64,000 nt of DNA from Gammaproteobacteria bacterium (GTDB lineage Bacteria > Pseudomonadota > Gammaproteobacteria > UBA4575): contig CBDCUI010000008.1 in the NCBI GenBank assembly GCA_965222615.1, forward strand, positions 834,222 through 898,221, in the 5' to 3' direction. Of this stretch, positions 1 through 64,000 are shown one piece after another. The notes under the pieces are model-generated. The model worked only from the letters and a program-made list of their open reading frames with translations, was not told the DNA's origin and did not search any database. Positions within the stretch are counted from its first letter, which is position 1. Every line of letters begins with the position of its first letter. The translations under genes and the position numbers were made by a program.

Positions 1-139
1 ATTCTACAGCACTTTCCAAATGCTTAACTTGCATAGAAACTGCAGGTTGAGTAAGAAATAGTTCTTCTGCTGCTTGAGTAAAGCTAAGGTGCTTTGCAAC
101 CACCTCAAAAATGTGTAATTGACGAAATGTGATATTCAT
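1..139 (-). CDS. cbbR: LysR-family regulator, N-terminal wHTH part (gene continues beyond window start); divergent to RuBisCO genes, CbbR-like
   Basis: Reverse complement from ATG (rc of 137-139) reads MNITFRQLHIFEVVAKHLSFTQAAEELFLTQPAVSMQVKHLESAV, the canonical LysR HTH; its divergent position upstream of cbbL is the classical cbbR arrangement. Confidence 0.8.
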   Translation of the reverse strand, partial: MNITFRQLHIFEVVAKHLSFTQAAEELFLTQPAVSMQVKHLESAVE

Positions 140-345
140 AAGTTATTACTTATGGGTATTAGGTATTAAAAAACTATTAATTATGTATATTTTAATATAA
201 AAATTTCCAATTAAAAAAATTATAAACAGTAAATATGCAGCTATATTAGCATTTATAGCCTTTAATTATATAAGTAATATCTTATGAAAATAATAATTAT
301 TATTGAATATTATTTATTATAAATCTTGGTACTCTACGCCGCTAT

Positions 346-1916
<1,571 letters not shown>

Positions 1917-1932
1917 CTAGAGGAATAATACA

Positions 1933-2352
1933 ATGCGAATTACACAAGGAGCCTTTTCATACTTACCAGATTTAACTGATGAACAGATTAAGAAGCAGGT
2001 TAAATACTGCTTAGATAATGGTTATGCAGTAAGTATTGAGTACACCGATGACCCACATCCACGTAATACCTATTGGGAGATGTGGGGAATGCCAATGTTT
2101 GATTTGAAAGATCCTGCTGGTGTCATGATGGAAATTAATGACTGCCGAAAAACATTTCCAAATCATTATATCCGGGTGGGTGCTTTTGATAGTCAACGCG
2201 GTATGGAAAGTTTGCGTTTATTATTTATTGTGAATCGTCCTGCACATGAACCAGGATTTCATTTAGAACGAGCTGAACAGCAGGGACGAAGTATTCGATA
2301 TACCACTCATGCGTATTCCACACAAAAATCTTCTGGAGAGCGCTATCAGTGA
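1933..2352 (+). CDS. cbbS: RuBisCO small subunit (red-type)
   Basis: 139-aa ORF immediately downstream of cbb[58 protein letters not shown]. Confidence 0.95.
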
Positions 2353-3326
2353 GTAATGAGAATATTACTTCAATCAAAATTTCTGATAGTGAATTAGCTA
2401 ATGAAAAATTAGTTGATCTGCAAGCAGAATTTGATACATCTAATGTACAAGAAGTACTTGATCAACTCGATCGTGAATTAGTTGGTTTAGCGCCTGTAAA
2501 AACACGCATACGAGAGATTGCAGCGTTATTACTCGTTGAGCGCGTGCGGAAATCATTTGAACTCGTTTCCGAAACGCCAACATTACATATGAGTTTTACG
2601 GGCAATCCTGGCACTGGTAAGACTACCGTTGCAATGCGTATGGCTGAAATTTTGCATCGTCTCGATTATGTACGGGAAGGGCATCTTGTATCTGTAACCC
2701 GTGATGATTTAGTCGGCCAATATATTGGGCATACAGCACCAAAAACCAAAGAAGTTATTAAAAAAGCAATGGGTGGTGTCCTGTTTATTGACGAAGCATA
2801 TTATTTATATCGACCTGAGAATGAGCGTGACTATGGTCAAGAAGCCATCGAGATTCTATTACAAATAATGGAGAACAATCGTGATGATTTGGTGGTAATT
2901 TTGGCGGGTTACAAAGAACGTATGGACACGTTTTTTAGAAGTAATCCAGGATTTCGTTCACGTATTGCACATCACCTTGAGTTTCCTGACTACTCGGCAG
3001 ATGAATTGTTAGCTATTGCTAAATTAATATTGGCACAGCAAAACTATCGTTTGAGTCAGGAAGGAGAAAGCGCATTTCGTGAATACATAGAATTACGAAT
3101 GAAACTGCCACAGTTTGCTAATGCTCGTTCAATACGTAATGCACTGGATCGAGCGAGATTACGCCAAGCAAACCGTCTATTTAAAAGTTCATCAAATCGA
3201 AAATTAATGAAGCAGGATCTTATGACTCTTGAAGCAGAAGACTTTTATGCAAGTCGTGTGTTTGCAGAAGGAAAACTAGATGAAGACCAGTTCTTAACAC
3301 AAGAATTTAAAGTGGAAGGTTTTTAA
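2349..3326 (+). CDS. cbbX: CbbX AAA+ RuBisCO activase (red-type)
   Basis: Overlaps cbbS stop by 4 nt; Walker [18 protein letters not shown] Walker B, and C-terminal features typical of CbbX. Confidence 0.93.
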
Positions 3327-3331
3327 TTGTT

Positions 3332-4041
3332 TTGGGAATTTATAACATGACTCAATACAAAATAGCGCCATCAATACTTTCTGCAGACTTCGCACGTTTA
3401 GGTGAAGAAGTTGAGACTGTGATGCAAGCAGGGGCAGACATGATTCATGTTGATGTGATGGACAATCATTACGTTCCAAATCTAACTTTTGGTTCTCAAG
3501 TTTGTGAAGCTTTAAGAAATTATGGAATTGAGAAAGAAATAGATGTGCATCTGATGGTAAAGCCAGTTGACGAAATGATTCCTAAATTTGCCAAAGCTGG
3601 TGCAAATTACATCAGTTTTCATCCTGAGGCATCAGAGCATGTTGACCGTACGATTCAATTGATTAAAGACTGTGGTTGTAAAGTCGGTGTTGCACTTAAT
3701 CCTGCTACTCCTTTGAGTTGGCTCGAACAAGTTTTGAATCAAATTGATATGGTGTTGTTAATGTCAGTCAATCCTGGCTTTGGCGGTCAAAAATTTATCC
3801 CATATATTTTCGGCAAGATAAAAAAGCTCGAGAACTAATCGATCGTACTGGTAGAGATATTCTTTTAGAAGTCGACGGTGGAATTAAGATCAGCAATATT
3901 AGAAATGTTGCAGATGCAGGCGCAGATACTTTTGTAGCAGGTTCCGCAATATTTGGTTGTAGAGATTATGAGGCTGCAATAGCAGCGATGCGCAGTGAAC
4001 TAACGGTAACACAAACTCGCGATGCTACTAAAGCAGCATAG
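3332..4041 (+). pseudogene. rpe: ribulose-phosphate 3-epimerase, reading frame broken by a -1 shift in the A6 run at 3820-3825 (N-part 3332-3838, C-part continues in frame +2 to TAG 4039-4041)
   Basis: N-terminal part ...[23 protein letters not shown] stops at 3838. Frame +2 reads [46 protein letters not shown]..., the conserved Rpe C-terminus. Inserting one A restores ...[14 protein letters not shown]... Confidence 0.85.
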
Positions 4042-4060
4042 TAACTAACAGGAGAATTAA

Positions 4061-6106
4061 ATGAGTGTAAGTCGAAGATACCTCGCCAATGCAATTAGAG
4101 CACTATCTATGGATGCCGTTGAGAAAGCTCAATCTGGTCATCCTGGAATGCCAATGGGGATGGCTGATATTGCGGAAGTACTTTGGAATGACTACTTAAA
4201 ACATTCTCCATCGAATCCCACCTGGGTAGATCGAGACCGGTTTGTTGTATCAAATGGACATGGTTCGATGTTGTTATATTCATTGTTACATTTATCTGGT
4301 TATGAAATATCGATAGATGATATTAAACAATTTCGTCAATTCGATTCAATTACTCCTGGTCATCCAGAGTATGGTGAAACACCGGGTGTAGAGACAACAA
4401 CTGGTCCTTTAGGACAAGGGCTTGCAAATGCAGTTGGCATGGCTATCGCTGAGCGCGTGTTGGCCGCTCAATTTAATAAAAAGAATCATAAAATTGTAGA
4501 TCACTATACGTATGTGTTTGTAGGCGATGGCTGTCTTATGGAAGGAATTTCCCATGAAGCATGTTCTTTAGCTGGCACATTAGGTTTGGGAAAATTAATT
4601 GTATTTTATGATGACAATAATATATCAATTGATGGTGATATTGATGGTTGGTTTACTGATGATACTCCGCAACGATTTCATGCATATGGTTGGCAAGTAA
4701 TACCTGATGTCGATGGCCATAATACTGTACAGATTAAATCTGCAATCGAACAAGCTAAAAATAATACCGACGGTCCAACACTAATCTGCTGTAAAACCAA
4801 AATTGGTTGGGGTGCACCTAATAAAGAGGGTAAAGAAGCATGTCATGGTGCTCCATTAGGTAAAGAAGAAATTGAACTAACACGTGAAAATATTGCCTGG
4901 ACGCATCCGCCTTTTGAAATTCCGGATAAAATATATAAAGGTTGGAATGCAATTTCAAAAGGCAAAACAGCTGAAAAAGCTTGGCATGCAAAGTTTGATC
5001 GTTATAAACAAGTTTTTCCAAAACTTGCAGCAGAGTTTGAGCGACGCATAGCAGGTCAGTTACCTGAAGAATGGGATTCAACTGTACAAAAGTTTATATC
5101 TGAAGTTAATTCGAAAGCTGAAAGTGTTGCTACACGTAAGGCGTCACAAAATTCTCTTGACGTATATAGTCAAGTTCTTCCTGAATTGATTGGTGGCTCT
5201 GCAGATTTAGCAGGTTCAAATCTCACAATTTGTTCCAGTACAAAACCAATAACACGCGACGATTTAGATGGAAATTATATTTATTTTGGAGTGCGTGAAT
5301 TTGCAATGTCAGCAATCACAAATGGAATATCTTTGCATGGAAGTTTTAAACCTTTTTGTGCAACATTTTTAATGTTCTCAGAATATGCGCGTAATGCATT
5401 ACGTATGTCTGCATTAATGAATCTTCCAAGTATATTTATATTTACACATGATTCCGTTGCGCTTGGAGAAGATGGTCCCACGCATCAACCAATTGAACAA
5501 ACTGCTACGCTACGTTTAATTCCCAATATGTTAGTTTGGCGACCTGCAGATTCAGTAGAATCTGCTGTTGCTTGGAAAACAGCAGTTGCAAGGTCTAAGG
5601 GTCCAGTAAGTCTATTGTTTAGTCGCCAAAGTGTTGACCACATAGAGCGCTCTGCGCAACAGCTTCAGAATATTGAACGTGGTGGTTATGTGTTACGAGA
5701 TTGTACAGTTTTTCCAGAAGCCATCATTATTGCCACAGGCTCTGAAGTTGCGATTGCTATTAAAGCCTGGGAAATATTAACAGAGAATAAAATTCAAGTA
5801 CGACTAGTGTCGATGCCTTCTACTGATGTATTTGATGCTCAAGATGAAGAGTATAAAAACTCAGTATTACCTGATGAGGTAAATAATCGAATAGTTGTTG
5901 AGGCTGGTGTAAGTGATGGTTGGCAAAAATATGCTGGTCGTACAGGAAAAATAATCGGTATTGATTCTTTTGGGAAATCTGCGCCGGGAGATAAGTTATT
6001 ACAACATTTTGGAATTACTACTGACAATATTGTGTTTGCAGTTAAATCAGGTTTTCAACAAGACTCAAGCAAAAAAACACGTGCAAAAGTTTTGCAAATT
6101 GCATAG
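4061..6106 (+). CDS. tkt: transketolase
   Basis: 681 aa; [17 protein letters not shown], thiamine-PP motif [14 protein letters not shown]-terminal transketolase domain. Confidence 0.95.
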
Positions 6107-6119
6107 TAGGTGAATACCA

Positions 6120-7184
6120 ATGTCATTAATTACATTAAGACAATTACTCGAGCATGCGGCAGAGCATAATTATGGTGTTCCCGCGTTTAACGTAAATAAT
6201 ATGGAACAAATCCAAGCAATTATGGAAGCGGCTGACGAAACAGACAGTCCAATAATCGTACAGGCTTCTGCTGGGGCACGAAAATATGCTGGACCAATAT
6301 TTCTGCGCCACTTAATTGAAGCCTCAGTCGAAACTTGGCCACATATTCCAGTGGTGGTTCATCAAGACCATGGTGCCTCTCCAGCAGTATGTTTGCGATC
6401 GATTCAACTTGGGTTTAGTTCGGTGATGATGGATGGTTCATTAGGGGAAGATATGAAAACGCCCATGTCTTTGGAATATAACATCGATGTTACAAAAAAA
6501 GTTACTGATATGGCGCACGCATGTGGTGTATCGGTAGAAGGTGAATTAGGTTGTTTGGGGTCGTTAGAAACAAAACAAGCTGGAGAAGAAGATGGGTCAG
6601 GGGCAGAAGGAATATTAACTCAGGATCAATTACTAACTGATCCAGATGAAGCGGTAAAGTTTGTGAATGAGACTAAAGTTGATGCACTTGCGCTAGCGAT
6701 TGGCACTAGCCATGGTGCCTACAAATTTTCACGTCCACCAACAGGAGATATTCTTGCAATCGACCGAATAAAACAGATACACAAACGATTGCCAGATACC
6801 TATTTAGTCATGCACGGTTCTTCATCTGTTCCTCAAGAGTGGTTGCAGATCATCAATAACTATGGTGGAGATATGGGTCAGACATATGGTGTTCCGGTAG
6901 AAGAAATACAAGAAGGTATTGCGCATGGTGTTCGTAAAATAAATATCGATACGGACTTACGTATGGCAAGTACTGGAGCAGTGCGCAAATTCTTAAAAGA
7001 AAATGCTAAAGATTTTGATCCGCGCAAATTTTTATCTGCTTCAACTTTAGCGATGAAAAATATATGCAAAGCGCGTTTTGAAGCGTTTGGTTGTGCAGGT
7101 CATGCTTCGAGAATAAGACCAATTAGTTTAGAGAATATGACTGCTCGTTATCTATCTGGTGAACTCGAACCAAGAGTTCACTAA
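6120..7184 (+). CDS. fba: class II fructose-1,6-bisphosphate aldolase (Calvin-cycle subtype)
   Basis: 354 aa; [31 protein letters not shown]...HQDHG motifs of class II FBA. Confidence 0.93.
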
Positions 7185-7262
7185 GAAGTGTCTAATGATG
7201 TAATTTCAAATGATAAAAAATAGTAGAAATGATTCTACAAAAAATATATTTCGAGGTGCTAT

Positions 7263-8192
7263 GTGATGTCAATTAAACACCCAATAATTGCTGTAACAGG
7301 ATCATCGGGCGCAGGGACAACATCGGTTAAAAGTGCTTTCGAGCATATCTTCACGAGGGAAGGTATTTTCCCTTGTGTTATAGAAGGCGATAGCTTTCAT
7401 CGTTTTGAGCGCAGTGAAATGAAGGAAGAAGCTAAAAAAGCTTTAGAGAAAGGTATAAATTTTAGTCATTTTGGACCAGAGGCAAATCTTTTCGAAGAAT
7501 TAGAAAAGGAATTTGTATGCTATGGAGAAACTGGAACTTGTAAAGTACGTAAGTACCTTCATGACGAAGAACAAGCTATACCCTATAACCAAAGACCAGG
7601 TACTTTCACACCATGGGAAAAATTTACTGAAGAAACGGATTTATTATTCTATGAAGGGTTACATGGGGGGGTCGTAAATGACAATGTGAACATAGCTGCA
7701 CAAGTTGATTTACTAATCGGTGTGGTGCCAGTCGTAAATTTAGAGTGGATACAAAAGATTCACCGCGACATTGCCGAAAGAGGTTATCAGCCTCATGACG
7801 TAACGAACACAATCCTGCGTCGTATGTATGATTATATTCACTATATCACACCACAATTTTCGATGACAGATGTAAATTTTCAACGAGTCCCTACGGTAGA
7901 TACGTCGAATCCATTTATTGCTCGAGACATACCGACACCCGACGAAAGTTTTGTGGTCATACGTTTTAAAAATCCAGAAAAATTAAACGTAGATTTTTGT
8001 TACTTGCAAACAATGATTAATGGTTCATTTATGTCGAGGCGCAACTCTATTGTCGTACCAGGTGGAAAAATGGGGCTTGCTATAGAAATTATATTTGCTC
8101 CGATCATTGAAGGATTAGTGCAAGAGTCTCGGAGACTAAGGAATAAACTTGATGAAAAGAAGCCAATGTACTCAGGTATGCACGCAGTGTAG
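7263..8192 (+). CDS. prk: phosphoribulokinase
   Basis: 309 aa; P-loop IIAVTGSSGAGTTSV and full-length PRK similarity. Confidence 0.93.
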   Translation: MMSIKHPIIAVTGSSGAGTTSVKSAFEHIFTREGIFPCVIEGDSFHRFERSEMKEEAKKALEKGINFSHFGPEANLFEELEKEFVCYGETGTCKVRKYLHDEEQAIPYNQRPGTFTPWEKFTEETDLLFYEGLHGGVVNDNVNIAAQVDLLIGVVPVVNLEWIQKIHRDIAERGYQPHDVTNTILRRMYDYIHYITPQFSMTDVNFQRVPTVDTSNPFIARDIPTPDESFVVIRFKNPEKLNVDFCYLQTMINGSFMSRRNSIVVPGGKMGLAIEIIFAPIIEGLVQESRRLRNKLDEKKPMYSGMHAV

Positions 8193-8278
8193 AGGTAAAT
8201 TTTTTAATCAAATACTTAAAAATGATCAGGAAATTTTTAATTTAGATTTCTATCACATAGGAAAGTGAGGTTATAGGT

Positions 8279-8749
8279 ATGATACATATTCTCCCAGTAA
8301 CAAATTGGTGGCCTTTTAAATTACACCAAGAAGAGAATCGATACAGCTCGGCTCTTGGAAAAACTAATGTAGTAGAGCTAGATCAAAATATTGAGTTAGA
8401 TGGAAATAATGCGCTTGCTATTTTAGCCTATGGCGAGATTATAGAACACATGGACATAGGTTGCGAATTAATTGATTCACTACTTGTAGAAGAGATGACT
8501 AATATTTTAAATAATAATCGAGGACAAAATGAGCTTTATGATCCTCAAAACATTTCTAAAAGTTTGTTGCCAACTGCAAAGGAAGTATTACATAAATATT
8601 ATTCAAAATATAAAAAATACTCAAATAATTGTGAAGATATTTGCCGCTGTGTGCATAATGAATGTGATATTGAATTTCTTAAATTCATTACGCATATATA
8701 TGCTCGAGCATTTATCAAACAGTTTTATTGGCAGGAGTGTTGTGCTTGA
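8279..8749 (+). CDS. hypothetical protein, AT-rich ORFan with Cys-rich C-terminus (NNCEDICRCVHNECD...QECCA), inserted between prk and cbbY
   Basis: 156-aa ORF in a roughly 33% GC segment. A 470-nt open frame in such AT-rich DNA is unlikely by chance. No recognisable family. Confidence 0.45.
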   Translation: MIHILPVTNWWPFKLHQEENRYSSALGKTNVVELDQNIELDGNNALAILAYGEIIEHMDIGCELIDSLLVEEMTNILNNNRGQNELYDPQNISKSLLPTAKEVLHKYYSKYKKYSNNCEDICRCVHNECDIEFLKFITHIYARAFIKQFYWQECCA

Positions 8750-8821
8750 TAACAAGGAGAAGCTTAATTGGTAAGATATCATCGATTTATATTAATTTAC
8801 TATATTGGTTACTAATCAAAC

Positions 8822-9577
8822 TTGAAACTTACCACTTTGCTATTTGATATAGATGGCACACTTGCAGAAACTGAAGAAAATCATCGCAAATCGTTTAATT
8901 TAGCTTTTCAGCAGGCGGGGTTAAACTGGTCTTGGTCAAGATCGTTATACTGTAATTTACTGTCTATTGCTGGCGGTAAGGAACGTATTCGTTATTTCGT
9001 AGACCAATACTCTCCAGACTTTGTAAAGCCGAAAAATTTAACTGGCTTCATAGCTGATCTACATGCAAACAAAACAAAAATATATTATCAGTTGTTGAAA
9101 CAAGGCTGTGTGCCATTACGACCAGGTGTAAGGCGCATAATACAGGAGGCACGCCAAACTGGGATTCGCTTAGGTATTGTTACGACAACTACACCAAAAA
9201 ATGTTTCAATTTTGCTACAAAGAAGTCTTACACCAGATTCACCGAGCTGGTTTGATGTAATCGCAGCAGGTAGTGTAGTTCCTAGAAAAAAACCTGCACC
9301 TGATATTTATCTTTATGCATTACAGCAACTAAATGAAAATCCCCAATCATGTCTGGCAATCGAAGATTCGGAAAATGGATTACATTCAGCAGTGCAAGCA
9401 GGATTGAAAACTATTATAACGGTAAGCGAGTACTCACAAGGGCAAAATTTTAGTGAAGCGGTTTTAACTGTCGATCATTTGGGTGAACCAGATCTACCAT
9501 CTACTGCGATCAAAGGGGCTTTGAATGAAAATTCTTATGTCGATCTTACCTTGTTAATGAATATCTGTAAGAATTGA
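8822..9577 (+). CDS. cbbY: HAD-family hydrolase, CbbY-like (xylulose-1,5-bisphosphate phosphatase family); TTG start
   Basis: 251 aa; HAD motif I LLFDIDGTLAETE, motif IV IEDSENGLHSAVQAGL; position at the 3' end of the cbb operon. Confidence 0.8.
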   Translation: MKLTTLLFDIDGTLAETEENHRKSFNLAFQQAGLNWSWSRSLYCNLLSIAGGKERIRYFVDQYSPDFVKPKNLTGFIADLHANKTKIYYQLLKQGCVPLRPGVRRIIQEARQTGIRLGIVTTTTPKNVSILLQRSLTPDSPSWFDVIAAGSVVPRKKPAPDIYLYALQQLNENPQSCLAIEDSENGLHSAVQAGLKTIITVSEYSQGQNFSEAVLTVDHLGEPDLPSTAIKGALNENSYVDLTLLMNICKN

Positions 9578-9909
9578 TGATTGCAATATTCGTATGCATT
9601 AGCTTATTTGAATACGTGAAGATTCGTAACTATTGTCTTTAATACTATCGTTAAAAATGTAACTAACTGAATTGAATGTAGTAATGATAGTAATGAATAT
9701 GATGTATGCATTTTTAATTACACTTTATAAGGCTCTTCGGCAAAGCTGAGAATATAAGAAATACCTAGCTAGGTGCCCTAATAATTCAAAATCCGTCACA
9801 TATCGGCGAATCTGTCAGTATTTTTCCTAAATTTCTAAGACTTGTGGTCGAAATCTTAATGCGGATAAGTACGCATTTTAGATTATCAACACTACAAGGA
9901 TGTTTAATC

Positions 9910-12900
9910 ATGGCGATTTTTGATGCTTTTAAACAGTGGACAGAAAAAGTTTTAGATAAAGTCCAATCGAACGATGAAAAAATTTTAGAAGAGTTATATC
10001 AGGACCAGATAAATTCTGATTTTCCAAGAGAAGAGCTGTTTAAGCAGAATATTTTTATGGGTGACACAACCCGTGCCGAGCGCGTTGGTGAAGAGGTGGC
10101 TTCTGAAGAAACTTCTGCTAGTGTAGATGAAGGTATTAAACCAAGAGAAATTCAGTCTAATACGTTTAATAATTCTGAAGCAGGCCATGACAATGTTCCT
10201 GAATTTTCAGAATTAAATCGTACTACAAACTCAAATAATAATTTTGAGTCAAGCAATAACATACAATCTTTTTCTAACAACGGCTTCGTGTCACCTAGTG
10301 ACTTAAATAGTGATACTCAACTAAATCCAGTTTCTGCACTTCTTAATGAATACGATTCGCCATTTACCACTGATGGTATAAGTCAGGGTATTGAACCTAA
10401 TCCTGGTGGTAATGCTCCATCCAACTCTAATATAAGTCCTGTCGTTGATGCCAATGTATCAGACAATATCGTTAGCGAAAGCGCCCCAGTGGGTGCAGTT
10501 ATAGGTGTTACTGCTTTCGCTTTTGATAGTGACGGCAGTGACAGTGTGAGTTACAGCTTAGCGAGTGGCAGCTTGGATAACGATGCGTTTGCGATCGATG
10601 CGGTCACGGGTGAAGTGACGGTTGCGGATGCGAGTGCGCTGGACTTTGAGAATGATGCGTTGATGCAAATCGAAGTGACGGCGACGAGTACGGATGGTTC
10701 GAGCGGTACGCAAGTGTTCAACATCGCGATCACGGATGACACGAGTGAATTTAGCATTGGTGCGGTGAGTGATGTGGATGCGAGTGCGAACAGTGTGAGT
10801 GAAAGTGCGAATGTGGGTGACGTGGTGGGGGTAACCGCGTTTGCCGAAGACTTGGATGGCAGTGACAGTGTGAGTTACAGCTTAGCGAGTGGCAGCTTGG
10901 ATAACGATGCGTTTGCGATCGATGCGGTCACGGGTGAAGTGACGGTTGCGGATGCGAGTGCGCTGGACTTTGAGAATGATGCGTTGATGCAAATCGAAGT
11001 GACGGCGACGAGTACGGATGGTTCGAGCGGTACGCAAGTGTTCAACATCGCGATCACGGATGACACGAGTGAATTTAGCATTGGTGCGGTGAGTGATGTG
11101 GATGCGAGTGCGAACAGTGTGAGTGAAAGTGCGAATGTGGGTGACGTGGTGGGGGTAACCGCGTTTGCCGAAGACTTGGATGGCAGTGACAGTGTGAGTT
11201 ACAGCTTAGCGAGTGGCAGCTTGGATAACGATGCGTTTGCGATCGATGCGGTCACGGGTGAAGTGACGGTTGCGGATGCGAGTGCGCTGGACTTTGAGAA
11301 TGATGCGTTGATGCAAATCGAAGTGACGGCGACGAGTACGGATGGTTCGAGCGGTACGCAAGTGTTCAACATCGCGATCACGGATGACACGAGTGAATTT
11401 AGCATTGGTGCGGTGAGTGATGTGGATGCGAGTGCGAACAGTGTGAGTGAAAGTGCGAATGTGGGTGACGTGGTGGGGGTAACCGCGTTTGCCGAAGACT
11501 TGGATGGCAGTGACAGTGTGAGTTACAGCTTAGCGAGTGGCAGCTTGGATAACGATGCGTTTGCGATCGATGCGGTCACGGGTGAAGTGACGGTTGCGGA
11601 TGCGAGTGCGCTGGACTTTGAGAATGATGCGTTGATGCAAATCGAAGTGACGGCGACGAGTACGGATGGTTCGAGCGGTACGCAAGTGTTCAACATCGCG
11701 ATCACGGATGACACGAGTGAATTTAGCATTGGTGCGGTGAGTGATGTGGATGCGAGTGCGAACAGTGTGAGTGAAAGTGCGAATGTGGGTGACGTGGTGG
11801 GGGTAACCGCGTTTGCCGAAGACTTGGATGGCAGTGACAGTGTGAGTTACAGCTTAGCGAGTGGCAGCTTGGATAACGATGCGTTTGCGATCGATGCGGT
11901 CACGGGTGAAGTGACGGTTGCGGATGCGAGTGCGCTGGACTTTGAGAATGATGCGTTGATGCAAATCGAAGTGACGGCGACGAGTACGGATGGTTCGAGC
12001 AGTACGCAAGTGTTCAACATCGCGATCACGGATGACACGAGTGAATTTAGCATTGGTGCGGTGAGTGATGTGGATGCGAGTGCGAACAGTGTGAGTGAAA
12101 GTGCGAATGTGGGTGACGTGGTGGGGGTAACCGCGTTTGCCGAAGACTTGGATGGCAGTGACAGTGTGAGTTACAGCTTAGCGAGTGGCAGCTTGGATAA
12201 CGATGCGTTTGCGATCGATGCGGTCACGGGTGAAGTGACGGTTGCGGATGCGAGTGCGCTGGACTTTGAGAATGATGCGTTGATGCAAATCGAAGTGACG
12301 GCGACGAGTACGGATGGTTCGAGCGGTACGCAAGTGTTCAACATCGCGATCACGGATGACACGAGTGAATTTAGCATTGGTGCGGTGAGTGATGTGGATG
12401 CGAGTGCGAACAGTGTGAGTGAAAGTGCGAATGTGGGTGACGTGGTGGGGGTAACCGCGTTTGCCGAAGACTTGGATGGCAGTGACAGTGTGAGTTACAG
12501 CTTAGCGAGTGGCAGCTTGGATAACGATGCGTTTGCGATCGATGCGGTCACGGGTGAAGTGACGGTTGCGGATGCGAGTGCGCTGGACTTTGAGAATGAT
12601 GCGTTGATGCAAATCGAAGTGACGGCGACGAGTACGGATGGTTCGAGCGGTACGCAAGTGTTCAACATCGCGATCACGGATGACACGAGTGAATTTAGCA
12701 TTGGTGCGGTGAGTGATGTGGATGCGAGTGCGAACAGTGTGAGTGAAAGTGCGAATGTGGGTGACGTGGTGGGGGTAACCGCGTTTGCCGAAGACTTGGA
12801 TGGCAGTGACAGTGTGAGTTACAGCTTAGCGAGTGGCAGCTTGGATAACGATGCGTTTGCGATCGATGCGGTCACGGGTGAAGTGACGGTTGCGGATGCG

Positions 12901-15717
12901 AGTGCGCTGGACTTTGAGAATGATGCGTTGATGCAAATCGAAGTGACGGCGACGAGTACGGATGGTTCGAGCGGTACGCAAGTGTTCAACATCGCGATCA
13001 CGGATGACACGAGTGAATTTAGCATTGGTGCGGTGAGTGATGTGGATGCGAGTGCGAACAGTGTGAGTGAAAGTGCGAATGTGGGTGACGTGGTGGGGGT
13101 AACCGCGTTTGCCGAAGACTTGGATGGCAGTGACAGTGTGAGTTACAGCTTAGCGAGTGGCAGCTTGGATAACGATGCGTTTGCGATCGATGCGGTCACG
13201 GGTGAAGTGACGGTTGCGGATGCGAGTGCGCTGGACTTTGAGAATGATGCGTTGATGCAAATCGAAGTGACGGCGACGAGTACGGATGGTTCGAGCGGTA
13301 CGCAAGTGTTCAACATCGCGATCACGGATGACACGAGTGAATTTAGCATTGGTGCGGTGAGTGATGTGGATGCGAGTGCGAACAGTGTGAGTGAAAGTGC
13401 GAATGTGGGTGACGTGGTGGGGGTAACCGCGTTTGCCGAAGACTTGGATGGCAGTGACAGTGTGAGTTACAGCTTAGCGAGTGGCAGCTTGGATAACGAT
13501 GCGTTTGCGATCGATGCGGTCACGGGTGAAGTGACGGTTGCGGATGCGAGTGCGCTGGACTTTGAGAATGATGCGTTGATGCAAATCGAAGTGACGGCGA
13601 CGAGTACGGATGGTTCGAGCGGTACGCAAGTGTTCAACATCGCGATCACGGATGACACGAGTGAATTTAGCATTGGTGCGGTGAGTGATGTGGATGCGAG
13701 TGCGAACAGTGTGAGTGAAAGTGCGAATGTGGGTGACGTGGTGGGGGTAACCGCGTTTGCCGAAGACTTGGATGGCAGTGACAGTGTGAGTTACAGCTTA
13801 GCGAGTGGCAGCTTGGATAACGATGCGTTTGCGATCGATGCGGTCACGGGTGAAGTGACGGTTGCGGATGCGAGTGCGCTGGACTTTGAGAATGATGCGT
13901 TGATGCAAATCGAAGTGACGGCGACGAGTACGGATGGTTCGAGCAGTACGCAAGTGTTCAACATCGCGATCGAAGATGTTAATGAAGGTGCAACAGTATT
14001 GACTGCCAATGTCACCGGAAATGAAGACACAGCAATACCGCTTAATATTCAAGTAACTGATGTCGAACCGGGTGCAAATGTATCGGTGACGATAACAGGT
14101 GTCCCAAATGGTGCAGTGCTATCTGCGGGTACAGATAATGGAACTGGTAGTTGGACACTTAGTCAGTCAGATTTAACGGGCTTGACATTAACTCCTGCAG
14201 GAAATAGCGACGCTGATTTTGTGTTATCTGTGCAAACGGATGTTACAGAGAATAGTGTAACACAGTCTTATACAAATACATTTAATGTAACAGTAGATGC
14301 TGTAGCGGATGCGCCGATATTAGTGGGACCTAACACGATTACTCAATATCAAAATCCTACCTATAACTTTGAAAATGGTTTAGGAAATTGGGACATACTT
14401 GGAGATATAGTGAACCCAGGTGGGTACCAAGGACAATCTCCTACAGAAGGTTCAAAGATGGCACGAATGCGAGCTCAAGGTGCTACAGATTCTCAATTAG
14501 AAAGTGAATTAGGCATATCAAGCGGTAGTTTAGATGCAATTTCAACTGGGGATGCGCAAGATGGGTCTTCAATGCAGACCGCAATTGCTGTTAAAGAAGG
14601 TGATGTAATTACTTTTGATTGGAATTTTTATAATGCAGAAAATGCTGGTGATATCGCCAGTGGATATAATGATTTTGCAATTGCAAGCATCAATGGAACT
14701 CCTCAGGTTCTTTCACAGTCGTCGGATTTTGGGAATCCGGGAGCAACTGGATGGCAAATGTTTACGTTTACAGCAATACAAGATGGTGTATTGGATCTTG
14801 GCTTTGCGGTAGTTAATACAAACGATAGTAATAAAGATTCAAGTTTGTTAGTAGACAATTTGCAAATCAATGGAAATATAATTGATACTCGTCCGGTAGA
14901 TTTAAACTTGACCATTGCATTAAGCGATGCAGATGGTTCTGAGTCGCTAGCAATTGAAGTATCTGGTGTGCCGACTGATGCAAGTCTAAGTGCAGGTACT
15001 GATTTAGGCGGTGGAATTTGGTCTATAGATCCTGCTGATGTTGATGGCTTACAGTTAATTCCTTCTGCAACTACATCAGGAACTGTTTCGCTTACGATAT
15101 CTGCGACATCAACCGAGGCTAATGGTGGTGATTCTAGTACCGTGTCACAAACTATCGATGTGGAATTTGAAACTCTCGACGGGCCCATCTTTGGAACACT
15201 AGGGACAGATAATATTACCGGTACAGCGAATGATGATGTGATCGTTGCACGCGCTGGAAATGACACAGTCTCTGGTGGGGCTGGTGATGATTTAATTATG
15301 GGCGGCGATGGTAACGACACACTTAACGGTGATGCTGGCGATGACCAACTCTATGGTGGTGCTGGTAATGATTCCTTAAACGGTGGTGCAGGGAATGATG
15401 TCATGATTGGCGGTGCCGGAAATGATGTCGCTGTAGGTGGTGCAGGTGATGATGTATATATTTTTGAAGCGCTGGGCGATAGTGACTCATTTAGTGGCGG
15501 GAATGGTGGTGGTTGGACTGATGCGATTAGTCTTGATGTAGATATCTCATCATTACCTGATCCATCGGATCCATGGACGATTACTGTAAGCGGCAGTGAG
15601 GTTAGCTATGACGTTGCACTTGGATATTTAGACCTTGGTGCGGATGCTTCTGGTTCGATTACCTTTGATGATGGTAGTGAAATCAATTTCGATGGAATCG
15701 AACAAATTAATTGGTAA
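9910..15717 (+). CDS. giant T1SS-secreted cadherin-like RTX adhesin (1936 aa from Met 9910; ORF opens at 9844)
   Basis: N-terminal region, then 11 x 108-aa cadherin-like repeats (FAIDAVTGEVTV...FNIAITDD), two Ig-like 'GSESL...NSDADF' modules, a beta-sandwich domain, GGxGxDxxx nonapeptide repeats (15180-15480), and C-terminal ...DGSEINFDGIEQINW secretion signal. Confidence 0.9.
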   Translation: MAIFDAFKQWTEKVLDKVQSNDEKILEELYQDQINSDFPREELFKQNIFMGDTTRAERVGEEVASEETSASVDEGIKPREIQSNTFNNSEAGHDNVPEFSELNRTTNSNNNFESSNNIQSFSNNGFVSPSDLNSDTQLNPVSALLNEYDSPFTTDGISQGIEPNPGGNAPSNSNISPVVDANVSDNIVSESAPVGAVIGVTAFAFDSDGSDSVSYSLASGSLDNDAFAIDAVTGEVTVADASALDFENDALMQIEVTATSTDGSSGTQVFNIAITDDTSEFSIGAVSDVDASANSVSESANVGDVVGVTAFAEDLDGSDSVSYSLASGSLDNDAFAIDAVTGEVTVADASALDFENDALMQIEVTATSTDGSSGTQVFNIAITDDTSEFSIGAVSDVDASANSVSESANVGDVVGVTAFAEDLDGSDSVSYSLASGSLDNDAFAIDAVTGEVTVADASALDFENDALMQIEVTATSTDGSSGTQVFNIAITDDTSEFSIGAVSDVDASANSVSESANVGDVVGVTAFAEDLDGSDSVSYSLASGSLDNDAFAIDAVTGEVTVADASALDFENDALMQIEVTATSTDGSSGTQVFNIAITDDTSEFSIGAVSDVDASANSVSESANVGDVVGVTAFAEDLDGSDSVSYSLASGSLDNDAFAIDAVTGEVTVADASALDFENDALMQIEVTATSTDGSSSTQVFNIAITDDTSEFSIGAVSDVDASANSVSESANVGDVVGVTAFAEDLDGSDSVSYSLASGSLDNDAFAIDAVTGEVTVADASALDFENDALMQIEVTATSTDGSSGTQVFNIAITDDTSEFSIGAVSDVDASANSVSESANVGDVVGVTAFAEDLDGSDSVSYSLASGSLDNDAFAIDAVTGEVTVADASALDFENDALMQIEVTATSTDGSSGTQVFNIAITDDTSEFSIGAVSDVDASANSVSESANVGDVVGVTAFAEDLDGSDSVSYSLASGSLDNDAFAIDAVTGEVTVADASALDFENDALMQIEVTATSTDGSSGTQVFNIAITDDTSEFSIGAVSDVDASANSVSESANVGDVVGVTAFAEDLDGSDSVSYSLASGSLDNDAFAIDAVTGEVTVADASALDFENDALMQIEVTATSTDGSSGTQVFNIAITDDTSEFSIGAVSDVDASANSVSESANVGDVVGVTAFAEDLDGSDSVSYSLASGSLDNDAFAIDAVTGEVTVADASALDFENDALMQIEVTATSTDGSSGTQVFNIAITDDTSEFSIGAVSDVDASANSVSESANVGDVVGVTAFAEDLDGSDSVSYSLASGSLDNDAFAIDAVTGEVTVADASALDFENDALMQIEVTATSTDGSSSTQVFNIAIEDVNEGATVLTANVTGNEDTAIPLNIQVTDVEPGANVSVTITGVPNGAVLSAGTDNGTGSWTLSQSDLTGLTLTPAGNSDADFVLSVQTDVTENSVTQSYTNTFNVTVDAVADAPILVGPNTITQYQNPTYNFENGLGNWDILGDIVNPGGYQGQSPTEGSKMARMRAQGATDSQLESELGISSGSLDAISTGDAQDGSSMQTAIAVKEGDVITFDWNFYNAENAGDIASGYNDFAIASINGTPQVLSQSSDFGNPGATGWQMFTFTAIQDGVLDLGFAVVNTNDSNKDSSLLVDNLQINGNIIDTRPVDLNLTIALSDADGSESLAIEVSGVPTDASLSAGTDLGGGIWSIDPADVDGLQLIPSATTSGTVSLTISATSTEANGGDSSTVSQTIDVEFETLDGPIFGTLGTDNITGTANDDVIVARAGNDTVSGGAGDDLIMGGDGNDTLNGDAGDDQLYGGAGNDSLNGGAGNDVMIGGAGNDVAVGGAGDDVYIFEALGDSDSFSGGNGGGWTDAISLDVDISSLPDPSDPWTITVSGSEVSYDVALGYLDLGADASGSITFDDGSEINFDGIEQINW
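10447..14010 (+). repeat. in-frame tandem array, 324-bp unit x 11 (first and last units diverged at outer ends); internal units identical except one G/A (SSGTQ/SSSTQ) in units 5 and 11
   Basis: Perfect periodicity of the antisense pseudo-ORFs every 324 nt (10551, 10875 ... 13791); direct reading of lines 10531-13970. Confidence 0.95.
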
Positions 15718-15747
15718 AAATATTTTCTGATTGTTTTCCCACGTTCA

Positions 15748-15788
15748 ATGTGATTGGTATCTCAAAAAGTTTGAGATACCAATCACAT
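15748..15788. terminator. perfect 19-bp palindromic stem with 3-nt loop, 30 nt downstream of the giant adhesin stop; putative intrinsic terminator / RNA stability element
   Basis: atgtgattggtatctcaaa-aag-tttgagataccaatcacat; not followed by a clean T-run. Confidence 0.45.
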
Positions 15789-15896
15789 GTATGATCATTA
15801 ATACTAATTTTATCCTTTTGCTGCATAAAGGTTTTCCCCCATATGCCGTTACCGTTTATGGGTAACTGTAAATGGACTTTTTAAAGGATTATCCCA

Positions 15897-18800
15897 ATGG
15901 CTATTAATGATAAGGACGTCAATATTAAAAATGTTGTGATGAATGAGGATTCATCGGCTTTTGATGCAAGGAAAAAGGAAATACCTGAAGCCGAAGATCA
16001 ATCTTCAAATTTTCCAAAGGAAGAATTATTTAAACAAAATATCCAAATGGGTGATACAGATCGCCTCATTGATGAAGACCTTTCTTTGCAAAGTGAGTCT
16101 AGAACTAATCAGGTTGATCAAACTGCGAAAGACTCTGGCCCTAATCTAGTTGAGCAAGGACAAGCAGAAAATAATTATGCGAATATTGCCGATAGTGATG
16201 TAGTAAATTTAAGTAATTCAGTTTCAAGTGGTGGCGATAGCAACTATAGCAATCCTTCATCTGTTATCAAACCGGCGTCTTTACAAAATAGTCAAGCATC
16301 TCAAGTAGAAAAAACTAATGAAGATCAAGCACAATCATCGAACCAAGCGGTATTTGAAAGTCCTTCGCATGGTTCGCCAGACCTTGGTTCTGGCATTAAT
16401 GCTGGGCAATCAGAGTCTGTAGATAATCAAGCAAGTGCACCTGAGTTAATAGTAAGTAATGCAACGGGTGATGAAGATAGTGCAATCGCACTGGATATCA
16501 ATGCAGCGCTTACCGATACAGACGGCTCAGAAAGCTTAGTCGTTGAAGTGCAAGATATTCCAAATGGAGCAGTACTGTCTGATGGGGTAAATAGTTTTAC
16601 AGCGACCTCGTCGGAAACCACTGCTGACATAACTGGATGGAACTTTGATTCACTTACAATAACACCTGCCGAAAATAGCGATGCAGATTTTGATCTCGCC
16701 GTACAAGCTACTTCTACAGAACATTCCAATAACGATGTTTCTACAAGTAATGCCACATTGAGTGTCAATGTTAATTCGATTAACGATGCTCCAGATTCGG
16801 TTAGTCTTGATGGTAATGCTGTGGTTGAAAATGGTTCAGGAATTGTTATTGGCACCTTATCAACAAGTGATGTTGATGCAGGGGATGTGCATAGCTATAG
16901 CGTTTCAGATTCACGATTTGAAGTGATTGATGGAAAGCTTCAACTCAAAGCAGGAATATCACTAGATTACGAAAAAGAGCAAGCTATTGAACTCGATATT
17001 ACTTCTACTGATTCACATGGTGCTTCATTTACACAAACATTTTCTATTGATGTAAAAGATGCTGTTGAACAAATCGTGGGTACTAACAATGCCGATTATT
17101 TAAAAGGTGGAATAGGTAGTGACGATATTATTGCTTTGGATGGTAACGATGTTGTTGTTGCTGGGGATGGTAATGATAGGGTTGATGGTGGTGCCGGAAA
17201 CGATCGCCTATATGGTCAAGCCGGTGACGATAACCTCATCGGTGGAGATGGAAATGATAGTTTATATGGCCAAGCTGGCGATGATCAGTTATCCGGTGGT
17301 GCTGGTAATGATGTGTTAAATGGCGGTGCGGGTGAAAACGTATTAGACGGTGGTGACGGTGCAGATCGTTTGTATGGACATCAAGGTGGCACCGATGAGA
17401 TTAAAGGAGGTGCGGGCGATGATTACATTTATATGGATGGTAATGACCGCGTCGATGGTGGTGATGGTTTTGATCGGGTGTATACATATGGTGAAGAAGA
17501 TGTATCGATAGATATGGGTGAAGCGAATGTGGAGCAAGTGATTGCTTATAGCGATGCGGATCACAATATTGATGCGAGTAGTGCGGATCAGGGTGTGTAT
17601 GCACGTGGACGTGGGGGCGATGATGAGATCAAAGGTTCGGATCATGCCGATCGTTTGTTTGGTGGGGAGGGTGAGAACGTATTAGACGGTGGTGACGGTG
17701 CAGATCGTTTGTATGGACATCAAGGTGGCACCGATGAGATTAAAGGAGGTGCGGGCGATGATTACATTTATATGGATGGTAATGACCGCGTCGATGGTGG
17801 TGATGGTTTTGATCGGGTGTATACATATGGTGAAGAAGATGTATCGATAGATATGGGTGAAGCGAATGTGGAGCAAGTGATTGCTTATAGCGATGCGGAT
17901 CACAATATTGATGCGAGTAGTGCGGATCAGGGTGTGTATGCACGTGGACGTGGGGGCGATGATGAGATCAAAGGTTCGGATCATGCCGATCGTTTGTTTG
18001 GTGGGGAGGGTGAGAACGTATTAGACGGTGGTGACGGTGCAGATCGTTTGTATGGACATCAAGGTGGCACCGATGAGATTAAAGGAGGTGCGGGCGATGA
18101 TTACATTTATATGGATGGTAATGACCGCGTCGATGGTGGTGATGGTTTTGATCGGGTGTATACATATGGTGAAGAAGATGTATCGATAGATATGGGTGAA
18201 GCGAATGTGGAGCAAGTGATTGCTTATAGCGATGCGGATCACAATATTGATGCGAGTAGTGCGGATCAGGGTGTGTATGCACGTGGACGTGGGGGCGATG
18301 ATGAGATCAAAGGTTCGGATCATGCCGATCGTTTGTTTGGTGGGGAGGGTGAGAACGTATTAGACGGTGGTGACGGTGCAGATCGTTTGTATGGACATCA
18401 AGGTGGCACCGATGAGATTAAAGGAGGTGCGGGCGATGATTACATTTATATGGATGGTAATGACCGCGTCGATGGTGGTGATGGTTTTGATCGGGTGTAT
18501 ACATATGGTGAAGAAGATGTATCGATAGATATGGGTGAAGCGAATGTGGAGCAAGTGATTGCTTATAGCGATGCGGATCACAATATTGATGCGAGTAGTG
18601 CGGATCAGGGTGTGTATGCACGTGGACGTGGGGGCGATGATGAGATCAAAGGTTCGGATCATGCCGATCGTTTGTTTGGTGGGGAGGGTGAGAACGTATT
18701 AGACGGTGGTGACGGTGCAGATCGTTTGTATGGACATCAAGGTGGCACCGATGAGATTAAAGGAGGTGCGGGCGATGATTACATTTATATGGATGGTAAT

Positions 18801-19406
18801 GACCGCGTCGATGGTGGTGATGGTTTTGATCGGGTGTATACATATGGTGAAGAAGATGTATCGATAGATATGGGTGAAGCGAATGTGGAGCAAGTGATTG
18901 CTTATAGCGATGCGGATCACAATATTGATGCGAGTAGTGCGGATCAGGGTGTGTATGCACGTGGACGTGGGGGCGATGATGAGATCAAAGGTTCGGATCA
19001 TGCCGATCGTTTGTTTGGTGGGGAGGGTGACGACCAGTTAGTCGGAGGTGGTGGTAATGATCGTCTCTATGGTCAAGATGACGATGACATTTTTGTTGTA
19101 GGGGATGGTAGTGATGTTGTGTATGGTGGTGACGGTAGTGATTTATTTATTTTGGACGCGTTGGATGGTAACGACACATTCCACGGCGGCAATGGCAATG
19201 GTTGGTCAGATATTATCGATATTAATGTTTCACCATCCGATACCGGTGATAGTGATAACCCTTGGTCCATTGAAGTAAATGGTGAGCAGGTGCAATTTGA
19301 CTTGGCTGACGGGGGAATCGATGTTGGTCCGGATGCAACCGGCGTGATTTCTTTTGCGGATGGTAGCGAAGTTGCTTTTGATGGGGTGGAGCAGATTCAG
19401 TGGTAG
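15897..19406 (+). CDS. large T1SS-secreted RTX-repeat protein (1169 aa) with cadherin-like domain and 5 identical 113-aa RTX blocks
   Basis: N-terminal motif shared with upstream giant protein; Ig-like GSESL...NSDADF module; cadherin-like domain (16790-17060); GGxGxD repeats; C-terminal ...DGSEVAFDGVEQIQW homologous to upstream protein. Confidence 0.9.
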   Translation: MAINDKDVNIKNVVMNEDSSAFDARKKEIPEAEDQSSNFPKEELFKQNIQMGDTDRLIDEDLSLQSESRTNQVDQTAKDSGPNLVEQGQAENNYANIADSDVVNLSNSVSSGGDSNYSNPSSVIKPASLQNSQASQVEKTNEDQAQSSNQAVFESPSHGSPDLGSGINAGQSESVDNQASAPELIVSNATGDEDSAIALDINAALTDTDGSESLVVEVQDIPNGAVLSDGVNSFTATSSETTADITGWNFDSLTITPAENSDADFDLAVQATSTEHSNNDVSTSNATLSVNVNSINDAPDSVSLDGNAVVENGSGIVIGTLSTSDVDAGDVHSYSVSDSRFEVIDGKLQLKAGISLDYEKEQAIELDITSTDSHGASFTQTFSIDVKDAVEQIVGTNNADYLKGGIGSDDIIALDGNDVVVAGDGNDRVDGGAGNDRLYGQAGDDNLIGGDGNDSLYGQAGDDQLSGGAGNDVLNGGAGENVLDGGDGADRLYGHQGGTDEIKGGAGDDYIYMDGNDRVDGGDGFDRVYTYGEEDVSIDMGEANVEQVIAYSDADHNIDASSADQGVYARGRGGDDEIKGSDHADRLFGGEGENVLDGGDGADRLYGHQGGTDEIKGGAGDDYIYMDGNDRVDGGDGFDRVYTYGEEDVSIDMGEANVEQVIAYSDADHNIDASSADQGVYARGRGGDDEIKGSDHADRLFGGEGENVLDGGDGADRLYGHQGGTDEIKGGAGDDYIYMDGNDRVDGGDGFDRVYTYGEEDVSIDMGEANVEQVIAYSDADHNIDASSADQGVYARGRGGDDEIKGSDHADRLFGGEGENVLDGGDGADRLYGHQGGTDEIKGGAGDDYIYMDGNDRVDGGDGFDRVYTYGEEDVSIDMGEANVEQVIAYSDADHNIDASSADQGVYARGRGGDDEIKGSDHADRLFGGEGENVLDGGDGADRLYGHQGGTDEIKGGAGDDYIYMDGNDRVDGGDGFDRVYTYGEEDVSIDMGEANVEQVIAYSDADHNIDASSADQGVYARGRGGDDEIKGSDHADRLFGGEGDDQLVGGGGNDRLYGQDDDDIFVVGDGSDVVYGGDGSDLFILDALDGNDTFHGGNGNGWSDIIDINVSPSDTGDSDNPWSIEVNGEQVQFDLADGGIDVGPDATGVISFADGSEVAFDGVEQIQW
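17331..19025 (+). repeat. in-frame tandem array, 339-bp unit x 5, copies identical at nucleotide level (first codon 3 gaa vs gag)
   Basis: Unit GENVLDGGDGADRLYGHQGGTDEIKGG...GSDHADRLFGGE repeats at 17331, 17670, 18009, 18348, 18687; antisense pseudo-ORFs recur every 339 nt. Confidence 0.95.
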
Positions 19407-19420
19407 TCACAAATAATCTA

Positions 19421-19622
19421 AGGAAACTCTGATTTATTAATGAAATGGCTGAGATGAGGCAAAAAGATTTTGAGACAAATCTGCCGGGAGCAGATTTGGA
19501 AAGCTTTGCTAGCCGTAGGCCGAGCACCAGGAAGGTGCGAGTCAATACGGAGTGTATATAGAAATACATGAGTATTTTGAGAAATCTTTTTAACAAAATA
19601 TCAGAATAAATCAGAGCTTCCT
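19421..19622. repeat. 18-20 nt inverted repeats (19421-19438 / 19605-19622, 1 mismatch) flanking a ~165-bp GC-richer structured core; MITE-like element or structured ncRNA/UTR
   Basis: aggaaactctgatttatt vs aataaatcagagcttcct; inside is a perfect 9-bp hairpin caaatctgc-cggga-gcagatttg (about 19476-19498). Confidence 0.35.
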
Positions 19623-19817
19623 TAAGTATTTACTAGTCAATGCGTTTTGTCATCAATATTGATGATCTTATCCCATGCTACTAAGCAAGGTTCTGATTTC
19701 TAAAGGGTTTAGCTCTTAAGCCGATACAAGCAATACAGGCTTTGGTATTCCCGCCAGTAGTTTACTGGTGGGGGTGATATTTATTGGTTAATCAAGAACG
19801 AGGAAGGACTTTATTAA

Positions 19818-21578
19818 ATGGATTCGTCGACCTTGACGGAAGAGTTATCCACAGATAATGCTTCTGAATTTAAACATCGACTACCTACAGCATGGAAGCG
19901 ATGGGATGTTTTGTTGGCGTCGTTGATTATCAACTTGGCTACACTGACATTGCCCATTGTTATTTTACAAGTCTATGACCGTATATTGCCTAATCAAGCA
20001 GTTGATACATTCACTCTTTTAATATTCGGTTTGTTAATTGCTGCAATATTAGATGGTGTACTTAGAGTAACACGCTCAGCAATCCTTACCTGGAAAGGTG
20101 TTCAATACGAACATACGGAAAGTATTCACGCAATAGAAAGAGTTGTTCATTCTGATTTAGTTAAGTTTGAAAGTAATTCAATTGGATCGTACTTGGACAA
20201 AATGGAAAGTCTCAAGAAGGTTAGAGAGTTTTATTCTGGACAATCTATATTGATGTTAGTGGATTTGCCCTTTGTTTTGGTTTTTTTAAGTTTAATTTTT
20301 GTGTTTGCAGGTGAAATGGTACTAATACCAATAACAATGATCATGATTTTTGTTGTAATTTCGTATTTCACAGGTAGGCAATTAAAAAAAGCGTTAGAGG
20401 AAAGATCTTCTGCAGATCAACGCAGACAAAATTTTCTTATCGAAACATTGCAAGGCATTCACACCGTAAAGGCAATGGCAATGGAAGCGCTAATGCTGCG
20501 CAGATACGAAAGATTGCAATCTCAATCTGCAGCAAGTGTTTATCAAGTGAGCCGCATAAACAGCATTGTTTCAGGATTGGGTGCTACATTTTCACAAATA
20601 GTTATGATCAGTTTTGTTGGCATAGGAAGTATATATGTGATCTCAGGGGATTTAACTATAGGCGCACTAGCGGCTGGCACGATGTTATCGGGCAGGGTGT
20701 TACAACCTGCTTTAAAGGCAATGGGACTTTGGACACAGTTACAAGCTGTATATATTGCGGGTGAAAAAGTAAACGACGTTCTGTCTTTACCACTTGAGGC
20801 ATTGAAAGAGCATCCTCGACCCATCATTTTAAAGGGTGGAGTTGAAATAAGAGATGTACATTTTCAACATGAAGGCAGCAAAACTGAATTATTATCTGGA
20901 GTGTCATTAAATATTAAACCCGGTGAGGCAATAGGAATCATTGGAGCAAATGGAGTAGGTAAAACTACGTTGATAAATTTAATTATGGGATTTGTTAATC
21001 CTACCAAAGGAGAAGTTTTATTAGACGGTCAAAATATTAAAACACTGGACGGTTCTTCAGTTCGTGCACAAATTGCCTTGATGCCGCAACAAGGTACTAT
21101 TTATGACGGTACGATTTTGGATAATTTAACCTTATTTCGTGAAGGTGAAGCAATTGACCAAGCGATTAAACTTACTAATTTACTTGGTTTAACCAAGGCA
21201 ATTAATAAACTTCCTAATGGCTTAGATACTCGAATTGGTGGTGCAAATGCAGATGCTATGCCTGCAGGAATCCGCCAACAAATCATTCTTGCGCGTTCAA
21301 TGATTGGTGATCCTGAATTTGGTGAACCAAAAATTATCTTATTCGATGATGCAAACTCTTGTTTAGATTTTGAAAATGAAGCTCGATTACATTCGTTTTT
21401 AGAGAACAATCGAAAAAATCGCACTTTACTAATTATTTCACATCGTCCATCTCTGCTAGCTATATGCGACCGACACTTTGAATTAAAACAGGGGAAATTA
21501 CACAGTAGAAGTATAAAGTTTAGTGAAAGTAATATGCTTGAGTCTTCATCAGGTTTCGATAACGTTGTGAATCAGTAA
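19818..21578 (+). CDS. T1SS ABC transporter subunit (TMD+NBD, no N-terminal C39/CLD domain); degenerate signature (MPAGIRQQ) and Walker B (ILFDDA)
   Basis: 586 aa; six-helix exporter TMD, Walker A GANGVGKTT, Q-loop MPQQ, H-loop ISHR. Confidence 0.85.
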   Translation: MDSSTLTEELSTDNASEFKHRLPTAWKRWDVLLASLIINLATLTLPIVILQVYDRILPNQAVDTFTLLIFGLLIAAILDGVLRVTRSAILTWKGVQYEHTESIHAIERVVHSDLVKFESNSIGSYLDKMESLKKVREFYSGQSILMLVDLPFVLVFLSLIFVFAGEMVLIPITMIMIFVVISYFTGRQLKKALEERSSADQRRQNFLIETLQGIHTVKAMAMEALMLRRYERLQSQSAASVYQVSRINSIVSGLGATFSQIVMISFVGIGSIYVISGDLTIGALAAGTMLSGRVLQPALKAMGLWTQLQAVYIAGEKVNDVLSLPLEALKEHPRPIILKGGVEIRDVHFQHEGSKTELLSGVSLNIKPGEAIGIIGANGVGKTTLINLIMGFVNPTKGEVLLDGQNIKTLDGSSVRAQIALMPQQGTIYDGTILDNLTLFREGEAIDQAIKLTNLLGLTKAINKLPNGLDTRIGGANADAMPAGIRQQIILARSMIGDPEFGEPKIILFDDANSCLDFENEARLHSFLENNRKNRTLLIISHRPSLLAICDRHFELKQGKLHSRSIKFSESNMLESSSGFDNVVNQ

Positions 21579-21582
21579 TGCA

Positions 21583-23772
21583 ATGAGCGTAACTGCAGAA
21601 GATTTCAGTAATTTTGAAAAGGAAGAACAACTTCCTCTATCTGAGCGTTTAGCGAATGCTATACGCTATGGTAAGTATCAAGAGGTTGATAAAATTTCAC
21701 CTTATGCCGCCTGTATCATACCTATACTTACTGAGTTGGGTTGGCGTTCTTATAAACGTGAACTCATCGAGGCGATACCTCACTTCGCAGATCATTTAGA
21801 TCTCGTCGATCTACGCAATATGCTCGTTACTTTAGGTTATGAAAGTGACGAAAAGAAAACTACTGTAAAAAAAATTAGTCCAGCACTTACTCCATGTTTG
21901 TTTGTATCTAAGAAGGGGGATGTTTATGTAATCACAGAAAAAACCAAAGATTCGATTACCTACTATGATGCAACAAAAAGAAATTATTGTTCGAATGATA
22001 TCTCATATGAAAAAGGAACGGCTTACTTTTTCACCGATATGCACCCAACACATGCAATGACAGGCCAAGAGCAAAGCGGTGAACAATGGTTTTCACAAGT
22101 CTTAAAGCGATTTAAAAAGTTAGTCAAACATTTATTTGCGATGACATTTATTTTAAATATTATCGCATTACTGGTGCCACTGTTTATTATGGTGGTATAC
22201 GACAATGTAATTGGAGCAGGCACAACAAAAAGTGTCCCGTACTTAATGGTTGGTATATGCATTGCATTAGCATGTGAGCTTATTTTTAGATTAGTTCGCT
22301 CAAAAACACTTGGTCTGCTTGCAGGGCGCTTAGATTATATAATTGGTGTAGAAACATTTAAGAAAATTCTATCTCTGCCTCCATTACTTACCGAACGCTC
22401 AACAGTTATCTCACAACTTTCTAGGCTAAGGCAGTTTGAATCCATACGAGAATTTTTTACTGGCCCAAGCGCTGCTTTATTTTTGGAATTACCCTTTGTA
22501 TTTTTGTTTGTCATTTTGCTAGCAATTTTAGGAGGGAGTATTGCACTGGTGCCTATTGCAATGATAATCATCTATGTAATTTTTGGGTTTTTTTGGTTTC
22601 CAAATATTAATAAAAAACTTATCCATGCAGGACATGCACGATCTGCACGTCAGCGTATGTTAATGGAGACTTTTTCAGGTCTGCGTGAGCTTAAATCTTT
22701 AGGGGCTGAAGGTGCTTGGCTGGAGCTATGCAGAGAAGCTTCAGGTGAAGCCATGACGCGAACCTATAAAACCACCACCAGTCATGCAGTTATTAACAGT
22801 ATGGCGCAATCATTGATGACCCTTGCAGGGATATCTGTTCTGGCGATTGGAACATTAAAGGTAATGCACGGGGACATGACTATTGGCGCTTTAATAGCTG
22901 TAATGGCTTTAATCTGGCGTGTGTTATCGCCATTGCAGGGTGTGTGTCTTGCGATGTTACAAATCGATCAAATTACGCAAAGTATCAAACAGCTGAATCA
23001 ACTCATGCGCGTACCTTCAGAAACCAATAGTTATAAAGCTGGGTTATTGATGCCAAAGATATCAGGAAAAATCACATTAGACCGAGTGACATTTCGCTAT
23101 GGTCCAAACGAAAATCCTGCTTTAGTCGGTGCATCATTTACGATTAATCCAGGCGAATTTGTAGCTATTGTAGGCGGTAATGGCTCTGGAAAATCTACGG
23201 TATTAAAGCTAATTGCTGGAATGTATCGCGCACAGGCAGGTTTGCTTGCTATCGATGATACCGATGTGAGGCAATTAAATGCGATTGATTTGCGCCGAGT
23301 AATTGCTTACATGCCGCAAAAACCAAGCCTGTTTTATGGAACGATTACGCAAAATATTCGAATGAATCAGCCCTTAGCGACGGATGACCAAATAGAGCTG
23401 GCAGCACGTCAAGCTGGAATTTTCGCATCTATCCAGCGATTACCTGACGGGTTTGACACCCTTGTTGGTGACCACACAACTTCACGCTTACCGTCCGGTT
23501 TGGTACACGGAATTTGTTTGGCACGTGCCTATGTTCGCCAAGCGCCAATTTTTTTGCTAGATGAACCAGGAACCTCGCTCGATACAGTTACAGATAAAAA
23601 TTTAATCGAGCACTTAAATAAGACACGTGGAAACCAGACAGTACTAATGGTTAGCCATCGTCCATCACATATAAAACTTGCAGATCGTGCAATTGTAATG
23701 GTTAACGGTATGGTTGCACATGTTGGGACACCTGATGAAGCAGTTAAATACTTAACGGAGATGCAAAGATGA
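21583..23772 (+). CDS. T1SS ABC transporter subunit with N-terminal C39-like domain (HlyB-like); degenerate signature (LPSGLVHG), consensus Walker A/B
   Basis: 729 aa; about 160-aa N-terminal domain, TMD, Walker A GGNGSGKST, Walker B IFLLDEPGTSLD, H-loop VSHR. Confidence 0.85.
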   Translation: MSVTAEDFSNFEKEEQLPLSERLANAIRYGKYQEVDKISPYAACIIPILTELGWRSYKRELIEAIPHFADHLDLVDLRNMLVTLGYESDEKKTTVKKISPALTPCLFVSKKGDVYVITEKTKDSITYYDATKRNYCSNDISYEKGTAYFFTDMHPTHAMTGQEQSGEQWFSQVLKRFKKLVKHLFAMTFILNIIALLVPLFIMVVYDNVIGAGTTKSVPYLMVGICIALACELIFRLVRSKTLGLLAGRLDYIIGVETFKKILSLPPLLTERSTVISQLSRLRQFESIREFFTGPSAALFLELPFVFLFVILLAILGGSIALVPIAMIIIYVIFGFFWFPNINKKLIHAGHARSARQRMLMETFSGLRELKSLGAEGAWLELCREASGEAMTRTYKTTTSHAVINSMAQSLMTLAGISVLAIGTLKVMHGDMTIGALIAVMALIWRVLSPLQGVCLAMLQIDQITQSIKQLNQLMRVPSETNSYKAGLLMPKISGKITLDRVTFRYGPNENPALVGASFTINPGEFVAIVGGNGSGKSTVLKLIAGMYRAQAGLLAIDDTDVRQLNAIDLRRVIAYMPQKPSLFYGTITQNIRMNQPLATDDQIELAARQAGIFASIQRLPDGFDTLVGDHTTSRLPSGLVHGICLARAYVRQAPIFLLDEPGTSLDTVTDKNLIEHLNKTRGNQTVLMVSHRPSHIKLADRAIVMVNGMVAHVGTPDEAVKYLTEMQR

Positions 23773-25124
23773 CGCAGGAAAGCATGTCTTTATCTAATAC
23801 AGTTAAAACAGAAGTACCACGTGCAAGAGCTCGGTTTATTGCTCAATCGATTCAATTAGAAGAATCAGATGCGCCAGGTGTTGTAAGTATTGGAATATTA
23901 ACGACTGCTATTCTCTGCCTAGCTGCAGTATTTTGGGCTTACTTCACTCCTGTTAATGAAGTCGCGATCACTCAAGGCGAGGTTGTTCCCAGTGGATATA
24001 ATCATGTAGTACAACATTTAGAAGGTGGGATAGTAAAAGAGATACGAGTAAGTGATGGAGAATTCGTTAATGAGGGGGATGTGCTAATTCGCATAGCACC
24101 ATCAGCAACCAAATCAGACTTGCAGCAAATACAGGCCCGCTATGCGATTTTAAAACTGCAATTAACACGTCTTAATGCAATATTAAGTGGTGATCAACCT
24201 GATTTTGAAAACTATCAAAATACTTATCCTGAATTAGTAGCAAGTGAAAAAGAAATTTACTATGCACAGCTTAAAAGTCATCAATCACAAATTAAAGTAG
24301 CTAAAACTAAAATTAGTCAGCGTTATGAAGAACTGGAACGAGAAAAAAGTAAAGCTAGTTATTTGAAGAGGGAGTTGAATGTGCTACAACAACAAGCTGC
24401 AATGCGGGAGGGTTTAGTAAGCCGTGGTTTGGTATCGAGAGCAGAATATCTTGATCGAAAGGTGGAATTAGCTGAAACCGAGACTCAATATCAACAAACA
24501 CTATCCAATATTAATGTAGCCAGTGAGGCAAGAAGGGAAGCGCATCAGTCATTAATTGATTTGGAAAATCGTTTACAAGAATCAATACAATTGGAAATAG
24601 GCAAAGTGTCTGGTGAATTGGCGGAGTTGGATGAGAATTTAATCAAGTATGAGGATCGAGTCAATCGTTTAGAATTAACCGCCCCAGTTTCCGGTGTAGT
24701 AAAAGGTTTAGTTGTAAATACTATTCAAAGTGTAATTAAACCGGGTGAAACAATTATGGAGATTGTGCCTGCTGGCGATGAATTAATTGTCGAAACTAAA
24801 ATCAATACATCAGATATTGGCCATGTCTATACCGGTCAAGAGGCAGAAATTAAAGTCAATAGCTATGATCCCCAACGTTTTGGAACGGTATCAGGAGAAG
24901 TAAAACAAATTAGTGCATCTACATTCTTAGATGAGGAGAGACAGCCCTATTATCGTGCAAAGATAGCTTTACAAAAACATTATATTGGCAACAATCCAAA
25001 TCGATACCAAGTTATACCTGGAATGACAGTTCAGGCAGATATTAAAACAGGTGAAAAATCCGTTCTGGATTACTTATTGAAACCTATTTACCGCGGGTTT
25101 CAAAATGCGTTTCAAGAAAGATAA
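23769..25124 (+). CDS. HlyD-family T1SS periplasmic adaptor (membrane fusion protein)
   Basis: 451 aa; N-terminal TM, long coiled-coil, C-terminal beta-barrel; start overlaps the ABC stop (ATGA). Confidence 0.88.
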   Translation: MTQESMSLSNTVKTEVPRARARFIAQSIQLEESDAPGVVSIGILTTAILCLAAVFWAYFTPVNEVAITQGEVVPSGYNHVVQHLEGGIVKEIRVSDGEFVNEGDVLIRIAPSATKSDLQQIQARYAILKLQLTRLNAILSGDQPDFENYQNTYPELVASEKEIYYAQLKSHQSQIKVAKTKISQRYEELEREKSKASYLKRELNVLQQQAAMREGLVSRGLVSRAEYLDRKVELAETETQYQQTLSNINVASEARREAHQSLIDLENRLQESIQLEIGKVSGELAELDENLIKYEDRVNRLELTAPVSGVVKGLVVNTIQSVIKPGETIMEIVPAGDELIVETKINTSDIGHVYTGQEAEIKVNSYDPQRFGTVSGEVKQISASTFLDEERQPYYRAKIALQKHYIGNNPNRYQVIPGMTVQADIKTGEKSVLDYLLKPIYRGFQNAFQER

Positions 25125-25159
25125 AGGTGAGTACTACTGTATTTCTTGAGCCACAAAAG

Positions 25160-25624
25160 CTAGTGAATGATATTATTGATAGGTGTAGTAGCTTTTTGTT
25201 CAAACCAGAAATTTTCAATAGAAAGAACAATTTCTTTTAAATCATTAAAATTATCTGGCTTTACTAGATATGAATTTGCATGCAAGTCATAACTTGTTGT
25301 GATATCTGATATTGCATCTGAGCCGGATAGAATAATAACTGGTATGTCCCTTAAATTTTTATCAGTCTTAATTTCATCGAGTAATTCTCTACCGTCAATT
25401 TTTGGTAGATTCAAGTCTAGAAGGATCAAGTCAGGTTTGGGGATTCTGGTATAAGGTTTTTTTCTATATAGCATTTGTAATGCTTGTTCTCCATCTTTAG
25501 CAATGTGTAAATTACAATTAAATTGTGATGACCTAAATGCTTTTTTTGTGAGTAACACATCACCAGGATTGTCTTCAATTAGCAGTATTTCAGCTCTTCT
25601 ATTTCTAGTGTCGATTAAATTCAT
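25160..25624 (-). CDS. single-domain CheY-like response regulator (Rcp1-like, ILLIEDNPGD)
   Basis: 154 aa receiver domain only; translationally coupled to the upstream histidine kinase (ATGA overlap at 25621-25624). Confidence 0.8.
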   Translation of the reverse strand: MNLIDTRNRRAEILLIEDNPGDVLLTKKAFRSSQFNCNLHIAKDGEQALQMLYRKKPYTRIPKPDLILLDLNLPKIDGRELLDEIKTDKNLRDIPVIILSGSDAISDITTSYDLHANSYLVKPDNFNDLKEIVLSIENFWFEQKATTPINNIIH

Positions 25625-27972
25625 GCCGCTTTACCCGTCTCTATAATTTGTTTAGGGATTGTAATGTAAAAAGTAGTTCCTACACCTTCATTAGATTTTA
25701 CATGCAAGCTACCGTCCATTCGGTCTATAATTTTTTTGCAAACGGCTAGGCCTATCCCGGTACCGCTATATTCATTGTTGGCATGTAAACGTTTGAAGGG
25801 CTCAAATATTTTGGGTAAATATTTTGGATGTATGCCAATACCATTATCTTCAATCGTGAGTTCCCATTTATCGGCATATTGTTCAGCCGATATTGAAATT
25901 ACTGGAGTGTTGTTTTTGAGCTGGAACTTGATTCCGTTACTTATTAAATTTTGTAGAAGACTGATCATACTAGCTTTATTACCAGTAATTGAGGGTAGAT
26001 CATTAAATACTAAGACAGCATTACTTTCTTGTATTTGTTTTTTTAAATTTTCAGAAACATGACTTAGAACCTCATTTAGGTCAACGTTTTCCATTTTCTC
26101 ATCTTCTTTGCTTGCCCGTGCATATTCTAGTAAGGCTTTTATCAATTTTTGCATCTGTACAGCTGCATTTGAAGTGATGGCTAAATACTCCTTCTCAGTA
26201 CTATTCAGTTTATTTGAACATGTTTCTTTTAATAACCCAGTGAAATTAGTAATCATCCTTAAAGGCTCTTGTAGATCATGAGAAGCCACATAAACAAAAT
26301 TTTCTAACTCAGCATTAGCATTAGTAAGTTCAGATACCGCGTCCTCAAGATGAATTTCGGTATCGTGGAGATAATCTATGTATTGAGAACGCGTAAATTC
26401 ATTACCGATCCATTGAGAAACCAATCTTACAAAGGATTTTTCTCTTTCATCAAACGGACGTAATCTATTGTCTTTGCCATAGAAATTTACTGAACCATAA
26501 ATATTTTCATGAATATATAAAGGCATCGCAATAAACGAATTGATCCCACTTTTTATAAGTGCAGGACTATATTCAGATTCAGATATGTTATGAATCGCAA
26601 CAATATCATTTTTTTCTTGTGTGGATTGATAAAGCACATCTTTTAAAGCAGCTAACTTATTGCAATTTGCCCCATATCCTTCCGTACAGTGACAATAATC
26701 AACACAATACTTGTTATCTTTAACATTACAAATCAATCCACAGGACAATTTTAAATAAGATAAGGTCTCTTTGAGAATTTTATTTAATTTAGTGTCTAGT
26801 GGTGTTGTAGCATCAGTGCTAAGGATGTAAAAAGAGTTCATAAAATGTTCGTGAGCTTTACGTTTGGAGACATCTACAAAATAGCCTACCATTCGCACAG
26901 CTCTACCAAATTCATTGCGGACAGCTTGTCCGCGAGCACGTACCCATACATACTTACCGTTTTTTTGTTGAAGTCTACATTCAACATCAAAGCGTGTATT
27001 AGACTTAAGGTGAGAAACTAAAGCGGAGTTCGCGCATTCAATATCATCTTTATGCGTAAGTTTTTCAAGCCATTCAATATCAGGAGTCATATCTTCAGGA
27101 GCAGTGATGCCTAACATCTCGAATACGCTTGATGAACAATACATTTCATTGTTTTCAATATCCCAGTCCAATAGACCTACTTTCGTCCCTTCTAAGGCAA
27201 GGTCATACCTTTCTTTTTGTTCACGATAGGAAATTTTTGCTTGATATGAGTCAGTAAATAATTGATTTAATGTTGTCGCTACGGTGCCAATTTCATCATC
27301 TCTTGATATTGGTATAGGGCTGAATGCTGCTTGAGAATTATTTTTATTTAACGACCAATTTATTTTAGCTAAAGGTTTGAAAATATATTTATTGGTTAAT
27401 ATATAAACTATGCCTAATGCGCAAATCATTGTTAGGACTAGTGCAATGGATGTATTTAGAATCTGATTTTGTAATTGCAAACGAATTTTAGATACATCAA
27501 AGACAACGCCAACTGATGCTTTAGTAATTTGTCCATTGTTTAGCATATTGCCTAACCATATTGTAGATAAAGAAGTGTATTCATCTTTTTCAGGGATAAA
27601 TTTAAAAGATTGAGTTGAATCATGGTCTGAAAATATTTCATTGGTCGGCAAACCAATTAGCGCATGTTTATTAGAGGCGATCACAGTGGGCGGATTGTCT
27701 ATTCTAATAATTATTAATTTAATATCTCGATTGGCAGCTAGAGTCTTTACCCCTTTAACAAGTTCTGGCGATTCCCCAGAAGTTTGAGCCATATAATCCA
27801 AGATATCTATAACTTCAGTCGCACGTGTATATACCTGATCAGATAATTTATCATTAAATACTTTGTACATAATGAGGCAGATGATTATCACCGCAATGCA
27901 AAATATGAATAGCAGTGAAAAAAGAATCTTTTTTTGGGAAGAATTTTTCACCTCTGAAAAATAGCTAAACAT
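25621..27972 (-). CDS. membrane sensor histidine kinase (2 TM + periplasmic domain, PAS, Cys-rich GAF-like, HisKA SHDLQEPLR, HATPase_c)
   Basis: 783 aa; H-box VASHDLQEPLRMI, G-box GTGIGLAVCKKII. Confidence 0.85.
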   Translation of the reverse strand: MFSYFSEVKNSSQKKILFSLLFIFCIAVIIICLIMYKVFNDKLSDQVYTRATEVIDILDYMAQTSGESPELVKGVKTLAANRDIKLIIIRIDNPPTVIASNKHALIGLPTNEIFSDHDSTQSFKFIPEKDEYTSLSTIWLGNMLNNGQITKASVGVVFDVSKIRLQLQNQILNTSIALVLTMICALGIVYILTNKYIFKPLAKINWSLNKNNSQAAFSPIPISRDDEIGTVATTLNQLFTDSYQAKISYREQKERYDLALEGTKVGLLDWDIENNEMYCSSSVFEMLGITAPEDMTPDIEWLEKLTHKDDIECANSALVSHLKSNTRFDVECRLQQKNGKYVWVRARGQAVRNEFGRAVRMVGYFVDVSKRKAHEHFMNSFYILSTDATTPLDTKLNKILKETLSYLKLSCGLICNVKDNKYCVDYCHCTEGYGANCNKLAALKDVLYQSTQEKNDIVAIHNISESEYSPALIKSGINSFIAMPLYIHENIYGSVNFYGKDNRLRPFDEREKSFVRLVSQWIGNEFTRSQYIDYLHDTEIHLEDAVSELTNANAELENFVYVASHDLQEPLRMITNFTGLLKETCSNKLNSTEKEYLAITSNAAVQMQKLIKALLEYARASKEDEKMENVDLNEVLSHVSENLKKQIQESNAVLVFNDLPSITGNKASMISLLQNLISNGIKFQLKNNTPVISISAEQYADKWELTIEDNGIGIHPKYLPKIFEPFKRLHANNEYSGTGIGLAVCKKIIDRMDGSLHVKSNEGVGTTFYITIPKQIIETGKAA

Positions 27973-27980
27973 TTCTTGAG

Positions 27981-28970
27981 TTAACTTAAATCTAGATTGT
28001 AAATAAATTGAGAATATTTTATTTGTTCTTCGTTATTGTCCATAAATACAATAGAGCTAATTTTTTCGAGGGTTTGTTGAACGACACCATTTGGCGCTAA
28101 AAAATTACTTTGTTCACTTGATTTAATCAAGTGAATATCCTTCATAGCTTCTTTAAACTCATTCATTGAAATGGGAAATCGTTCCACTAATGTAGCATAA
28201 GCCTCCTCAGGATTCGCATCGATATATTTCATTGTCTTAGCCCATACATGTTGTAGCTTGCGTTGTAAATCGGGGTGATCATCAAGTACTTTCTTATCAA
28301 TTGAGAGCACATCTAAAATTTCGCCACGAATATGTGAGCTGTCAAATAATTTATTAACTTGTAAATGTTTTTGTACAGTTATTGAATCAGGAGGATAAGA
28401 AGTAATTGCATCCACTTTTTTTGATTTTAATGAAGACAGTAGTTTGTGTTGCTGCATTGGTATGAGTGTTACATCAGTTGGTTTCATATTATTTAACTCA
28501 AGCGCCCGATAAATCATGTAAAAACTCAAGCCTCCACTTTCGACACCTATTTTCTTACCTTTCAAATTACGCATGGCTTTTATTGATGGTGACGCTAGAA
28601 TCACGTCTGCACCTTCGGAAAAGTCGATTGCTAAAACTACTTGGGCGATTCGGTTAGAATATTTATAGGCCTCTAAGACCTCAATTAAAGTTGATGCCAT
28701 GCCATCAATTTTTCCACGTTCAAATGCGCGTCGTACTGCTACTAGAGAACTTAATTCAACCAGCTCCACATCTAGGCCAGCTTCTTTAAAGAACCCTTGC
28801 TTTTTTGCAATAAACAAATGTTCGAACCCAGGGTATTCATCAATACCTATTCGTATGGTTTTCTTTATTGAATGCTTGGTCGAAGAAATATTATAGATTG
28901 CTAGTAGTAGCGGGATTGCTACCAGCAAAAATAGAACAGTATTTCTCATTCCAGAAAAATTCTGATACAT
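27981..28970 (-). CDS. periplasmic substrate-binding protein, NMT1/SsuA/TauA-like family
   Basis: 329 aa with signal peptide MRNTVLFLLVAIPLLLAIYNI; no adjacent permease or ATPase, so it is likely a sensor partner of the kinase. Confidence 0.65.
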   Translation of the reverse strand: MYQNFSGMRNTVLFLLVAIPLLLAIYNISSTKHSIKKTIRIGIDEYPGFEHLFIAKKQGFFKEAGLDVELVELSSLVAVRRAFERGKIDGMASTLIEVLEAYKYSNRIAQVVLAIDFSEGADVILASPSIKAMRNLKGKKIGVESGGLSFYMIYRALELNNMKPTDVTLIPMQQHKLLSSLKSKKVDAITSYPPDSITVQKHLQVNKLFDSSHIRGEILDVLSIDKKVLDDHPDLQRKLQHVWAKTMKYIDANPEEAYATLVERFPISMNEFKEAMKDIHLIKSSEQSNFLAPNGVVQQTLEKISSIVFMDNNEEQIKYSQFIYNLDLS

Positions 28971-29219
28971 GAACTAAATACTAATTAAATAAAAGTTTGA
29001 ACGTCAAAATAATGGCGTACCATAATATATAAATTATAGCATTAGCTTTGTTGCTCTAATTTTTGTTTACATAATTTATCGATTACGTCAAATATTTGGC
29101 GTTTTGTAAGTTGCAAAGATAATAGGCTGTAAAAATTATTAGAACAGCTTAAATTTTTATTTAAGCCAATCCTAATCTCGCTAACCTTTAACGTGGTAAT
29201 TAACTAGAAGTAGAATGAA

Positions 29220-29591
29220 TTACTGAGTATGAGTAAGGGTGATTGAGTTTTTAAACGAATCTAATGTGAAAGGGCTGGAGATAATAAAATCTGCACCAGC
29301 ATCTTTAGCGATATTTTTAATTTTTGAAGAGGCTTGTGTTGTAACAAACCCAAAAGTAACTGAATGATTAGCTTCACGTAAGGATTTAAGGAACTCCAGA
29401 CCTGCCATGTTTGGCATATTCCAGTCTGCAATAACTAAATCAGGTTTTTTATTTTCTACTTGTTTAAAACCCTCTTCACCATCTGATGCCTCGATTAGCT
29501 CTTCAGCATGAATATCAGCTTGCTGTAATATCCACTTAACGACTTTGCGCATTGCAGTACTGTCATCAACAATCAATATTCTCATTTTCAA
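29220..29591 (-). CDS. single-domain CheY-like response regulator
   Basis: 123 aa; ILIVDDS...D...K receiver signature. Confidence 0.8.
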   Translation of the reverse strand: MKMRILIVDDSTAMRKVVKWILQQADIHAEELIEASDGEEGFKQVENKKPDLVIADWNMPNMAGLEFLKSLREANHSVTFGFVTTQASSKIKNIAKDAGADFIISSPFTLDSFKNSITLTHTQ

Positions 29592-29742
29592 CTCATATCG
29601 CTAAAAAAGCTCGATAATTTATATCGGGTCTTGCAATACATTTATCGGCAGATTGTTGAAAAATTTAAGCTATTCTGCTTGCTCTCAAACCAATATTTCC
29701 TAGTTTTAGAACCATTAAGCTGATGAAATCATAGGTTTTTCC

Positions 29743-29769
29743 TAAATTTTCAAACATTCTGGCCGTTAT
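29743..29769 (+). promoter_or_regulatory. sigma-28 (FliA)-type promoter upstream of motA
   Basis: TAAA-N15-GCCGTTAT versus consensus TAAA-N15-GCCGATAA. Confidence 0.4.
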
Positions 29770-29877
29770 TAAGGTTGTAGCCAAAAGCTATTCAGATTAC
29801 GTAATTGAATCAATAAAAATCAGTGAGTTACTGAGTTATATGCATTGTGCCTATAAGAGACAAGGAGTGTTTACTAC

Positions 29878-30663
29878 ATGGATATAGCAACCCTGTTGGG
29901 ATTATTGGGTGCTATTGCAGTAATTGCGTTAGCAATAATTCTAGGTGGGTCTGCCGGCACATTTGTGAATGTACCTTCTTTGGCGGTGGTTATCGGAGGC
30001 ACTTTCGCAGCAACTTTAACCCGAATTTCCTTAGCCGATTTTCTTGGTTCGTTTAAATTAGTTTTATCCACTTTTTTACACAAAAGTGTAAGCCTTACTA
30101 AATTAATAGAAGAGGCAGTTGAACTTGCTGATGTAGCCAGAAAAGAAGGTGTACTTGCATTAGAAGGAAGAGAGATTGGGCATCCTTTTTTAGAGCAAGG
30201 CATTAATCTTTGTATTGATGGATATCCAACAGAAGTTGTGCAAAAAATGCTGAGTAAGGATATTAATTTATCTATAGAGCGGCATGATACTGGTCGTGAA
30301 ATGTTTAAATCCATAGGCGATGCTGCACCGGCGATGGGTATGATCGGTACATTAATTGGGTTGGTGCAAATGTTATCAAACATGGATGATCCTAAAGCAA
30401 TTGGTCCGGCTATGGCGGTGGCGCTTTTGACTACACTCTATGGTGCTGTTATTGCAAATGCAATCGCACTCCCTATTGCAGATAAGCTTAAAAAGATTAG
30501 TCAAGAAGAACGTCTAAGCAAGAGCTTAATTCTAGAATCTGTTTCTGCAATTCAAGCTGGCACTAACCCAAGAGTAGTGGAGCAGCTTCTTGCAACATAT
30601 TTGCCAGACAATAAGCGTGAAAAATCTGGTAGTGATGCTGGTGAACAGCAAGAAGCTGCATAG
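29878..30663 (+). CDS. motA: flagellar stator protein MotA
   Basis: 261 aa; four TM helices, MotA/TolQ/ExbB family motif. Confidence 0.9.
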   Translation: MDIATLLGLLGAIAVIALAIILGGSAGTFVNVPSLAVVIGGTFAATLTRISLADFLGSFKLVLSTFLHKSVSLTKLIEEAVELADVARKEGVLALEGREIGHPFLEQGINLCIDGYPTEVVQKMLSKDINLSIERHDTGREMFKSIGDAAPAMGMIGTLIGLVQMLSNMDDPKAIGPAMAVALLTTLYGAVIANAIALPIADKLKKISQEERLSKSLILESVSAIQAGTNPRVVEQLLATYLPDNKREKSGSDAGEQQEAA

Positions 30664-30676
30664 ATAACTAGTAATT

Positions 30677-31576
30677 ATGTCTGAGGAGGAAGCAACCCAA
30701 GCAGAAGAATCCTCAGGTGCGCCGATGTGGATGGCTACTTTTGCTGATTTAGCAATTTTGCTTATGTGTTTTTTTGTATTGTTATTATCTTTTTCAGAAA
30801 TGGATGCTGCAAAATTCAAAGAGCTTGCAGGATCATTGCAAAGAGCATTTGGAGTCCAGCGAGATGTACCTGCAAATGAATTACCGAAAGGTACAAGTGT
30901 GGTAACCGCAGAATTTAGTCCGGGAAAGCCTGATAATGAAACCTTGTTGAAAATCATGCGTCAACAGACCACAGATGAAAGTAAAGACAATTTGGATTTC
31001 ACTAGTGGTAAGGGTGGAGTTGATAAGCAGCAAGTTGCCGAAGAGATTTACCAAGCTGCGGTAAAGCGGATGAAAGATGAAGCGAGCAGGTTAACGGCAG
31101 CATTACAGGACGAAATTGATGCAGGTGTGGTAGAAGTAGATTGGACTTCTAGAGAAATTGTAATTCGCATTAGAGAGCGAGGGACATTTTCATCTGGAGA
31201 TGACAAGATAAATAAAAATTTTGCTGTACTTTTGAGAAAGATCGGAAATGCTTTAAAGGCGGTTGAGGGAAATATAATCGTATCGGGCCATACAGATAAT
31301 ATACCTATTAGTACTGAGCGTTTTCCTTCAAATTGGGAACTTTCTGCCGCTCGTGCTGCTGCAGTAGTGCATCATTTAGTGTCTGAAGAGGATATTAATT
31401 CTGACAGACTTCAAATAAGGGCCCATGCAGATACGCGACCAATTTTCACAAATTATACTGAAGAAAGTAGAGAAAAAAATAGACGTGTTGAAATTTCGAT
31501 TTTAGGTGACAAGCGTTTGTTTTATGAGTATGAGGATGTTTCTTCTGTTGTTAATAATATAGACAGAGATAGATAA
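30677..31576 (+). CDS. motB: flagellar stator protein MotB (OmpA-like peptidoglycan-binding C-terminus)
   Basis: 299 aa; single TM, plug region, OmpA-like domain NRRVEI. Confidence 0.9.
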   Translation: MSEEEATQAEESSGAPMWMATFADLAILLMCFFVLLLSFSEMDAAKFKELAGSLQRAFGVQRDVPANELPKGTSVVTAEFSPGKPDNETLLKIMRQQTTDESKDNLDFTSGKGGVDKQQVAEEIYQAAVKRMKDEASRLTAALQDEIDAGVVEVDWTSREIVIRIRERGTFSSGDDKINKNFAVLLRKIGNALKAVEGNIIVSGHTDNIPISTERFPSNWELSAARAAAVVHHLVSEEDINSDRLQIRAHADTRPIFTNYTEESREKNRRVEISILGDKRLFYEYEDVSSVVNNIDRDR

Positions 31577-31581
31577 TTCTT

Positions 31582-32199
31582 GTGGATAAAAATAAGTTAA
31601 AAGATATTGAAAGTATGCAAAGCAATGAGAGCCGTGCTGCCTTTAGAATTGACGACAATGTACTTTTGTCTATCAGGATAATACCTGATGATCAACTAGA
31701 AGAGGCATTAAAAAGATTTCCTGAAAAGTTAGCGGAATTACAGGCATTGAATAGTTTTAGTGATTCGACGCAAGTACTAACTGACCAATTTGCATTACTA
31801 CGTAGACGCTATCCAGAAGTAGCGAAATACTTAAAAATTCTTGACGATAAAATAAATACATTAGCAAGAAGACAGTTTTCTACTTGTTCTATGATTCCAG
31901 ATCTTAGCTGGTATGAGGTTAATATCAGTGCAAATGGAATTCGATTTAATCATGGCAAGAAATTAAAAGTGGGGCAATATTTAGAATTGCGTCTACAATT
32001 TTCACAAGTGTCTAATTACATATTGGCATATGGAAAAATCGTAAGATGTGAACAAGTGACAGATAAAACTGATGAATACTCTATCGCAGTAGAATTCACG
32101 CATATAAATATAGAAGATCGTGAATCAATTCATATTCACGTTCGTGGTAAAGAGATCAAGCTGATTCGCGAAAAAGCTCTTCTACAAGAGCTAAGTTAA
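31582..32199 (+). CDS. PilZ-domain protein, YcgR-like flagellar brake (c-di-GMP effector); GTG start
   Basis: 205 aa immediately downstream of motAB; N-terminal region with RxxxR-like motif (RAAFRIDD), C-terminal PilZ fold. Confidence 0.6.
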   Translation: MDKNKLKDIESMQSNESRAAFRIDDNVLLSIRIIPDDQLEEALKRFPEKLAELQALNSFSDSTQVLTDQFALLRRRYPEVAKYLKILDDKINTLARRQFSTCSMIPDLSWYEVNISANGIRFNHGKKLKVGQYLELRLQFSQVSNYILAYGKIVRCEQVTDKTDEYSIAVEFTHINIEDRESIHIHVRGKEIKLIREKALLQELS

Positions 32200-32302
32200 A
32201 AAAGTTTGAAAAAGATAATCCATGTAGCTTGATTAACTTAGATTAAAGATATAGCCGCTTAAGTCGATATGAATAATATCATCATGTATATAGCAGTCTG
32301 AT

Positions 32303-33943
32303 ATGCAAGACGTTGTCCAGTTAGTCAAAAATTGGATTGTTCTTGGGCTTGAGCTATCCCAAGCTCTTTTTTCTGTGTTTTTCCTAGTTGCGCTGATAGT
32401 TTTACCTGCTATGTATTTGGCAGATATTGCCCAATCGCGACATGCTGTGCGTAGAAATTTTCCTGTTTTAGGGCGTTTTCGATATTTTTTTGAGCATATG
32501 GGAGAATTTTTCAGGCAATATTTTTTTTCTATGGACCGAGAAGAATTGCCGTTTAATCGTGCGCAAAGATCCTGGGTTTATCGCGCAGCTAAAGATATCA
32601 GTAATACTATTGCTTTTGGCTCCTCGCGAGACTTAAAAAAAGTTGGCACAGTTTTATTTGCAAATTGTCCTTATCCTACTTTGGGTGAAGATGCCACACC
32701 TATGTCTGAACAAATAGTCGGGCCGCAGTGTAAATATCCTTTCCGAACTAAATCAATTTTTAATATTTCTGCGATGAGCTATGGCGCACTTTCGAAGCCG
32801 GCAATCATTGCGTTATCAGAGGGGGCACGAGCTTCTGGATGTTGGTTAAATACAGGTGAAGGAGGTTTGTCTAAATATCATCTACAAAGTGGTTGTGACA
32901 TTGTATTTCAAATTGGTACCGCTAAATATGGGGTTAGAGACCCATTTAATAATAAATTAAGCGAATCAAAATTAATTGAGATTGCGGCTTGTCCTCAAGT
33001 TCGAATGTTCGAAATCAAATTGAGTCAAGGTGGCAAACCAGGTAAAGGGGGAATACTTCCTAGTGCTAAAGTAACTGAAGAGATTGCTGAAATCCGTGGA
33101 ATAGCAGTAGGGCAAGATTCCATTAGTCCAAATCGGCATCCTGATATCACTTGCGATGCAGATCTGCTGGAAATGATAAGGTATATACGAAAAGTAACCG
33201 GTAAACCAGTTGGATTTAAAACAGTCATAGGTTCAGAAATATGGTTAGACCATTTGTTTGGTTTGATAAATCAACGTGGTAAAAACTTTGCACCTGATTT
33301 TATTACTGTTGATAGTGCAGATGGTGGAACGGGAGCAGCACCGATGCCACTGTTGGATGATATGGGATTGCCCTTAAACGAAAGTTTGCCGATCGTAGTA
33401 AATAAGTTGCAGGAGCATCAATTACATGATCAAGTGAAGGTAATTGCATCCGGTAAATTAATTACACCAGTGGATGCAGCATGGGCACTATGCTTAGGCG
33501 CTAACTTTATTGCATCGGCTCGCGGATTTATGTTTGCACTTGGTTGTATTCAAGCACTGCAATGTAATAAAGACACCTGTCCTACCGGTATTACAACCCA
33601 TAATAAAAGATTACAACGAGGATTAAATCCTCAGCTGAAGTCAGTAAGAGTGGCAAATTATGTAAATAATATTGTGCATGAAATTGGCATGATCGCTCAT
33701 TCATGTGGTGTAAATCACCCCCTTGAATTGGATAGGCATCATGCGCGTGTGGTACAAGAAAATGGTTTGTCTGTACCACTAGATGAGCTGTATCCAGCCC
33801 CACAAATTAGAAATTTTAAAGAGCGTAGAAATTGGGAAACTCGACCATGGTCAAAAAAAGCAACTGCAAAGAGTGACCTTGAGGAAACTAAAGTAAATAT
33901 ATCGTTAAACGAATTAAGCCGAAAAAAAAGTACTAGCTGCTAA
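32303..33943 (+). CDS. membrane-anchored FMN-binding glutamate-synthase-domain (GltS-like) family protein
   Basis: 546 aa; N-terminal TM helix then GltS FMN-binding-like central domain. Confidence 0.7.
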   Translation: MQDVVQLVKNWIVLGLELSQALFSVFFLVALIVLPAMYLADIAQSRHAVRRNFPVLGRFRYFFEHMGEFFRQYFFSMDREELPFNRAQRSWVYRAAKDISNTIAFGSSRDLKKVGTVLFANCPYPTLGEDATPMSEQIVGPQCKYPFRTKSIFNISAMSYGALSKPAIIALSEGARASGCWLNTGEGGLSKYHLQSGCDIVFQIGTAKYGVRDPFNNKLSESKLIEIAACPQVRMFEIKLSQGGKPGKGGILPSAKVTEEIAEIRGIAVGQDSISPNRHPDITCDADLLEMIRYIRKVTGKPVGFKTVIGSEIWLDHLFGLINQRGKNFAPDFITVDSADGGTGAAPMPLLDDMGLPLNESLPIVVNKLQEHQLHDQVKVIASGKLITPVDAAWALCLGANFIASARGFMFALGCIQALQCNKDTCPTGITTHNKRLQRGLNPQLKSVRVANYVNNIVHEIGMIAHSCGVNHPLELDRHHARVVQENGLSVPLDELYPAPQIRNFKERRNWETRPWSKKATAKSDLEETKVNISLNELSRKKSTSC

Positions 33944-33968
33944 GTAGGAAAATTTTTTAAAAATTACT

Positions 33969-35336
33969 ATGGATAAAATTCTGAGTCGTATACCAATACC
34001 TGCTTCTTTACTAAAATTATTTGTTCCTGAAGCAGCTGTTGATCATGTGAGCTACGAAAAAGAGGAGAGCGGTCAATTTAATCAAGACTTGGATGCTAGA
34101 TATATATTATCTGAGACATTATTCGCAATTGTTACCAATACACAAAAACTGTTTGAAGAAGATTATAAGTTTGTTGATCTTAAAAAATTAGCAAAAGAAG
34201 TTGAAAATATATCTGATGCAAATGACATTTTAATAAAACTTTCTAATTTAATCGAAAGTTTAAGTAATGATTATGACAAGAGACAATTAAGTGCAATATA
34301 CGAAATTCCAGGAAAAATAATAGAAAATTATGAATTTCCAGAAGCGTATATCAAGCAAAGTGATCTTTTAAAAAAAGAATGTAAAAATATTAATGATAGT
34401 AGTGAGTATAAATCATCAATTTACAATGTTTTTAATTTAATTGATAGTGTTTGTAAAGACTCCATTGTTCAAAAGAAAGAACTAGAAAAGTTCTTGGTAA
34501 ACATTGGTATTCAAATCAGTCGAATTGGTGAAGAGTTAAATAATTTTGTCAGTGAGCAGTCTACAGACGTCAAACTACATAATGATCTAAATACACAAAT
34601 GCATAATGCTGTAAGTAGTTTAAGCGAAAGCTTACTTAAATCTGATGATTTAAATACTTTGAAAGATACTGTAAAAGCGCAGTTGGATACATTACAAAAT
34701 ATTGTTGCAGAAGAGCGAAAAGTAGTAAAAAAACATGAGTTAAGTATTAAGGAAAACATGAATAACTTGGCAAACAAAGTAAATGAGCTTAAGCAAGAAA
34801 CCCAAGAGTTAAAAGTAAAGGTTAAAATAGAAAAAGAAAATGCATTAAAAGACCCATTAACAGGGTTATTTAACAGAGAAGCCTATGATAATAAAATTAA
34901 AACTTTCATATCAGAGGCTAAAGATAATAAGACTGCACTATCTTTATTGGTATGGGATATAGATCATTTCAAAAAGTTCAATGATACTTATGGCCACGTA
35001 ATTGGCGACAAGGTACTTAAAGCAGTAACTAAAAAACTGTCGCACGCGCCTAAGGATAATTATTTTCTGGCAAGATATGGCGGTGAAGAGTTCGTTATGT
35101 TATTGCCAGACGTGGGGGCAGATGAAGCTTTACGATATGCTAATGACTTACGAGATGAAGTTTCTCGAATTACATATTTATATAAAGGTAAACCACTAAA
35201 AGTAACCATTTCGTGTGGTATTTCAGTCACACAAGGTGGGAGTAATGCAAAAAACCTATTCGTACGAGCTGATAAGGCATTATATGATGCTAAAATGAGT
35301 GGACGTAATTGCGTAAAATTGGAAGCTAATATTTAG
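33969..35336 (+). CDS. diguanylate cyclase (coiled-coil N-terminus + GGDEF, active-site GGEEF)
   Basis: 455 aa; RYGGEEF and DIDHFKKFNDTYGH motifs. Confidence 0.85.
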   Translation: MDKILSRIPIPASLLKLFVPEAAVDHVSYEKEESGQFNQDLDARYILSETLFAIVTNTQKLFEEDYKFVDLKKLAKEVENISDANDILIKLSNLIESLSNDYDKRQLSAIYEIPGKIIENYEFPEAYIKQSDLLKKECKNINDSSEYKSSIYNVFNLIDSVCKDSIVQKKELEKFLVNIGIQISRIGEELNNFVSEQSTDVKLHNDLNTQMHNAVSSLSESLLKSDDLNTLKDTVKAQLDTLQNIVAEERKVVKKHELSIKENMNNLANKVNELKQETQELKVKVKIEKENALKDPLTGLFNREAYDNKIKTFISEAKDNKTALSLLVWDIDHFKKFNDTYGHVIGDKVLKAVTKKLSHAPKDNYFLARYGGEEFVMLLPDVGADEALRYANDLRDEVSRITYLYKGKPLKVTISCGISVTQGGSNAKNLFVRADKALYDAKMSGRNCVKLEANI

Positions 35337-35337
35337 T

Positions 35338-36327
35338 TCAACGTAAAAACTTACCGTCTGCAATTTTTACTTGATTTCTACCTGATTTTTTTGCAAGTTT
35401 TAGGGCTTTATGTGCTCTTTCATAAATAGAGTCTACAGTGTCGTTATCACGAAGAGCTGCTAAACCTATACTTATTGTTACATAGATAGATTTACCTTCT
35501 GTCCCTTCTATTGAATTCTCTGATACTGCAATTCTTGCACGTTCAGCAATTTGGTGGGCTTCAAAGAGCTCTATACTGCCAAGTATTAAAGAAAATTGAT
35601 CATTACCAAACCGATATAATATATCGGTGTCACGTAAACACTCTTGTGTCATCTCATATACATGCTTGATTATAACGTCACTTAATAAAGTACCATGAGT
35701 CTCTTTAAGTTTAGTAAAGCGATCAATATCGATGAGAATTAAGCATAATGATTGTTTTTGTCGAATTGCTAATTTGGCTTCTCTGGTTAATTGATTTTCC
35801 ATATGTCCCCAATTAGGCAATCCTAAATGTGAATCATTGGCGGCTTGAGCAACTGCGCTTTCATGTCTCACAGCATTGCGTAATGGGAAAACTACAGCCG
35901 ATATATATACGTCGAATCTAGTTTTTTCTACCTGGGTAAATTCCACATCCCTATAAGCTATTATTTTTCCCCAGGAATGATCTTCTACTTCAAGTATGTA
36001 ACCATAGGAGTTAGTAGCTTTATTGCCTAAATGAATATGAGTTCCCAACAACGGAAATTCATATTCAACACAGTGTATATTTAGATCATCTTGAATCGTT
36101 TCAAAAAACGTTTCAAAGATTTCTTTGATGTTTAATGTGGTCTGTAACTTTAATACTAGCGCCGTTATAATCCGATCGATAGGCTTATTAGTGCTTATTG
36201 CAGTTGCAATTTCAAGCGCATGATTAGAGCTAGTGGCGAACTTCTCAACACTAGAACTATTCATTTCCTTATGCTCCTCTACTGTATTTTCCTTCCCTAG
36301 AAAGCAGTTACAAGAGCATACATCCAT
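35338..36327 (-). CDS. GAF-like + degenerate GGDEF protein (GNDQF in place of GG[DE]EF) with intact RxxD I-site; likely c-di-GMP receptor rather than cyclase
   Basis: 329 aa; ...RDTDILYRFGNDQFSLIL... Confidence 0.7.
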   Translation of the reverse strand: MDVCSCNCFLGKENTVEEHKEMNSSSVEKFATSSNHALEIATAISTNKPIDRIITALVLKLQTTLNIKEIFETFFETIQDDLNIHCVEYEFPLLGTHIHLGNKATNSYGYILEVEDHSWGKIIAYRDVEFTQVEKTRFDVYISAVVFPLRNAVRHESAVAQAANDSHLGLPNWGHMENQLTREAKLAIRQKQSLCLILIDIDRFTKLKETHGTLLSDVIIKHVYEMTQECLRDTDILYRFGNDQFSLILGSIELFEAHQIAERARIAVSENSIEGTEGKSIYVTISIGLAALRDNDTVDSIYERAHKALKLAKKSGRNQVKIADGKFLR

Positions 36328-36659
36328 GTTTCATCTTGTAAATCTGCAGAATTAATTATGCTTATGTATACCTATAACTATTGTTAAGTAGTTCAAAGAT
36401 GTATGGTGAGTCAGAACACATTAATCACTTGATGGTTATTTTTGTTAACCAGGTTTTAGTATTTGACTGTTACAAATAGATCTGAACGGGGAGATGTGAT
36501 CCATCTCACATAAAAAGGCCTATTTTAAAGTGGGATTTATCTAATCCGTTATTTCAAATTTATAACGATATTTGGAGGACAACTAATAACAATTATCAGT
36601 TTATCAATACATAATTTGAATTAATGCTAAAGCTAGTTTAACTAAGAGTAGTTATGGCT

Positions 36660-37178
36660 TTAAGCTGATGCCAATTGTCTGGATGCAGTAGATTGATACG
36701 AATGACCTTTATCATCATAGGTCTTGCTTTGTGTGACTCCAGCTAATGAATAAAGAGTGTCAATAGCATTGCTAGTATATTTGAGACGATTTGCCAAGAG
36801 TATACTATTTTCTTCAGATAAACTGTGACAGTGGCTTATTAGCTCTCTAATTTTATTCCACTCTTTAATATTATTTTTGACACAGATTTCGTTTATCGAT
36901 TGTAACGAGTGCTCTAATTTGTTCTTAGAAATATCAGATGTATTGTCGAAGTATTCAGAAATATAGCTAGATAATTCTTGCATACAATTTAACTTCGCTT
37001 GCGTAGCTTCGCTTATTTGGTCTGCATTTCCTTTTATTAATAGTTCTTGTTCATGTTTAAGTTGTTCTACTAAAATTTGCAGCCGTTCGCTAATATGAGA
37101 AATAAAACCTTTAATTGGCAAGATATCAAAAGGGTCAGCTTGAGAAAGCTTGTTTGTAGATTGGGGATTTCGCAGCAT
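36660..37178 (-). CDS. flgN: FlgN-like flagellar export chaperone
   Basis: 172-aa helical protein immediately downstream of flgM in the flgA-flgM-flgN arrangement. Confidence 0.55.
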   Translation of the reverse strand: MLRNPQSTNKLSQADPFDILPIKGFISHISERLQILVEQLKHEQELLIKGNADQISEATQAKLNCMQELSSYISEYFDNTSDISKNKLEHSLQSINEICVKNNIKEWNKIRELISHCHSLSEENSILLANRLKYTSNAIDTLYSLAGVTQSKTYDDKGHSYQSTASRQLASA

Positions 37179-37181
37179 ATG

Positions 37182-37505
37182 TTATTTTAAAAGTTTTTCA
37201 AACTCTATCAATTTAGCTGCAATATTCTCCGAATTGATTTTGTAAGTTCCATCTTGTAGTGCTTGTTTGATAGCGTCTACTTTTTGTCGATCGACAACAG
37301 GTTGAGAGGCAAGACTCTCCCTTATCTTTTCAAGTGTTTGTGCAGACGAAATGTCTACTTGGGCAGTACCGGCATTAGCAGTAGGTACAGCTTTAGACGA
37401 TTCGTTTCCTTTCCCGCTTTTATTAGTGCTTTGAATATTGGCACCATTTAATGGGCCATTAACACTGTTAATTTTGTCAGTCATAGTAGTTTTACCAGTC
37501 TTCAC
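37182..37505 (-). CDS. flgM: anti-sigma-28 factor FlgM
   Basis: 107 aa; conserved C-terminal VDRQKVDAIKQALQDGTYKINSENIAAKL. Confidence 0.8.
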   Translation of the reverse strand: MKTGKTTMTDKINSVNGPLNGANIQSTNKSGKGNESSKAVPTANAGTAQVDISSAQTLEKIRESLASQPVVDRQKVDAIKQALQDGTYKINSENIAAKLIEFEKLLK

Positions 37506-37514
37506 TAAAGGGGT

Positions 37515-37541
37515 TAACGGCAGTTTTTACTGCTACTTTAG
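37515..37541 (-). promoter_or_regulatory. sigma-28-type promoter for flgM-flgN (minus strand)
   Basis: Reverse complement reads TAAA-N15-GCCGTTAA. Confidence 0.4.
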
Positions 37542-37571
37542 TAGTTTACCCACTTTTTTAATGGAATTGTG

Positions 37572-38267
37572 TCATAGATTTAACAAAACCCTATGTTTAT
37601 CTGAGACATAGGCCTCAATTTCACGTTTAGAGCTCATATTTCTGACCCGAATTCTGTCTCCTTTGGCACCATTAGCTAACGCTACGCCATTGGCTTGGAC
37701 CACGATATTGGCCTGTTTTGAAATAATGATAACGCGGTCTCCACGATTAATAAGCTTTTTGGATTGCAGCATTGTGTCTGTAAGCACTTGATAAATATGG
37801 ATGTTTTGCTTTAATTGCTGCCCTAATATTGGGGTACTCGCTGGTAGATATCCCCGGGAAAGCTTGGTGACATCACGCTTTTCCTTACGCACATTCGATG
37901 TTGCAATAATTTGGCCACGACTTAAAGCAGAACTCGCCACCCACACATACTTATATATATGTATGTACACGCCGAGATAAATTTTCCAGGGTTTATCCCC
38001 TCTACAGCGAATGCCAACTGTTGTGCTACCAAATTTCTTGTTTTCCAAAGGCCAGAAGGCTTCAAGTGGGGAGGAGCACTTATGTAAGCGTAAGCGTTTA
38101 TCCAAAGGTCGAAGTGTAATTTCTGAATCTTGCACATCTTTCGTTTCTTTTAAAAGAAAATTAAGTGCAGTTGTTTGTAAGCTTTTGTGACTTTCTACAG
38201 ATGCATAAATATGTTCAGAACTGCTTAATAGTAAGCATGCAAGAATAAATGCGTATTTTTTAAACAT
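37572..38267 (-). CDS. flgA: flagellar P-ring assembly chaperone FlgA
   Basis: 231 aa with signal peptide and SAF-domain motif GDRIRVRN. Confidence 0.8.
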   Translation of the reverse strand: MFKKYAFILACLLLSSSEHIYASVESHKSLQTTALNFLLKETKDVQDSEITLRPLDKRLRLHKCSSPLEAFWPLENKKFGSTTVGIRCRGDKPWKIYLGVYIHIYKYVWVASSALSRGQIIATSNVRKEKRDVTKLSRGYLPASTPILGQQLKQNIHIYQVLTDTMLQSKKLINRGDRVIIISKQANIVVQANGVALANGAKGDRIRVRNMSSKREIEAYVSDKHRVLLNL

Positions 38268-38497
38268 GAAGTTATTAACAGCTAATTGCTAATTTTATGA
38301 AAATTTCTGTGTGTATTGTAATTATTATGAGTGTGCAAATTGTATGCCGAATTTTCAATACGATATTTACATGAAAATATAGGAATAGGGAGGACTAGAG
38401 AGAAATATTTGCCGGTATGCGGCAAATCTTGCCGCCAAACTTATAAAGAACCAGTGTAATTGTTTAAGTTTATATAAAACATCATGGCTTTATTGGT

Positions 38498-38513
38498 TGG
38501 CATAGCGTTTGCT
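38498..38513 (+). promoter_or_regulatory. sigma-54 promoter upstream of flgB
   Basis: TGGCAT-agcgt-TTGCT (GG-N10-GC with flanks matching TGGCAC-N5-TTGCW), 36 nt upstream of the flgB ATG. Confidence 0.55.
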
Positions 38514-38548
38514 TAGTAATCCAATAAGAAAAAAATAATGGATTAAGT

Positions 38549-38953
38549 ATGAACACACTTGACAATTACTTTGGACTCAATGCGCAGTCTATGCTGCTAC
38601 GTTCAAAACGTGCAGAAATATTAGCATCAAATATTATTAATGCCGATACCCCGAACTATAAGTCAAAAGATATAGATTTTAGAGAGGTGTTGAATGCAAA
38701 CTTTGATAAAGTTTTATTGAAACCAGTCTCTTTCAATACAACTCATAAATCACATATTGCTATGGAGAATGGCAATGATTTTTATTTGCAGACAAAGTAT
38801 AGAGTTCCTGAACATGCATCTTTAGATGGAAATACTGTGGACTCCCATGTAGAAAAAAGTAAGTTTGCAGAAAATTCTGTTCGTTATCAGATAAGTTTAT
38901 CTATGCTTAATAACAAAATCCAAGGTTTAATAAGCACGTTGCGTGGAGAATAA
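38549..38953 (+). CDS. flgB: flagellar basal-body rod protein FlgB
   Basis: 134 aa; order and rod N-terminal motif. Confidence 0.88.
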   Translation: MNTLDNYFGLNAQSMLLRSKRAEILASNIINADTPNYKSKDIDFREVLNANFDKVLLKPVSFNTTHKSHIAMENGNDFYLQTKYRVPEHASLDGNTVDSHVEKSKFAENSVRYQISLSMLNNKIQGLISTLRGE

Positions 38954-38955
38954 GG

Positions 38956-39381
38956 ATGTCATTATTTAATATCTTTGATATCGCAGGGAGCGGGCTTAGC
39001 GCGCAAAATGTCCGTTTAAACACAGTTGCTAGCAATTTAGCTAATGCGGAATCGGTCGCAAGTTCACCCGAGCTTGCGTATAAATCTAGACATCCAGTTT
39101 TTGCAACAAAATATCAAAATGAAATTGCAAACATTCAAAGCTCAGCAAGTGTAGGAGTTAAAACCATTGGGGTTGTTGAAAGTCAGGCAGAAAATGCCGC
39201 TCAGTTTCAACCGGGTAACCCGCTTGCTGACGAAGATGGCTATATTTATCTCTCCAATGTAAATGCTATTGAAGAGATGACCAATATGATGTCCGCATCC
39301 AGCAGTTATCAATCTAATGTTGAAGTATTGAATACTTCTAAGGAATTAATTCTGCAAACTTTACGCTTAGGTAGATTATGA
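38956..39381 (+). CDS. flgC: flagellar basal-body rod protein FlgC
   Basis: 141 aa; SGLSAQNVRLNTVASNLANAES. Confidence 0.92.
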   Translation: MSLFNIFDIAGSGLSAQNVRLNTVASNLANAESVASSPELAYKSRHPVFATKYQNEIANIQSSASVGVKTIGVVESQAENAAQFQPGNPLADEDGYIYLSNVNAIEEMTNMMSASSSYQSNVEVLNTSKELILQTLRLGRL

Positions 39382-39397
39382 AATAGAGATAATTAAT

Positions 39398-40060
39398 ATG
39401 AATCCGATTTCTTCAGATATTTTAAGTTTAGTTAATTCGCCACAGCAATCTAAAGAATCAAAAGAGCTAGGGCAAGAAGACTTTATTAATTTAATGATTA
39501 CACAGTTGCGTAATCAAGATCCATTTGAACCTTTACAGAGTGGTGAATTTATTGGGCAATTAGCTCAATTTGGAACGGTTTCCGGTATTAGTGAGTTGAA
39601 AGATACTGTAAGCGATCTAGCTAATTCTTTAATCTCCAATCAAACACTTGAGGCAGCAAACTTAATTGGTAAAAAAGCATTGATACCTTCAGATAGCTTT
39701 AGTGTTGAACAAGAAGATTCGGTTAAAGGTGCAGTTGCAATCAATGCGCCCTCAAATAATGTCACGGTCAGCATCTTTGATGCTGCAGGTAATTTAGTAC
39801 AGACACTACCATTAGGGGTTGTGAATACTGGCATACAAGATTTCGAATGGGATGGTAACGATGCAAGCGGTAATCCAGTCGAAAAAGGCGTGTACTTTTT
39901 CTCATCGGTTGGAAACCAAGGTGAGGATAGCGTTGCATTTGATACATTTTCATACAAAGAAATTCAAAGTATTTCGATTGGTGATAGTGCTAGCTCAATA
40001 CAATTAAATGTTTCAGACGGTACTGGACTAAAAATTTCTGATTTATTAAAAATCGAATAA
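39398..40060 (+). CDS. flgD: flagellar hook capping/assembly protein FlgD
   Basis: 220 aa; FINLMITQLRNQDPFEP motif. Confidence 0.9.
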   Translation: MNPISSDILSLVNSPQQSKESKELGQEDFINLMITQLRNQDPFEPLQSGEFIGQLAQFGTVSGISELKDTVSDLANSLISNQTLEAANLIGKKALIPSDSFSVEQEDSVKGAVAINAPSNNVTVSIFDAAGNLVQTLPLGVVNTGIQDFEWDGNDASGNPVEKGVYFFSSVGNQGEDSVAFDTFSYKEIQSISIGDSASSIQLNVSDGTGLKISDLLKIE

Positions 40061-40093
40061 GTATTTAAAATTAATTAAATAAGGAGATATAAC

Positions 40094-41323
40094 ATGCCAT
40101 TTGATATTGCACTTACGGGATTGAATGCTGCGCAAAATGATTTACAAGTCATCGCGAACAATATTGCAAATAGTGAAACCAGTGGGTTTAAACGTTCTAG
40201 AACAGAATTTGCAGATTTATATGCTACTTCAGAGTTTGGTACTTCAAGTAATGCAATTGGTCAAGGAGTTCAAGTAGCAGCAATAACCCAGCAGTTTACC
40301 GATGGCGATATTAATTTCACTGACAATCCTTTAGATCTTGCAATATCCGGCAGTGGTTTTTTTGTATTAGAAGATAACGGCGCGCAAGTATTTAGTCGAG
40401 CCGGAGCTTTTCAAGTAGATAATTTGGGTAACATTGTTAATTCAACTGGAAATCAGTTGGTAGGTTTTCAGGCGGACTCAACTGGTAATCTGACAGGGGC
40501 GCAGGGACCGCTTGCAATAAGTCGTGCAAACTTAGCTCCAAATGTAACCAGTAGTATTAATATCGATGCCAATCTGGATGCAGCTGAACCCATCCTACCT
40601 GCATTTTTAGTAGGACCTACAGGGCCTGATCCAGCTACGTATAATCATTCTGCATCGTTTACTACCTTTGATTCTTTGGGTGGTGAACATGTTACAACAG
40701 CCTATTTTAGGAAAGATACGGCAACAGATTGGCAAACTTTTCTATTTGTTGACAATGTACAAGTTGATGGACCGGATGTATTGACGTTTGATACCTTTGG
40801 AAGTTTGTCTGCAATTAATGGGGTTGCTGGTGCAAGCACCACTACTTCACCTGCATTTACACCAGGTGGTGTGGGAGCACCAACGACATTTACGGTTGAT
40901 TATGGCGATATTTCTCAATTTGGGGGTGGGTTTGCAATTAGTGCTATAGACCAAGACGGTTATGCAACGGGACGTTTAAGCTCATTAGATTTTGATACAA
41001 CTGGGACATTGTTTGCGCGTTATACCAATGGTCAGTCATTGACGCTAGGCCAGGTTGCACTTGCAAATTTTGCAAACTCGCAGGGATTACGTCCTCTTGG
41101 GGATTCAACCTGGTCTGAAAGCTTTGCTTCGGGTCAACCTCTGATTGGCGCACCTGGCTCAGGCGACTTAGGTTTAATACAGTCCGGTTCGCTTGAAGGA
41201 TCTAATGTCGATGTTACTGGGGAATTGATTAACTTAATTCAGACACAGCGTAACTTCCAGGCCAATGCGCAAGTAATCGGTACAGCAGATACGATTACTC
41301 AGACCATTATCAACATTCGTTAA
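40094..41323 (+). CDS. flgE: flagellar hook protein FlgE
   Basis: 409 aa; N-terminal SGFKRSR... and C-terminal NLIQTQRNFQANAQVI. Confidence 0.92.
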   Translation: MPFDIALTGLNAAQNDLQVIANNIANSETSGFKRSRTEFADLYATSEFGTSSNAIGQGVQVAAITQQFTDGDINFTDNPLDLAISGSGFFVLEDNGAQVFSRAGAFQVDNLGNIVNSTGNQLVGFQADSTGNLTGAQGPLAISRANLAPNVTSSINIDANLDAAEPILPAFLVGPTGPDPATYNHSASFTTFDSLGGEHVTTAYFRKDTATDWQTFLFVDNVQVDGPDVLTFDTFGSLSAINGVAGASTTTSPAFTPGGVGAPTTFTVDYGDISQFGGGFAISAIDQDGYATGRLSSLDFDTTGTLFARYTNGQSLTLGQVALANFANSQGLRPLGDSTWSESFASGQPLIGAPGSGDLGLIQSGSLEGSNVDVTGELINLIQTQRNFQANAQVIGTADTITQTIINIR

Positions 41324-41346
41324 TTTGATCGAGGATAAATAAACAC

Positions 41347-42087
41347 ATGGATCGCGCATTATATCTGGCAATGAATGGTGCAAAGCAAGTACAGCTACAT
41401 CAAGCCACAAATACACATAATCTTGCGAATGCAAGTACTACAGGATTTCGCGCTGATTTCGATGCATTTAATAGTTTGCCCGTATTAGGTCCGGGGTATG
41501 CCACACGTGTGTTTAATCAAGACGAAAGAAGTGGCGTTGATTTCTCCAATGGCGCATTGCAGCAAACTGGTAGAGAACTTGACGTCGCAATTAATGGTGA
41601 AGGGTTTATAGAAGTTCAAGCACCTAATGGCGACAATGCTTATACGCGTGCTGGTGATTTACATGTCACTGCAACGGGTTTATTGGAAACCGGTGCAGGC
41701 CATCCAGTAATGGGAAACGACGGGCCCATTGCAATACCACCATTTCAAAAATTGGAAATTGGTGGTGATGGGACGATTTCGATATTACCTGTTGGTCAAG
41801 AAGCTACAACCTTAGCTACGATCGATAGAATTAAGTTAGTCAATGCAAGTTCAGAGGCTTTGGTTAAAGGCGAAGATGGGTTGTTGAGGACAGTTACTGG
41901 TGTATCACTTGAGGCAGATGCATCAGTTACTGTTGCCTCGGGTGTATTAGAAGCAAGTAATGTAAATATAATCTCTGAATTACTCGACATGATTGAGCTT
42001 GCGCGCAATTTTGAGATGCACATAAAAATGATGCAGTCGATAGAACAAAATGATTCTGCAACTACACAAATTTTAAGAACTAACTAG
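41347..42087 (+). CDS. flgF: flagellar rod protein FlgF
   Basis: 246 aa; rod N- and C-terminal motifs. Confidence 0.9.
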   Translation: MDRALYLAMNGAKQVQLHQATNTHNLANASTTGFRADFDAFNSLPVLGPGYATRVFNQDERSGVDFSNGALQQTGRELDVAINGEGFIEVQAPNGDNAYTRAGDLHVTATGLLETGAGHPVMGNDGPIAIPPFQKLEIGGDGTISILPVGQEATTLATIDRIKLVNASSEALVKGEDGLLRTVTGVSLEADASVTVASGVLEASNVNIISELLDMIELARNFEMHIKMMQSIEQNDSATTQILRTN

Positions 42088-42117
42088 TCAATATATTTAA
42101 GTCATAGGAATTTTTAA

Positions 42118-42903
42118 ATGGACACAGCACTTTGGAATTCAAAAACAGGATTAGATGCACAACAAACACGCATTGCAGTGATTGCAAATAATTTAGCCAA
42201 TGCAAATACCACAGGGTTTAAACGAGACCGTGCAGTATTTCAGGACTTACTTTATCAAACAGTGCGCCAACCTGGTGCACAGTCTTCTCAAGACACACAG
42301 TTTCCAACGGGACTGCAAGTGGGTACAGGAGCGCGTATCGTAGCAACGGAAAAATTATTTACCCAAGGTAATCTTACGCGAACAGAAGCCTCGCTTGATC
42401 TCGCCATTCAAGGCAATGGCTTTTTTCAAATTTTGCAACCTGATGGAACAATTGGTTATACCCGTGATGGTACCTTTACTTTAGATTCAACCGGACAAAT
42501 CGTAAATTCAAGTGGCTATGTTCTACAACCATCGATAACGATTCCACCAAACGTTCTCAATATCACGATTGGTGCCGATGGAACAGTATCCGCACAAACA
42601 AGTGGAACTGCAGCTCCTACTCAAGTCGGCAATATTCAACTTGCTGAGTTTGTTAATCCAACTGGCTTACAGGCTAGAGGCAATAATTTATTGTTTGAAA
42701 CGGCAGCCTCCGGTACACCACAAATCGGAACACCCGGTACCAATGGGCTAGGCACATTAGAGCAGGGCTCGCTTGAAACAGCAAATGTAAATATCGTAGA
42801 AGAGTTGATTGGAATGATCGAAACACAACGAGTCTATGAAGTTAACTCACGTGCAATTGAAACCATAAGTGGCATGCTCGAATTTGCAAATAATACAATT
42901 TAA
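42118..42903 (+). CDS. flgG: flagellar distal rod protein FlgG
   Basis: 261 aa; highly conserved FlgG sequence. Confidence 0.95.
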   Translation: MDTALWNSKTGLDAQQTRIAVIANNLANANTTGFKRDRAVFQDLLYQTVRQPGAQSSQDTQFPTGLQVGTGARIVATEKLFTQGNLTRTEASLDLAIQGNGFFQILQPDGTIGYTRDGTFTLDSTGQIVNSSGYVLQPSITIPPNVLNITIGADGTVSAQTSGTAAPTQVGNIQLAEFVNPTGLQARGNNLLFETAASGTPQIGTPGTNGLGTLEQGSLETANVNIVEELIGMIETQRVYEVNSRAIETISGMLEFANNTI

Positions 42904-42922
42904 TAGATATTGCTTATAAAAA

Positions 42923-43585
42923 ATGAAGTCAATTTTAACTATTGTTTTTATTTTTATAGTTACGACAGGGTGTTCCAGTTTCGGTAGCTTAAAAGATCCT
43001 GACTATGCCCCAGGTGAAGCAGTAATCCCTGAGGGTAAGGCAACAATTGATGGCGCCATCTATGATCCAGCATATAACCTATTTTTGTTTGAAGATGTTA
43101 AGGCCAGAAGAGTAGGTGATCTTATTACTGTCATACTTCAGGAAAGTATTAATGCATCCAAGTCAGCAACCACTGAAGCAGATAAGGACTCAAATATCGA
43201 TTTACCTAATCCAACTTTGCTTGGCAAAGGCAATCGCCTAAATGAACTTGAAAACGATATTGAAACAACACGTGAATTCGATGGTGAAGGCGAGACTACC
43301 CAGGAAAATAGTATAGATGGCAATATCACCGTAACCGTGCACGAGGTGTATCCAAATGGCTATCTATTAGTTAAAGGTGAAAAGTTATTAGAGCTAAATG
43401 AAGGAAGTGAAATAGTACGAATATCTGGAATTGTTCGACCGACAGATGTGACCTCCGATAACACGATTCTTTCAAACCAAATCGCAGATGCACAAATAAC
43501 CTATAAAGGTAAAGGAATTGTGAGTGATAGTAGCAAAGCAGGTTGGTTAACTAGATTTTTCTATACCACTATATGGCCTTTTTAA
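42923..43585 (+). CDS. flgH: flagellar L-ring lipoprotein FlgH
   Basis: 220 aa; lipobox VTTGCSS. Confidence 0.92.
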   Translation: MKSILTIVFIFIVTTGCSSFGSLKDPDYAPGEAVIPEGKATIDGAIYDPAYNLFLFEDVKARRVGDLITVILQESINASKSATTEADKDSNIDLPNPTLLGKGNRLNELENDIETTREFDGEGETTQENSIDGNITVTVHEVYPNGYLLVKGEKLLELNEGSEIVRISGIVRPTDVTSDNTILSNQIADAQITYKGKGIVSDSSKAGWLTRFFYTTIWPF

Positions 43586-43597
43586 TTAAGTATTAAT

Positions 43598-44710
43598 ATG
43601 ACTAAAAACAGTATCACAAAATTGATAATAGTAATTTGCATTACATTGTTTGCAAATAATCTTAGTGCAGAACGCATCAAGGACATTTCCACTTTCGCAG
43701 GGGTTCGAAATAACCAATTACTTGGCTATGGATTAGTGGTTGGTTTAGATGGCACCGGAGATCAAACTTCGCAAACGCCTTTTACCATTCAAAGTTTAAA
43801 AAGCTTCTTAAAACAATATGGCGTAACTATTCCGCCTGACGTGAATCCACAGCTAAAAAATGTCGCTGCAGTGACCGTACACGCAGACTTATCTCCTTTT
43901 GCAAAACCAGGACAAGCTATTGATGTAACGGTTTCATCACTGGGCAATGCCAAAAGTCTACGTGGAGGTAGTTTATTAATTACACCTTTACGTGGGATTG
44001 ATGGGCAGGTGTATGCAGTAGCACAAGGGAATCTCGTCGTTGGCGGTTTAGGGGTACAAGGCAGTGACGGTTCCAGTATTAGCATTAATATACCGAGTGC
44101 AGGGCGAATTCCAAATGGTGCGACGGTTGAACGAACTGTGCCATCACCTTTTGCATCGAGCGAATATTTATATCTAAATTTACATGCAGCCGATTTTACC
44201 ACTGCAAAACGGGTACAGAATAGAATTAACAGACATTTTAAACAGCAAATTGCTCAAGCTATCGATGCCGTAACAGTTAAAATTAATGCTCCGTTTGAAA
44301 GTTCATCGCGTGTTTCATTTATTGCAGATCTTGAAAATATTGAACTAATTCCGGGTGACGCACCAGCAAAAGTAATTGTTAATTCAAGAACAGGAACAGT
44401 AGTGATTGGCTCCAATGTAAATGTTTCTCCGGCAGCAGTTACCCATGGAAGTTTGGCAGTGACGATCACTTCAGATCCGCTGGTTAGTCAGCCAAATGAA
44501 TTTTCCTTAGGTCAGACAGCCGTAGTGGATCGAACCAACATAGAAGTCGAACAAGAATCTAATCGGATGTTCTTGTTTGGACCAGGTGTAACTTTAAATG
44601 AAATCGTAAATGCCGTAAATCAAGTGGGTGCCGCACCAGGTGATCTTGTAGCGATACTTGAAGCACTTAAACAAGCTGGCGCTTTGCGAGCTGAATTAGT
44701 CATTATATAA
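43598..44710 (+). CDS. flgI: flagellar P-ring protein FlgI
   Basis: 370 aa; signal peptide, conserved FlgI. Confidence 0.95.
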
Positions 44711-44726
44711 ATGCTTACTCAGCTTT

Positions 44727-45710
44727 ATGGATACACAAATTAATGTTTCAAAAGTCGTTTCTGGGTTGTTACAAGTAAATGCATTAAATAATTCAGTGGG
44801 CATCACTTCTTCAAATACTTTAGATGATGCAGTACAACAATTTGAGGCATATTTTATTCAATCGATGCTAAAGAGTATGCGCAGTGCATCATTAGCTTCT
44901 GGTCTACTTGAAAGTGATAAATCTAACTTTTTTCGAGATTGGCATGATCAACAGTTAGCCAAGGATTTAGCTTCAAAAGAGACATTTGCCGTAGCAAATT
45001 TATTGCGTAGTCAATTTGGTGAAAAATCTAATGAAGCTATACCTGTTGCCAACTTAGGTCTTTCACCAATATTTAAGCGCAGCCCTTATGCCTTAGTTAA
45101 AAGCCCTGTGATTCCAGAAAATACTACTTTAAAACAGACAGTTACAAAAGAAATCGTAGAAACGGCACTTAAGCCTAATAAAGTAGTTCCGCTTACACCC
45201 ACAAAATTTGTACAAGAAGTGTATCCACATGCACAGCGTGCAGCTTCAAAATTAAATACATCGGCCGATGTATTAATTGCGATTGCTGCTTTGGAAACGG
45301 GCTGGGGAGTACACACACCGAAATTAAATGCTGCCCAAGATTCATTTAACTATTTTGGAATTAAAGCGAAAAACTGGCAAGGACCAGCAGTTACAAGCGT
45401 AACAAAAGAGTTTGACGGAACTAAAATGATTCAGGTGCAAGATAAGTTTAGGGCATATAAATCAACAGCAGAATCATTTAATGATTTCGCGAATTTTTTA
45501 TTGCAGAGCCCACGCTATCAGAATGCGCTTAAATCAAGCCACAATGACAAGGCTTTTGTAGAAGAATTACAAAGAGCAGGTTACGCAACGGACCCAAATT
45601 ATGCAAAAAAAGTAATTTCTATTTTAGAGGGAAGTATTTTAAAAAATGCGCTTAATTCAAATTACAAACTGAAGCTAACAGAAAATAGTGAAAGTTCTAA
45701 TGTACATTAA
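44727..45710 (+). CDS. flgJ: FlgJ (rod-capping N-domain + glucosaminidase peptidoglycan hydrolase)
   Basis: 327 aa. Confidence 0.88.
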   Translation: MDTQINVSKVVSGLLQVNALNNSVGITSSNTLDDAVQQFEAYFIQSMLKSMRSASLASGLLESDKSNFFRDWHDQQLAKDLASKETFAVANLLRSQFGEKSNEAIPVANLGLSPIFKRSPYALVKSPVIPENTTLKQTVTKEIVETALKPNKVVPLTPTKFVQEVYPHAQRAASKLNTSADVLIAIAALETGWGVHTPKLNAAQDSFNYFGIKAKNWQGPAVTSVTKEFDGTKMIQVQDKFRAYKSTAESFNDFANFLLQSPRYQNALKSSHNDKAFVEELQRAGYATDPNYAKKVISILEGSILKNALNSNYKLKLTENSESSNVH

Positions 45711-45724
45711 ACTATAGGTGAAAA

Positions 45725-47632
45725 GTGGTAGATGCATCAAGAGTTGCGCTGACAGGACTACAGGCCTTTCAACGAGCGCTTACAACAACTTCAAATAACG
45801 TAGCTAATGTTGGTACAGAAGGATATACAAGACAACGAGTCGATATTGTTACAAGACCTTCTGTAGCATTTGGCGATGGCTTTTTTGGAAGTGGTGCTCG
45901 AGTATCTGGCGTTCAACGAATTGAAGATCAATTTTTAAATGCACGGGTTCAGACAAGTGCATCGGATGTGTCAAGGTTAAATTCCTATTTAAGCCTTATT
46001 CAGCGTGTCGATAATCTATTATCTGATTCACAAGGTGGATTAGATAATGCATTGCAAAATTTCTTTAATAGTCTTCAAGATCTTTCAAATGATCCTTCTT
46101 CGATACCGACTCGACAAGTTGTACTGAGTAATGCTGAAACCTTAGTTGCACGTTTTAAAGATTTAGATCAGAAATATAACGATATTAATCAAGAAATAAA
46201 CACTCGCTTGACTAGCGATATTAATGAAGTCAATAGTCTTGCGAGTAGTATTGCCGAACTGAATCAAAGGATCGTTGAAGCCAAAGCAGTGACCTCAGGT
46301 GCAGGTGTGCCTAATGATCTTGTTGATCAACGCAATGTTCTTATTGAACGATTATCTGAACGTATTTCGGTAAGCACTGTAGAACTAAATGATGGGTCTG
46401 TAAATGTGTTTATTGGTGGCGGTGAGTCGGTAGTGATCGGAAATTTATCACGGCAACTCTTCACAATAAATGATCCAAATAACCCCGGTGAATTGCGCGT
46501 AGGTATCGATGCTGGTGCAGGTACCTTTGATATCACAAATAAAATCACTGGTGGTAGTGTTAGTGGGTTATTAGATTTTAGGAATGAACAGCTTAGTGAA
46601 ATTCGTAATCAAACCGGTCGCATAGCATTAGTGCTTGCGAATACGTTTAATACACGACATCAAGAGGGTTTAGATGCCAACGGCGCGCTGGGGACTAATT
46701 TTTTCACTGTGGCCGGTGCACAGACGATTAGTAGTCAAAATAACACTGGTACGGCGTCCGTTACTACAACGATAACTGACTACTCGCAATTAACAAGTTC
46801 TGACTATGAGTTGAGTTTTGATGGAAGTGTTTTCACTTTAACTCGGTTAAGTGATGGCGTGAGCACTAGCGCGGCTAGTTCTCCTATCAATATTGATGGA
46901 ATACAAGTAGATGTAGTCGGAGCCGCTGCTGCAGGGGATCTCTTTTTAATTCAACCTACACGTCAAGGCGCAGCTGGTATTGATGTGCTGTTAACCAATA
47001 CAAGTCAAATAGCTGCAGCTTCACCAGTGCGTACCTTAGAAAATACTTCTAACCTAGGTAATGGGAATATAACTGCTGCAGAGATTCTAGATATCAACAA
47101 TGCCGATTTGCTGGATACAGTAGAAATTCGTTTTAATACACCGCCTTCTACTTTTGATGTTGTAAATGTAACCGATGGCATTACGATTGCTGCAGGTGTG
47201 AGTTATACGAATAATGGAAATATCGACTTTAATGGCATACGTGTTCAGGTTCAAAATCAGCCTGAAGCAGGTGACGTTTTTACCATAGAACAAAATACAG
47301 GTGGTGTAGGGGATAACACTAATGCACTTTCTTTATTAGATATACAAACATCGCAAACAGTAGGCGGTACTGCTACGTTACAGGAAGCTTATGGCGCATT
47401 GGTGGGTCAAGTTGGAACGGTAAGTCGTCAAACAAATATCAGTAGCCAGACACAACAAGCGTTATTGGATCAGGCCGTACAAGAGAGAGATAATGTTTCA
47501 GGTGTAAACCTTGACGAAGAAGCCATTAACCTTGTTCGCTATCAGCAAGCCTATCAAGCTGCAGCACAAGTCATTGCTACGTCGAATTCTTTGTTTGAAA
47601 CATTTCTTGGAATCGTGAGCAGGGTGATATAA
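45725..47632 (+). CDS. flgK: hook-associated protein 1 FlgK
   Basis: 635 aa; conserved termini. Confidence 0.9.
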   Translation: MVDASRVALTGLQAFQRALTTTSNNVANVGTEGYTRQRVDIVTRPSVAFGDGFFGSGARVSGVQRIEDQFLNARVQTSASDVSRLNSYLSLIQRVDNLLSDSQGGLDNALQNFFNSLQDLSNDPSSIPTRQVVLSNAETLVARFKDLDQKYNDINQEINTRLTSDINEVNSLASSIAELNQRIVEAKAVTSGAGVPNDLVDQRNVLIERLSERISVSTVELNDGSVNVFIGGGESVVIGNLSRQLFTINDPNNPGELRVGIDAGAGTFDITNKITGGSVSGLLDFRNEQLSEIRNQTGRIALVLANTFNTRHQEGLDANGALGTNFFTVAGAQTISSQNNTGTASVTTTITDYSQLTSSDYELSFDGSVFTLTRLSDGVSTSAASSPINIDGIQVDVVGAAAAGDLFLIQPTRQGAAGIDVLLTNTSQIAAASPVRTLENTSNLGNGNITAAEILDINNADLLDTVEIRFNTPPSTFDVVNVTDGITIAAGVSYTNNGNIDFNGIRVQVQNQPEAGDVFTIEQNTGGVGDNTNALSLLDIQTSQTVGGTATLQEAYGALVGQVGTVSRQTNISSQTQQALLDQAVQERDNVSGVNLDEEAINLVRYQQAYQAAAQVIATSNSLFETFLGIVSRVI

Positions 47633-47637
47633 CCACT

Positions 47638-48843
47638 ATGGCACGTATTCCTACAGCGTTTATTTTCCAAAAGACTGCGATTGATATTGCTCAAAAACAA
47701 TTTGAGCTTGCAGAAATTCAAAATCAAATAGGTACAGGAAAACGCCTTAATAAACCTTCCGATGGACCTGCTGAAACCGCGCGGGTTATCGATTTAAACC
47801 AAGCTATCGGTAGAATTGATCAGTTTCAGCGTAATAGTATTTTTGCAAATCAGCGCTTAGGTCTTGAAGATGCGACACTTTCAAGCATAAATAATCTATT
47901 ACAACGTGTTCGAGATTTGGCTTTGCAATCAAATAGTGGTAGCCAGACAGATGAGACACGCACAATTATTCGAGCAGAAGTAGAACAACGATTGCAAGAG
48001 CTGCTTGACTATGCAAATGCACGTGATGGAAACGGCAATTATTTATTCTCTGGTTCAAAAAGCCGAACTGAACCGTTTACGCAAACAGCTTCAGGCGTGA
48101 GCTATAACGGTGATCAAAATCAGTTGACCTTAAAAATATCGGGTAATCGCAATATTGCGGCTTCTGAATCGGGTTATGATGTCTTTGTAAATATTAAAAA
48201 CGGAAACGGTGATTTTTTTACAGATTCGAATTCCACCAATATCGGTGATGGAATCATTACAATAGGGTCTGTCATCGATAATAGCTCATTTCAAGCGCAT
48301 GATTTCACCATTACCTTCACATCGCCAACGAGCTATGACGTTGTAAATACAACTACTTCTACTACTATTTTAACAGCTCAACCTTATGTATCGGGTCAGT
48401 CGATAAATTTTAATGGGTCTGAAGTCACTATTTCAGGACAACCACAAACCGGGGATCAATTTGTGGTAAATGCAAGTCGAAGACAAGGGATATTTGCCAC
48501 ACTGCAGAATTTTATTAATGCTTTGAGTATTAGCCCTGCAAATCCAGCTGACCAAGCACAACTAACACAGGTTCTTGATCGCACCATAAGCGATGTAGAT
48601 CAGGCTTTACAGAATGTTCTTAATATTCGCACGTTTATTGGTACGCGACAAAATTCAATTGATACCGCTAATACCGAGAATGAAGGCGCTAAGATAGAGT
48701 TGCAGACAACACGTTCACAAATTCAAGATTTGGATTTTGCTGAGGCCATCACACAATTACAGTTGCAACAAACTACTTTACAGGCAATCCAAGGGGCTTT
48801 TGCACAAGTTCGAGGATTAAGTTTGTTTAATTTTCTTAGGTAA
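47638..48843 (+). CDS. flgL: hook-associated protein 3 FlgL
   Basis: 401 aa; flagellin-like termini. Confidence 0.88.
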   Translation: MARIPTAFIFQKTAIDIAQKQFELAEIQNQIGTGKRLNKPSDGPAETARVIDLNQAIGRIDQFQRNSIFANQRLGLEDATLSSINNLLQRVRDLALQSNSGSQTDETRTIIRAEVEQRLQELLDYANARDGNGNYLFSGSKSRTEPFTQTASGVSYNGDQNQLTLKISGNRNIAASESGYDVFVNIKNGNGDFFTDSNSTNIGDGIITIGSVIDNSSFQAHDFTITFTSPTSYDVVNTTTSTTILTAQPYVSGQSINFNGSEVTISGQPQTGDQFVVNASRRQGIFATLQNFINALSISPANPADQAQLTQVLDRTISDVDQALQNVLNIRTFIGTRQNSIDTANTENEGAKIELQTTRSQIQDLDFAEAITQLQLQQTTLQAIQGAFAQVRGLSLFNFLR

Positions 48844-48963
48844 AATAATAGGGACTACCTTTTATCGGGTAAATCCCATTTCTAAAAGATTTACTTATAA
48901 AGAAATTTAAACTACTACCATGTGTAGTTGTTTGAATTTATTACAAAAAATTTGATCATTTCT

Positions 48964-48990
48964 TAAAGATTTTAAATCTCACGCCGATAA
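48964..48990 (+). promoter_or_regulatory. sigma-28 (FliA) class III promoter of fliC
   Basis: TAAAG-attttaaatctcac-GCCGATAA; perfect TAAA-N15-GCCGATAA consensus about 100 nt upstream of fliC. Confidence 0.65.
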
Positions 48991-49095
48991 GGGAACCAGG
49001 ACAGCGTAGAAGCCTATACGCGCTGCGGTGTCAAAGTCTTTGGAACTTTGTCTTTTTTCAAGGAGAAATGGGATTACTACTAAGGAGTAAGTAAA

Positions 49096-50454
49096 ATGCC
49101 TCAAATTATTAATACAAACCTGTTTTCGTTGAATGCTCAGCGAAACCTGAATACAACGCAAAGTGCTTTGCAAACTTCATTGCAGCGTTTGTCTTCAGGC
49201 CTACGAGTAAACAGTGCGAAAGACGATGCCGCTGGCTTGGCTATTGCTGAGCGATTTACTGCGCAAATTCGAGGGTTGAATCAAGCCATTCGAAATTCAA
49301 ATGATGGTATTTCGTTTTCGCAAACCGCTGAAGGAGCTTTATCGACAGCTACTAACGCTTTACAGCGTATTCGTGAGCTAGCAGTACAGTCTGCAAATGA
49401 CACAAACTCATCTACAGATCGTCAAGCTCTGAATAACGAAGTACAGCAGTTAGTTGCTGAAATTAATCGAATTGCAAACAGCACGCAGTTTAATGGTCAA
49501 AACATTTTGGATGGAACCTCAAGTACTTTGGTGTTTCAAGTGGGTGCCAATCAAAATCAAACCATCAGTGTCGATGGTGTCGATGCACGTGGTGAGATCC
49601 TTGGTGCACGTGTGTCAACAAGTGGTTCAATTGATCAAACCGCTATTAATGCATCGATTGCTGCAGATGATATCGTCATTCAAGGTATTTCAGTTGACTT
49701 GTCTGGTTTGTCAGCTGGTGATACTACTGCGGCAATCGTGAATGCGATTAACCAAGTTACTGCACAAACAGGTGTAACAGCTCAGCTCAATACTACGGTT
49801 ACAACAGGCGATGTTCAATTAACGGCTGCACCTGGTGGTACCGGAACTATTAATGGAGTACAAGTTGCTTTAACCGGTGTTGCCGCAACAGATGTGGATA
49901 CTATTAATGCGCTAAGTTCACAAACTGGCGTTACTGCTGTTGCAGGTACTGATGCAGACGATGTAGTACTGAGTAACACAGATGGGTCTGCCATTTCGGT
50001 AGGGGGTGCAGGTTTTGTTGCCGCTGAAACTTACCGTGCTGGTATTACCCTTGCTGGACAAGTTGGTTCTGCATTTACTGCAACAGGAACTTTTGCGGTT
50101 GAGACTGGGCAAACTGCTTTAGGGGCGTCACAGGCTGATCAAACTGTCAATGGAACTGATGTGTTAACGCAAAGCACTTCTACTGATGCGCTGTTGACAG
50201 TTGATTTTGCATTACAGCAAATCAACACATTACGCTCTGAATTAGGTGCGGTACAAACTCGGTTTGAATCAACTATTTCTAACCTTCAGATTACAGTTGA
50301 AAATCTAACTGCAGCACGTTCGCGTATTCAAGATGCAGACTTCGCAGCGGAAACGGCGAACTTAACTCGTTCGCAAATTCTGCAGCAAGCGGGGCTTGCA
50401 ATTGTTGCACAGGCTAACGCTTTACCGCAGAACGTATTGTCACTACTCCAGTAG
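49096..50454 (+). CDS. fliC: flagellin
   Basis: 452 aa; conserved N-terminus [14 protein letters not shown] and C-terminus [13 protein letters not shown]. Confidence 0.95.
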
Positions 50455-50465
50455 TAGTAATTTAA

Positions 50466-50517
50466 CTTTCGGAGATATGCATCTGGAAACCTATCCTTCT
50501 AGATGCATAACCGAAAG
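50466..50517 (+). terminator. imperfect hairpin after fliC (7+8 bp stem, about 16-nt loop); putative attenuating terminator before flaG-fliD
   Basis: ctttcgg-ag-atatgcatct ... agatgcat-aa-ccgaaag. Confidence 0.35.
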
Positions 50518-50537
50518 ATGTAGATGAGAGATTTAAT

Positions 50538-50939
50538 ATGGTTGCAGAAGTAATTAAATTGCCTCAGGGCACGCCAAATAGTTTCCAGCCTATTCAGAAT
50601 GGTTCGGTGGGCGTCATCAATGCCTCAGTAAAAAATACGCAACAGCCAAAAGTATTTAGTCAATCTGCAAAGCTCATCGAGCAGGCGGCACAGAATATTG
50701 AAGTTGTACGCAAGGCTGCTAGTGATTTAAATAACTTTGCTAAACAAATACAAACCAGTCTGAAATTTTCTGTTGATGAAGCAAGTGGCCGATCAATTAT
50801 TACAGTTACAGATTCACAAACCGGCGATGTGATACGCCAAATACCGGCAAAAGAAATCCTTGCGGTGGCAAATTTGCTCCGCGAATTTACCGCATCCGAT
50901 ATCGATAAAGTCGGCCTACTGTTAGCTGATCAAGGATAA
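50538..50939 (+). CDS. flaG: flagellar protein FlaG
   Basis: 133 aa; position between fliC and fliD. Confidence 0.75.
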   Translation: MVAEVIKLPQGTPNSFQPIQNGSVGVINASVKNTQQPKVFSQSAKLIEQAAQNIEVVRKAASDLNNFAKQIQTSLKFSVDEASGRSIITVTDSQTGDVIRQIPAKEILAVANLLREFTASDIDKVGLLLADQG

Positions 50940-50997
50940 ACACATTTGGCACTAATTTTGCCTAACTATCATCATGGAATGATGAATTAATTATCGC

Positions 50998-52383
50998 ATG
51001 GCAGGTTCAATAACATCATTAGGAATTGGTTCGGGAATCGATATCGAGTCGATCGTTAATCAGCTCGTTGCGGTAGAACGCCGTCCAATCCAATTTCTTG
51101 AAGCGCAACAAGCTGAAATTGATATTCAGATAAGTGCACTGGGCTTAGTACAAGAGTCGGTATCCAGCTTTCAAAATGCCGTTGCAGGTTTAAGTTTAGC
51201 TAGTGGATTTAGAGCATTTGCAGTTGAGTCTAGTGATGAAGAAGTGCTGTCGGCTACAGCAGGAGAAGGTTCTGTCCCAATTTCAAGCGATATAGAAGTA
51301 TTAACTTTAGCACAAAGGAATAAACTTGCATCTTCCGCCTATGCGAGTACCAGTAGTGTGGTTGGAACAGGCCAACTTAATATTGCAGTGGGAGTCGATA
51401 GCTTTTCGATCAGTATCGATGAAACCAATAATACTTTAGAAGGAATTCGCACCGCTATTAATGAAAATTTAAGCAATTCGGGTGTATCGGCATCAATTGT
51501 AACAGCTGATGATGGTAGCCACTTAGTGTTGAGTTCAGATGAAGCTGGAATTGCAAATGCGCTGACGATAACGGTCATGGGTGATGGGGATGGTAATGAT
51601 ACCGATGCAGCAGGATTATCGAACTTGGTTTTTGATTCTGGTGGTACACAAAATCTTCAAGAAATTGACGTGGCCAAAGATGCAACGCTAACTGTGGATG
51701 GTTTTTCCATTACTAGATCATCCAATGAAATCTCCGATGTGATCGAAGGAGTAACGCTGACATTAAAAGGGGAAGGTACAGCATCTTTGAGTGTATCTGA
51801 AGATCGAACAGTGGCACAAAGCGCAATTGAAGCAGTTGTTGCAGCATACAACGATTTAATTGTCTCACTAAACACACAAAGAGAAACTACTTTGCAAGGT
51901 GAGTCATTATTACTTGGAATTGAAACACGAATTAGGCAAGCATTTACTAATCGTTTTCAAGTTACTGGAAGTAACTTATCATATTTGTTTGATATTGGCC
52001 TAACTTTTGACCGTGATGGCATACTGAGCCTGGATAGCGACAAATTCACACAAGCCATTGAAAATGATTTTAAAGGAGTTGTACAGTTATTTACTGATCC
52101 AGAGAATGGGTTTGCTCAATCACTTGATTCAATCCTATCTAGTTACTTACAAACAGGTGGATTAATTCAAGCACGAACTGATGGATTAACTGATAGTCGA
52201 TCGCAAATAGATGAAGATATCGAACGCATAGAAGATCGTGTTGAGTTAACAGAAGAACGTCTACGGCGCCAATATACGGCATTGGATTCTCTTGTAAACC
52301 AGTTAAACGCTACGAGTAACTTTTTAACACAGCAATTAGCAAACCTACCAACTAACACACTAATTAATCGTAACAACAACTAA
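50998..52383 (+). CDS. fliD: flagellar filament cap FliD
   Basis: 461 aa; conserved termini. Confidence 0.9.
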   Translation: MAGSITSLGIGSGIDIESIVNQLVAVERRPIQFLEAQQAEIDIQISALGLVQESVSSFQNAVAGLSLASGFRAFAVESSDEEVLSATAGEGSVPISSDIEVLTLAQRNKLASSAYASTSSVVGTGQLNIAVGVDSFSISIDETNNTLEGIRTAINENLSNSGVSASIVTADDGSHLVLSSDEAGIANALTITVMGDGDGNDTDAAGLSNLVFDSGGTQNLQEIDVAKDATLTVDGFSITRSSNEISDVIEGVTLTLKGEGTASLSVSEDRTVAQSAIEAVVAAYNDLIVSLNTQRETTLQGESLLLGIETRIRQAFTNRFQVTGSNLSYLFDIGLTFDRDGILSLDSDKFTQAIENDFKGVVQLFTDPENGFAQSLDSILSSYLQTGGLIQARTDGLTDSRSQIDEDIERIEDRVELTEERLRRQYTALDSLVNQLNATSNFLTQQLANLPTNTLINRNNN

Positions 52384-52391
52384 TATTTTGA

Positions 52392-52820
52392 TTGTTAAAT
52401 TTTGAAAAAGGGATAGTAATTATGAACACGACAGCAGCTTTTGCATTAGATGAATATCGTAGTAGTGGTGCTCATGGGGATGTAGAACAAGCTGATGCAC
52501 ATGGTTTAGTAAATCTGTTATTTAAAGGTGCAATTGATAATATAGTTTCTGCAAAAGGCTATATTGAACGAAAACAAATACAGGAAAAAGCAGCCGCTAT
52601 CACAAAATCCATCGCAATTCTAGACGGGCTCCGTTCTAGTCTAAATGTCGAAGGCGGAGGAGATATTGCGCAAAATTTAGATGATTTGTATGACTATATG
52701 CAAAGACGCTTAGTAGTCGCCAATGCAGATAATGATGTAGATATCATTCAAGAAGTGGCGGGGCTACTAGGTGAAATTCAAGAAGCTTGGAACAGCATTC
52801 CTAAAGACGCTCGTTTATAA
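52392..52820 (+). CDS. fliS: flagellin chaperone FliS (start more likely at Met 52422)
   Basis: FliS four-helix family. Confidence 0.85.
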   Translation: MLNFEKGIVIMNTTAAFALDEYRSSGAHGDVEQADAHGLVNLLFKGAIDNIVSAKGYIERKQIQEKAAAITKSIAILDGLRSSLNVEGGGDIAQNLDDLYDYMQRRLVVANADNDVDIIQEVAGLLGEIQEAWNSIPKDARL

Positions 52821-52857
52821 AAGTGCTGTTCTGGTCGTAGTAGGTTAACACGACGAA

Positions 52858-53163
52858 ATGAATATAAAAGAACGGCTCAATATTCTAGACAATACAGGCA
52901 AGGACCTTCTTGCCGCAATCGAAAATAAGTCTTGGGATGTAGCTTTACATTATTCCCATGAATGGAGTGCCTGTATACGAGACTTATTCGATTGTGTGAC
53001 TTCTGATCAATTTATGCTATACGAAAGTGAATTACTAAATATTGAAAATCAACTCCAAGATGTGACAGGAAAGTTAACGCATTTACGTGCCAAAACTTTG
53101 ACGCAGTTACAAGATATTAGTAAGTACCATGCTTTTAATAAGCTCTATAGCGATAGGGAATGA
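52858..53163 (+). CDS. small helical protein in the fliT position, FliT-like
   Basis: 101-aa ORF; assignment by position and size only. Confidence 0.35.
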   Translation: MNIKERLNILDNTGKDLLAAIENKSWDVALHYSHEWSACIRDLFDCVTSDQFMLYESELLNIENQLQDVTGKLTHLRAKTLTQLQDISKYHAFNKLYSDRE

Positions 53164-53455
53164 GTAGAATAGTTGTGGATGTAAACTTTTTCTATATTGA
53201 AGTTATTCAAATAAGTTAATGATGCTAAAAAGTATTATCTTCTGTTAGCCTTTAATTATTTCAATATTTGCGCTAGGTTTTTATTATAACTATGGTTACA
53301 ATAAGTTATATGGAAATTCGATCTAGATCTAGTTGGATTTCATAAACCTTACAAGCTGGAAGGGAGTACAGCTATCACAGCAATCTAGTGGAGTATGTGA
53401 GTTCCTTTAAATAAACGTTATTTCGTTGCTTATTTAAAAAGGATGAATTATAGGG

Positions 53456-54556
53456 ATGGGGATTGAACAATCAGTAACAGGATCTTTCTTAGAGGCTGAA
53501 CATCTGTCCCATGGTGGAAGAAGGACAAATAATAAATCACTCTTAGATGGGCACAGTAAAGCTATTCAGCGTGTAGGCGATCTTATCGAGCGTGTTGCAA
53601 ATACCGATGCAAACGTATTGGTGCTTGGTGAGTCAGGTACTGGTAAAGAAGTAGTAGCGCGCAGTATCCATACCATTTCTAACCGCTCGCCCAACTATTT
53701 TGTACCGGTTAATTGTGCGGCTATTCCTCAGGATCTTTTAGAGAGTGAGCTGTTTGGTCATGTTAAAGGAGCATTTACAGGCGCCATTACTGATCGCAAA
53801 GGTCGTTTTGAATTAGCGAAAGGTGGCACGATATTTCTCGATGAAATCGGGGATATGGATCTTAATATGCAGGCAAAGCTCTTGCGTGTACTACAGGAAA
53901 AAGTATTTGAACCTGTTGGTGGAACCAAACCGATTCGTGCAGATGTAAGGGTGATTGCGGCAACTCATCGTAATTTAGATGAGATGGTTACTAAAGGTGA
54001 GTTTAGAGAAGATTTATTTTATCGCCTACATGTATTCCCTATAGAATTACCACCTCTACGCAGGCGCGCTGAAGATCTACCAGCGTTAGTATATGCTATT
54101 ACAGATAAGTTGCGGCGTGAAACTGGAAAAGAAATTAAAGTCACATCGGATGCTTTGGACGTTTTAACGCGTTATACCTGGCCAGGAAATGTTAGAGAAT
54201 TATCAAATTTGCTTGAACGGCTAAGTATTTTGTATCCTGATACTGCAGTTGATGCGTCAAAATTACCTGGTAGATATAATTCTCTTTCGAATTATGAAAA
54301 TGTAGAAAGAGATTCTATTGTTCAATATTCGGAATCTATTCAGCCTGAATCTAATTTAGGAGGACTACCTCCACTCACCTCTAAAGGTGTTGATCTAAAA
54401 TCACAAATAACATCAGTAGAGCAATACTACATTCTACAAGCACTAGATATGGCAAATGGTGTTGTCGCTCAAGCAGCAAAGTTGCTTGGTTTACGTCGAA
54501 CTACACTTGTAGAAAAGTTAAAAAAGCATGATTTACGTCGTTCAGTAACGCCATAG
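53456..54556 (+). CDS. fleQ: sigma-54-dependent flagellar activator (FleQ/FlrA-like) consisting only of AAA+ and HTH domains, with no N-terminal receiver domain
   Basis: 366 aa; [21 protein letters not shown] motifs and C-terminal HTH; the 292 bp upstream are AT-rich non-coding. Confidence 0.8.
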
Positions 54557-54615
54557 ATTTGACGTAACCCTTCTTTTAAATCTGTAAGTTCCTGTATCTT
54601 AAGAAAAACTAAAGT

Positions 54616-54632
54616 AGGCATGTTGCTTGCAT
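54616..54632 (+). promoter_or_regulatory. sigma-54-like promoter upstream of fleS-fleR
   Basis: aGGCATgttgcTTGCAt (GG-N10-GC). Confidence 0.35.
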
Positions 54633-54655
54633 AGTGAATATCGTGCGTCATATTT

Positions 54656-55888
54656 TTGATGCACTGGAAACTATGTAAAACAAAGAGGATATGTCTAATG
54701 GAAGTAGCAATAGATCAATCTAAACAATCGCTAGAATCTGCATTTGATGATTTCAATCGTGTATCAGTCGATTTGACACATGCCTATAGTTTGCTGGAGA
54801 AAAGAATTAAAGATCTTCACAAAGAACTAGAAATCGCACGTAGTGAAAAGATTCACCAACTAATCGAAAAAGAAAACCTAGCTGATCGGCTATCTGTATT
54901 AATCCGAACATTACCAGTAGGGGTCATAGTTCTTGATGATTACGGAAAAATAATAGAACACAACGAAATTGCTGGAACACTAATCGGCACAAATTTAAGC
55001 GATAAGCTATGGACAAAGATAGCTAAAAAACATTTGGCACCAGGTTATTCTGGAAATTCAGAAATATGCCTCAAAGATGGACGTTACATATCATTAAAAA
55101 TAGAAGACCAAAAGCATGGTGAAGGCAAAATTATTGTAATTACAGATGTTACTGAACAGCATGAATTGCATGAATCAGCAAGTAGGCAAGATCGATTAGA
55201 AACATTGGGTAAGATGGTCGCATCACTTGCCCATCAGATAAGAACCCCATTAACCGCAGCTTTTTTATATACATCTAGTTTAGAAAAGCGCATAAATAGA
55301 CAAGATCTATCATTTCAACTCATTGAGAATATTAAACATAGTCTTCAAAGTTTAGAAAAAACAGTAAACGATATGCTTTCATATGCAAAGGGAGAATGGG
55401 AACTAAATGATTTATTTGCTCTCGATAAACTGGCCGCAAACATTAAAAAAGATATTGATACGGAATTTGGACAATATTTAGTTGATTTTAAATTATTGAT
55501 AACAGATAACAATCCAAATATATCAGTCAATTACACAGCTTTTTGGGGTGCAATCAAAAATGTCATTCATAATGCGATTCAAGCAAGTGATTATGATTCT
55601 AAAGTTGTAGTTGAAGTTAGTAAGAATGCTTCAAGCGTTATATTTTCTATACGAGATAAAGGGGATGGTATAACAGAAGGAATCAAAGAAAAAATATTTG
55701 AGCCATTTTTTACTACTAAAGCGGGAGGGACAGGTTTGGGTTTAGCAGTGGTTAAGTCTGTTATTGAGACACACCAGGGTAATATAGAAGTCCTCGATGA
55801 AATTCCTCATGGAACATGCGTAAACATTCACATACCTGAATTTACAGAATTTATGCCTATTTCAAGTTCAACTGAAAAAAACCTATAA
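54656..55888 (+). CDS. fleS: flagellar sensor histidine kinase FleS/FlrB-like (PAS + HisKA + HATPase); start may be Met 54698
   Basis: 410 aa; H-box LAHQIRTPL, G-box GGTGLGLAV. Confidence 0.8.
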   Translation: MMHWKLCKTKRICLMEVAIDQSKQSLESAFDDFNRVSVDLTHAYSLLEKRIKDLHKELEIARSEKIHQLIEKENLADRLSVLIRTLPVGVIVLDDYGKIIEHNEIAGTLIGTNLSDKLWTKIAKKHLAPGYSGNSEICLKDGRYISLKIEDQKHGEGKIIVITDVTEQHELHESASRQDRLETLGKMVASLAHQIRTPLTAAFLYTSSLEKRINRQDLSFQLIENIKHSLQSLEKTVNDMLSYAKGEWELNDLFALDKLAANIKKDIDTEFGQYLVDFKLLITDNNPNISVNYTAFWGAIKNVIHNAIQASDYDSKVVVEVSKNASSVIFSIRDKGDGITEGIKEKIFEPFFTTKAGGTGLGLAVVKSVIETHQGNIEVLDEIPHGTCVNIHIPEFTEFMPISSSTEKNL

Positions 55889-55909
55889 ATCTAAATTACG
55901 AGGTGAGAA

Positions 55910-57268
55910 ATGCGGTCAGGGAATGTTCTTATTGTTGAAGATGATAAAAAGTTGAGTGAGGCTATTGCAGGCGCAATACGTGAACATGGTTTTTCAGTAT
56001 ATGAAAGCAGTTCACCAATGCGGGCTATGAATCAATTAGGTAAAGAGCGCTTTGATATTGTTTTAAGTGATATTCAATTTGATAAATCTGTGTCATCAAA
56101 TGATCCGATTATTGATGGCTATCAATTTCTCGAGGCAATAAAACGGAAATATTTAACACTACCTGTTGTTTTAATGACAGCATATGGAACGATTGAAAAG
56201 GCTGTAACTTCAATACAAAATGGTGCAAGTGATTATCTAGTAAAACCATTTGATTCCGAATATTTAATTAGTGTTATAAAAAAGAATTTACGTGTAAATG
56301 TCTCTAAATATTCAAATGACAATAATTTCATCTCAGTTGATAAAAAATCGATAGAAACAAAAAAAATTGCTAGAAGAGTTGCTATTACTTCTGTATCGGT
56401 ATTTTTGCGTGGTGAAAGTGGTACAGGTAAAGAAGTGTTAGCACGATACATTCATTCCAATTCACCCCGTGCCAAGTGTCCATTTGTTGCAATTAATTGT
56501 GCGGCAATACCTGAAAATATGCTTGAAGCAGTACTCTTTGGCTATGAAAAAGGCGCATATACAGGAGCTCATCAAGCAAAAGCTGGAAAATTTGAGGAGG
56601 CACAAGAAGGAACATTATTGTTAGATGAGATATCTGAAATGGACTTAACCCTACAAGCAAAACTATTACGAGTTTTACAGGAGAAGCAAGTAGAGAGACT
56701 TGGTGGGAAAAAGTTAATTGATCTCGATGTGAGAATAGTAGCGACGTCTAATAGAAATTTGAAGGAAGAGGTTAAAAACGGAAAATTCAGAGAAGATCTT
56801 TATTATAGATTAAATGTTTTCCCTATTAATTTATATCCTTTGCGAGAGCGTACAGAAGATATCCTTCCTTTATCTTATGTATTTATTAATAAATTTTCTC
56901 CAAATAATTCGATAGAAATTTCTGAACTGGCTCGTAAGCGACTTATTCAATATGAATGGCCTGGAAATGTAAGAGAGTTAGAGAATGTAATACAGCGTGC
57001 AATTGTATTATGCAGCGGTAATGTAATCGAAGAAAATGTATTGGAATTGGATGAATTTGAAGATGAAGATAATAATAAAGTTACAAATTTGACAACAGAT
57101 TTGAAGTCACATGAGCAAGAGTTGATATTGAAAGCACTAGAGTCAGAGCATGGAAATAGAAAGATAGTTGCAGAAAAGTTAGGGATCAGTCCGAGAACAC
57201 TTCGCTATAAAATTGCAAAAATGAAGGAAAGTGGAATTGCAATCCCACCAGTATTTAGAACAGTTTAG
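55910..57268 (+). CDS. fleR: sigma-54-dependent response regulator FleR/FlrC-like (REC + AAA+ + HTH)
   Basis: 452 aa; receiver D54-equivalent, [14 protein letters not shown]. Confidence 0.88.
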   Translation: MRSGNVLIVEDDKKLSEAIAGAIREHGFSVYESSSPMRAMNQLGKERFDIVLSDIQFDKSVSSNDPIIDGYQFLEAIKRKYLTLPVVLMTAYGTIEKAVTSIQNGASDYLVKPFDSEYLISVIKKNLRVNVSKYSNDNNFISVDKKSIETKKIARRVAITSVSVFLRGESGTGKEVLARYIHSNSPRAKCPFVAINCAAIPENMLEAVLFGYEKGAYTGAHQAKAGKFEEAQEGTLLLDEISEMDLTLQAKLLRVLQEKQVERLGGKKLIDLDVRIVATSNRNLKEEVKNGKFREDLYYRLNVFPINLYPLRERTEDILPLSYVFINKFSPNNSIEISELARKRLIQYEWPGNVRELENVIQRAIVLCSGNVIEENVLELDEFEDEDNNKVTNLTTDLKSHEQELILKALESEHGNRKIVAEKLGISPRTLRYKIAKMKESGIAIPPVFRTV

Positions 57269-57292
57269 ATAACTTAGTAAGGAATAATTATT

Positions 57293-57607
57293 ATGAGTGA
57301 CATAAAAATCAATGAATTACTTAGTCAAATAAGAAGTATTTCAAAACAAATAGAGCCAAATGTTAATTTACAAGAAGAAGAACAGCTAAATTTCACATCA
57401 GTTTTAAAGAGTTCAATTGACAAAGTTAATCAACAACAAATGAAAGCAGCAGAGTTAGCTAATAGCTTCGAAAAAGGTGATGCAACGGTAGAATTGTCCA
57501 GGGTAATGATAGAAATGCAAAAAGCAAGGGTCTCATTTGAGGCAGCTAAACAAGTACGAAATCAATTGGTAACGGCATACCAAGAGATCATGAGTATGCC
57601 TGTTTAG
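57293..57607 (+). CDS. fliE: flagellar hook-basal body protein FliE
   Basis: 104 aa. Confidence 0.85.
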   Translation: MSDIKINELLSQIRSISKQIEPNVNLQEEEQLNFTSVLKSSIDKVNQQQMKAAELANSFEKGDATVELSRVMIEMQKARVSFEAAKQVRNQLVTAYQEIMSMPV

Positions 57608-57643
57608 AAAAATATTACTATGGTTGAAACAGAGAACTAATAT

Positions 57644-59299
57644 ATGGCTACCACTATTGATGGTGCAGAAGCTCCAACAGCCTTTAATCCAGGAGTTTTT
57701 TTTCGCCAACTATTTTCCCATTTAAGCATTATTTTTGGTTTAGCAGCCGTGTTGGCTTTAGGGGTAGGAGTTACGCTTTGGTCAATAAAGCCAGAGTTTA
57801 GTCCTTTGTATTCGAATTTATCTCAATCAGATACGGGGCTTGTTGCTGATTCATTGCGAGCTTCTAATATACCGTTTCGAATCGATTCTGCATCAGGTCA
57901 GGTTTTAGTTGCCAATAATAAAATTAGTGAGGCAAAGATATTACTTGCATCTGAAGGTTTACCTCAATCTAGTGGAACAGGGTTTGAGGTTTTAAAAGAA
58001 AAGTCTTCTTTAGGTACCAGTCAGTTTATGGAATCAGCTCGTTATCAGCATGCATTAGAAATTGAGTTGAGCCGCACAATTGGTGGAATGCGGAATATTG
58101 ACAGTGCAAGGGTTCATATAGCAATGCCAAAACATTCGGTATTTGTACGAAATCGTGGTGTGACCTCAGCATCGATTATGCTCAAGCTTATGCCAGGAAG
58201 AGTTTTAGAGTCAGGACAAGCAGAGTCTATTACACATTTAGTTGCATCGAGTGTACCTTACCTTGAAACAAATAACGTAACAATTGTTAATCAATGGGGA
58301 CAGTTGTTAAGTTCATCTAGTGAAAATGATGTCATTGCTCAGTCAGAAAAACAGTTGAAATATAAAAAAGAACTAGAAAGAACATATTCAAAACGCATTG
58401 AGGAATTATTAACACCAATATATGGGATAAATAAAATAAAAGCGCAAGTTAATGCAGAAATTGAATTTGCTAAAAGTGAAAGTGCAGAAGAATTGTTTGA
58501 CCCTGATGCGCAACAAGTTAGAAGTGAGCGAATCTCTGATCAGCGCAATGAAGGGTCATCGTCTGTTGCGGTTGGTATACCAGGTGCTTTAAGTAATCAG
58601 CCTCCTGCAGGAGGCGAATTACAGCAACAGGCATCACAAGATGAAGAGTCTACGTCAACAACTTCTTCTCCAGTTTCTTCGACACAAAACACAGTACGAA
58701 ATTATGAGCTTGATAAGACATTGCGATATACACAAGAAGCTAAGAGTCTCATAAATCGTATCACAGTAGCGATTGTTGTGGATGACAAAGAGATAGTTAA
58801 TGAAGCGGGTGAAGCAGTAAAATCACCGTTAGATGGCGAAGATTTTGCATTAATACGTGGAATTGTGCGTGATGCCATTGGGTTCGATGAAGAGCGTGGT
58901 GACAGTATTACTGTATATAACAGTAGTTTCATTCCAGAAGAAATTATTGAAGAGCCACCTGCTATACCAATCTGGAAACAACCTTGGCTACTATCTATTA
59001 TTAAGCAAGTTTTTGCAGGAATTGCAGTGCTAATCATTTTATTTATGGTTGTGCGTCCGGCGATGAAGACACTTCAGAATAAACACAAGTCTATTGCGAC
59101 AGGTGAGGTTGTAGGTACAGGAGAATTGCAAAATGATGTAACTGGAACGAATGCAATGCTTGCAAATTCTTCAAAAAGCCTTGCGGTAACTCATCCTAAT
59201 TATGTGCAACAGTTAGCGATGGCTAAAGAGTTAGTAGCGCAAGATCCTAAACAGGTAGCAAAAATAGTAAAAAATTGGGTAACACCTGATGAAGAGTAA
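57644..59299 (+). CDS. fliF: flagellar MS-ring protein FliF
   Basis: 551 aa. Confidence 0.93.
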   Translation: MATTIDGAEAPTAFNPGVFFRQLFSHLSIIFGLAAVLALGVGVTLWSIKPEFSPLYSNLSQSDTGLVADSLRASNIPFRIDSASGQVLVANNKISEAKILLASEGLPQSSGTGFEVLKEKSSLGTSQFMESARYQHALEIELSRTIGGMRNIDSARVHIAMPKHSVFVRNRGVTSASIMLKLMPGRVLESGQAESITHLVASSVPYLETNNVTIVNQWGQLLSSSSENDVIAQSEKQLKYKKELERTYSKRIEELLTPIYGINKIKAQVNAEIEFAKSESAEELFDPDAQQVRSERISDQRNEGSSSVAVGIPGALSNQPPAGGELQQQASQDEESTSTTSSPVSSTQNTVRNYELDKTLRYTQEAKSLINRITVAIVVDDKEIVNEAGEAVKSPLDGEDFALIRGIVRDAIGFDEERGDSITVYNSSFIPEEIIEEPPAIPIWKQPWLLSIIKQVFAGIAVLIILFMVVRPAMKTLQNKHKSIATGEVVGTGELQNDVTGTNAMLANSSKSLAVTHPNYVQQLAMAKELVAQDPKQVAKIVKNWVTPDEE

Positions 59300-60308
59300 A
59301 GTAGAGCCTGAAGCTGATGAATTAAATGGTGCGCAACGTGCTGCGGTATTGTTAATGGTACTTGGTGAGTCAGAGGCATCAAGAGTTCTTAAGTTTATGG
59401 ATCCAGAAGAACTTGAGGTTATTGGCTCTGCTATGAATGAGATAAAGGATGTTACACAAAATCACATATATGATGTTTTGAATGATTTTGATAGTAATAA
59501 CCAAATGCATACACCGCTTGATATCGGCTCGCAAGATTATCTTAAAAAAATATTAGTACAAGCATTAGGGCAAAATAAAGCTAATGGCATTATGTCTCGT
59601 ATTATTTTAGGGCCAGATGCAAGTGGATTGGAAGTATTAAAATGGGCTGATCCAGCATATATTGCAGATGTGATTAAGGAAGAACATCCTCAATTAATTG
59701 CAATTTTATTAGTACACTTAAAAATTGAACAAGCTGGAAAAGTTTTAGAAATTCTTGATGAAGAAAAAAGAACAAATGTTTTGTTAAGAGTGGCTAAACT
59801 TAGTGAAATTAATTCTTCAGCACTTAAAGAGTTAGAAGATCTTGTAGAAAATAGATTTTCAAAAGAGGCTAATACTAAAATTAAAAATTTAGGAGGTGTT
59901 AATACAGCAGCAAATATTTTGAATAACGTGGATAAAGATACTGAGAATAATATTGTAGAAGAGCTTAAAAAAATAGATGAACAATTGTGTGAAGAAATTA
60001 AAGGGAAAATGTTTGTATTTGATAATCTTCTTCAAGTAGATGACCGTGGCATGCAAACAATTTTACGAGAAGCTCCCCAAGACAAGTTGGTTATTGCATT
60101 GAAAGGGGCAAGCAGTGAAATATCTAACAAAATATTTAAAAATATGTCAAAACGAGCAGCCGAGTTATTAAAAGATGATTTAGAAGCTTCTGGTCCTGTT
60201 CGTTTATCTGAAGTTGAAGAGGCGCAAAAAGAAATATTAGAAGTAGCGCTTAGATTAGCAGAGGAAGGTACAATCATGCTAGGTGGGAAAGGGGAAACTT
60301 TCCTGTAA
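59289..60308 (+). CDS. fliG: flagellar motor switch protein FliG
   Basis: 339 aa; overlaps fliF by 11 nt. Confidence 0.93.
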   Translation: MKSKVEPEADELNGAQRAAVLLMVLGESEASRVLKFMDPEELEVIGSAMNEIKDVTQNHIYDVLNDFDSNNQMHTPLDIGSQDYLKKILVQALGQNKANGIMSRIILGPDASGLEVLKWADPAYIADVIKEEHPQLIAILLVHLKIEQAGKVLEILDEEKRTNVLLRVAKLSEINSSALKELEDLVENRFSKEANTKIKNLGGVNTAANILNNVDKDTENNIVEELKKIDEQLCEEIKGKMFVFDNLLQVDDRGMQTILREAPQDKLVIALKGASSEISNKIFKNMSKRAAELLKDDLEASGPVRLSEVEEAQKEILEVALRLAEEGTIMLGGKGETFL

Positions 60309-60323
60309 AAACTTATCATTATC

Positions 60324-60926
60324 ATGCAAAAAGACAAAACTTGGCAGCCTGCATCAATTTCAAATTTTCAAATATCTAAAGAAAGCCCATATTTAGATAG
60401 AGATTTGTCACCTGCTAGCAATCAACTATCTTATAGTGAGAAATTAAAAAGAGGGTATGAAGAAGGGTTGAAGAAAGCTGAAAGTGAATTGAACGGATAT
60501 AGAAAAACTTTAGAAGATATCTTAAATGGAATGTTAAATCCTCTTCAAGAAATAGACAATGAAGTTATCGATTCAATTGCAAATCTTTCTATATCAATCT
60601 CTAAACAAATTATCAGAAGAGAGCTGCAAATTCGTTCTGATCAAGTAGTATCGGTTGTTAGAGAAGCTATCAAGATGTTACCACTTGATAAAAATCATCT
60701 TACTATTCACTTAAATTCAAAAGATGTGAAGATAGTACGTAATGTATTTAGCAATGATGAAATAACGGAGAACTATTCATTTATAGAAGACCCATCTATA
60801 GAGCCAGGAGGATGTAAGTTAGTAGCTGAAGATTCCTTTATAGATGCAACCCTTGATTCACAAATTGCACAAATCGCCGCTAAGATTTTTGGAAGTCAGC
60901 GCATAGCCGATAATTCTGATGGTTAA
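60324..60926 (+). CDS. fliH: flagellar export protein FliH
   Basis: 200 aa; position and FliH-like C-terminus. Confidence 0.75.
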   Translation: MQKDKTWQPASISNFQISKESPYLDRDLSPASNQLSYSEKLKRGYEEGLKKAESELNGYRKTLEDILNGMLNPLQEIDNEVIDSIANLSISISKQIIRRELQIRSDQVVSVVREAIKMLPLDKNHLTIHLNSKDVKIVRNVFSNDEITENYSFIEDPSIEPGGCKLVAEDSFIDATLDSQIAQIAAKIFGSQRIADNSDG

Positions 60927-62289
60927 TATGATTCATGCTACACAATATTTAGCGCACCGGAAACAACATTGGATTGATGCTATCAATACAATACAAGAAT
61001 CATTATCTCCTTTTGATTATATCGTTGAAGGAAGGCTTACTCGGTTAGTGGGTTTGACTATGGAGGCAGAGGGTTGTCAGGTAAATGTTGGTGGTCGTTG
61101 TTTGATTATGTCTCCGGATAACAGACAACTTGAAGCTGAGGTTGTAGGTTTCTCTGGAAGTAAGAGTTATTTAATGCCAATTGGAAGTATGCATGGCGCT
61201 GTTCTCGGGGCCCGTGTAATTCCAACACAGGACAATCATAAGTTACCAGTTGGCTCAGAGTTACTGGGACGTGTAATCGATGGGGCCTGTCAGGCCTTGG
61301 ATAATAAGGGTGCGATAAAGACTAGTGAAATTCGAAGCTTAGAAGGTAGAGTAATTAATCCATTTGAGCGTAAACCTATTCAAACACCTCTTGATGTTGG
61401 TGTGAAGTCAATAAATGGTTTGTTCAGTATAGGTACTGGGCAACGCATGGGTTTATTTGCCGGAAGTGGTGTTGGAAAAAGCATGCTGTTAGGCATGATG
61501 ACAAAATACACATCAGCTGATGTAACAGTAGTTGCATTGATAGGTGAACGTGGTAGAGAAGTGAAAGAATTTATTGATCAAATTCTTGGTAAAGACGGCC
61601 TAGCTAATACAGTAGTGGTGGCTGCCCCTGCAGATTGCTCGCCTTTGCAACGGGTCCATGCAGCAATGTATGCAACAACTATTTCAGAATATTTCCGTGA
61701 CAATGGTAAACATGTTTTATTATTGATGGATTCGTTGACAAGAGTTGCGCAATCACATAGAGAGATAGCTCTAGCAGTAGGAGAACCACCGGCCACAAAA
61801 GGCTACCCACCATCAGTGTTTGCAAAATTGCCTGCACTTGTAGAACGAGCAGGAAATTCGAATGCGCGAGGGGGATCCATCACTGCATTTTATACAGTGC
61901 TGGTAGAAGGAGATGATCATAATGATCCGATTGCAGATGCAACAAGAGCTATTCTTGACGGACATATTACTTTATCAAGAACTTTGGCGGAAGCAGGCCA
62001 TTTTCCTGCAATTGATGTTGAAGCATCTGTAAGCAGGCTGGTACAGGCTGTATGTAAAGCTGATCAGATTAAAATGGCGCAAAGGTTTAGAGAAATATAT
62101 TCTCGTTATAAAAAGCATGAAGATATGATCAACCTCGGAGTTTATCAGGAAGGTACTGATCAAAGTATTGATGAAGCAATACAAATATTTCCTAAGCTAA
62201 ATAAATTTTTAAGACAAGATATCGGTGAATCCTATGACTTTGAAGAGTCTATTAATGAGATGTCAAATTCAATGCTACTTGATTCATAA
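60919..62289 (+). CDS. fliI: flagellum-specific ATPase FliI
   Basis: 456 aa; Walker A GSGVGKS, strongly conserved. Confidence 0.95.
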   Translation: MVNMIHATQYLAHRKQHWIDAINTIQESLSPFDYIVEGRLTRLVGLTMEAEGCQVNVGGRCLIMSPDNRQLEAEVVGFSGSKSYLMPIGSMHGAVLGARVIPTQDNHKLPVGSELLGRVIDGACQALDNKGAIKTSEIRSLEGRVINPFERKPIQTPLDVGVKSINGLFSIGTGQRMGLFAGSGVGKSMLLGMMTKYTSADVTVVALIGERGREVKEFIDQILGKDGLANTVVVAAPADCSPLQRVHAAMYATTISEYFRDNGKHVLLLMDSLTRVAQSHREIALAVGEPPATKGYPPSVFAKLPALVERAGNSNARGGSITAFYTVLVEGDDHNDPIADATRAILDGHITLSRTLAEAGHFPAIDVEASVSRLVQAVCKADQIKMAQRFREIYSRYKKHEDMINLGVYQEGTDQSIDEAIQIFPKLNKFLRQDIGESYDFEESINEMSNSMLLDS

Positions 62290-62316
62290 ATAAATATAAA
62301 CCTTAAATAGATTGTT

Positions 62317-62745
62317 ATGACACGTTCAGAAAAATTAAATTCTGCTTTAGACCTTTTGGAGTTTAAGCTAAATAAAGAATTATCAGATCTTGTGGAAATT
62401 ATGCAGAAAAAGATCGAGAATGAAAAAAAGCTTACAGACTTAATTAACTATAAAAAAATCTATTCGCTGGACAATAATCGCAAAAACCAAACTATTGATA
62501 GCATACAGCTAAACCATAAGCTAATGAATAAAATACAAATAGCAATAGATACGCAGTATGATCTTGTTGAAAAAATGAATAATACAGTTAATGAAAAAAT
62601 TGAATTATTAAAAAAAGATAGAGCACAAACAAAGGCCCTTGAGTTACTAATTGATCGATATCAAAAACAAGAGATTCAGGCAAAAAATAGGCATGAACAA
62701 GAGGAGCTCGATGGCCAAATTCTTGTAAATTTAAAACACCAGTAA
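62317..62745 (+). CDS. fliJ: flagellar export protein FliJ
   Basis: 142-aa coiled-coil protein. Confidence 0.7.
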   Translation: MTRSEKLNSALDLLEFKLNKELSDLVEIMQKKIENEKKLTDLINYKKIYSLDNNRKNQTIDSIQLNHKLMNKIQIAIDTQYDLVEKMNNTVNEKIELLKKDRAQTKALELLIDRYQKQEIQAKNRHEQEELDGQILVNLKHQ

Positions 62746-62812
62746 ACATCACAGCTCTACAATAATTGGCCTAAAATGTGCATATAGTCTAGTAACAGAA
62801 ATATTACTAGCT

Positions 62813-64000
62813 ATGTCTGATATACCCTTATTATCAGCTGCTACGGCTTTACCGGCAGCTTTTCTTCAGCCTATACAAGAAACACCGATATCTTGTGAAA
62901 ATTGTGTGGCTGCATATGAAAATGGTCTTAATTTAGACGCAAAAAGTAGTTTTTTTGAGTACTTCAGTATTTCGCTAGATCAACTTGTACGACAAGAAAG
63001 CGGCAAACTATTGCCGAAAGTTGGCGATATTTTTCCGCAGACACTTTTACAACTAAAATCAGACAAGTTGCAGCCTCTTTTGAAAGAGGCTCCTGATAAT
63101 TATACCTCTATTGAAAGTGGCTTAGAACAAATACATCAGAAACTCGATGCTGAATTAAGATTAGGGTTATATGATTTATTGCAACCGATAAGTAGTTTTG
63201 CAGCAAGCAATTTAAATACATTACAAAATACCTTAGATATCGAAACACAGTTAGCAGATTTAGCAACTGACAGTAAAGGAATTTTGTACAAAGATGTTGA
63301 CGAGTCAAATTATTATTATCTGCTTCCCCAACAAGGTATAAATACACAGCAACAAATATTAGATGATATTACACTTGATGAATCTATAGATTTGCAGAAA
63401 ACTCCGTCGGCATTAGACAATTCGTTTGGATTGAATCAGAAAACAAGATATCAGTTTCAAGATAAAGTTATTAGTAGTAATGAAATTCAAGAAAAGTTAT
63501 TAAAAGAAGACTACTTTGATCAAGCTGTAGAAGAAAACATCGATTTTGAGCTATTTTCTCAGAAACAATCTATCAATAAAGAAACAACATATTCAGCTTT
63601 ATCTACTTATAAGACAAGCCCAAACTCTCAATATATAAATCCAATTTTACCACATGATTCAAATCAACGAGTTAGCATGGCTAATCCGACATCGTCGACT
63701 CATGATTTAGCATCATCAATACTAAAGCAAAATATTCATGATAATTTTGAGCTTATTAATCAAAATAATGAACAATCGTTAAATCAAAATATTAAATGGT
63801 TAATCAACAACAAAATACAAAACGCAAAGATTAATCTATATCCTGAGTCCTTGGGACACATAAATGTATCACTTAGCCTAGATGATACAAAGCTAACAAT
63901 CAATTTCATAGCTAGCAATATTACTGCTAGAGAAGTAATTGAAACAAATTTGTCTAATTTGAGGGAGCAGCTTAATGAAAGTGGAATTGATTTAAAAGAA
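62813..64000 (+). CDS. fliK: flagellar hook-length control protein FliK (3' end beyond window)
   Basis: Open frame from ATG 62813 to window end with no stop; C-terminal LYPESLGHINVSLSLDDTKLTINFIASNITAREVIE matches the FliK hook-length domain. Confidence 0.7.
   Translation, partial: MSDIPLLSAATALPAAFLQPIQETPISCENCVAAYENGLNLDAKSSFFEYFSISLDQLVRQESGKLLPKVGDIFPQTLLQLKSDKLQPLLKEAPDNYTSIESGLEQIHQKLDAELRLGLYDLLQPISSFAASNLNTLQNTLDIETQLADLATDSKGILYKDVDESNYYYLLPQQGINTQQQILDDITLDESIDLQKTPSALDNSFGLNQKTRYQFQDKVISSNEIQEKLLKEDYFDQAVEENIDFELFSQKQSINKETTYSALSTYKTSPNSQYINPILPHDSNQRVSMANPTSSTHDLASSILKQNIHDNFELINQNNEQSLNQNIKWLINNKIQNAKINLYPESLGHINVSLSLDDTKLTINFIASNITAREVIETNLSNLREQLNESGIDLKE

What the first reader, a model, noticed from the sequence alone, without database searches (positions are those of the whole stretch)
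10531..13970. Repeat cassettes have foreign composition inside otherwise native genes
The repeated modules of both giant genes (10531-13970 and 17331-19025) are about 53-55% GC. Their coding strand is very G-rich and C-poor, with almost exclusive use of GTG, GCG, ACG, GAT and GGT codons. The N- and C-terminal parts of the same ORFs use the AT-rich host codon pattern (AAT, ATT, TCA, GCA), and the genome background is about 40% GC. The transition is abrupt at the array edges. This points to a repeat unit acquired or invented from a different compositional background and then amplified. Alternatively, the sequence is selected at the DNA level, for example for recombination or to avoid secondary structure. 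Both genes share the same bias, although their repeats are unrelated in sequence (cadherin-like versus RTX block).
Basis: seen in the sequence. Interest (0 to 1): 0.6.

Follow-up and report, generated by a model that had tools for sequence, protein, structure and literature searches.

The report
GC-shifted silent codons in adhesin repeats
A giant secreted adhesin gene carries about ten identical copies of a cadherin-like module whose silent codon positions are far more G/C-rich than the rest of the gene and genome, and comparison with relatives ties this to being a tandemly homogenised repeat rather than to imported DNA.

Summary
It is 10.6 x 324 bp, and the interior copies are 100% identical. 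GC is 0.54 and GC3 0.59, against 0.27 +/- 0.03 for 40 host ORFs. A single unit lies z = 8 above the GC3 expected from its amino acids and host codon usage. The N- and C-terminal parts of the same ORF are host-like (GC3 0.26), and both edges are sharp to the codon.

Its GC and G-skew come from Gly/Asp-rich RTX amino acids (GC1 0.71), and its synonymous codon usage is native.

The foreign-donor reading is not supported.
- The locus is chromosomal and syntenic in more than 10 relatives.
- Orthologous arrays keep the same G-ending codon set although flanking genes are saturated at synonymous sites.
- In 59 loci from diverse bacteria, excess GC3 is almost always upward and scales with repeat homogeneity (rho 0.55-0.64).
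- In ortholog L083 the window's unit type is single-copy and host-like (GC3 0.20), while a different, amplified cadherin type is GC3-rich (0.74).

Best explanation: a weak-to-strong (A/T to G/C) fixation bias tied to repeat homogenisation. It may be GC-biased conversion or selection multiplied by copy number. The mechanism is inferred, not shown.

The parts
9910..15717 (+). Gene A: T1SS-type RTX adhesin, 1935 aa from the ATG at 9910 (AAGGA 9 nt upstream). The mechanical ORF starts at GTG 9844.
   Evidence: ORF. Translation. Pfam Cadherin x11 (3e-90) and HemolysinCabind x5. Start region.
10429..10530 (+). Diverged left-edge partial cadherin copy. It is protein-homologous to the first 34 codons of the unit but uses host-like codons, and it is orthologous to the single first domain of L083.
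   Evidence: 48 of the first 102 nt differ from the unit consensus. Sequence. L083 comparison.
10531..13971 (+). Array A: 10.6 copies of a 324-bp (108-aa) cadherin unit. Interior copies are 100% identical. GC 0.54, GC3 0.59, G-ending 4-fold codons.
13972..15717 (+). C-terminal part of gene A (ligand-binding-type modules, RTX nonapeptides, secretion end) with host-like GC3 of 0.26. It is 75.6% aa identical to L003.
15897..19406 (+). Gene B: second RTX protein, 1169 aa.
16788..17060 (+). Single-copy cadherin domain in gene B with GC3 0.154. The same domain type is the amplified, GC3-rich unit in ortholog L083.
17330..19030 (+). Array B: 5.0 copies of a 339-bp RTX block, 99% identical. GC 0.48 and skew 0.5 are explained by Gly/Asp-rich composition. 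Codon usage is native.
19818..21578 (+). T1SS ABC transporter 1 (586 aa).
   Evidence: Pfam ABC_membrane and ABC_tran. 79-82% aa identical to L006/L003.
21583..23772 (+). T1SS ABC transporter 2 (729 aa), named a peptidase-domain-containing ABC transporter in homologues.
23769..25124 (+). HlyD-family membrane-fusion protein (451 aa).

Best explanation
Array A is the extender region of a type-1-secreted RTX adhesin. It consists of about ten cadherin-type modules kept identical by unequal recombination or gene conversion between repeats. Its unusual composition is not a donor signature but a property of the homogenised state. While a unit lineage lives as a tandem, recombining array, weak-to-strong (A/T to G/C) changes at silent sites, and weakly at replacement sites, are fixed preferentially. 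This pushes GC3 about 1.4 logit units above the host's AT-biased equilibrium. The most likely agent is GC-biased gene conversion during repeat-repeat recombination. Edge copies and single-copy paralogous domains do not take part and stay at host composition, which produces the razor-sharp edges.

Shown: the anatomy, the synonymous anomaly, its conservation in orthologues, the dose-response with homogeneity, and the reciprocal single-copy/amplified contrast.

Inferred: that recombination is the homogenising process, that a fixation bias (rather than mutation) drives the shift, and why G is chosen over C.

Array B's GC and skew are simply the amino-acid composition of RTX repeats.
For: - The anomaly is synonymous and confined to the identical copies.
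- Orthologous arrays in L003 and L005/L006 have GC3 0.53-0.60 against local background 0.24-0.29, and use the same codon set: GCG, ACG, GTG, AGY, GGT, GAT, GAA. Their flanking genes are 73-83% aa identical to the window's.
- Conserved 4-fold sites in those flanking orthologues match at 0.26-0.39, equal to the saturation expectation of 0.30-0.32. The bias has therefore been maintained, not inherited passively.
- Across 59 loci, excess GC3 correlates with adjacent-copy identity: rho 0.62-0.64, p about 1e-7. The mean logit shift is 0.92, 0.61 and 0.18 for identity >=0.8, 0.65-0.8 and <0.65. It is positive in 16/17 of the most homogeneous arrays. Array GC3 tracks host GC3 (r 0.87), as a constant fixation bias on top of host mutation predicts.
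- The correlation is robust to using aa identity (rho 0.55) and to excluding the window's clade (rho 0.45-0.63).
- Within genes, GC3 rises with a repeat's identity to its closest sibling in 27/34 loci, Wilcoxon p = 1.4e-4.
- Natural experiment. In L083 the window's unit type is single-copy with GC3 0.20, and a different amplified type has GC3 0.74. That second type is single-copy in the window's gene B with GC3 0.15. An isolated domain in L085 has GC3 0.23.
- GC2 rises and FYMINK residues fall with homogeneity (t 3.7 and -2.5), as expected for a drive that ignores codon position.
- The array codons are not those of the likely highly expressed genes (RuBisCO, flagellin, tkt, fba).
- Precedents: GC rises with recombination in bacteria (Lassalle 2015, PMC4450053). 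MpAFP has the same anatomy, 100% identical repeats flanked by diverged edge repeats, which its authors attribute to unequal recombination (PMC3492233).
Against: - The bias is strand-asymmetric and codon-specific, not a plain A/T-to-G/C shift. At conserved 4-fold sites G is 0.72-0.77 but C only 0.07-0.09. GAA, CAA, GAT, AGT and GGT stay W-ending.
- Some equally homogeneous arrays show little shift: array B, the B-type array in L084, and the 99%-identical copies in L045 with GC3 0.35.
- The evidence is correlational. No polarised substitutions were counted, loci are not phylogenetically independent, and background genes were called by a simple ORF rule.
- In the close family, unit GC3 is about 0.6 whatever the host GC3 (0.24-0.45). 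A mobile cassette would also give this.
- GC-biased conversion in bacteria is itself still debated.
Confidence: 0.5

Rival explanations
1. Selection on a DNA or RNA property of the repeat acts on silent sites and is made effective because any variant spread through the array has its effect multiplied by copy number. Candidate properties are fewer A/T homopolymer slippage sites, fewer self-complementary hairpins, resistance to premature Rho termination, or resistance to RNase E on a very long mRNA.
For: This rival gives the same dose-response and natural-experiment predictions as the best explanation. The codon-specific, strand-asymmetric pattern (G rather than C, AGY rather than TCN) fits selection better than symmetric conversion. 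Choosing G only keeps the single-stranded DNA folding energy at the host-recoded level (-37.6 vs -37.5), whereas a G/C-balanced version would fold more strongly (-48.6 +/- 3.9, z = 2.8). A G-rich, C-poor transcript is the opposite of a Rho loading site (own knowledge).
Against: RNA structure is not avoided: the unit folds more stably than host-recoded versions (-106.9 vs -92.3 +/- 5.4, z = -2.7). The codons are not the host's high-expression set. In alpha- and betaproteobacterial and planctomycete arrays the enriched base is C, not G, so no single strand-specific property generalises. No direct test of slippage, Rho or RNase E was possible.
Confidence: 0.25
2. Foreign cassette: the unit, or the central part of the adhesin gene, was imported from a lineage with higher GC and different codon usage, recombined into a native cadherin domain, and then amplified.
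For: The junctions are sharp and fall inside a native domain. In the close family, unit GC3 is about 0.6 irrespective of host GC3. Unit-to-unit 4-fold identity (0.57-0.79) is somewhat above the composition expectation (0.39-0.60, n about 30). A 38-base stretch (35 of the 38 positions specified in the search pattern) is shared with L001 and L082, whose T1SS is only 55-61% identical. The codon set resembles that of mid-GC gammaproteobacteria (own knowledge).
Against: No donor was found in 185,579 species genomes, 5.8 billion proteins or JGI metagenomes. The best matches are equally AT-rich relatives. The locus is syntenic, with no tRNA or mobility genes seen. The trait is shared by orthologues diverged beyond synonymous saturation. 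Deviations are upward in 16/17 homogeneous arrays, including GC-rich hosts. The reciprocal pattern in L083 and L085 would need separate imports into the same gene.
Confidence: 0.1
3. Reverse causation: GC-rich (or G/T-rich) units are simply better substrates for homologous pairing or unequal crossing-over. They are therefore the ones that get amplified and stay homogeneous, without any shift after amplification.
For: It predicts the same cross-locus correlation. In L083 a different, GC-rich domain is the amplified one.
Against: It does not say where a GC3 0.6-0.74 domain comes from in a genome whose single-copy domains of the same families have GC3 0.15-0.23. Intermediate arrays have intermediate GC3, which suggests gradual gain or loss rather than pre-selection.
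Confidence: 0.1
4. Amino-acid composition alone: codons for Gly, Ala, Asp, Glu and Val all start with G, so an acidic, small-residue repeat looks GC-rich and G-skewed without any codon anomaly.
For: This is the correct explanation for array B: GC1 0.71, GC 0.481 vs 0.455 expected, skew 0.509 vs 0.457 expected, synonymous log-likelihood z = +0.6. It accounts for about one third of the GC rise in array A, since the expected GC is 0.433 against a background of 0.38.
Against: For array A, GC3 is z = 8 above the composition-based expectation and skew is 0.406 vs 0.215 +/- 0.046.
Confidence: 0.03

Closest known systems
MpAFP/MpIBP region II of Marinomonas primoryensis, and RTX adhesin extender regions in general (PMC3492233, PMC4083281, PMC7493085)
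   Same: A giant T1SS-secreted RTX adhesin. [quoted passage not shown] The authors attribute it to recent unequal recombination. The window's gene A has the same anatomy.
   Different: The module is a Pfam Cadherin (PF00028) domain rather than the MpAFP Ig-like repeat, and there are about 10 copies rather than about 120. The composition of the MpAFP repeats was not examined here, and I found no report of it.
GC-biased gene conversion in bacteria (Lassalle et al. 2015, PMC4450053)
   Same: GC3 is raised in proportion to evidence of recombination, independently of optimal-codon selection and against an AT-biased mutation pressure. Here GC3 excess scales with repeat homogenisation and is not the high-expression codon set.
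   Different: That work concerns recombination between genomes of a population. Here the recombining partners would be repeats inside one gene. The window's pattern is strand-asymmetric (G much greater than C), which simple conversion bias does not predict.
GC enrichment of concertedly evolving multigene families in eukaryotes, such as histones and rDNA (own knowledge: Galtier 2003; Escobar et al. 2011)
   Same: Sequences homogenised by gene conversion drift to higher GC than single-copy relatives.
   Different: These are eukaryotic, meiotic and intergenic or multigene. I found no bacterial intragenic counterpart described.
Compositionally atypical giant repeat genes (SeqWord, PMC2528017; Reva and Tummler 2008)
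   Same: Giant bacterial genes with multiple repeated elements are a recognised class of atypical oligonucleotide usage, distinct from horizontally transferred islands.
   Different: That description is phenomenological. It does not separate amino-acid from synonymous effects or link the anomaly to repeat homogeneity.
Horizontally acquired genomic island with un-ameliorated composition (Lawrence and Ochman amelioration model, own knowledge)
   Same: A sharp compositional discontinuity and atypical codon usage.
   Different: The anomaly covers only the repeat block inside a native gene, lies in a conserved syntenic locus, persists across saturated divergence, and is always GC-upward.

Membership tests
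T1SS-secreted RTX adhesin | C-terminal RTX nonapeptide (GGxGxD) Ca-binding repeats | tested here: met
   Pfam HemolysinCabind: 5 stretches in A (2.7e-28) and 11 in B (3.3e-66).
T1SS-secreted RTX adhesin | Adjacent type-1 secretion genes (ABC transporter and HlyD-type membrane-fusion protein) | tested here: met
   Two ABC proteins and a HlyD-family protein at 19818-25124. The arrangement is conserved next to cadherin-RTX genes in many loci.
T1SS-secreted RTX adhesin | Central extender of tandem beta-sandwich (Ig/cadherin-like) modules | tested here: met
   Pfam Cadherin, 11 stretches, 3e-90. 10.6 tandem units.
T1SS-secreted RTX adhesin | N-terminal retention module with a LapG-type cleavage site, and an outer-membrane TolC partner | not tested
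   No Pfam hit in the N-terminal 200 aa. Only a motif shared by A and B was seen. No TolC gene was looked for.
Horizontally acquired island / foreign cassette | Atypical composition over the whole acquired segment, including its non-repeat parts | tested here: not met
   The N- and C-terminal parts of gene A, gene B and the T1SS genes are host-like.
Horizontally acquired island / foreign cassette | Patchy presence or absence from the syntenic site in relatives, with a mobility gene or tRNA at the border | tested here: not met
   The same gene order is found in L003, L006 and L083-L089. There is no tRNA in the window. Flanking genes are Calvin-cycle and signalling genes.
Horizontally acquired island / foreign cassette | An identifiable donor lineage in which the composition is native | tested here: not met
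   The best unit relatives (72-74% aa) are in equally AT-rich hosts, where the array again exceeds the host. The DNA-pattern scan of metagenomes gave one hit, which is another member of the same syntenic family.
GC-biased gene conversion tract | GC3 excess associated with recombination or homogenisation, within and between loci | tested here: met
   rho 0.55-0.64 across 59 loci, 27/34 loci positive within genes, and a graded dose-response.
GC-biased gene conversion tract | Independence from selection for optimal codons | tested here: met
   The array codons GCG, ACG, GTG and AGY are rare in RuBisCO, flagellin, tkt and fba of the same window. These were only assumed to be highly expressed.
GC-biased gene conversion tract | Effect on all site classes (also replacement sites) and symmetric for G and C | tested here: inconclusive
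   GC2 rises and FYMINK residues fall with homogeneity (t 3.7 and -2.5), but GC1 does not. In the window G is far greater than C at 4-fold sites, and several W-ending codons are retained.
GC-biased gene conversion tract | Excess of A/T-to-G/C over G/C-to-A/T fixations in polarised substitutions or allele-frequency spectra | not testable with these tools
   The copies are identical apart from one G>A. No population sample of this locus is available.

The most novel reading that the evidence does not exclude
Homogenised tandem arrays inside bacterial surface-protein genes may be natural reporters of a recombination-linked A/T-to-G/C drive. Silent-site GC rises in proportion to how strongly the repeats are homogenised, in hosts from 35% to 70% GC. 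The same domain reverts to host composition when single-copy. That would give a within-gene, expression-matched system for testing whether GC-biased gene conversion (or selection for GC) operates in bacteria. It would also mean that GC-rich repeat blocks in giant genes should not be read as horizontal transfer.
Probability: 0.4. Interest if true: 0.7.

Novelty: new member of a known kind. Interest (0 to 1): 0.5.

Why it matters
Taken as an object, this is an ordinary RTX adhesin locus. The value lies in two points.

First, it is a caution. A sharp, strongly atypical codon-usage block inside a gene is usually read as foreign DNA. Here it is not foreign, and half of the reported signal (array B) is just amino-acid composition.

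Second, it is a lead. The graded link between repeat homogeneity and silent-site GC, and the reciprocal single-copy/amplified contrast between orthologues, suggest that intragenic arrays experience a directional A/T-to-G/C force. What maintains GC against the universal AT-biased mutation in bacteria is an open question. Arrays compared with single-copy paralogous domains in the same transcript would be a clean test bed, because strand, expression and genomic location are all controlled.

Tried and rejected
- An exact-sequence look-up of the window's ABC1 protein found nothing. The window's genome is not in the collections, and the closest ABC2 homologue is 83% identical.
- I meant to use a housekeeping protein to name the host but queried ABC2 instead. 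The host remains an uncultured, AT-rich, RuBisCO-bearing, flagellated gammaproteobacterium.
- The protein search with one unit returned only short fragments at <=67% identity (one 47%-coverage fragment and a low-scoring local match reached 71-81% over part of the unit), from noisy assemblies.
- The metagenome scan with a 38-base pattern (35 specified bases, three N positions) gave a single hit, so it was of little use as a donor search.
- Avoidance of RNA secondary structure was rejected: the unit is more structured than host-recoded versions.
- Translational optimisation was rejected: the array codons are rare in likely highly expressed genes.
- A transcription-linked keto (G+T) skew as a general cause was rejected, because other lineages enrich C, not G.
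- Similarity to the E. coli or Haemophilus Chi sequence was checked by eye only. No match was found and it was not pursued.
- A confound was considered: nucleotide identity could be inflated by codon bias itself. The correlation holds with amino-acid identity.
- Literature searches for a prior report linking repeat homogeneity and GC3 in bacterial adhesins found none.
- Structure prediction was not used. The Pfam assignment was sufficient.
Full report
ANATOMY

The finding lies in a two-gene adhesin locus.
- Gene A (ATG 9910 to 15717; the mechanical ORF starts at 9844) has 11 Pfam Cadherin matches and C-terminal RTX nonapeptides.
- Gene B (15897-19406) is an RTX protein.
- Two ABC transporters and a HlyD-family protein follow at 19818-25124.

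Tandem Repeats Finder gives array A as 10534-13971, period 324, 10.6 copies, 99% matches. It gives array B as 17330-19030, period 339, 5.0 copies, 99% matches. Nine interior copies of A are identical base for base except one G>A (unit position 277). The leftmost copy is identical only from unit position about 103 (window 10531). The rightmost copy leaves the consensus at 13972.

CHECKING THE OBSERVATION

The window's GC is 0.29-0.46 per kb outside the two giant adhesin genes (9.9-19.4 kb), and 0.534-0.543 over 11-14 kb (0.458 in 10-11 kb, which holds the array start), with GC skew about 0.40 across 11-14 kb.

By codon position, array A has GC3 0.595. Forty other ORFs average 0.267 +/- 0.033 (max 0.351). 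The N- and C-terminal parts of gene A have 0.258 and 0.260.

Because the copies are identical, the real sample is one unit of 108 codons. Its GC3 is 0.589 against 0.258 +/- 0.042 expected from its amino acids and host codon usage, which is z = 8.0. Codon counts are Ala GCG 15/16, Thr ACG 8/9, Val GTG 10/13 and Ser AGT/AGC 16/17. Third-position A is 0.08 against 0.35 in the host.

Simulated recoding gives an expected GC of 0.433 +/- 0.014 (observed 0.54) and an expected skew of 0.215 +/- 0.046 (observed 0.406). Synonymous log-likelihood is 4.2 sd below size-matched host windows. Array A is therefore truly outside the host distribution, and the finding's own refutation criterion is not met for it.

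Array B is different.
- GC is 0.48, with GC1 0.71 and GC3 0.343, which is inside the host range.
- Per-unit z is 1.7.
- GC is 0.481 against 0.455 expected, and skew 0.509 against 0.457 expected.
- Synonymous log-likelihood is z = +0.6.
- Its GAT and GGT codons are the host's preferred ones.
- The compositional rise follows the Gly/Asp-rich RTX region (about 17100-19400), not the array edges.

B meets the refutation criterion, so the two genes do not share a synonymous bias.

RELATIVES

One unit finds only fragments at <=67% identity (one 47%-coverage fragment and a low-scoring local match reached 71-81% over part of the unit) in the protein collection. A scan of 185,579 species genomes with an alignment of units returned 79 loci.

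L003 (a 2.67-Mb gammaproteobacterial MAG chromosome) is a syntenic orthologue. Its identity to the window is 75.6% aa for the C-terminal part of A and 81-83% for ABC1, ABC2 and HlyD. L005 and L006 are two contig ends of another MAG, at 73-80%.

Further orthologous loci (L083-L089) share the downstream genes: response regulator, PAS/GAF kinase, NMT1, MotAB, PilZ and a glutamate-synthase-like gene. No tRNA is present in the window. Upstream lies a Calvin-cycle cluster and downstream lie flagellar genes. This is a stable chromosomal locus of an uncultured, AT-rich, autotrophic gammaproteobacterial clade, not an island.

THE ANOMALY IS CONSERVED, NOT IMPORTED

The arrays of L003 and L005/L006 are 318 bp and 99-100% identical. 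They have GC3 0.53-0.60 against local backgrounds of 0.24-0.29, and third-position A of 0.08-0.13. They use the same codon set as the window: GCG, ACG/ACC, GTG, GGT, AGY, GAT, GAA. The diverged repeats of L004 and L002 use host-like GCA, ACA and TCA.

Between the window and L003 or L006, conserved 4-fold sites in the flanking genes match at 0.26-0.39, which equals the saturation expectation of 0.30-0.32. These lineages separated long enough ago to randomise silent sites, yet all keep G at 0.7-0.77 of conserved 4-fold sites in the array. A single ancestral import would have ameliorated. Separate recent imports into the same gene are unparsimonious, and no donor was found.

A GENERAL, GRADED, UPWARD EFFECT

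For 59 loci with enough flanking sequence, I compared the GC3 of all cadherin repeats with the value expected from their amino acids and local background codon usage.
- The excess correlates with the median nucleotide identity of adjacent copies: Spearman 0.62-0.64, p about 1e-7.
- The mean logit shift is 0.92, 0.61 and 0.18 for identity >=0.8, 0.65-0.8 and <0.65.
- It is positive in 16/17 of the most homogeneous arrays.
- Array GC3 tracks host GC3 (r 0.87), as a roughly constant fixation bias added to each host's own equilibrium would predict.
- It holds when amino-acid identity is used instead (rho 0.55), when the window's clade is excluded (0.45-0.56), and more strongly in hosts with headroom (0.63-0.74).
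- Independent examples: Gilvimarinus japonicus has 31 copies at 99% identity, with GC3 0.88 against 0.54. Maribrevibacterium has 0.71 against 0.48.
- Inside genes, a repeat's GC3 rises with its identity to its closest sibling in 27/34 loci, p = 1.4e-4.
- GC2 rises and FYMINK residues fall slightly with homogeneity.

A NATURAL EXPERIMENT

In ortholog L083, the domain type that is amplified in the window is a single first domain (1063-1362) with GC3 0.20. It is orthologous to the window's host-like left partial copy. A different cadherin type straddles a 100-N scaffold gap, which marks a collapsed array, and has GC3 0.69-0.74. That second type is single-copy in the window's gene B (16788-17060), with GC3 0.154. 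In L085, an isolated domain of the window's family inside the same gene has GC3 0.23. GC-richness follows the amplified state, not the domain family.

MECHANISM

- Avoiding RNA structure is refuted. The unit folds at -106.9 kcal/mol against -92.3 +/- 5.4 for host-recoded versions.
- Translational optimisation is unlikely. RuBisCO, flagellin, transketolase and aldolase use GCA/GCT, ACA/ACT, GTT/GTA and TCN.
- A recombination-linked A/T-to-G/C fixation bias best fits the direction, the grading, the tracking of host GC and the sharp edges. This would be GC-biased conversion as proposed for bacteria by Lassalle et al. (PMC4450053).
- MpAFP shows the same identical-core, diverged-edge anatomy, which its authors attribute to unequal recombination (PMC3492233).

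The main difficulties are three. First, the window's pattern is codon-specific and strand-asymmetric: G is far greater than C, and GAA, GAT, AGT and GGT are retained. Second, other lineages enrich C instead. Third, B-type arrays and some 99%-identical copies show little shift.

Selection on a DNA or RNA property, multiplied by copy number, therefore remains a serious rival. One hint points that way: choosing G only keeps single-strand DNA self-pairing at the host level, whereas a G/C-balanced version would pair more (z = 2.8).

WHAT IS KNOWN

Giant repeat genes are already recognised as compositionally atypical and distinct from transferred islands (PMC2528017). I found no report linking repeat homogeneity to silent-site GC in bacterial adhesins.

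VERDICT

The locus is a new member of a known kind. The wider pattern is a testable lead of moderate interest.

Noticed in passing
window 10015-10065 (gene A) and 16005-16055 (gene B); L083 about 640-700: Genes A and B share a short N-terminal motif, FP(R/K)EELFKQNIxMGDT (21/42 identical, E 8e-9). It also occurs in the L083 orthologue (EEELFKQNILMGDTERSE). It has no Pfam match. It could be an N-terminal retention or recognition element of this T1SS substrate family.
   Followed up: partly
window 450-8192: A Calvin-cycle cluster lies directly upstream: form I RuBisCO large subunit, CbbX, transketolase, class II FBP aldolase and phosphoribulokinase. The host is therefore probably a chemo- or photoautotrophic gammaproteobacterium. 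The closest relatives are unnamed MAGs at about 80% aa identity.
   Followed up: partly
L001 2424-3224 vs 3225-10545; L003 5420-9747 vs 9747-10610: In two long-read assemblies the array is followed by its own reverse complement (a fold-back junction). This is probably an assembly or read artefact at identical repeats, but a real inverted duplication is not excluded.
   Followed up: no
window 19818-25124 and loci L002, L003, L006, L008, L014, L015, L017, L070, L082-L089: The cadherin-RTX gene is accompanied by the same trio (ABC of about 586 aa, ABC of about 729 aa, HlyD of 451 aa) across gamma- and alphaproteobacteria. This suggests a conserved T1SS with two ABC transporters dedicated to this adhesin family.
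   Followed up: partly
window 12001 (copy starting 11725) and 13945 (last copy): The only variant among the array copies (GGT>AGT, Gly>Ser, unit position 277) occurs in two non-adjacent copies. This is consistent with a duplication or conversion event spanning several units.
   Followed up: no
window 17330-19030; L038 4900-7261; L084 1036-2358; L088 1-849: The B-type RTX block (about 113 aa, ...RVYTYGEEDxSxxMGxANVE...) is also tandemly repeated at 98-99% identity in a distant Hyphomicrobiales MAG (L038). It is also tandemly repeated in clade relative L084 and present at the contig end in L088. Its GC3 shift is only small (+0.03 to +0.10). Why these arrays differ from the cadherin arrays is unexplained.
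   Followed up: partly
window 33969-35336: This ORF of 455 aa has the lowest GC in the window (0.31, GC2 0.26; the 34-35 kb bin has GC 0.285). It may be an AT-rich membrane protein or an acquired gene.
   Followed up: no
window 14703-15320 (- strand): A 205-aa antisense ORF lies inside the C-terminal part of gene A. It is probably a chance shadow ORF of the G-rich coding strand.
   Followed up: no
L083-L089, L004, L018, L039 and others (contig ends): Most short-read contigs of relatives end at, or collapse within, the array (a 100-N gap in L083). Copy numbers, and even the presence of such arrays, are therefore systematically under-reported in draft genomes and MAGs.
   Followed up: partly

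Follow-up and report, generated by a model that had tools for sequence, protein, structure and literature searches.

Tandem ABC half-transporters with unequal ATP-site motifs in a type I secretion locus of a gammaproteobacterium

The locus comprises two tandem ABC half-transporter genes and an adaptor gene which, judging from the sequence, form a tightly packed operon 3' of two genes for RTX proteins, all on the forward strand of the 64-kb window (the whole stretch of DNA analysed here). ABC1 (19818-21578, 586 aa) and ABC2 (21583-23772, 729 aa) were delineated by ORF, Pfam and alignment; each combines a TMD and an NBD and matches both ABC_membrane and ABC_tran, and the two proteins are 27% identical. 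The TAA stop of ABC1 and the ATG start of ABC2 lie 4 nt apart, while the ABC2 stop overlaps the start of an HlyD-family T1SS periplasmic adaptor gene (23769-25124, 451 aa) in the tetranucleotide ATGA, confirming the tandem ABC pair with a translationally coupled HlyD that a first-pass annotation had described. A spacer of 411 nt separates the second RTX gene from ABC1 and holds a terminator-like G+C-rich hairpin (19746-19776) that may reduce transcriptional read-through to the transporter genes.

The adaptor scores 403.4 bits against TIGR01843 (cut-off 208.65). For both ABC1 and ABC2 the top NCBIfam models are three T1SS subfamily models (HlyB/LssB/PrtD group), all at scores below their curated cut-offs; the best of these, TIGR03375, spans the ABC2 N-terminal domain and gives 437.5 bits for ABC1 and 515.5 for ABC2 against a cut-off of 693.1. 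Among solved structures, HlyB matches ABC1 best (250 bits) and ranks with the top matches of ABC2 (226 bits). No TolC-family gene was found among the scanned ORFs of the 64-kb window, and by analogy with hlyCABD a TolC-type outer-membrane factor may be encoded elsewhere in the genome. At one related locus (L086) an OEP gene lies 3' of HlyD.

The two genes upstream, noted at first pass as substrate genes, do encode RTX proteins. Substrate 1 (9910-15717, about 1935 aa) is an RTX/cadherin-repeat protein with 11 Cadherin and 5 HemolysinCabind stretches and a tandem repeat of 324 bp in 10.6 copies (10534-13971); its mechanical ORF runs from GTG 9844, the true start likely being ATG 9910. Substrate 2 (15897-19406, 1169 aa) has 15 HemolysinCabind stretches and five copies of a 339 bp repeat (17330-19030). 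The HemolysinCabind E-values for the two proteins are 3e-28 and 3e-66. Both end in a putative secretion domain, located at 15490-15714 in substrate 1 (last residues EQINW) and at 19179-19403 in substrate 2 (last residues EQIQW). This domain of ~75 aa (85-100 aa including adjoining RTX repeats) is common to the RTX proteins adjacent to such transporter genes at more than 25 loci, where it forms the extreme C-terminus as a β-roll cap ending IEW/IQW. The substrate 2 domain is modelled as a β-roll plus cap (pLDDT 93.8), with its best fold matches among the C-terminal β-rolls of T1SS lipases, proteases and AlgE R-modules. The proteins also share across loci a conserved N-terminal box, EELxxQNIxxG, represented by REELFKQNIFMGD in substrate 1 (10027-10065) and KEELFKQNIQMGD in substrate 2 (16017-16055), which is possibly a second, N-terminal recognition element. 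We infer that the two upstream proteins are cargo of ABC1-ABC2-HlyD.

Translation and alignment to solved-structure relatives including HlyB and ABCB1 bear out the ABC1 and ABC2 motifs as they had first been read. ABC1 lacks an N-terminal domain, with about 30 residues preceding the first transmembrane helix. Its NBD carries the Walker A sequence GANGVGKTT (20943-20969), a signature MPAGIRQQ (21258-21281) that aligns to LSGGQRQR of HlyB, a Walker B sequence ILFDDA (21336-21353) that aligns to LIFDEA and places D511 at the catalytic-Glu position, and the H-loop SHRP (21438-21449). The Walker A Lys, Q-loop, A-loop Phe and H-loop His are all intact, leaving the Walker B Glu as the sole loss in this ABC1. 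ABC2 keeps consensus Walker A (GGNGSGKST, 23173-23199), Walker B (FLLDEP, 23551-23568, with E661) and H-loop (SHRP, 23653-23664) sequences together with a degenerate signature, LPSGLVHG (23488-23511), aligned to LSGGQKQR.

The N-terminal ~155 residues of ABC2 (about 21583-22050) fall below the Pfam Peptidase_C39 cut-off (13.3 bits against 22, E 0.074), and a profile search of this domain against PDB sequences retrieved no CLD. Its AlphaFold model (pLDDT 77) is nevertheless matched by Foldseek to 3B79 (E 8.8e-6), the HlyB CLD in 3ZUA (1.1e-4), HlyB in 7SGR (6.5e-4) and the ComA PEP domain (1.6e-3), in each case with a probability of 1.0, so that a papain-like, C39-like fold is predicted, in line with the first-pass assignment of such a domain to ABC2 only. 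Conservation is at least 90% for C44 and complete for H67, while hand alignment and spacing relative to HlyB put Val114 at the canonical His strand position, with Asp129 kept; a non-proteolytic CLD is the likelier reading.

The same gene order recurs widely. Counting only loci with enough contig downstream to hold the next gene, ABC2 directly follows ABC1 at 78 of 79 related loci in gamma- and alphaproteobacteria, and HlyD comes next at 67 of 71, a recurrence that argues against a chance arrangement. Most intergenic gaps measure -4 to +10 nt, the order is the same in relatives of only 36-44% identity, and the pair stays 1:1 regardless of the number of adjacent cargo genes. The loci include Thiotrichales, Sedimenticola, Thiodiazotropha, Amphritea, Methylomonas, Halioglobus, Pontibacterium and alphaproteobacterial MAGs. 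In addition, about 23 of the best 150 cluster representatives are single polypeptides of ~1300 aa in which an ABC1-like half is joined to a complete ABC2-like half, N-domain included: ABC1 residues 30-565 match positions 30-560 of the fusion proteins at 36-41% identity, and ABC2 residues 38-724 match positions 611-1296 at 33-39%. Fusions occur in Azospirillum isolates, Rhodospirillales and Magnetococcales, and in Azospirillum sp. B510 the fusion gene adjoins HlyD and a gene for a giant Ig-like protein.

Motif conservation was tallied across the superfamily (23 fused and 107 single proteins), with ABC1-like proteins and fusion N-halves set against ABC2-like proteins and fusion C-halves. On the ABC1 side, a canonical Walker A is found in 10/23 fused and 57/107 single proteins, the catalytic Glu in 16/23 and 68/107 and the H-loop His in 8/23 and 46/107, whereas the signature residues Gly4 (22/23 and 95/107) and Gln7 (22/23 and 102/107) are largely retained. 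The reverse holds for the ABC2 side: Walker A is canonical in 22/23, the Glu is kept in 19/23 and the His in 18/23, but signature Gly4 in only 10/23. In both subunit types, signature position 2 is as a rule occupied by Pro. The decay is complementary, the ABC1 type losing P-loop-side residues while keeping LPxGxRQ+ and the ABC2 type keeping the former while its signature drifts. In the close family the ABC1 signature has the consensus LPxGxRQ+ (R486 at least 90% conserved) and the ABC2 signature LP[PS]G[FL]x[RH]G, with mean signature entropies of 0.80 and 1.32 bits, respectively. FDDA, the Walker A Lys and the H-loop His are invariant in 116/116 full-length ABC1 homologues; Walker A, Glu and His of ABC2 are fully conserved, Glu and His being invariant. 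ABC1 and ABC2 are under equally strong purifying selection (pN 0.12-0.14, pS about 0.75), with the same values for HlyD. The refuting condition named at first pass, that such motifs be ordinary variants in single-ABC systems, was not borne out by the six ABCs compared: HlyB, the MARTX proteins RtxB and RtxE, and three ABCs of single-ABC T1SS all carry LSGGQ and D-E (6/6).

In ABC proteins each ATP is held between the Walker A, Walker B and H-loop of one NBD and the signature of its partner. With this geometry, we consider it probable that ABC1, ABC2 and HlyD make up the inner-membrane portion of a type I secretion system whose ABC engine is an obligate ABC1-ABC2 heterodimer instead of the homodimer typical of such systems, with a degenerate site 1 and a catalytic site 2. 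Synteny, fusions, selection and complementary decay all support the proposal, made at first pass, of an obligate heterodimeric exporter with asymmetric sites for large RTX cargo. Site 1 would consist of ABC1 Walker A, Walker B (Asp511) and H-loop with ABC2 LPSGLVHG; since ABC1 retains its Walker A Lys, Q-loop, A-loop Phe and His, the site is expected to bind ATP, hydrolyzing it poorly or not at all and acting as a structural or regulatory ATP clamp, although the retained Walker A, Q-loop and His make some residual hydrolysis conceivable. Site 2, formed by ABC2 Walker A, Glu661 and His692 with ABC1 MPAGIRQQ, would be the single catalytic site, using the family-specific Pro-containing LPxGxRQ+ in place of LSGGQ. 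The earlier claim that both composite sites have non-canonical signatures stands, but the two signatures are not equivalent: the ABC1 type is conserved superfamily-wide (Gly4 and Gln7 at about 90-95%) and faces intact ABC2 catalytic residues, so that only one site looks degenerate. The signature Ser and the Gln of LSGGQ contact ATP in canonical ABC proteins, and as both are lost here (with Pro in place of the Ser) site 2 may itself be slow. As only ABC2 has a C39-like domain, there would be one substrate-docking domain per dimer rather than two, which by analogy with the HlyB CLD may hold unfolded RTX cargo. The two cargos would be recognized through the conserved C-terminal cap, and HlyD would bridge to the TolC-type channel.

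The heterodimer could be real and yet have both ATP sites compromised, as suggested at first pass; transport would then run mainly on ATP binding with very slow turnover, or hydrolysis would depend on activation by cargo or HlyD. The absence of the LSGGQ Ser and Gln from both signatures and the prevalence of Pro at position 2 in both subunit types are compatible with this reading, which we nonetheless regard as rather unlikely: the strong conservation of the ABC1-type signature, its position opposite fully conserved ABC2 Walker A, Glu and His (the pattern of a working site) and the clearly higher signature entropy of ABC2 all speak against it. Two independent homodimeric pumps sharing one HlyD, each exporting one RTX protein, would fit the presence of exactly two cargo and two ABC genes in the window, and MARTX-type systems show that two ABC genes are possible in one T1SS operon. 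Such an ABC1 homodimer, however, would lack the catalytic Glu at either site, the 1:1 pairing holds whatever the cargo count, single-polypeptide fusions exist, and only a heterodimer interface makes sense of the complementary motif decay; separate pumps are therefore very unlikely.

Loss of the catalytic Glu and of the N-terminal domain could also mark ABC1 as a paralogue that is decaying or does not transport, a pseudo-ATPase left over from a duplication, beside working ABC2 homodimers. This is highly improbable given its intact reading frame in about 80 species, a pN/pS equal to that of ABC2 and HlyD, the invariant motifs of its 116 full-length homologues and its retention as the N-half of fused transporters; moreover, in an ABC2 homodimer the catalytic residues would face the signature of ABC2 itself, which is the more degenerate of the two. 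Orthology to the Vibrio four-component MARTX system (RtxB/RtxD/RtxE) would account for two ABC genes and one HlyD beside large RTX proteins, and reviews describe both RtxB and RtxE as required (PMC3034196). The V. vulnificus RtxB and RtxE nevertheless carry LSGGQRQR, LDEA and AHRL, share 43% identity with one another but just 25-28% with ABC1/ABC2, each possess an N-terminal domain, and are encoded in the order B-D-E; rtxC or rtxH homologues were not seen, and Pfam and NCBIfam gave no MARTX toxin match in the substrates. Identity with RtxB/RtxD/RtxE is thus refuted at the level of motifs, identity and gene order, and its probability is negligible.

MARTX, put forward at first pass as the only comparable architecture, is therefore an analogy rather than a relative, sharing two ABC genes and one adaptor for a very large RTX protein but differing in its gene order, its HlyB-like ABCs with fully canonical motifs and its divergent rtxHCA operon; here the cadherin/RTX and RTX-only substrates lie on the same strand, and no acyltransferase gene was seen in the window. 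The two-ABC arrangement appears to have arisen independently in the two systems. Further precedents come from TM287/288, TmrAB and BmrCD, heterodimeric type IV (B-family) exporters with one non-hydrolytic and one catalytic site, in which Asp replaces Glu in one subunit (TmrB D500 versus TmrA E523) (PMC8277102). As in these exporters and TAP1/2, two distinct half-transporters are encoded by adjacent genes, Asp replaces the Walker B Glu in one subunit and is faced by the non-canonical signature of the partner, and fused versions occur, as in eukaryotic relatives. Unlike the TmrAB type, the ABC1-ABC2 pair belongs to a tripartite T1SS with HlyD and is associated with RTX proteins of about 1200-1900 aa rather than small molecules or peptides, a C39-like domain is present on ABC2, the presumed active site also has a non-canonical signature (LPxGxRQ+), and the window's ABC1 retains its H-loop His.

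The E. coli HlyB/HlyD/TolC system (7SGR, 8DCK) likewise has a C39-like N-domain and HlyD; its TolC gene lies elsewhere, as presumed here, and its RTX cargo bears a C-terminal signal. HlyB, however, works as a homodimer, each protomer of which has a CLD as well as canonical LSGGQRQR and D-E, whereas the engine proposed here would need two different subunits and have a single CLD and one site without a catalytic Glu per pair. LssB/LapB-type systems (TIGR03375) likewise export large, repeat-rich, adhesin-like RTX cargo; in a LapB-type control locus that also has LapG and LapD nearby, the only ABC gene encodes LSGGQ and D-E, and LapG and LapD are absent from the 64-kb window. NHLP/microcin export systems (TIGR03796/03797/03794) also combine a peptidase-domain ABC, an ABC without active peptidase and an HlyD-family protein, but their cargo consists of small leader-bearing peptides rather than RTX proteins, and the NHLP models score far below cut-off here (ABC1 243 against 709, ABC2 264 against 853, HlyD 50 against 156).

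Studies of how T1SS operate have relied on homodimeric HlyB/PrtD-type pumps, whose ATP sites are indistinguishable from each other, as are their CLDs. A natural heterodimer would separate these roles genetically, distinguishing an ATP-binding from a hydrolyzing site and a CLD-bearing from a CLD-less subunit, and would open to single-subunit mutations the questions of ATP use per transport step, the sufficiency of one CLD per dimer and the seating of the ABC dimer in the HlyD ring. If the reading holds, the signature Ser is dispensable for an ABC catalytic site. No paper on the ABC1-ABC2-HlyD system was found in the literature, and database names for its members are generic only, so that these may be read as single-pump T1SS with a duplicated ABC gene. 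We put at about even the chances that ABC1-ABC2-HlyD represents a large unnamed T1SS class whose ABC genes are separate in gammaproteobacteria and fused in several alphaproteobacteria, with an ATP-clamp site, an LPxG catalytic site, a single C39-like docking domain per dimer, and dedicated cargo bearing the IEW/IQW cap and N-terminal EELxxQNIxxG box. ABC1-ABC2-HlyD is common in chemosynthetic symbionts (Thiodiazotropha, Sedimenticola and tubeworm symbionts), methanotrophs and Azospirillum, in which its cargo probably consists of adhesin-like proteins that bear on host or surface attachment. More broadly, numerous marine and soil bacteria share the design.

Three co-directional open reading frames on the forward strand fill positions 19818–25124 of the window: ABC1 (19818–21578, 586 aa), ABC2 (21583–23772, 729 aa) and an HlyD adaptor (23769–25124, 451 aa). 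A gap of 4 nt lies between ABC1 and ABC2, and the ABC2 stop overlaps the adaptor start in the sequence ATGA. Both ABC proteins match the Pfam families ABC_membrane and ABC_tran, and the adaptor passes the NCBIfam type I secretion system (T1SS) HlyD model TIGR01843 (403 bits, cut-off 209). The top NCBIfam models for ABC1 and ABC2 are three T1SS ABC subfamilies, ranked LssB, HlyB and PrtD, with all scores falling below the curated cut-offs (for LssB, 437.5 for ABC1 and 515.5 for ABC2 against 693.1). The two half-transporters share only 27% identity and are each equally far from single-ABC T1SS pumps, indicating that the split between them is old. ABC1 opens directly with its membrane domain. Its signature MPAGIRQQ lies opposite LSGGQRQR of HlyB and its Walker B ILFDDA opposite LIFDEA, so that Asp511 takes the place of the catalytic Glu; Walker A (GANGVGKTT) is intact in ABC1, as is the H-loop (SHRP). 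The ABC2 signature LPSGLVHG lies opposite LSGGQKQR of ABCB1, and its Walker A, Walker B (FLLDEP, containing Glu661) and H-loop are consensus. These alignments to solved structures verified every motif quoted in the first-pass annotation.

The motifs are indeed unusual for T1SS. LSGGQ and the D-E pair are present in six of six control ABCs from single-ABC T1SS or MARTX systems (HlyB, V. vulnificus RtxB and RtxE, a Beijerinckia plasmid T1SS ABC, a Vibrio LapB-type ABC with LapG and LapD neighbours, and a V. crassostreae plasmid T1SS ABC), ruling out that ABC1 and ABC2 display ordinary variants of single-ABC T1SS. The RtxB/RtxE/RtxD system of the Vibrio MARTX toxins had been proposed as the comparable architecture, but the rtxBDE genes of V. 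vulnificus pC4602-2 do not bear this out: RtxB and RtxE are 43% identical to one another and each only 25–28% identical to ABC1 and ABC2, both have canonical motifs, both carry N-domains whereas ABC1 has none, and the gene order is B-D-E rather than ABC1-ABC2-HlyD. Orthology of the module to MARTX is thus ruled out, and on sequence grounds the two are unrelated solutions. Decay of ABC1 is likewise excluded, both as a pseudogene and as a degenerating paralogue, by its conservation in ~80 species and by its pN/pS. ABC1, ABC2 and HlyD are under equally strong purifying selection (pN 0.12–0.14, pS ~0.75 with synonymous sites saturated), so ABC1 is not a decaying copy.

At E<1e-20 the database contains more than 1800 ABC1 relatives. 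Most of the best 120 are 540–600 aa long, and none of them has an N-domain; all 116 full-length proteins among them retain the FDDA Walker B, and their Walker A Lys, Q-loop and H-loop His are intact. When one genome per GTDB species was scanned, 215 relatives were confirmed, of which 80 were examined along with one additional locus (L001). In 78 of the 79 loci whose contig extends more than 300 nt downstream, ABC2 lies directly 3' of ABC1, and ABC2 is in turn followed by HlyD in 67 of 71, usually with intergenic gaps of -4 to +10 nt. Among the carriers are Sedimenticola, Candidatus Thiodiazotropha, a tubeworm symbiont, Amphritea, Methylomonas/Methylococcaceae, Halioglobus, Pontibacterium and alphaproteobacterial MAGs, and the order is kept even in relatives only 36–44% identical to ABC1. 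Cultivable carriers of the split form include Amphritea sp. HPY, Pontibacterium granulatum A-1 and Pseudohalioglobus lutimaris HF004. Among 1.84 billion cluster representatives searched exhaustively with HMMER, the top 150 matches additionally included ~23 proteins of ~1300 aa. In these the N-terminal part is ABC1-like (36–41% identical over ABC1 residues 30–565), and the C-terminal part is a complete ABC2-like half including the N-domain (33–39% identical over ABC2 residues 38–724). They come from Azospirillum isolates, Rhodospirillales and Magnetococcales, one example being WP_148219661.1 of the cultivable Azospirillum sp. B510; on plasmid pAB510c of Azospirillum sp. B510 a 1363-aa fusion is followed by an HlyD gene and faces a giant protein with Ig-like domains in the internal portion covered. 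The order within the fusions is that of the split genes, which is classic evidence that both products work together in a single complex.

ABC proteins bind each ATP at the interface of two nucleotide-binding domains (NBDs), one contributing Walker A, Walker B and H-loop and the other the signature. The NBDs of every representative were aligned to a single HMM, and a tabulation of their motif states revealed where the pair is decaying. A canonical Walker A is present in 10 of 23 fused N-halves and 57 of 107 single proteins of the ABC1 type, against 22 of 23 ABC2-like fused C-halves; the corresponding counts are 16/23, 68/107 and 19/23 for the Walker B catalytic Glu and 8/23, 46/107 and 18/23 for the H-loop His. 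For the signature, Gly4 is retained in 22/23 fused N-halves, 95/107 single proteins and 10/23 fused C-halves, and Gln7 in 22/23, 102/107 and 19/23, respectively. The ABC1-like signature has the consensus L-P-x-G-[VIL]-R-Q-R. Within the close family the ABC2 Glu and His are invariant, and the mean signature entropy is 1.32 bits for ABC2 versus 0.80 bits for ABC1. Given the shared-site geometry, the decaying elements (the ABC1 P-loop side and the ABC2 signature) fall together in one composite site, and the conserved elements (the ABC2 P-loop side and the ABC1 signature) in the other. TM287/288, BmrCD and TmrAB are described as having the same arrangement, with Asp replacing Glu in the degenerate subunit as well (PMC8277102). 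Many ABC1-like relatives, fused and single, have replaced the Walker A Lys with Arg (GxxGxGRST) and have Gln, Asp or Asn in place of the H-loop His (e.g. P0256, P0257, P0266, P0274 and P0316), so that the degenerate site is far more decayed in other lineages than in the window.

It is thus likely that ABC1 and ABC2 form a heterodimer with one degenerate site. The earlier statement that both sites contain a non-canonical signature is literally true. The chief remaining alternative, in which the Pro-containing site is slow too and the complex a low-turnover, binding-driven machine, we regard as improbable; the two signatures are not equivalent, LPxG of ABC1 being the conserved variant of the family and presumably a working one. 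In a heterodimer with a single degenerate site, the ABC1–ABC2 pump would operate within an HlyD assembly, the degenerate site would retain its ATP and the site centred on ABC2 would carry out hydrolysis, the one C39-like domain (CLD) per dimer would dock the unfolded RTX cargo, and export would proceed via a TolC-type channel encoded elsewhere. Cryo-EM work on HlyB/D has reportedly found three ABC dimers in an HlyD hexamer, and the six HlyB chains of PDB 7SGR are consistent with three dimers. The same stoichiometry here would, speculatively and by analogy, give three CLDs per assembly, not six.

The CLD ascribed to ABC2 in the first-pass annotation was detected by fold comparison only. The N-terminal ~155 residues fall below the Pfam Peptidase_C39 threshold (E 0.074), and a search of the PDB with a sequence profile of this domain found no CLD. 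Its AlphaFold model (pLDDT 77) matches 3B79, the C39-like domain of a Vibrio toxin exporter (E 9e-6), as well as the HlyB CLD (3ZUA), HlyB (7SGR) and the ComA peptidase domain, so that the call is correct at the level of the fold. By spacing relative to HlyB in a hand alignment, Val114 occupies the position of the catalytic His, making a non-proteolytic domain the likelier reading. Although the sequence profiles miss C39, the domain has a strongly conserved surface: between ABC2 residues 26 and 152 (21658–22038), R28, G53, W54, E63, P66, H67, D76, R78, N79, G85, S88, P104, F150, T151 and D152 are invariant across the family, and C44 is conserved in at least 90%.

Two RTX proteins are encoded on the forward strand immediately upstream of ABC1. 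Cargo 1 contains 11 cadherin domains, along with five RTX stretches matched by HemolysinCabind. Its mechanical ORF begins at GTG 9844, but homologues in the related loci L008 and L011 start MAVFD.FKQW, matching ATG 9910 (MAIFDAFKQW), so that 9910 is probably the true start, giving ~1935 aa. Cargo 2 (1169 aa) is dominated by RTX repeats. Both contain tandem DNA repeats that are 99% identical (324 bp x10.6 at 10534–13971 in cargo 1; 339 bp x5 at 17330–19030 in cargo 2) and have a G+C of 43–54% versus 34–41% in the flanking genes, which points to recent expansion or ongoing homogenisation of adhesin-like repeats. Five 100-aa antisense ORFs (17343–19001) are by-products of the repeat. In more than 25 loci the module has large RTX proteins beside it, encoded either upstream in the same orientation or divergently; this association favours the earlier view that the two window proteins are cognate substrates, their secretion itself being inferred.

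The cargos share a C-terminal domain of ~75 aa (85–100 aa with adjoining RTX repeats) at the extreme C-terminus (forward strand, 15490–15714 and 19179–19403; among the more than 25 loci, for example in L004, L016, L018, L039 and L080), with the consensus GGxGxGWxD...PWxIxVxG..V.YD...L.L..D..G.I.F.DGS...FDG.E.IEW/IQW. It was recognised by neither Pfam nor NCBIfam, including the T1SS target domain TIGR03661, and a large protein database returned only 13 short fragments with uninformative names. It is modelled as a beta-roll with a cap (pLDDT 93.8), whose best fold matches are weak (E 4e-3 at best) and lie in the C-terminal regions of classical T1SS cargo, namely Pseudomonas and Serratia lipases, AlgE R-modules, alkaline proteases and CyaA block V. 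Near the other end, at residues ~40–52, both window cargos contain the box [RK]EELFKQNI[FQ]MGD (10027–10065 and 16017–16055). A related box, EEL/EEH-x-x-QNI-x-x-G-[DSV], lies 35–55 aa from the start in cargos beside the same transporter in distant genomes (L008, L009, L011, L013, L016, L042, L055, L068 and L080). Its spacing is unlike that of a canonical double-glycine leader, and it might act as a second recognition element, be a site of processing, or signal retention.

Neither a two-ABC T1SS (MARTX) nor a heterodimeric exporter with a degenerate site is new in itself. In the searchable literature, where subscription journals are sparse and a prior description is possible, MARTX was the only two-ABC T1SS precedent, and no description was found of a T1SS asymmetric heterodimer or fusion combined with a single CLD per dimer, an LPxG signature and a dedicated C-terminal domain on the cargo. 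A lead to the Synechococcus SwmA/SwmB exporters yielded nothing of use. In public databases the proteins bear generic names ("ATP-binding cassette domain-containing protein", "peptidase domain-containing ABC transporter", "LapB"). The module, widespread and cleanly defined, is not startling in principle, and lends itself to experiments that tell apart what each ATP site and the CLD contribute to type I secretion.

A terminator-like hairpin with a 14-bp stem (19746–19776, forward strand) lies in the 411-nt spacer between cargo 2 and ABC1 and may attenuate transcription into the transporter genes. The cargo and transporter genes form an island (flanks 450–9577 and 25160–64000) between a Calvin-cycle cluster (RuBisCO large and small subunits, transketolase, FBP aldolase, phosphoribulokinase and a HAD phosphatase) and a signalling and motility block with a PAS/GAF histidine kinase and response regulators, MotAB, PilZ, two GGDEF proteins, flagellin, FliD, FlgK, FliF and FliI, which makes the host a motile, chemoautotrophic gammaproteobacterium. 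In the database, uncultured Thiotrichales and Gammaproteobacteria MAGs come closest to it (~80% protein identity). No TolC, LapG or LapD was found in the window. In L086, the locus of a 36%-identical relative, a TolC-like OEP gene lies downstream of ABC1-ABC2-HlyD, and a partner-switching module made up of a PilZ-REC-PAS-SpoIIE phosphatase, a STAS protein and an anti-sigma-type kinase is encoded directly upstream. A SpoIIE phosphatase is also found near the Azospirillum B510 locus. These neighbourhoods (L086 4848–7997 and 14906–16264; L083 25605–25650) hint that T1SS of this class may be controlled by c-di-GMP or by partner switching.
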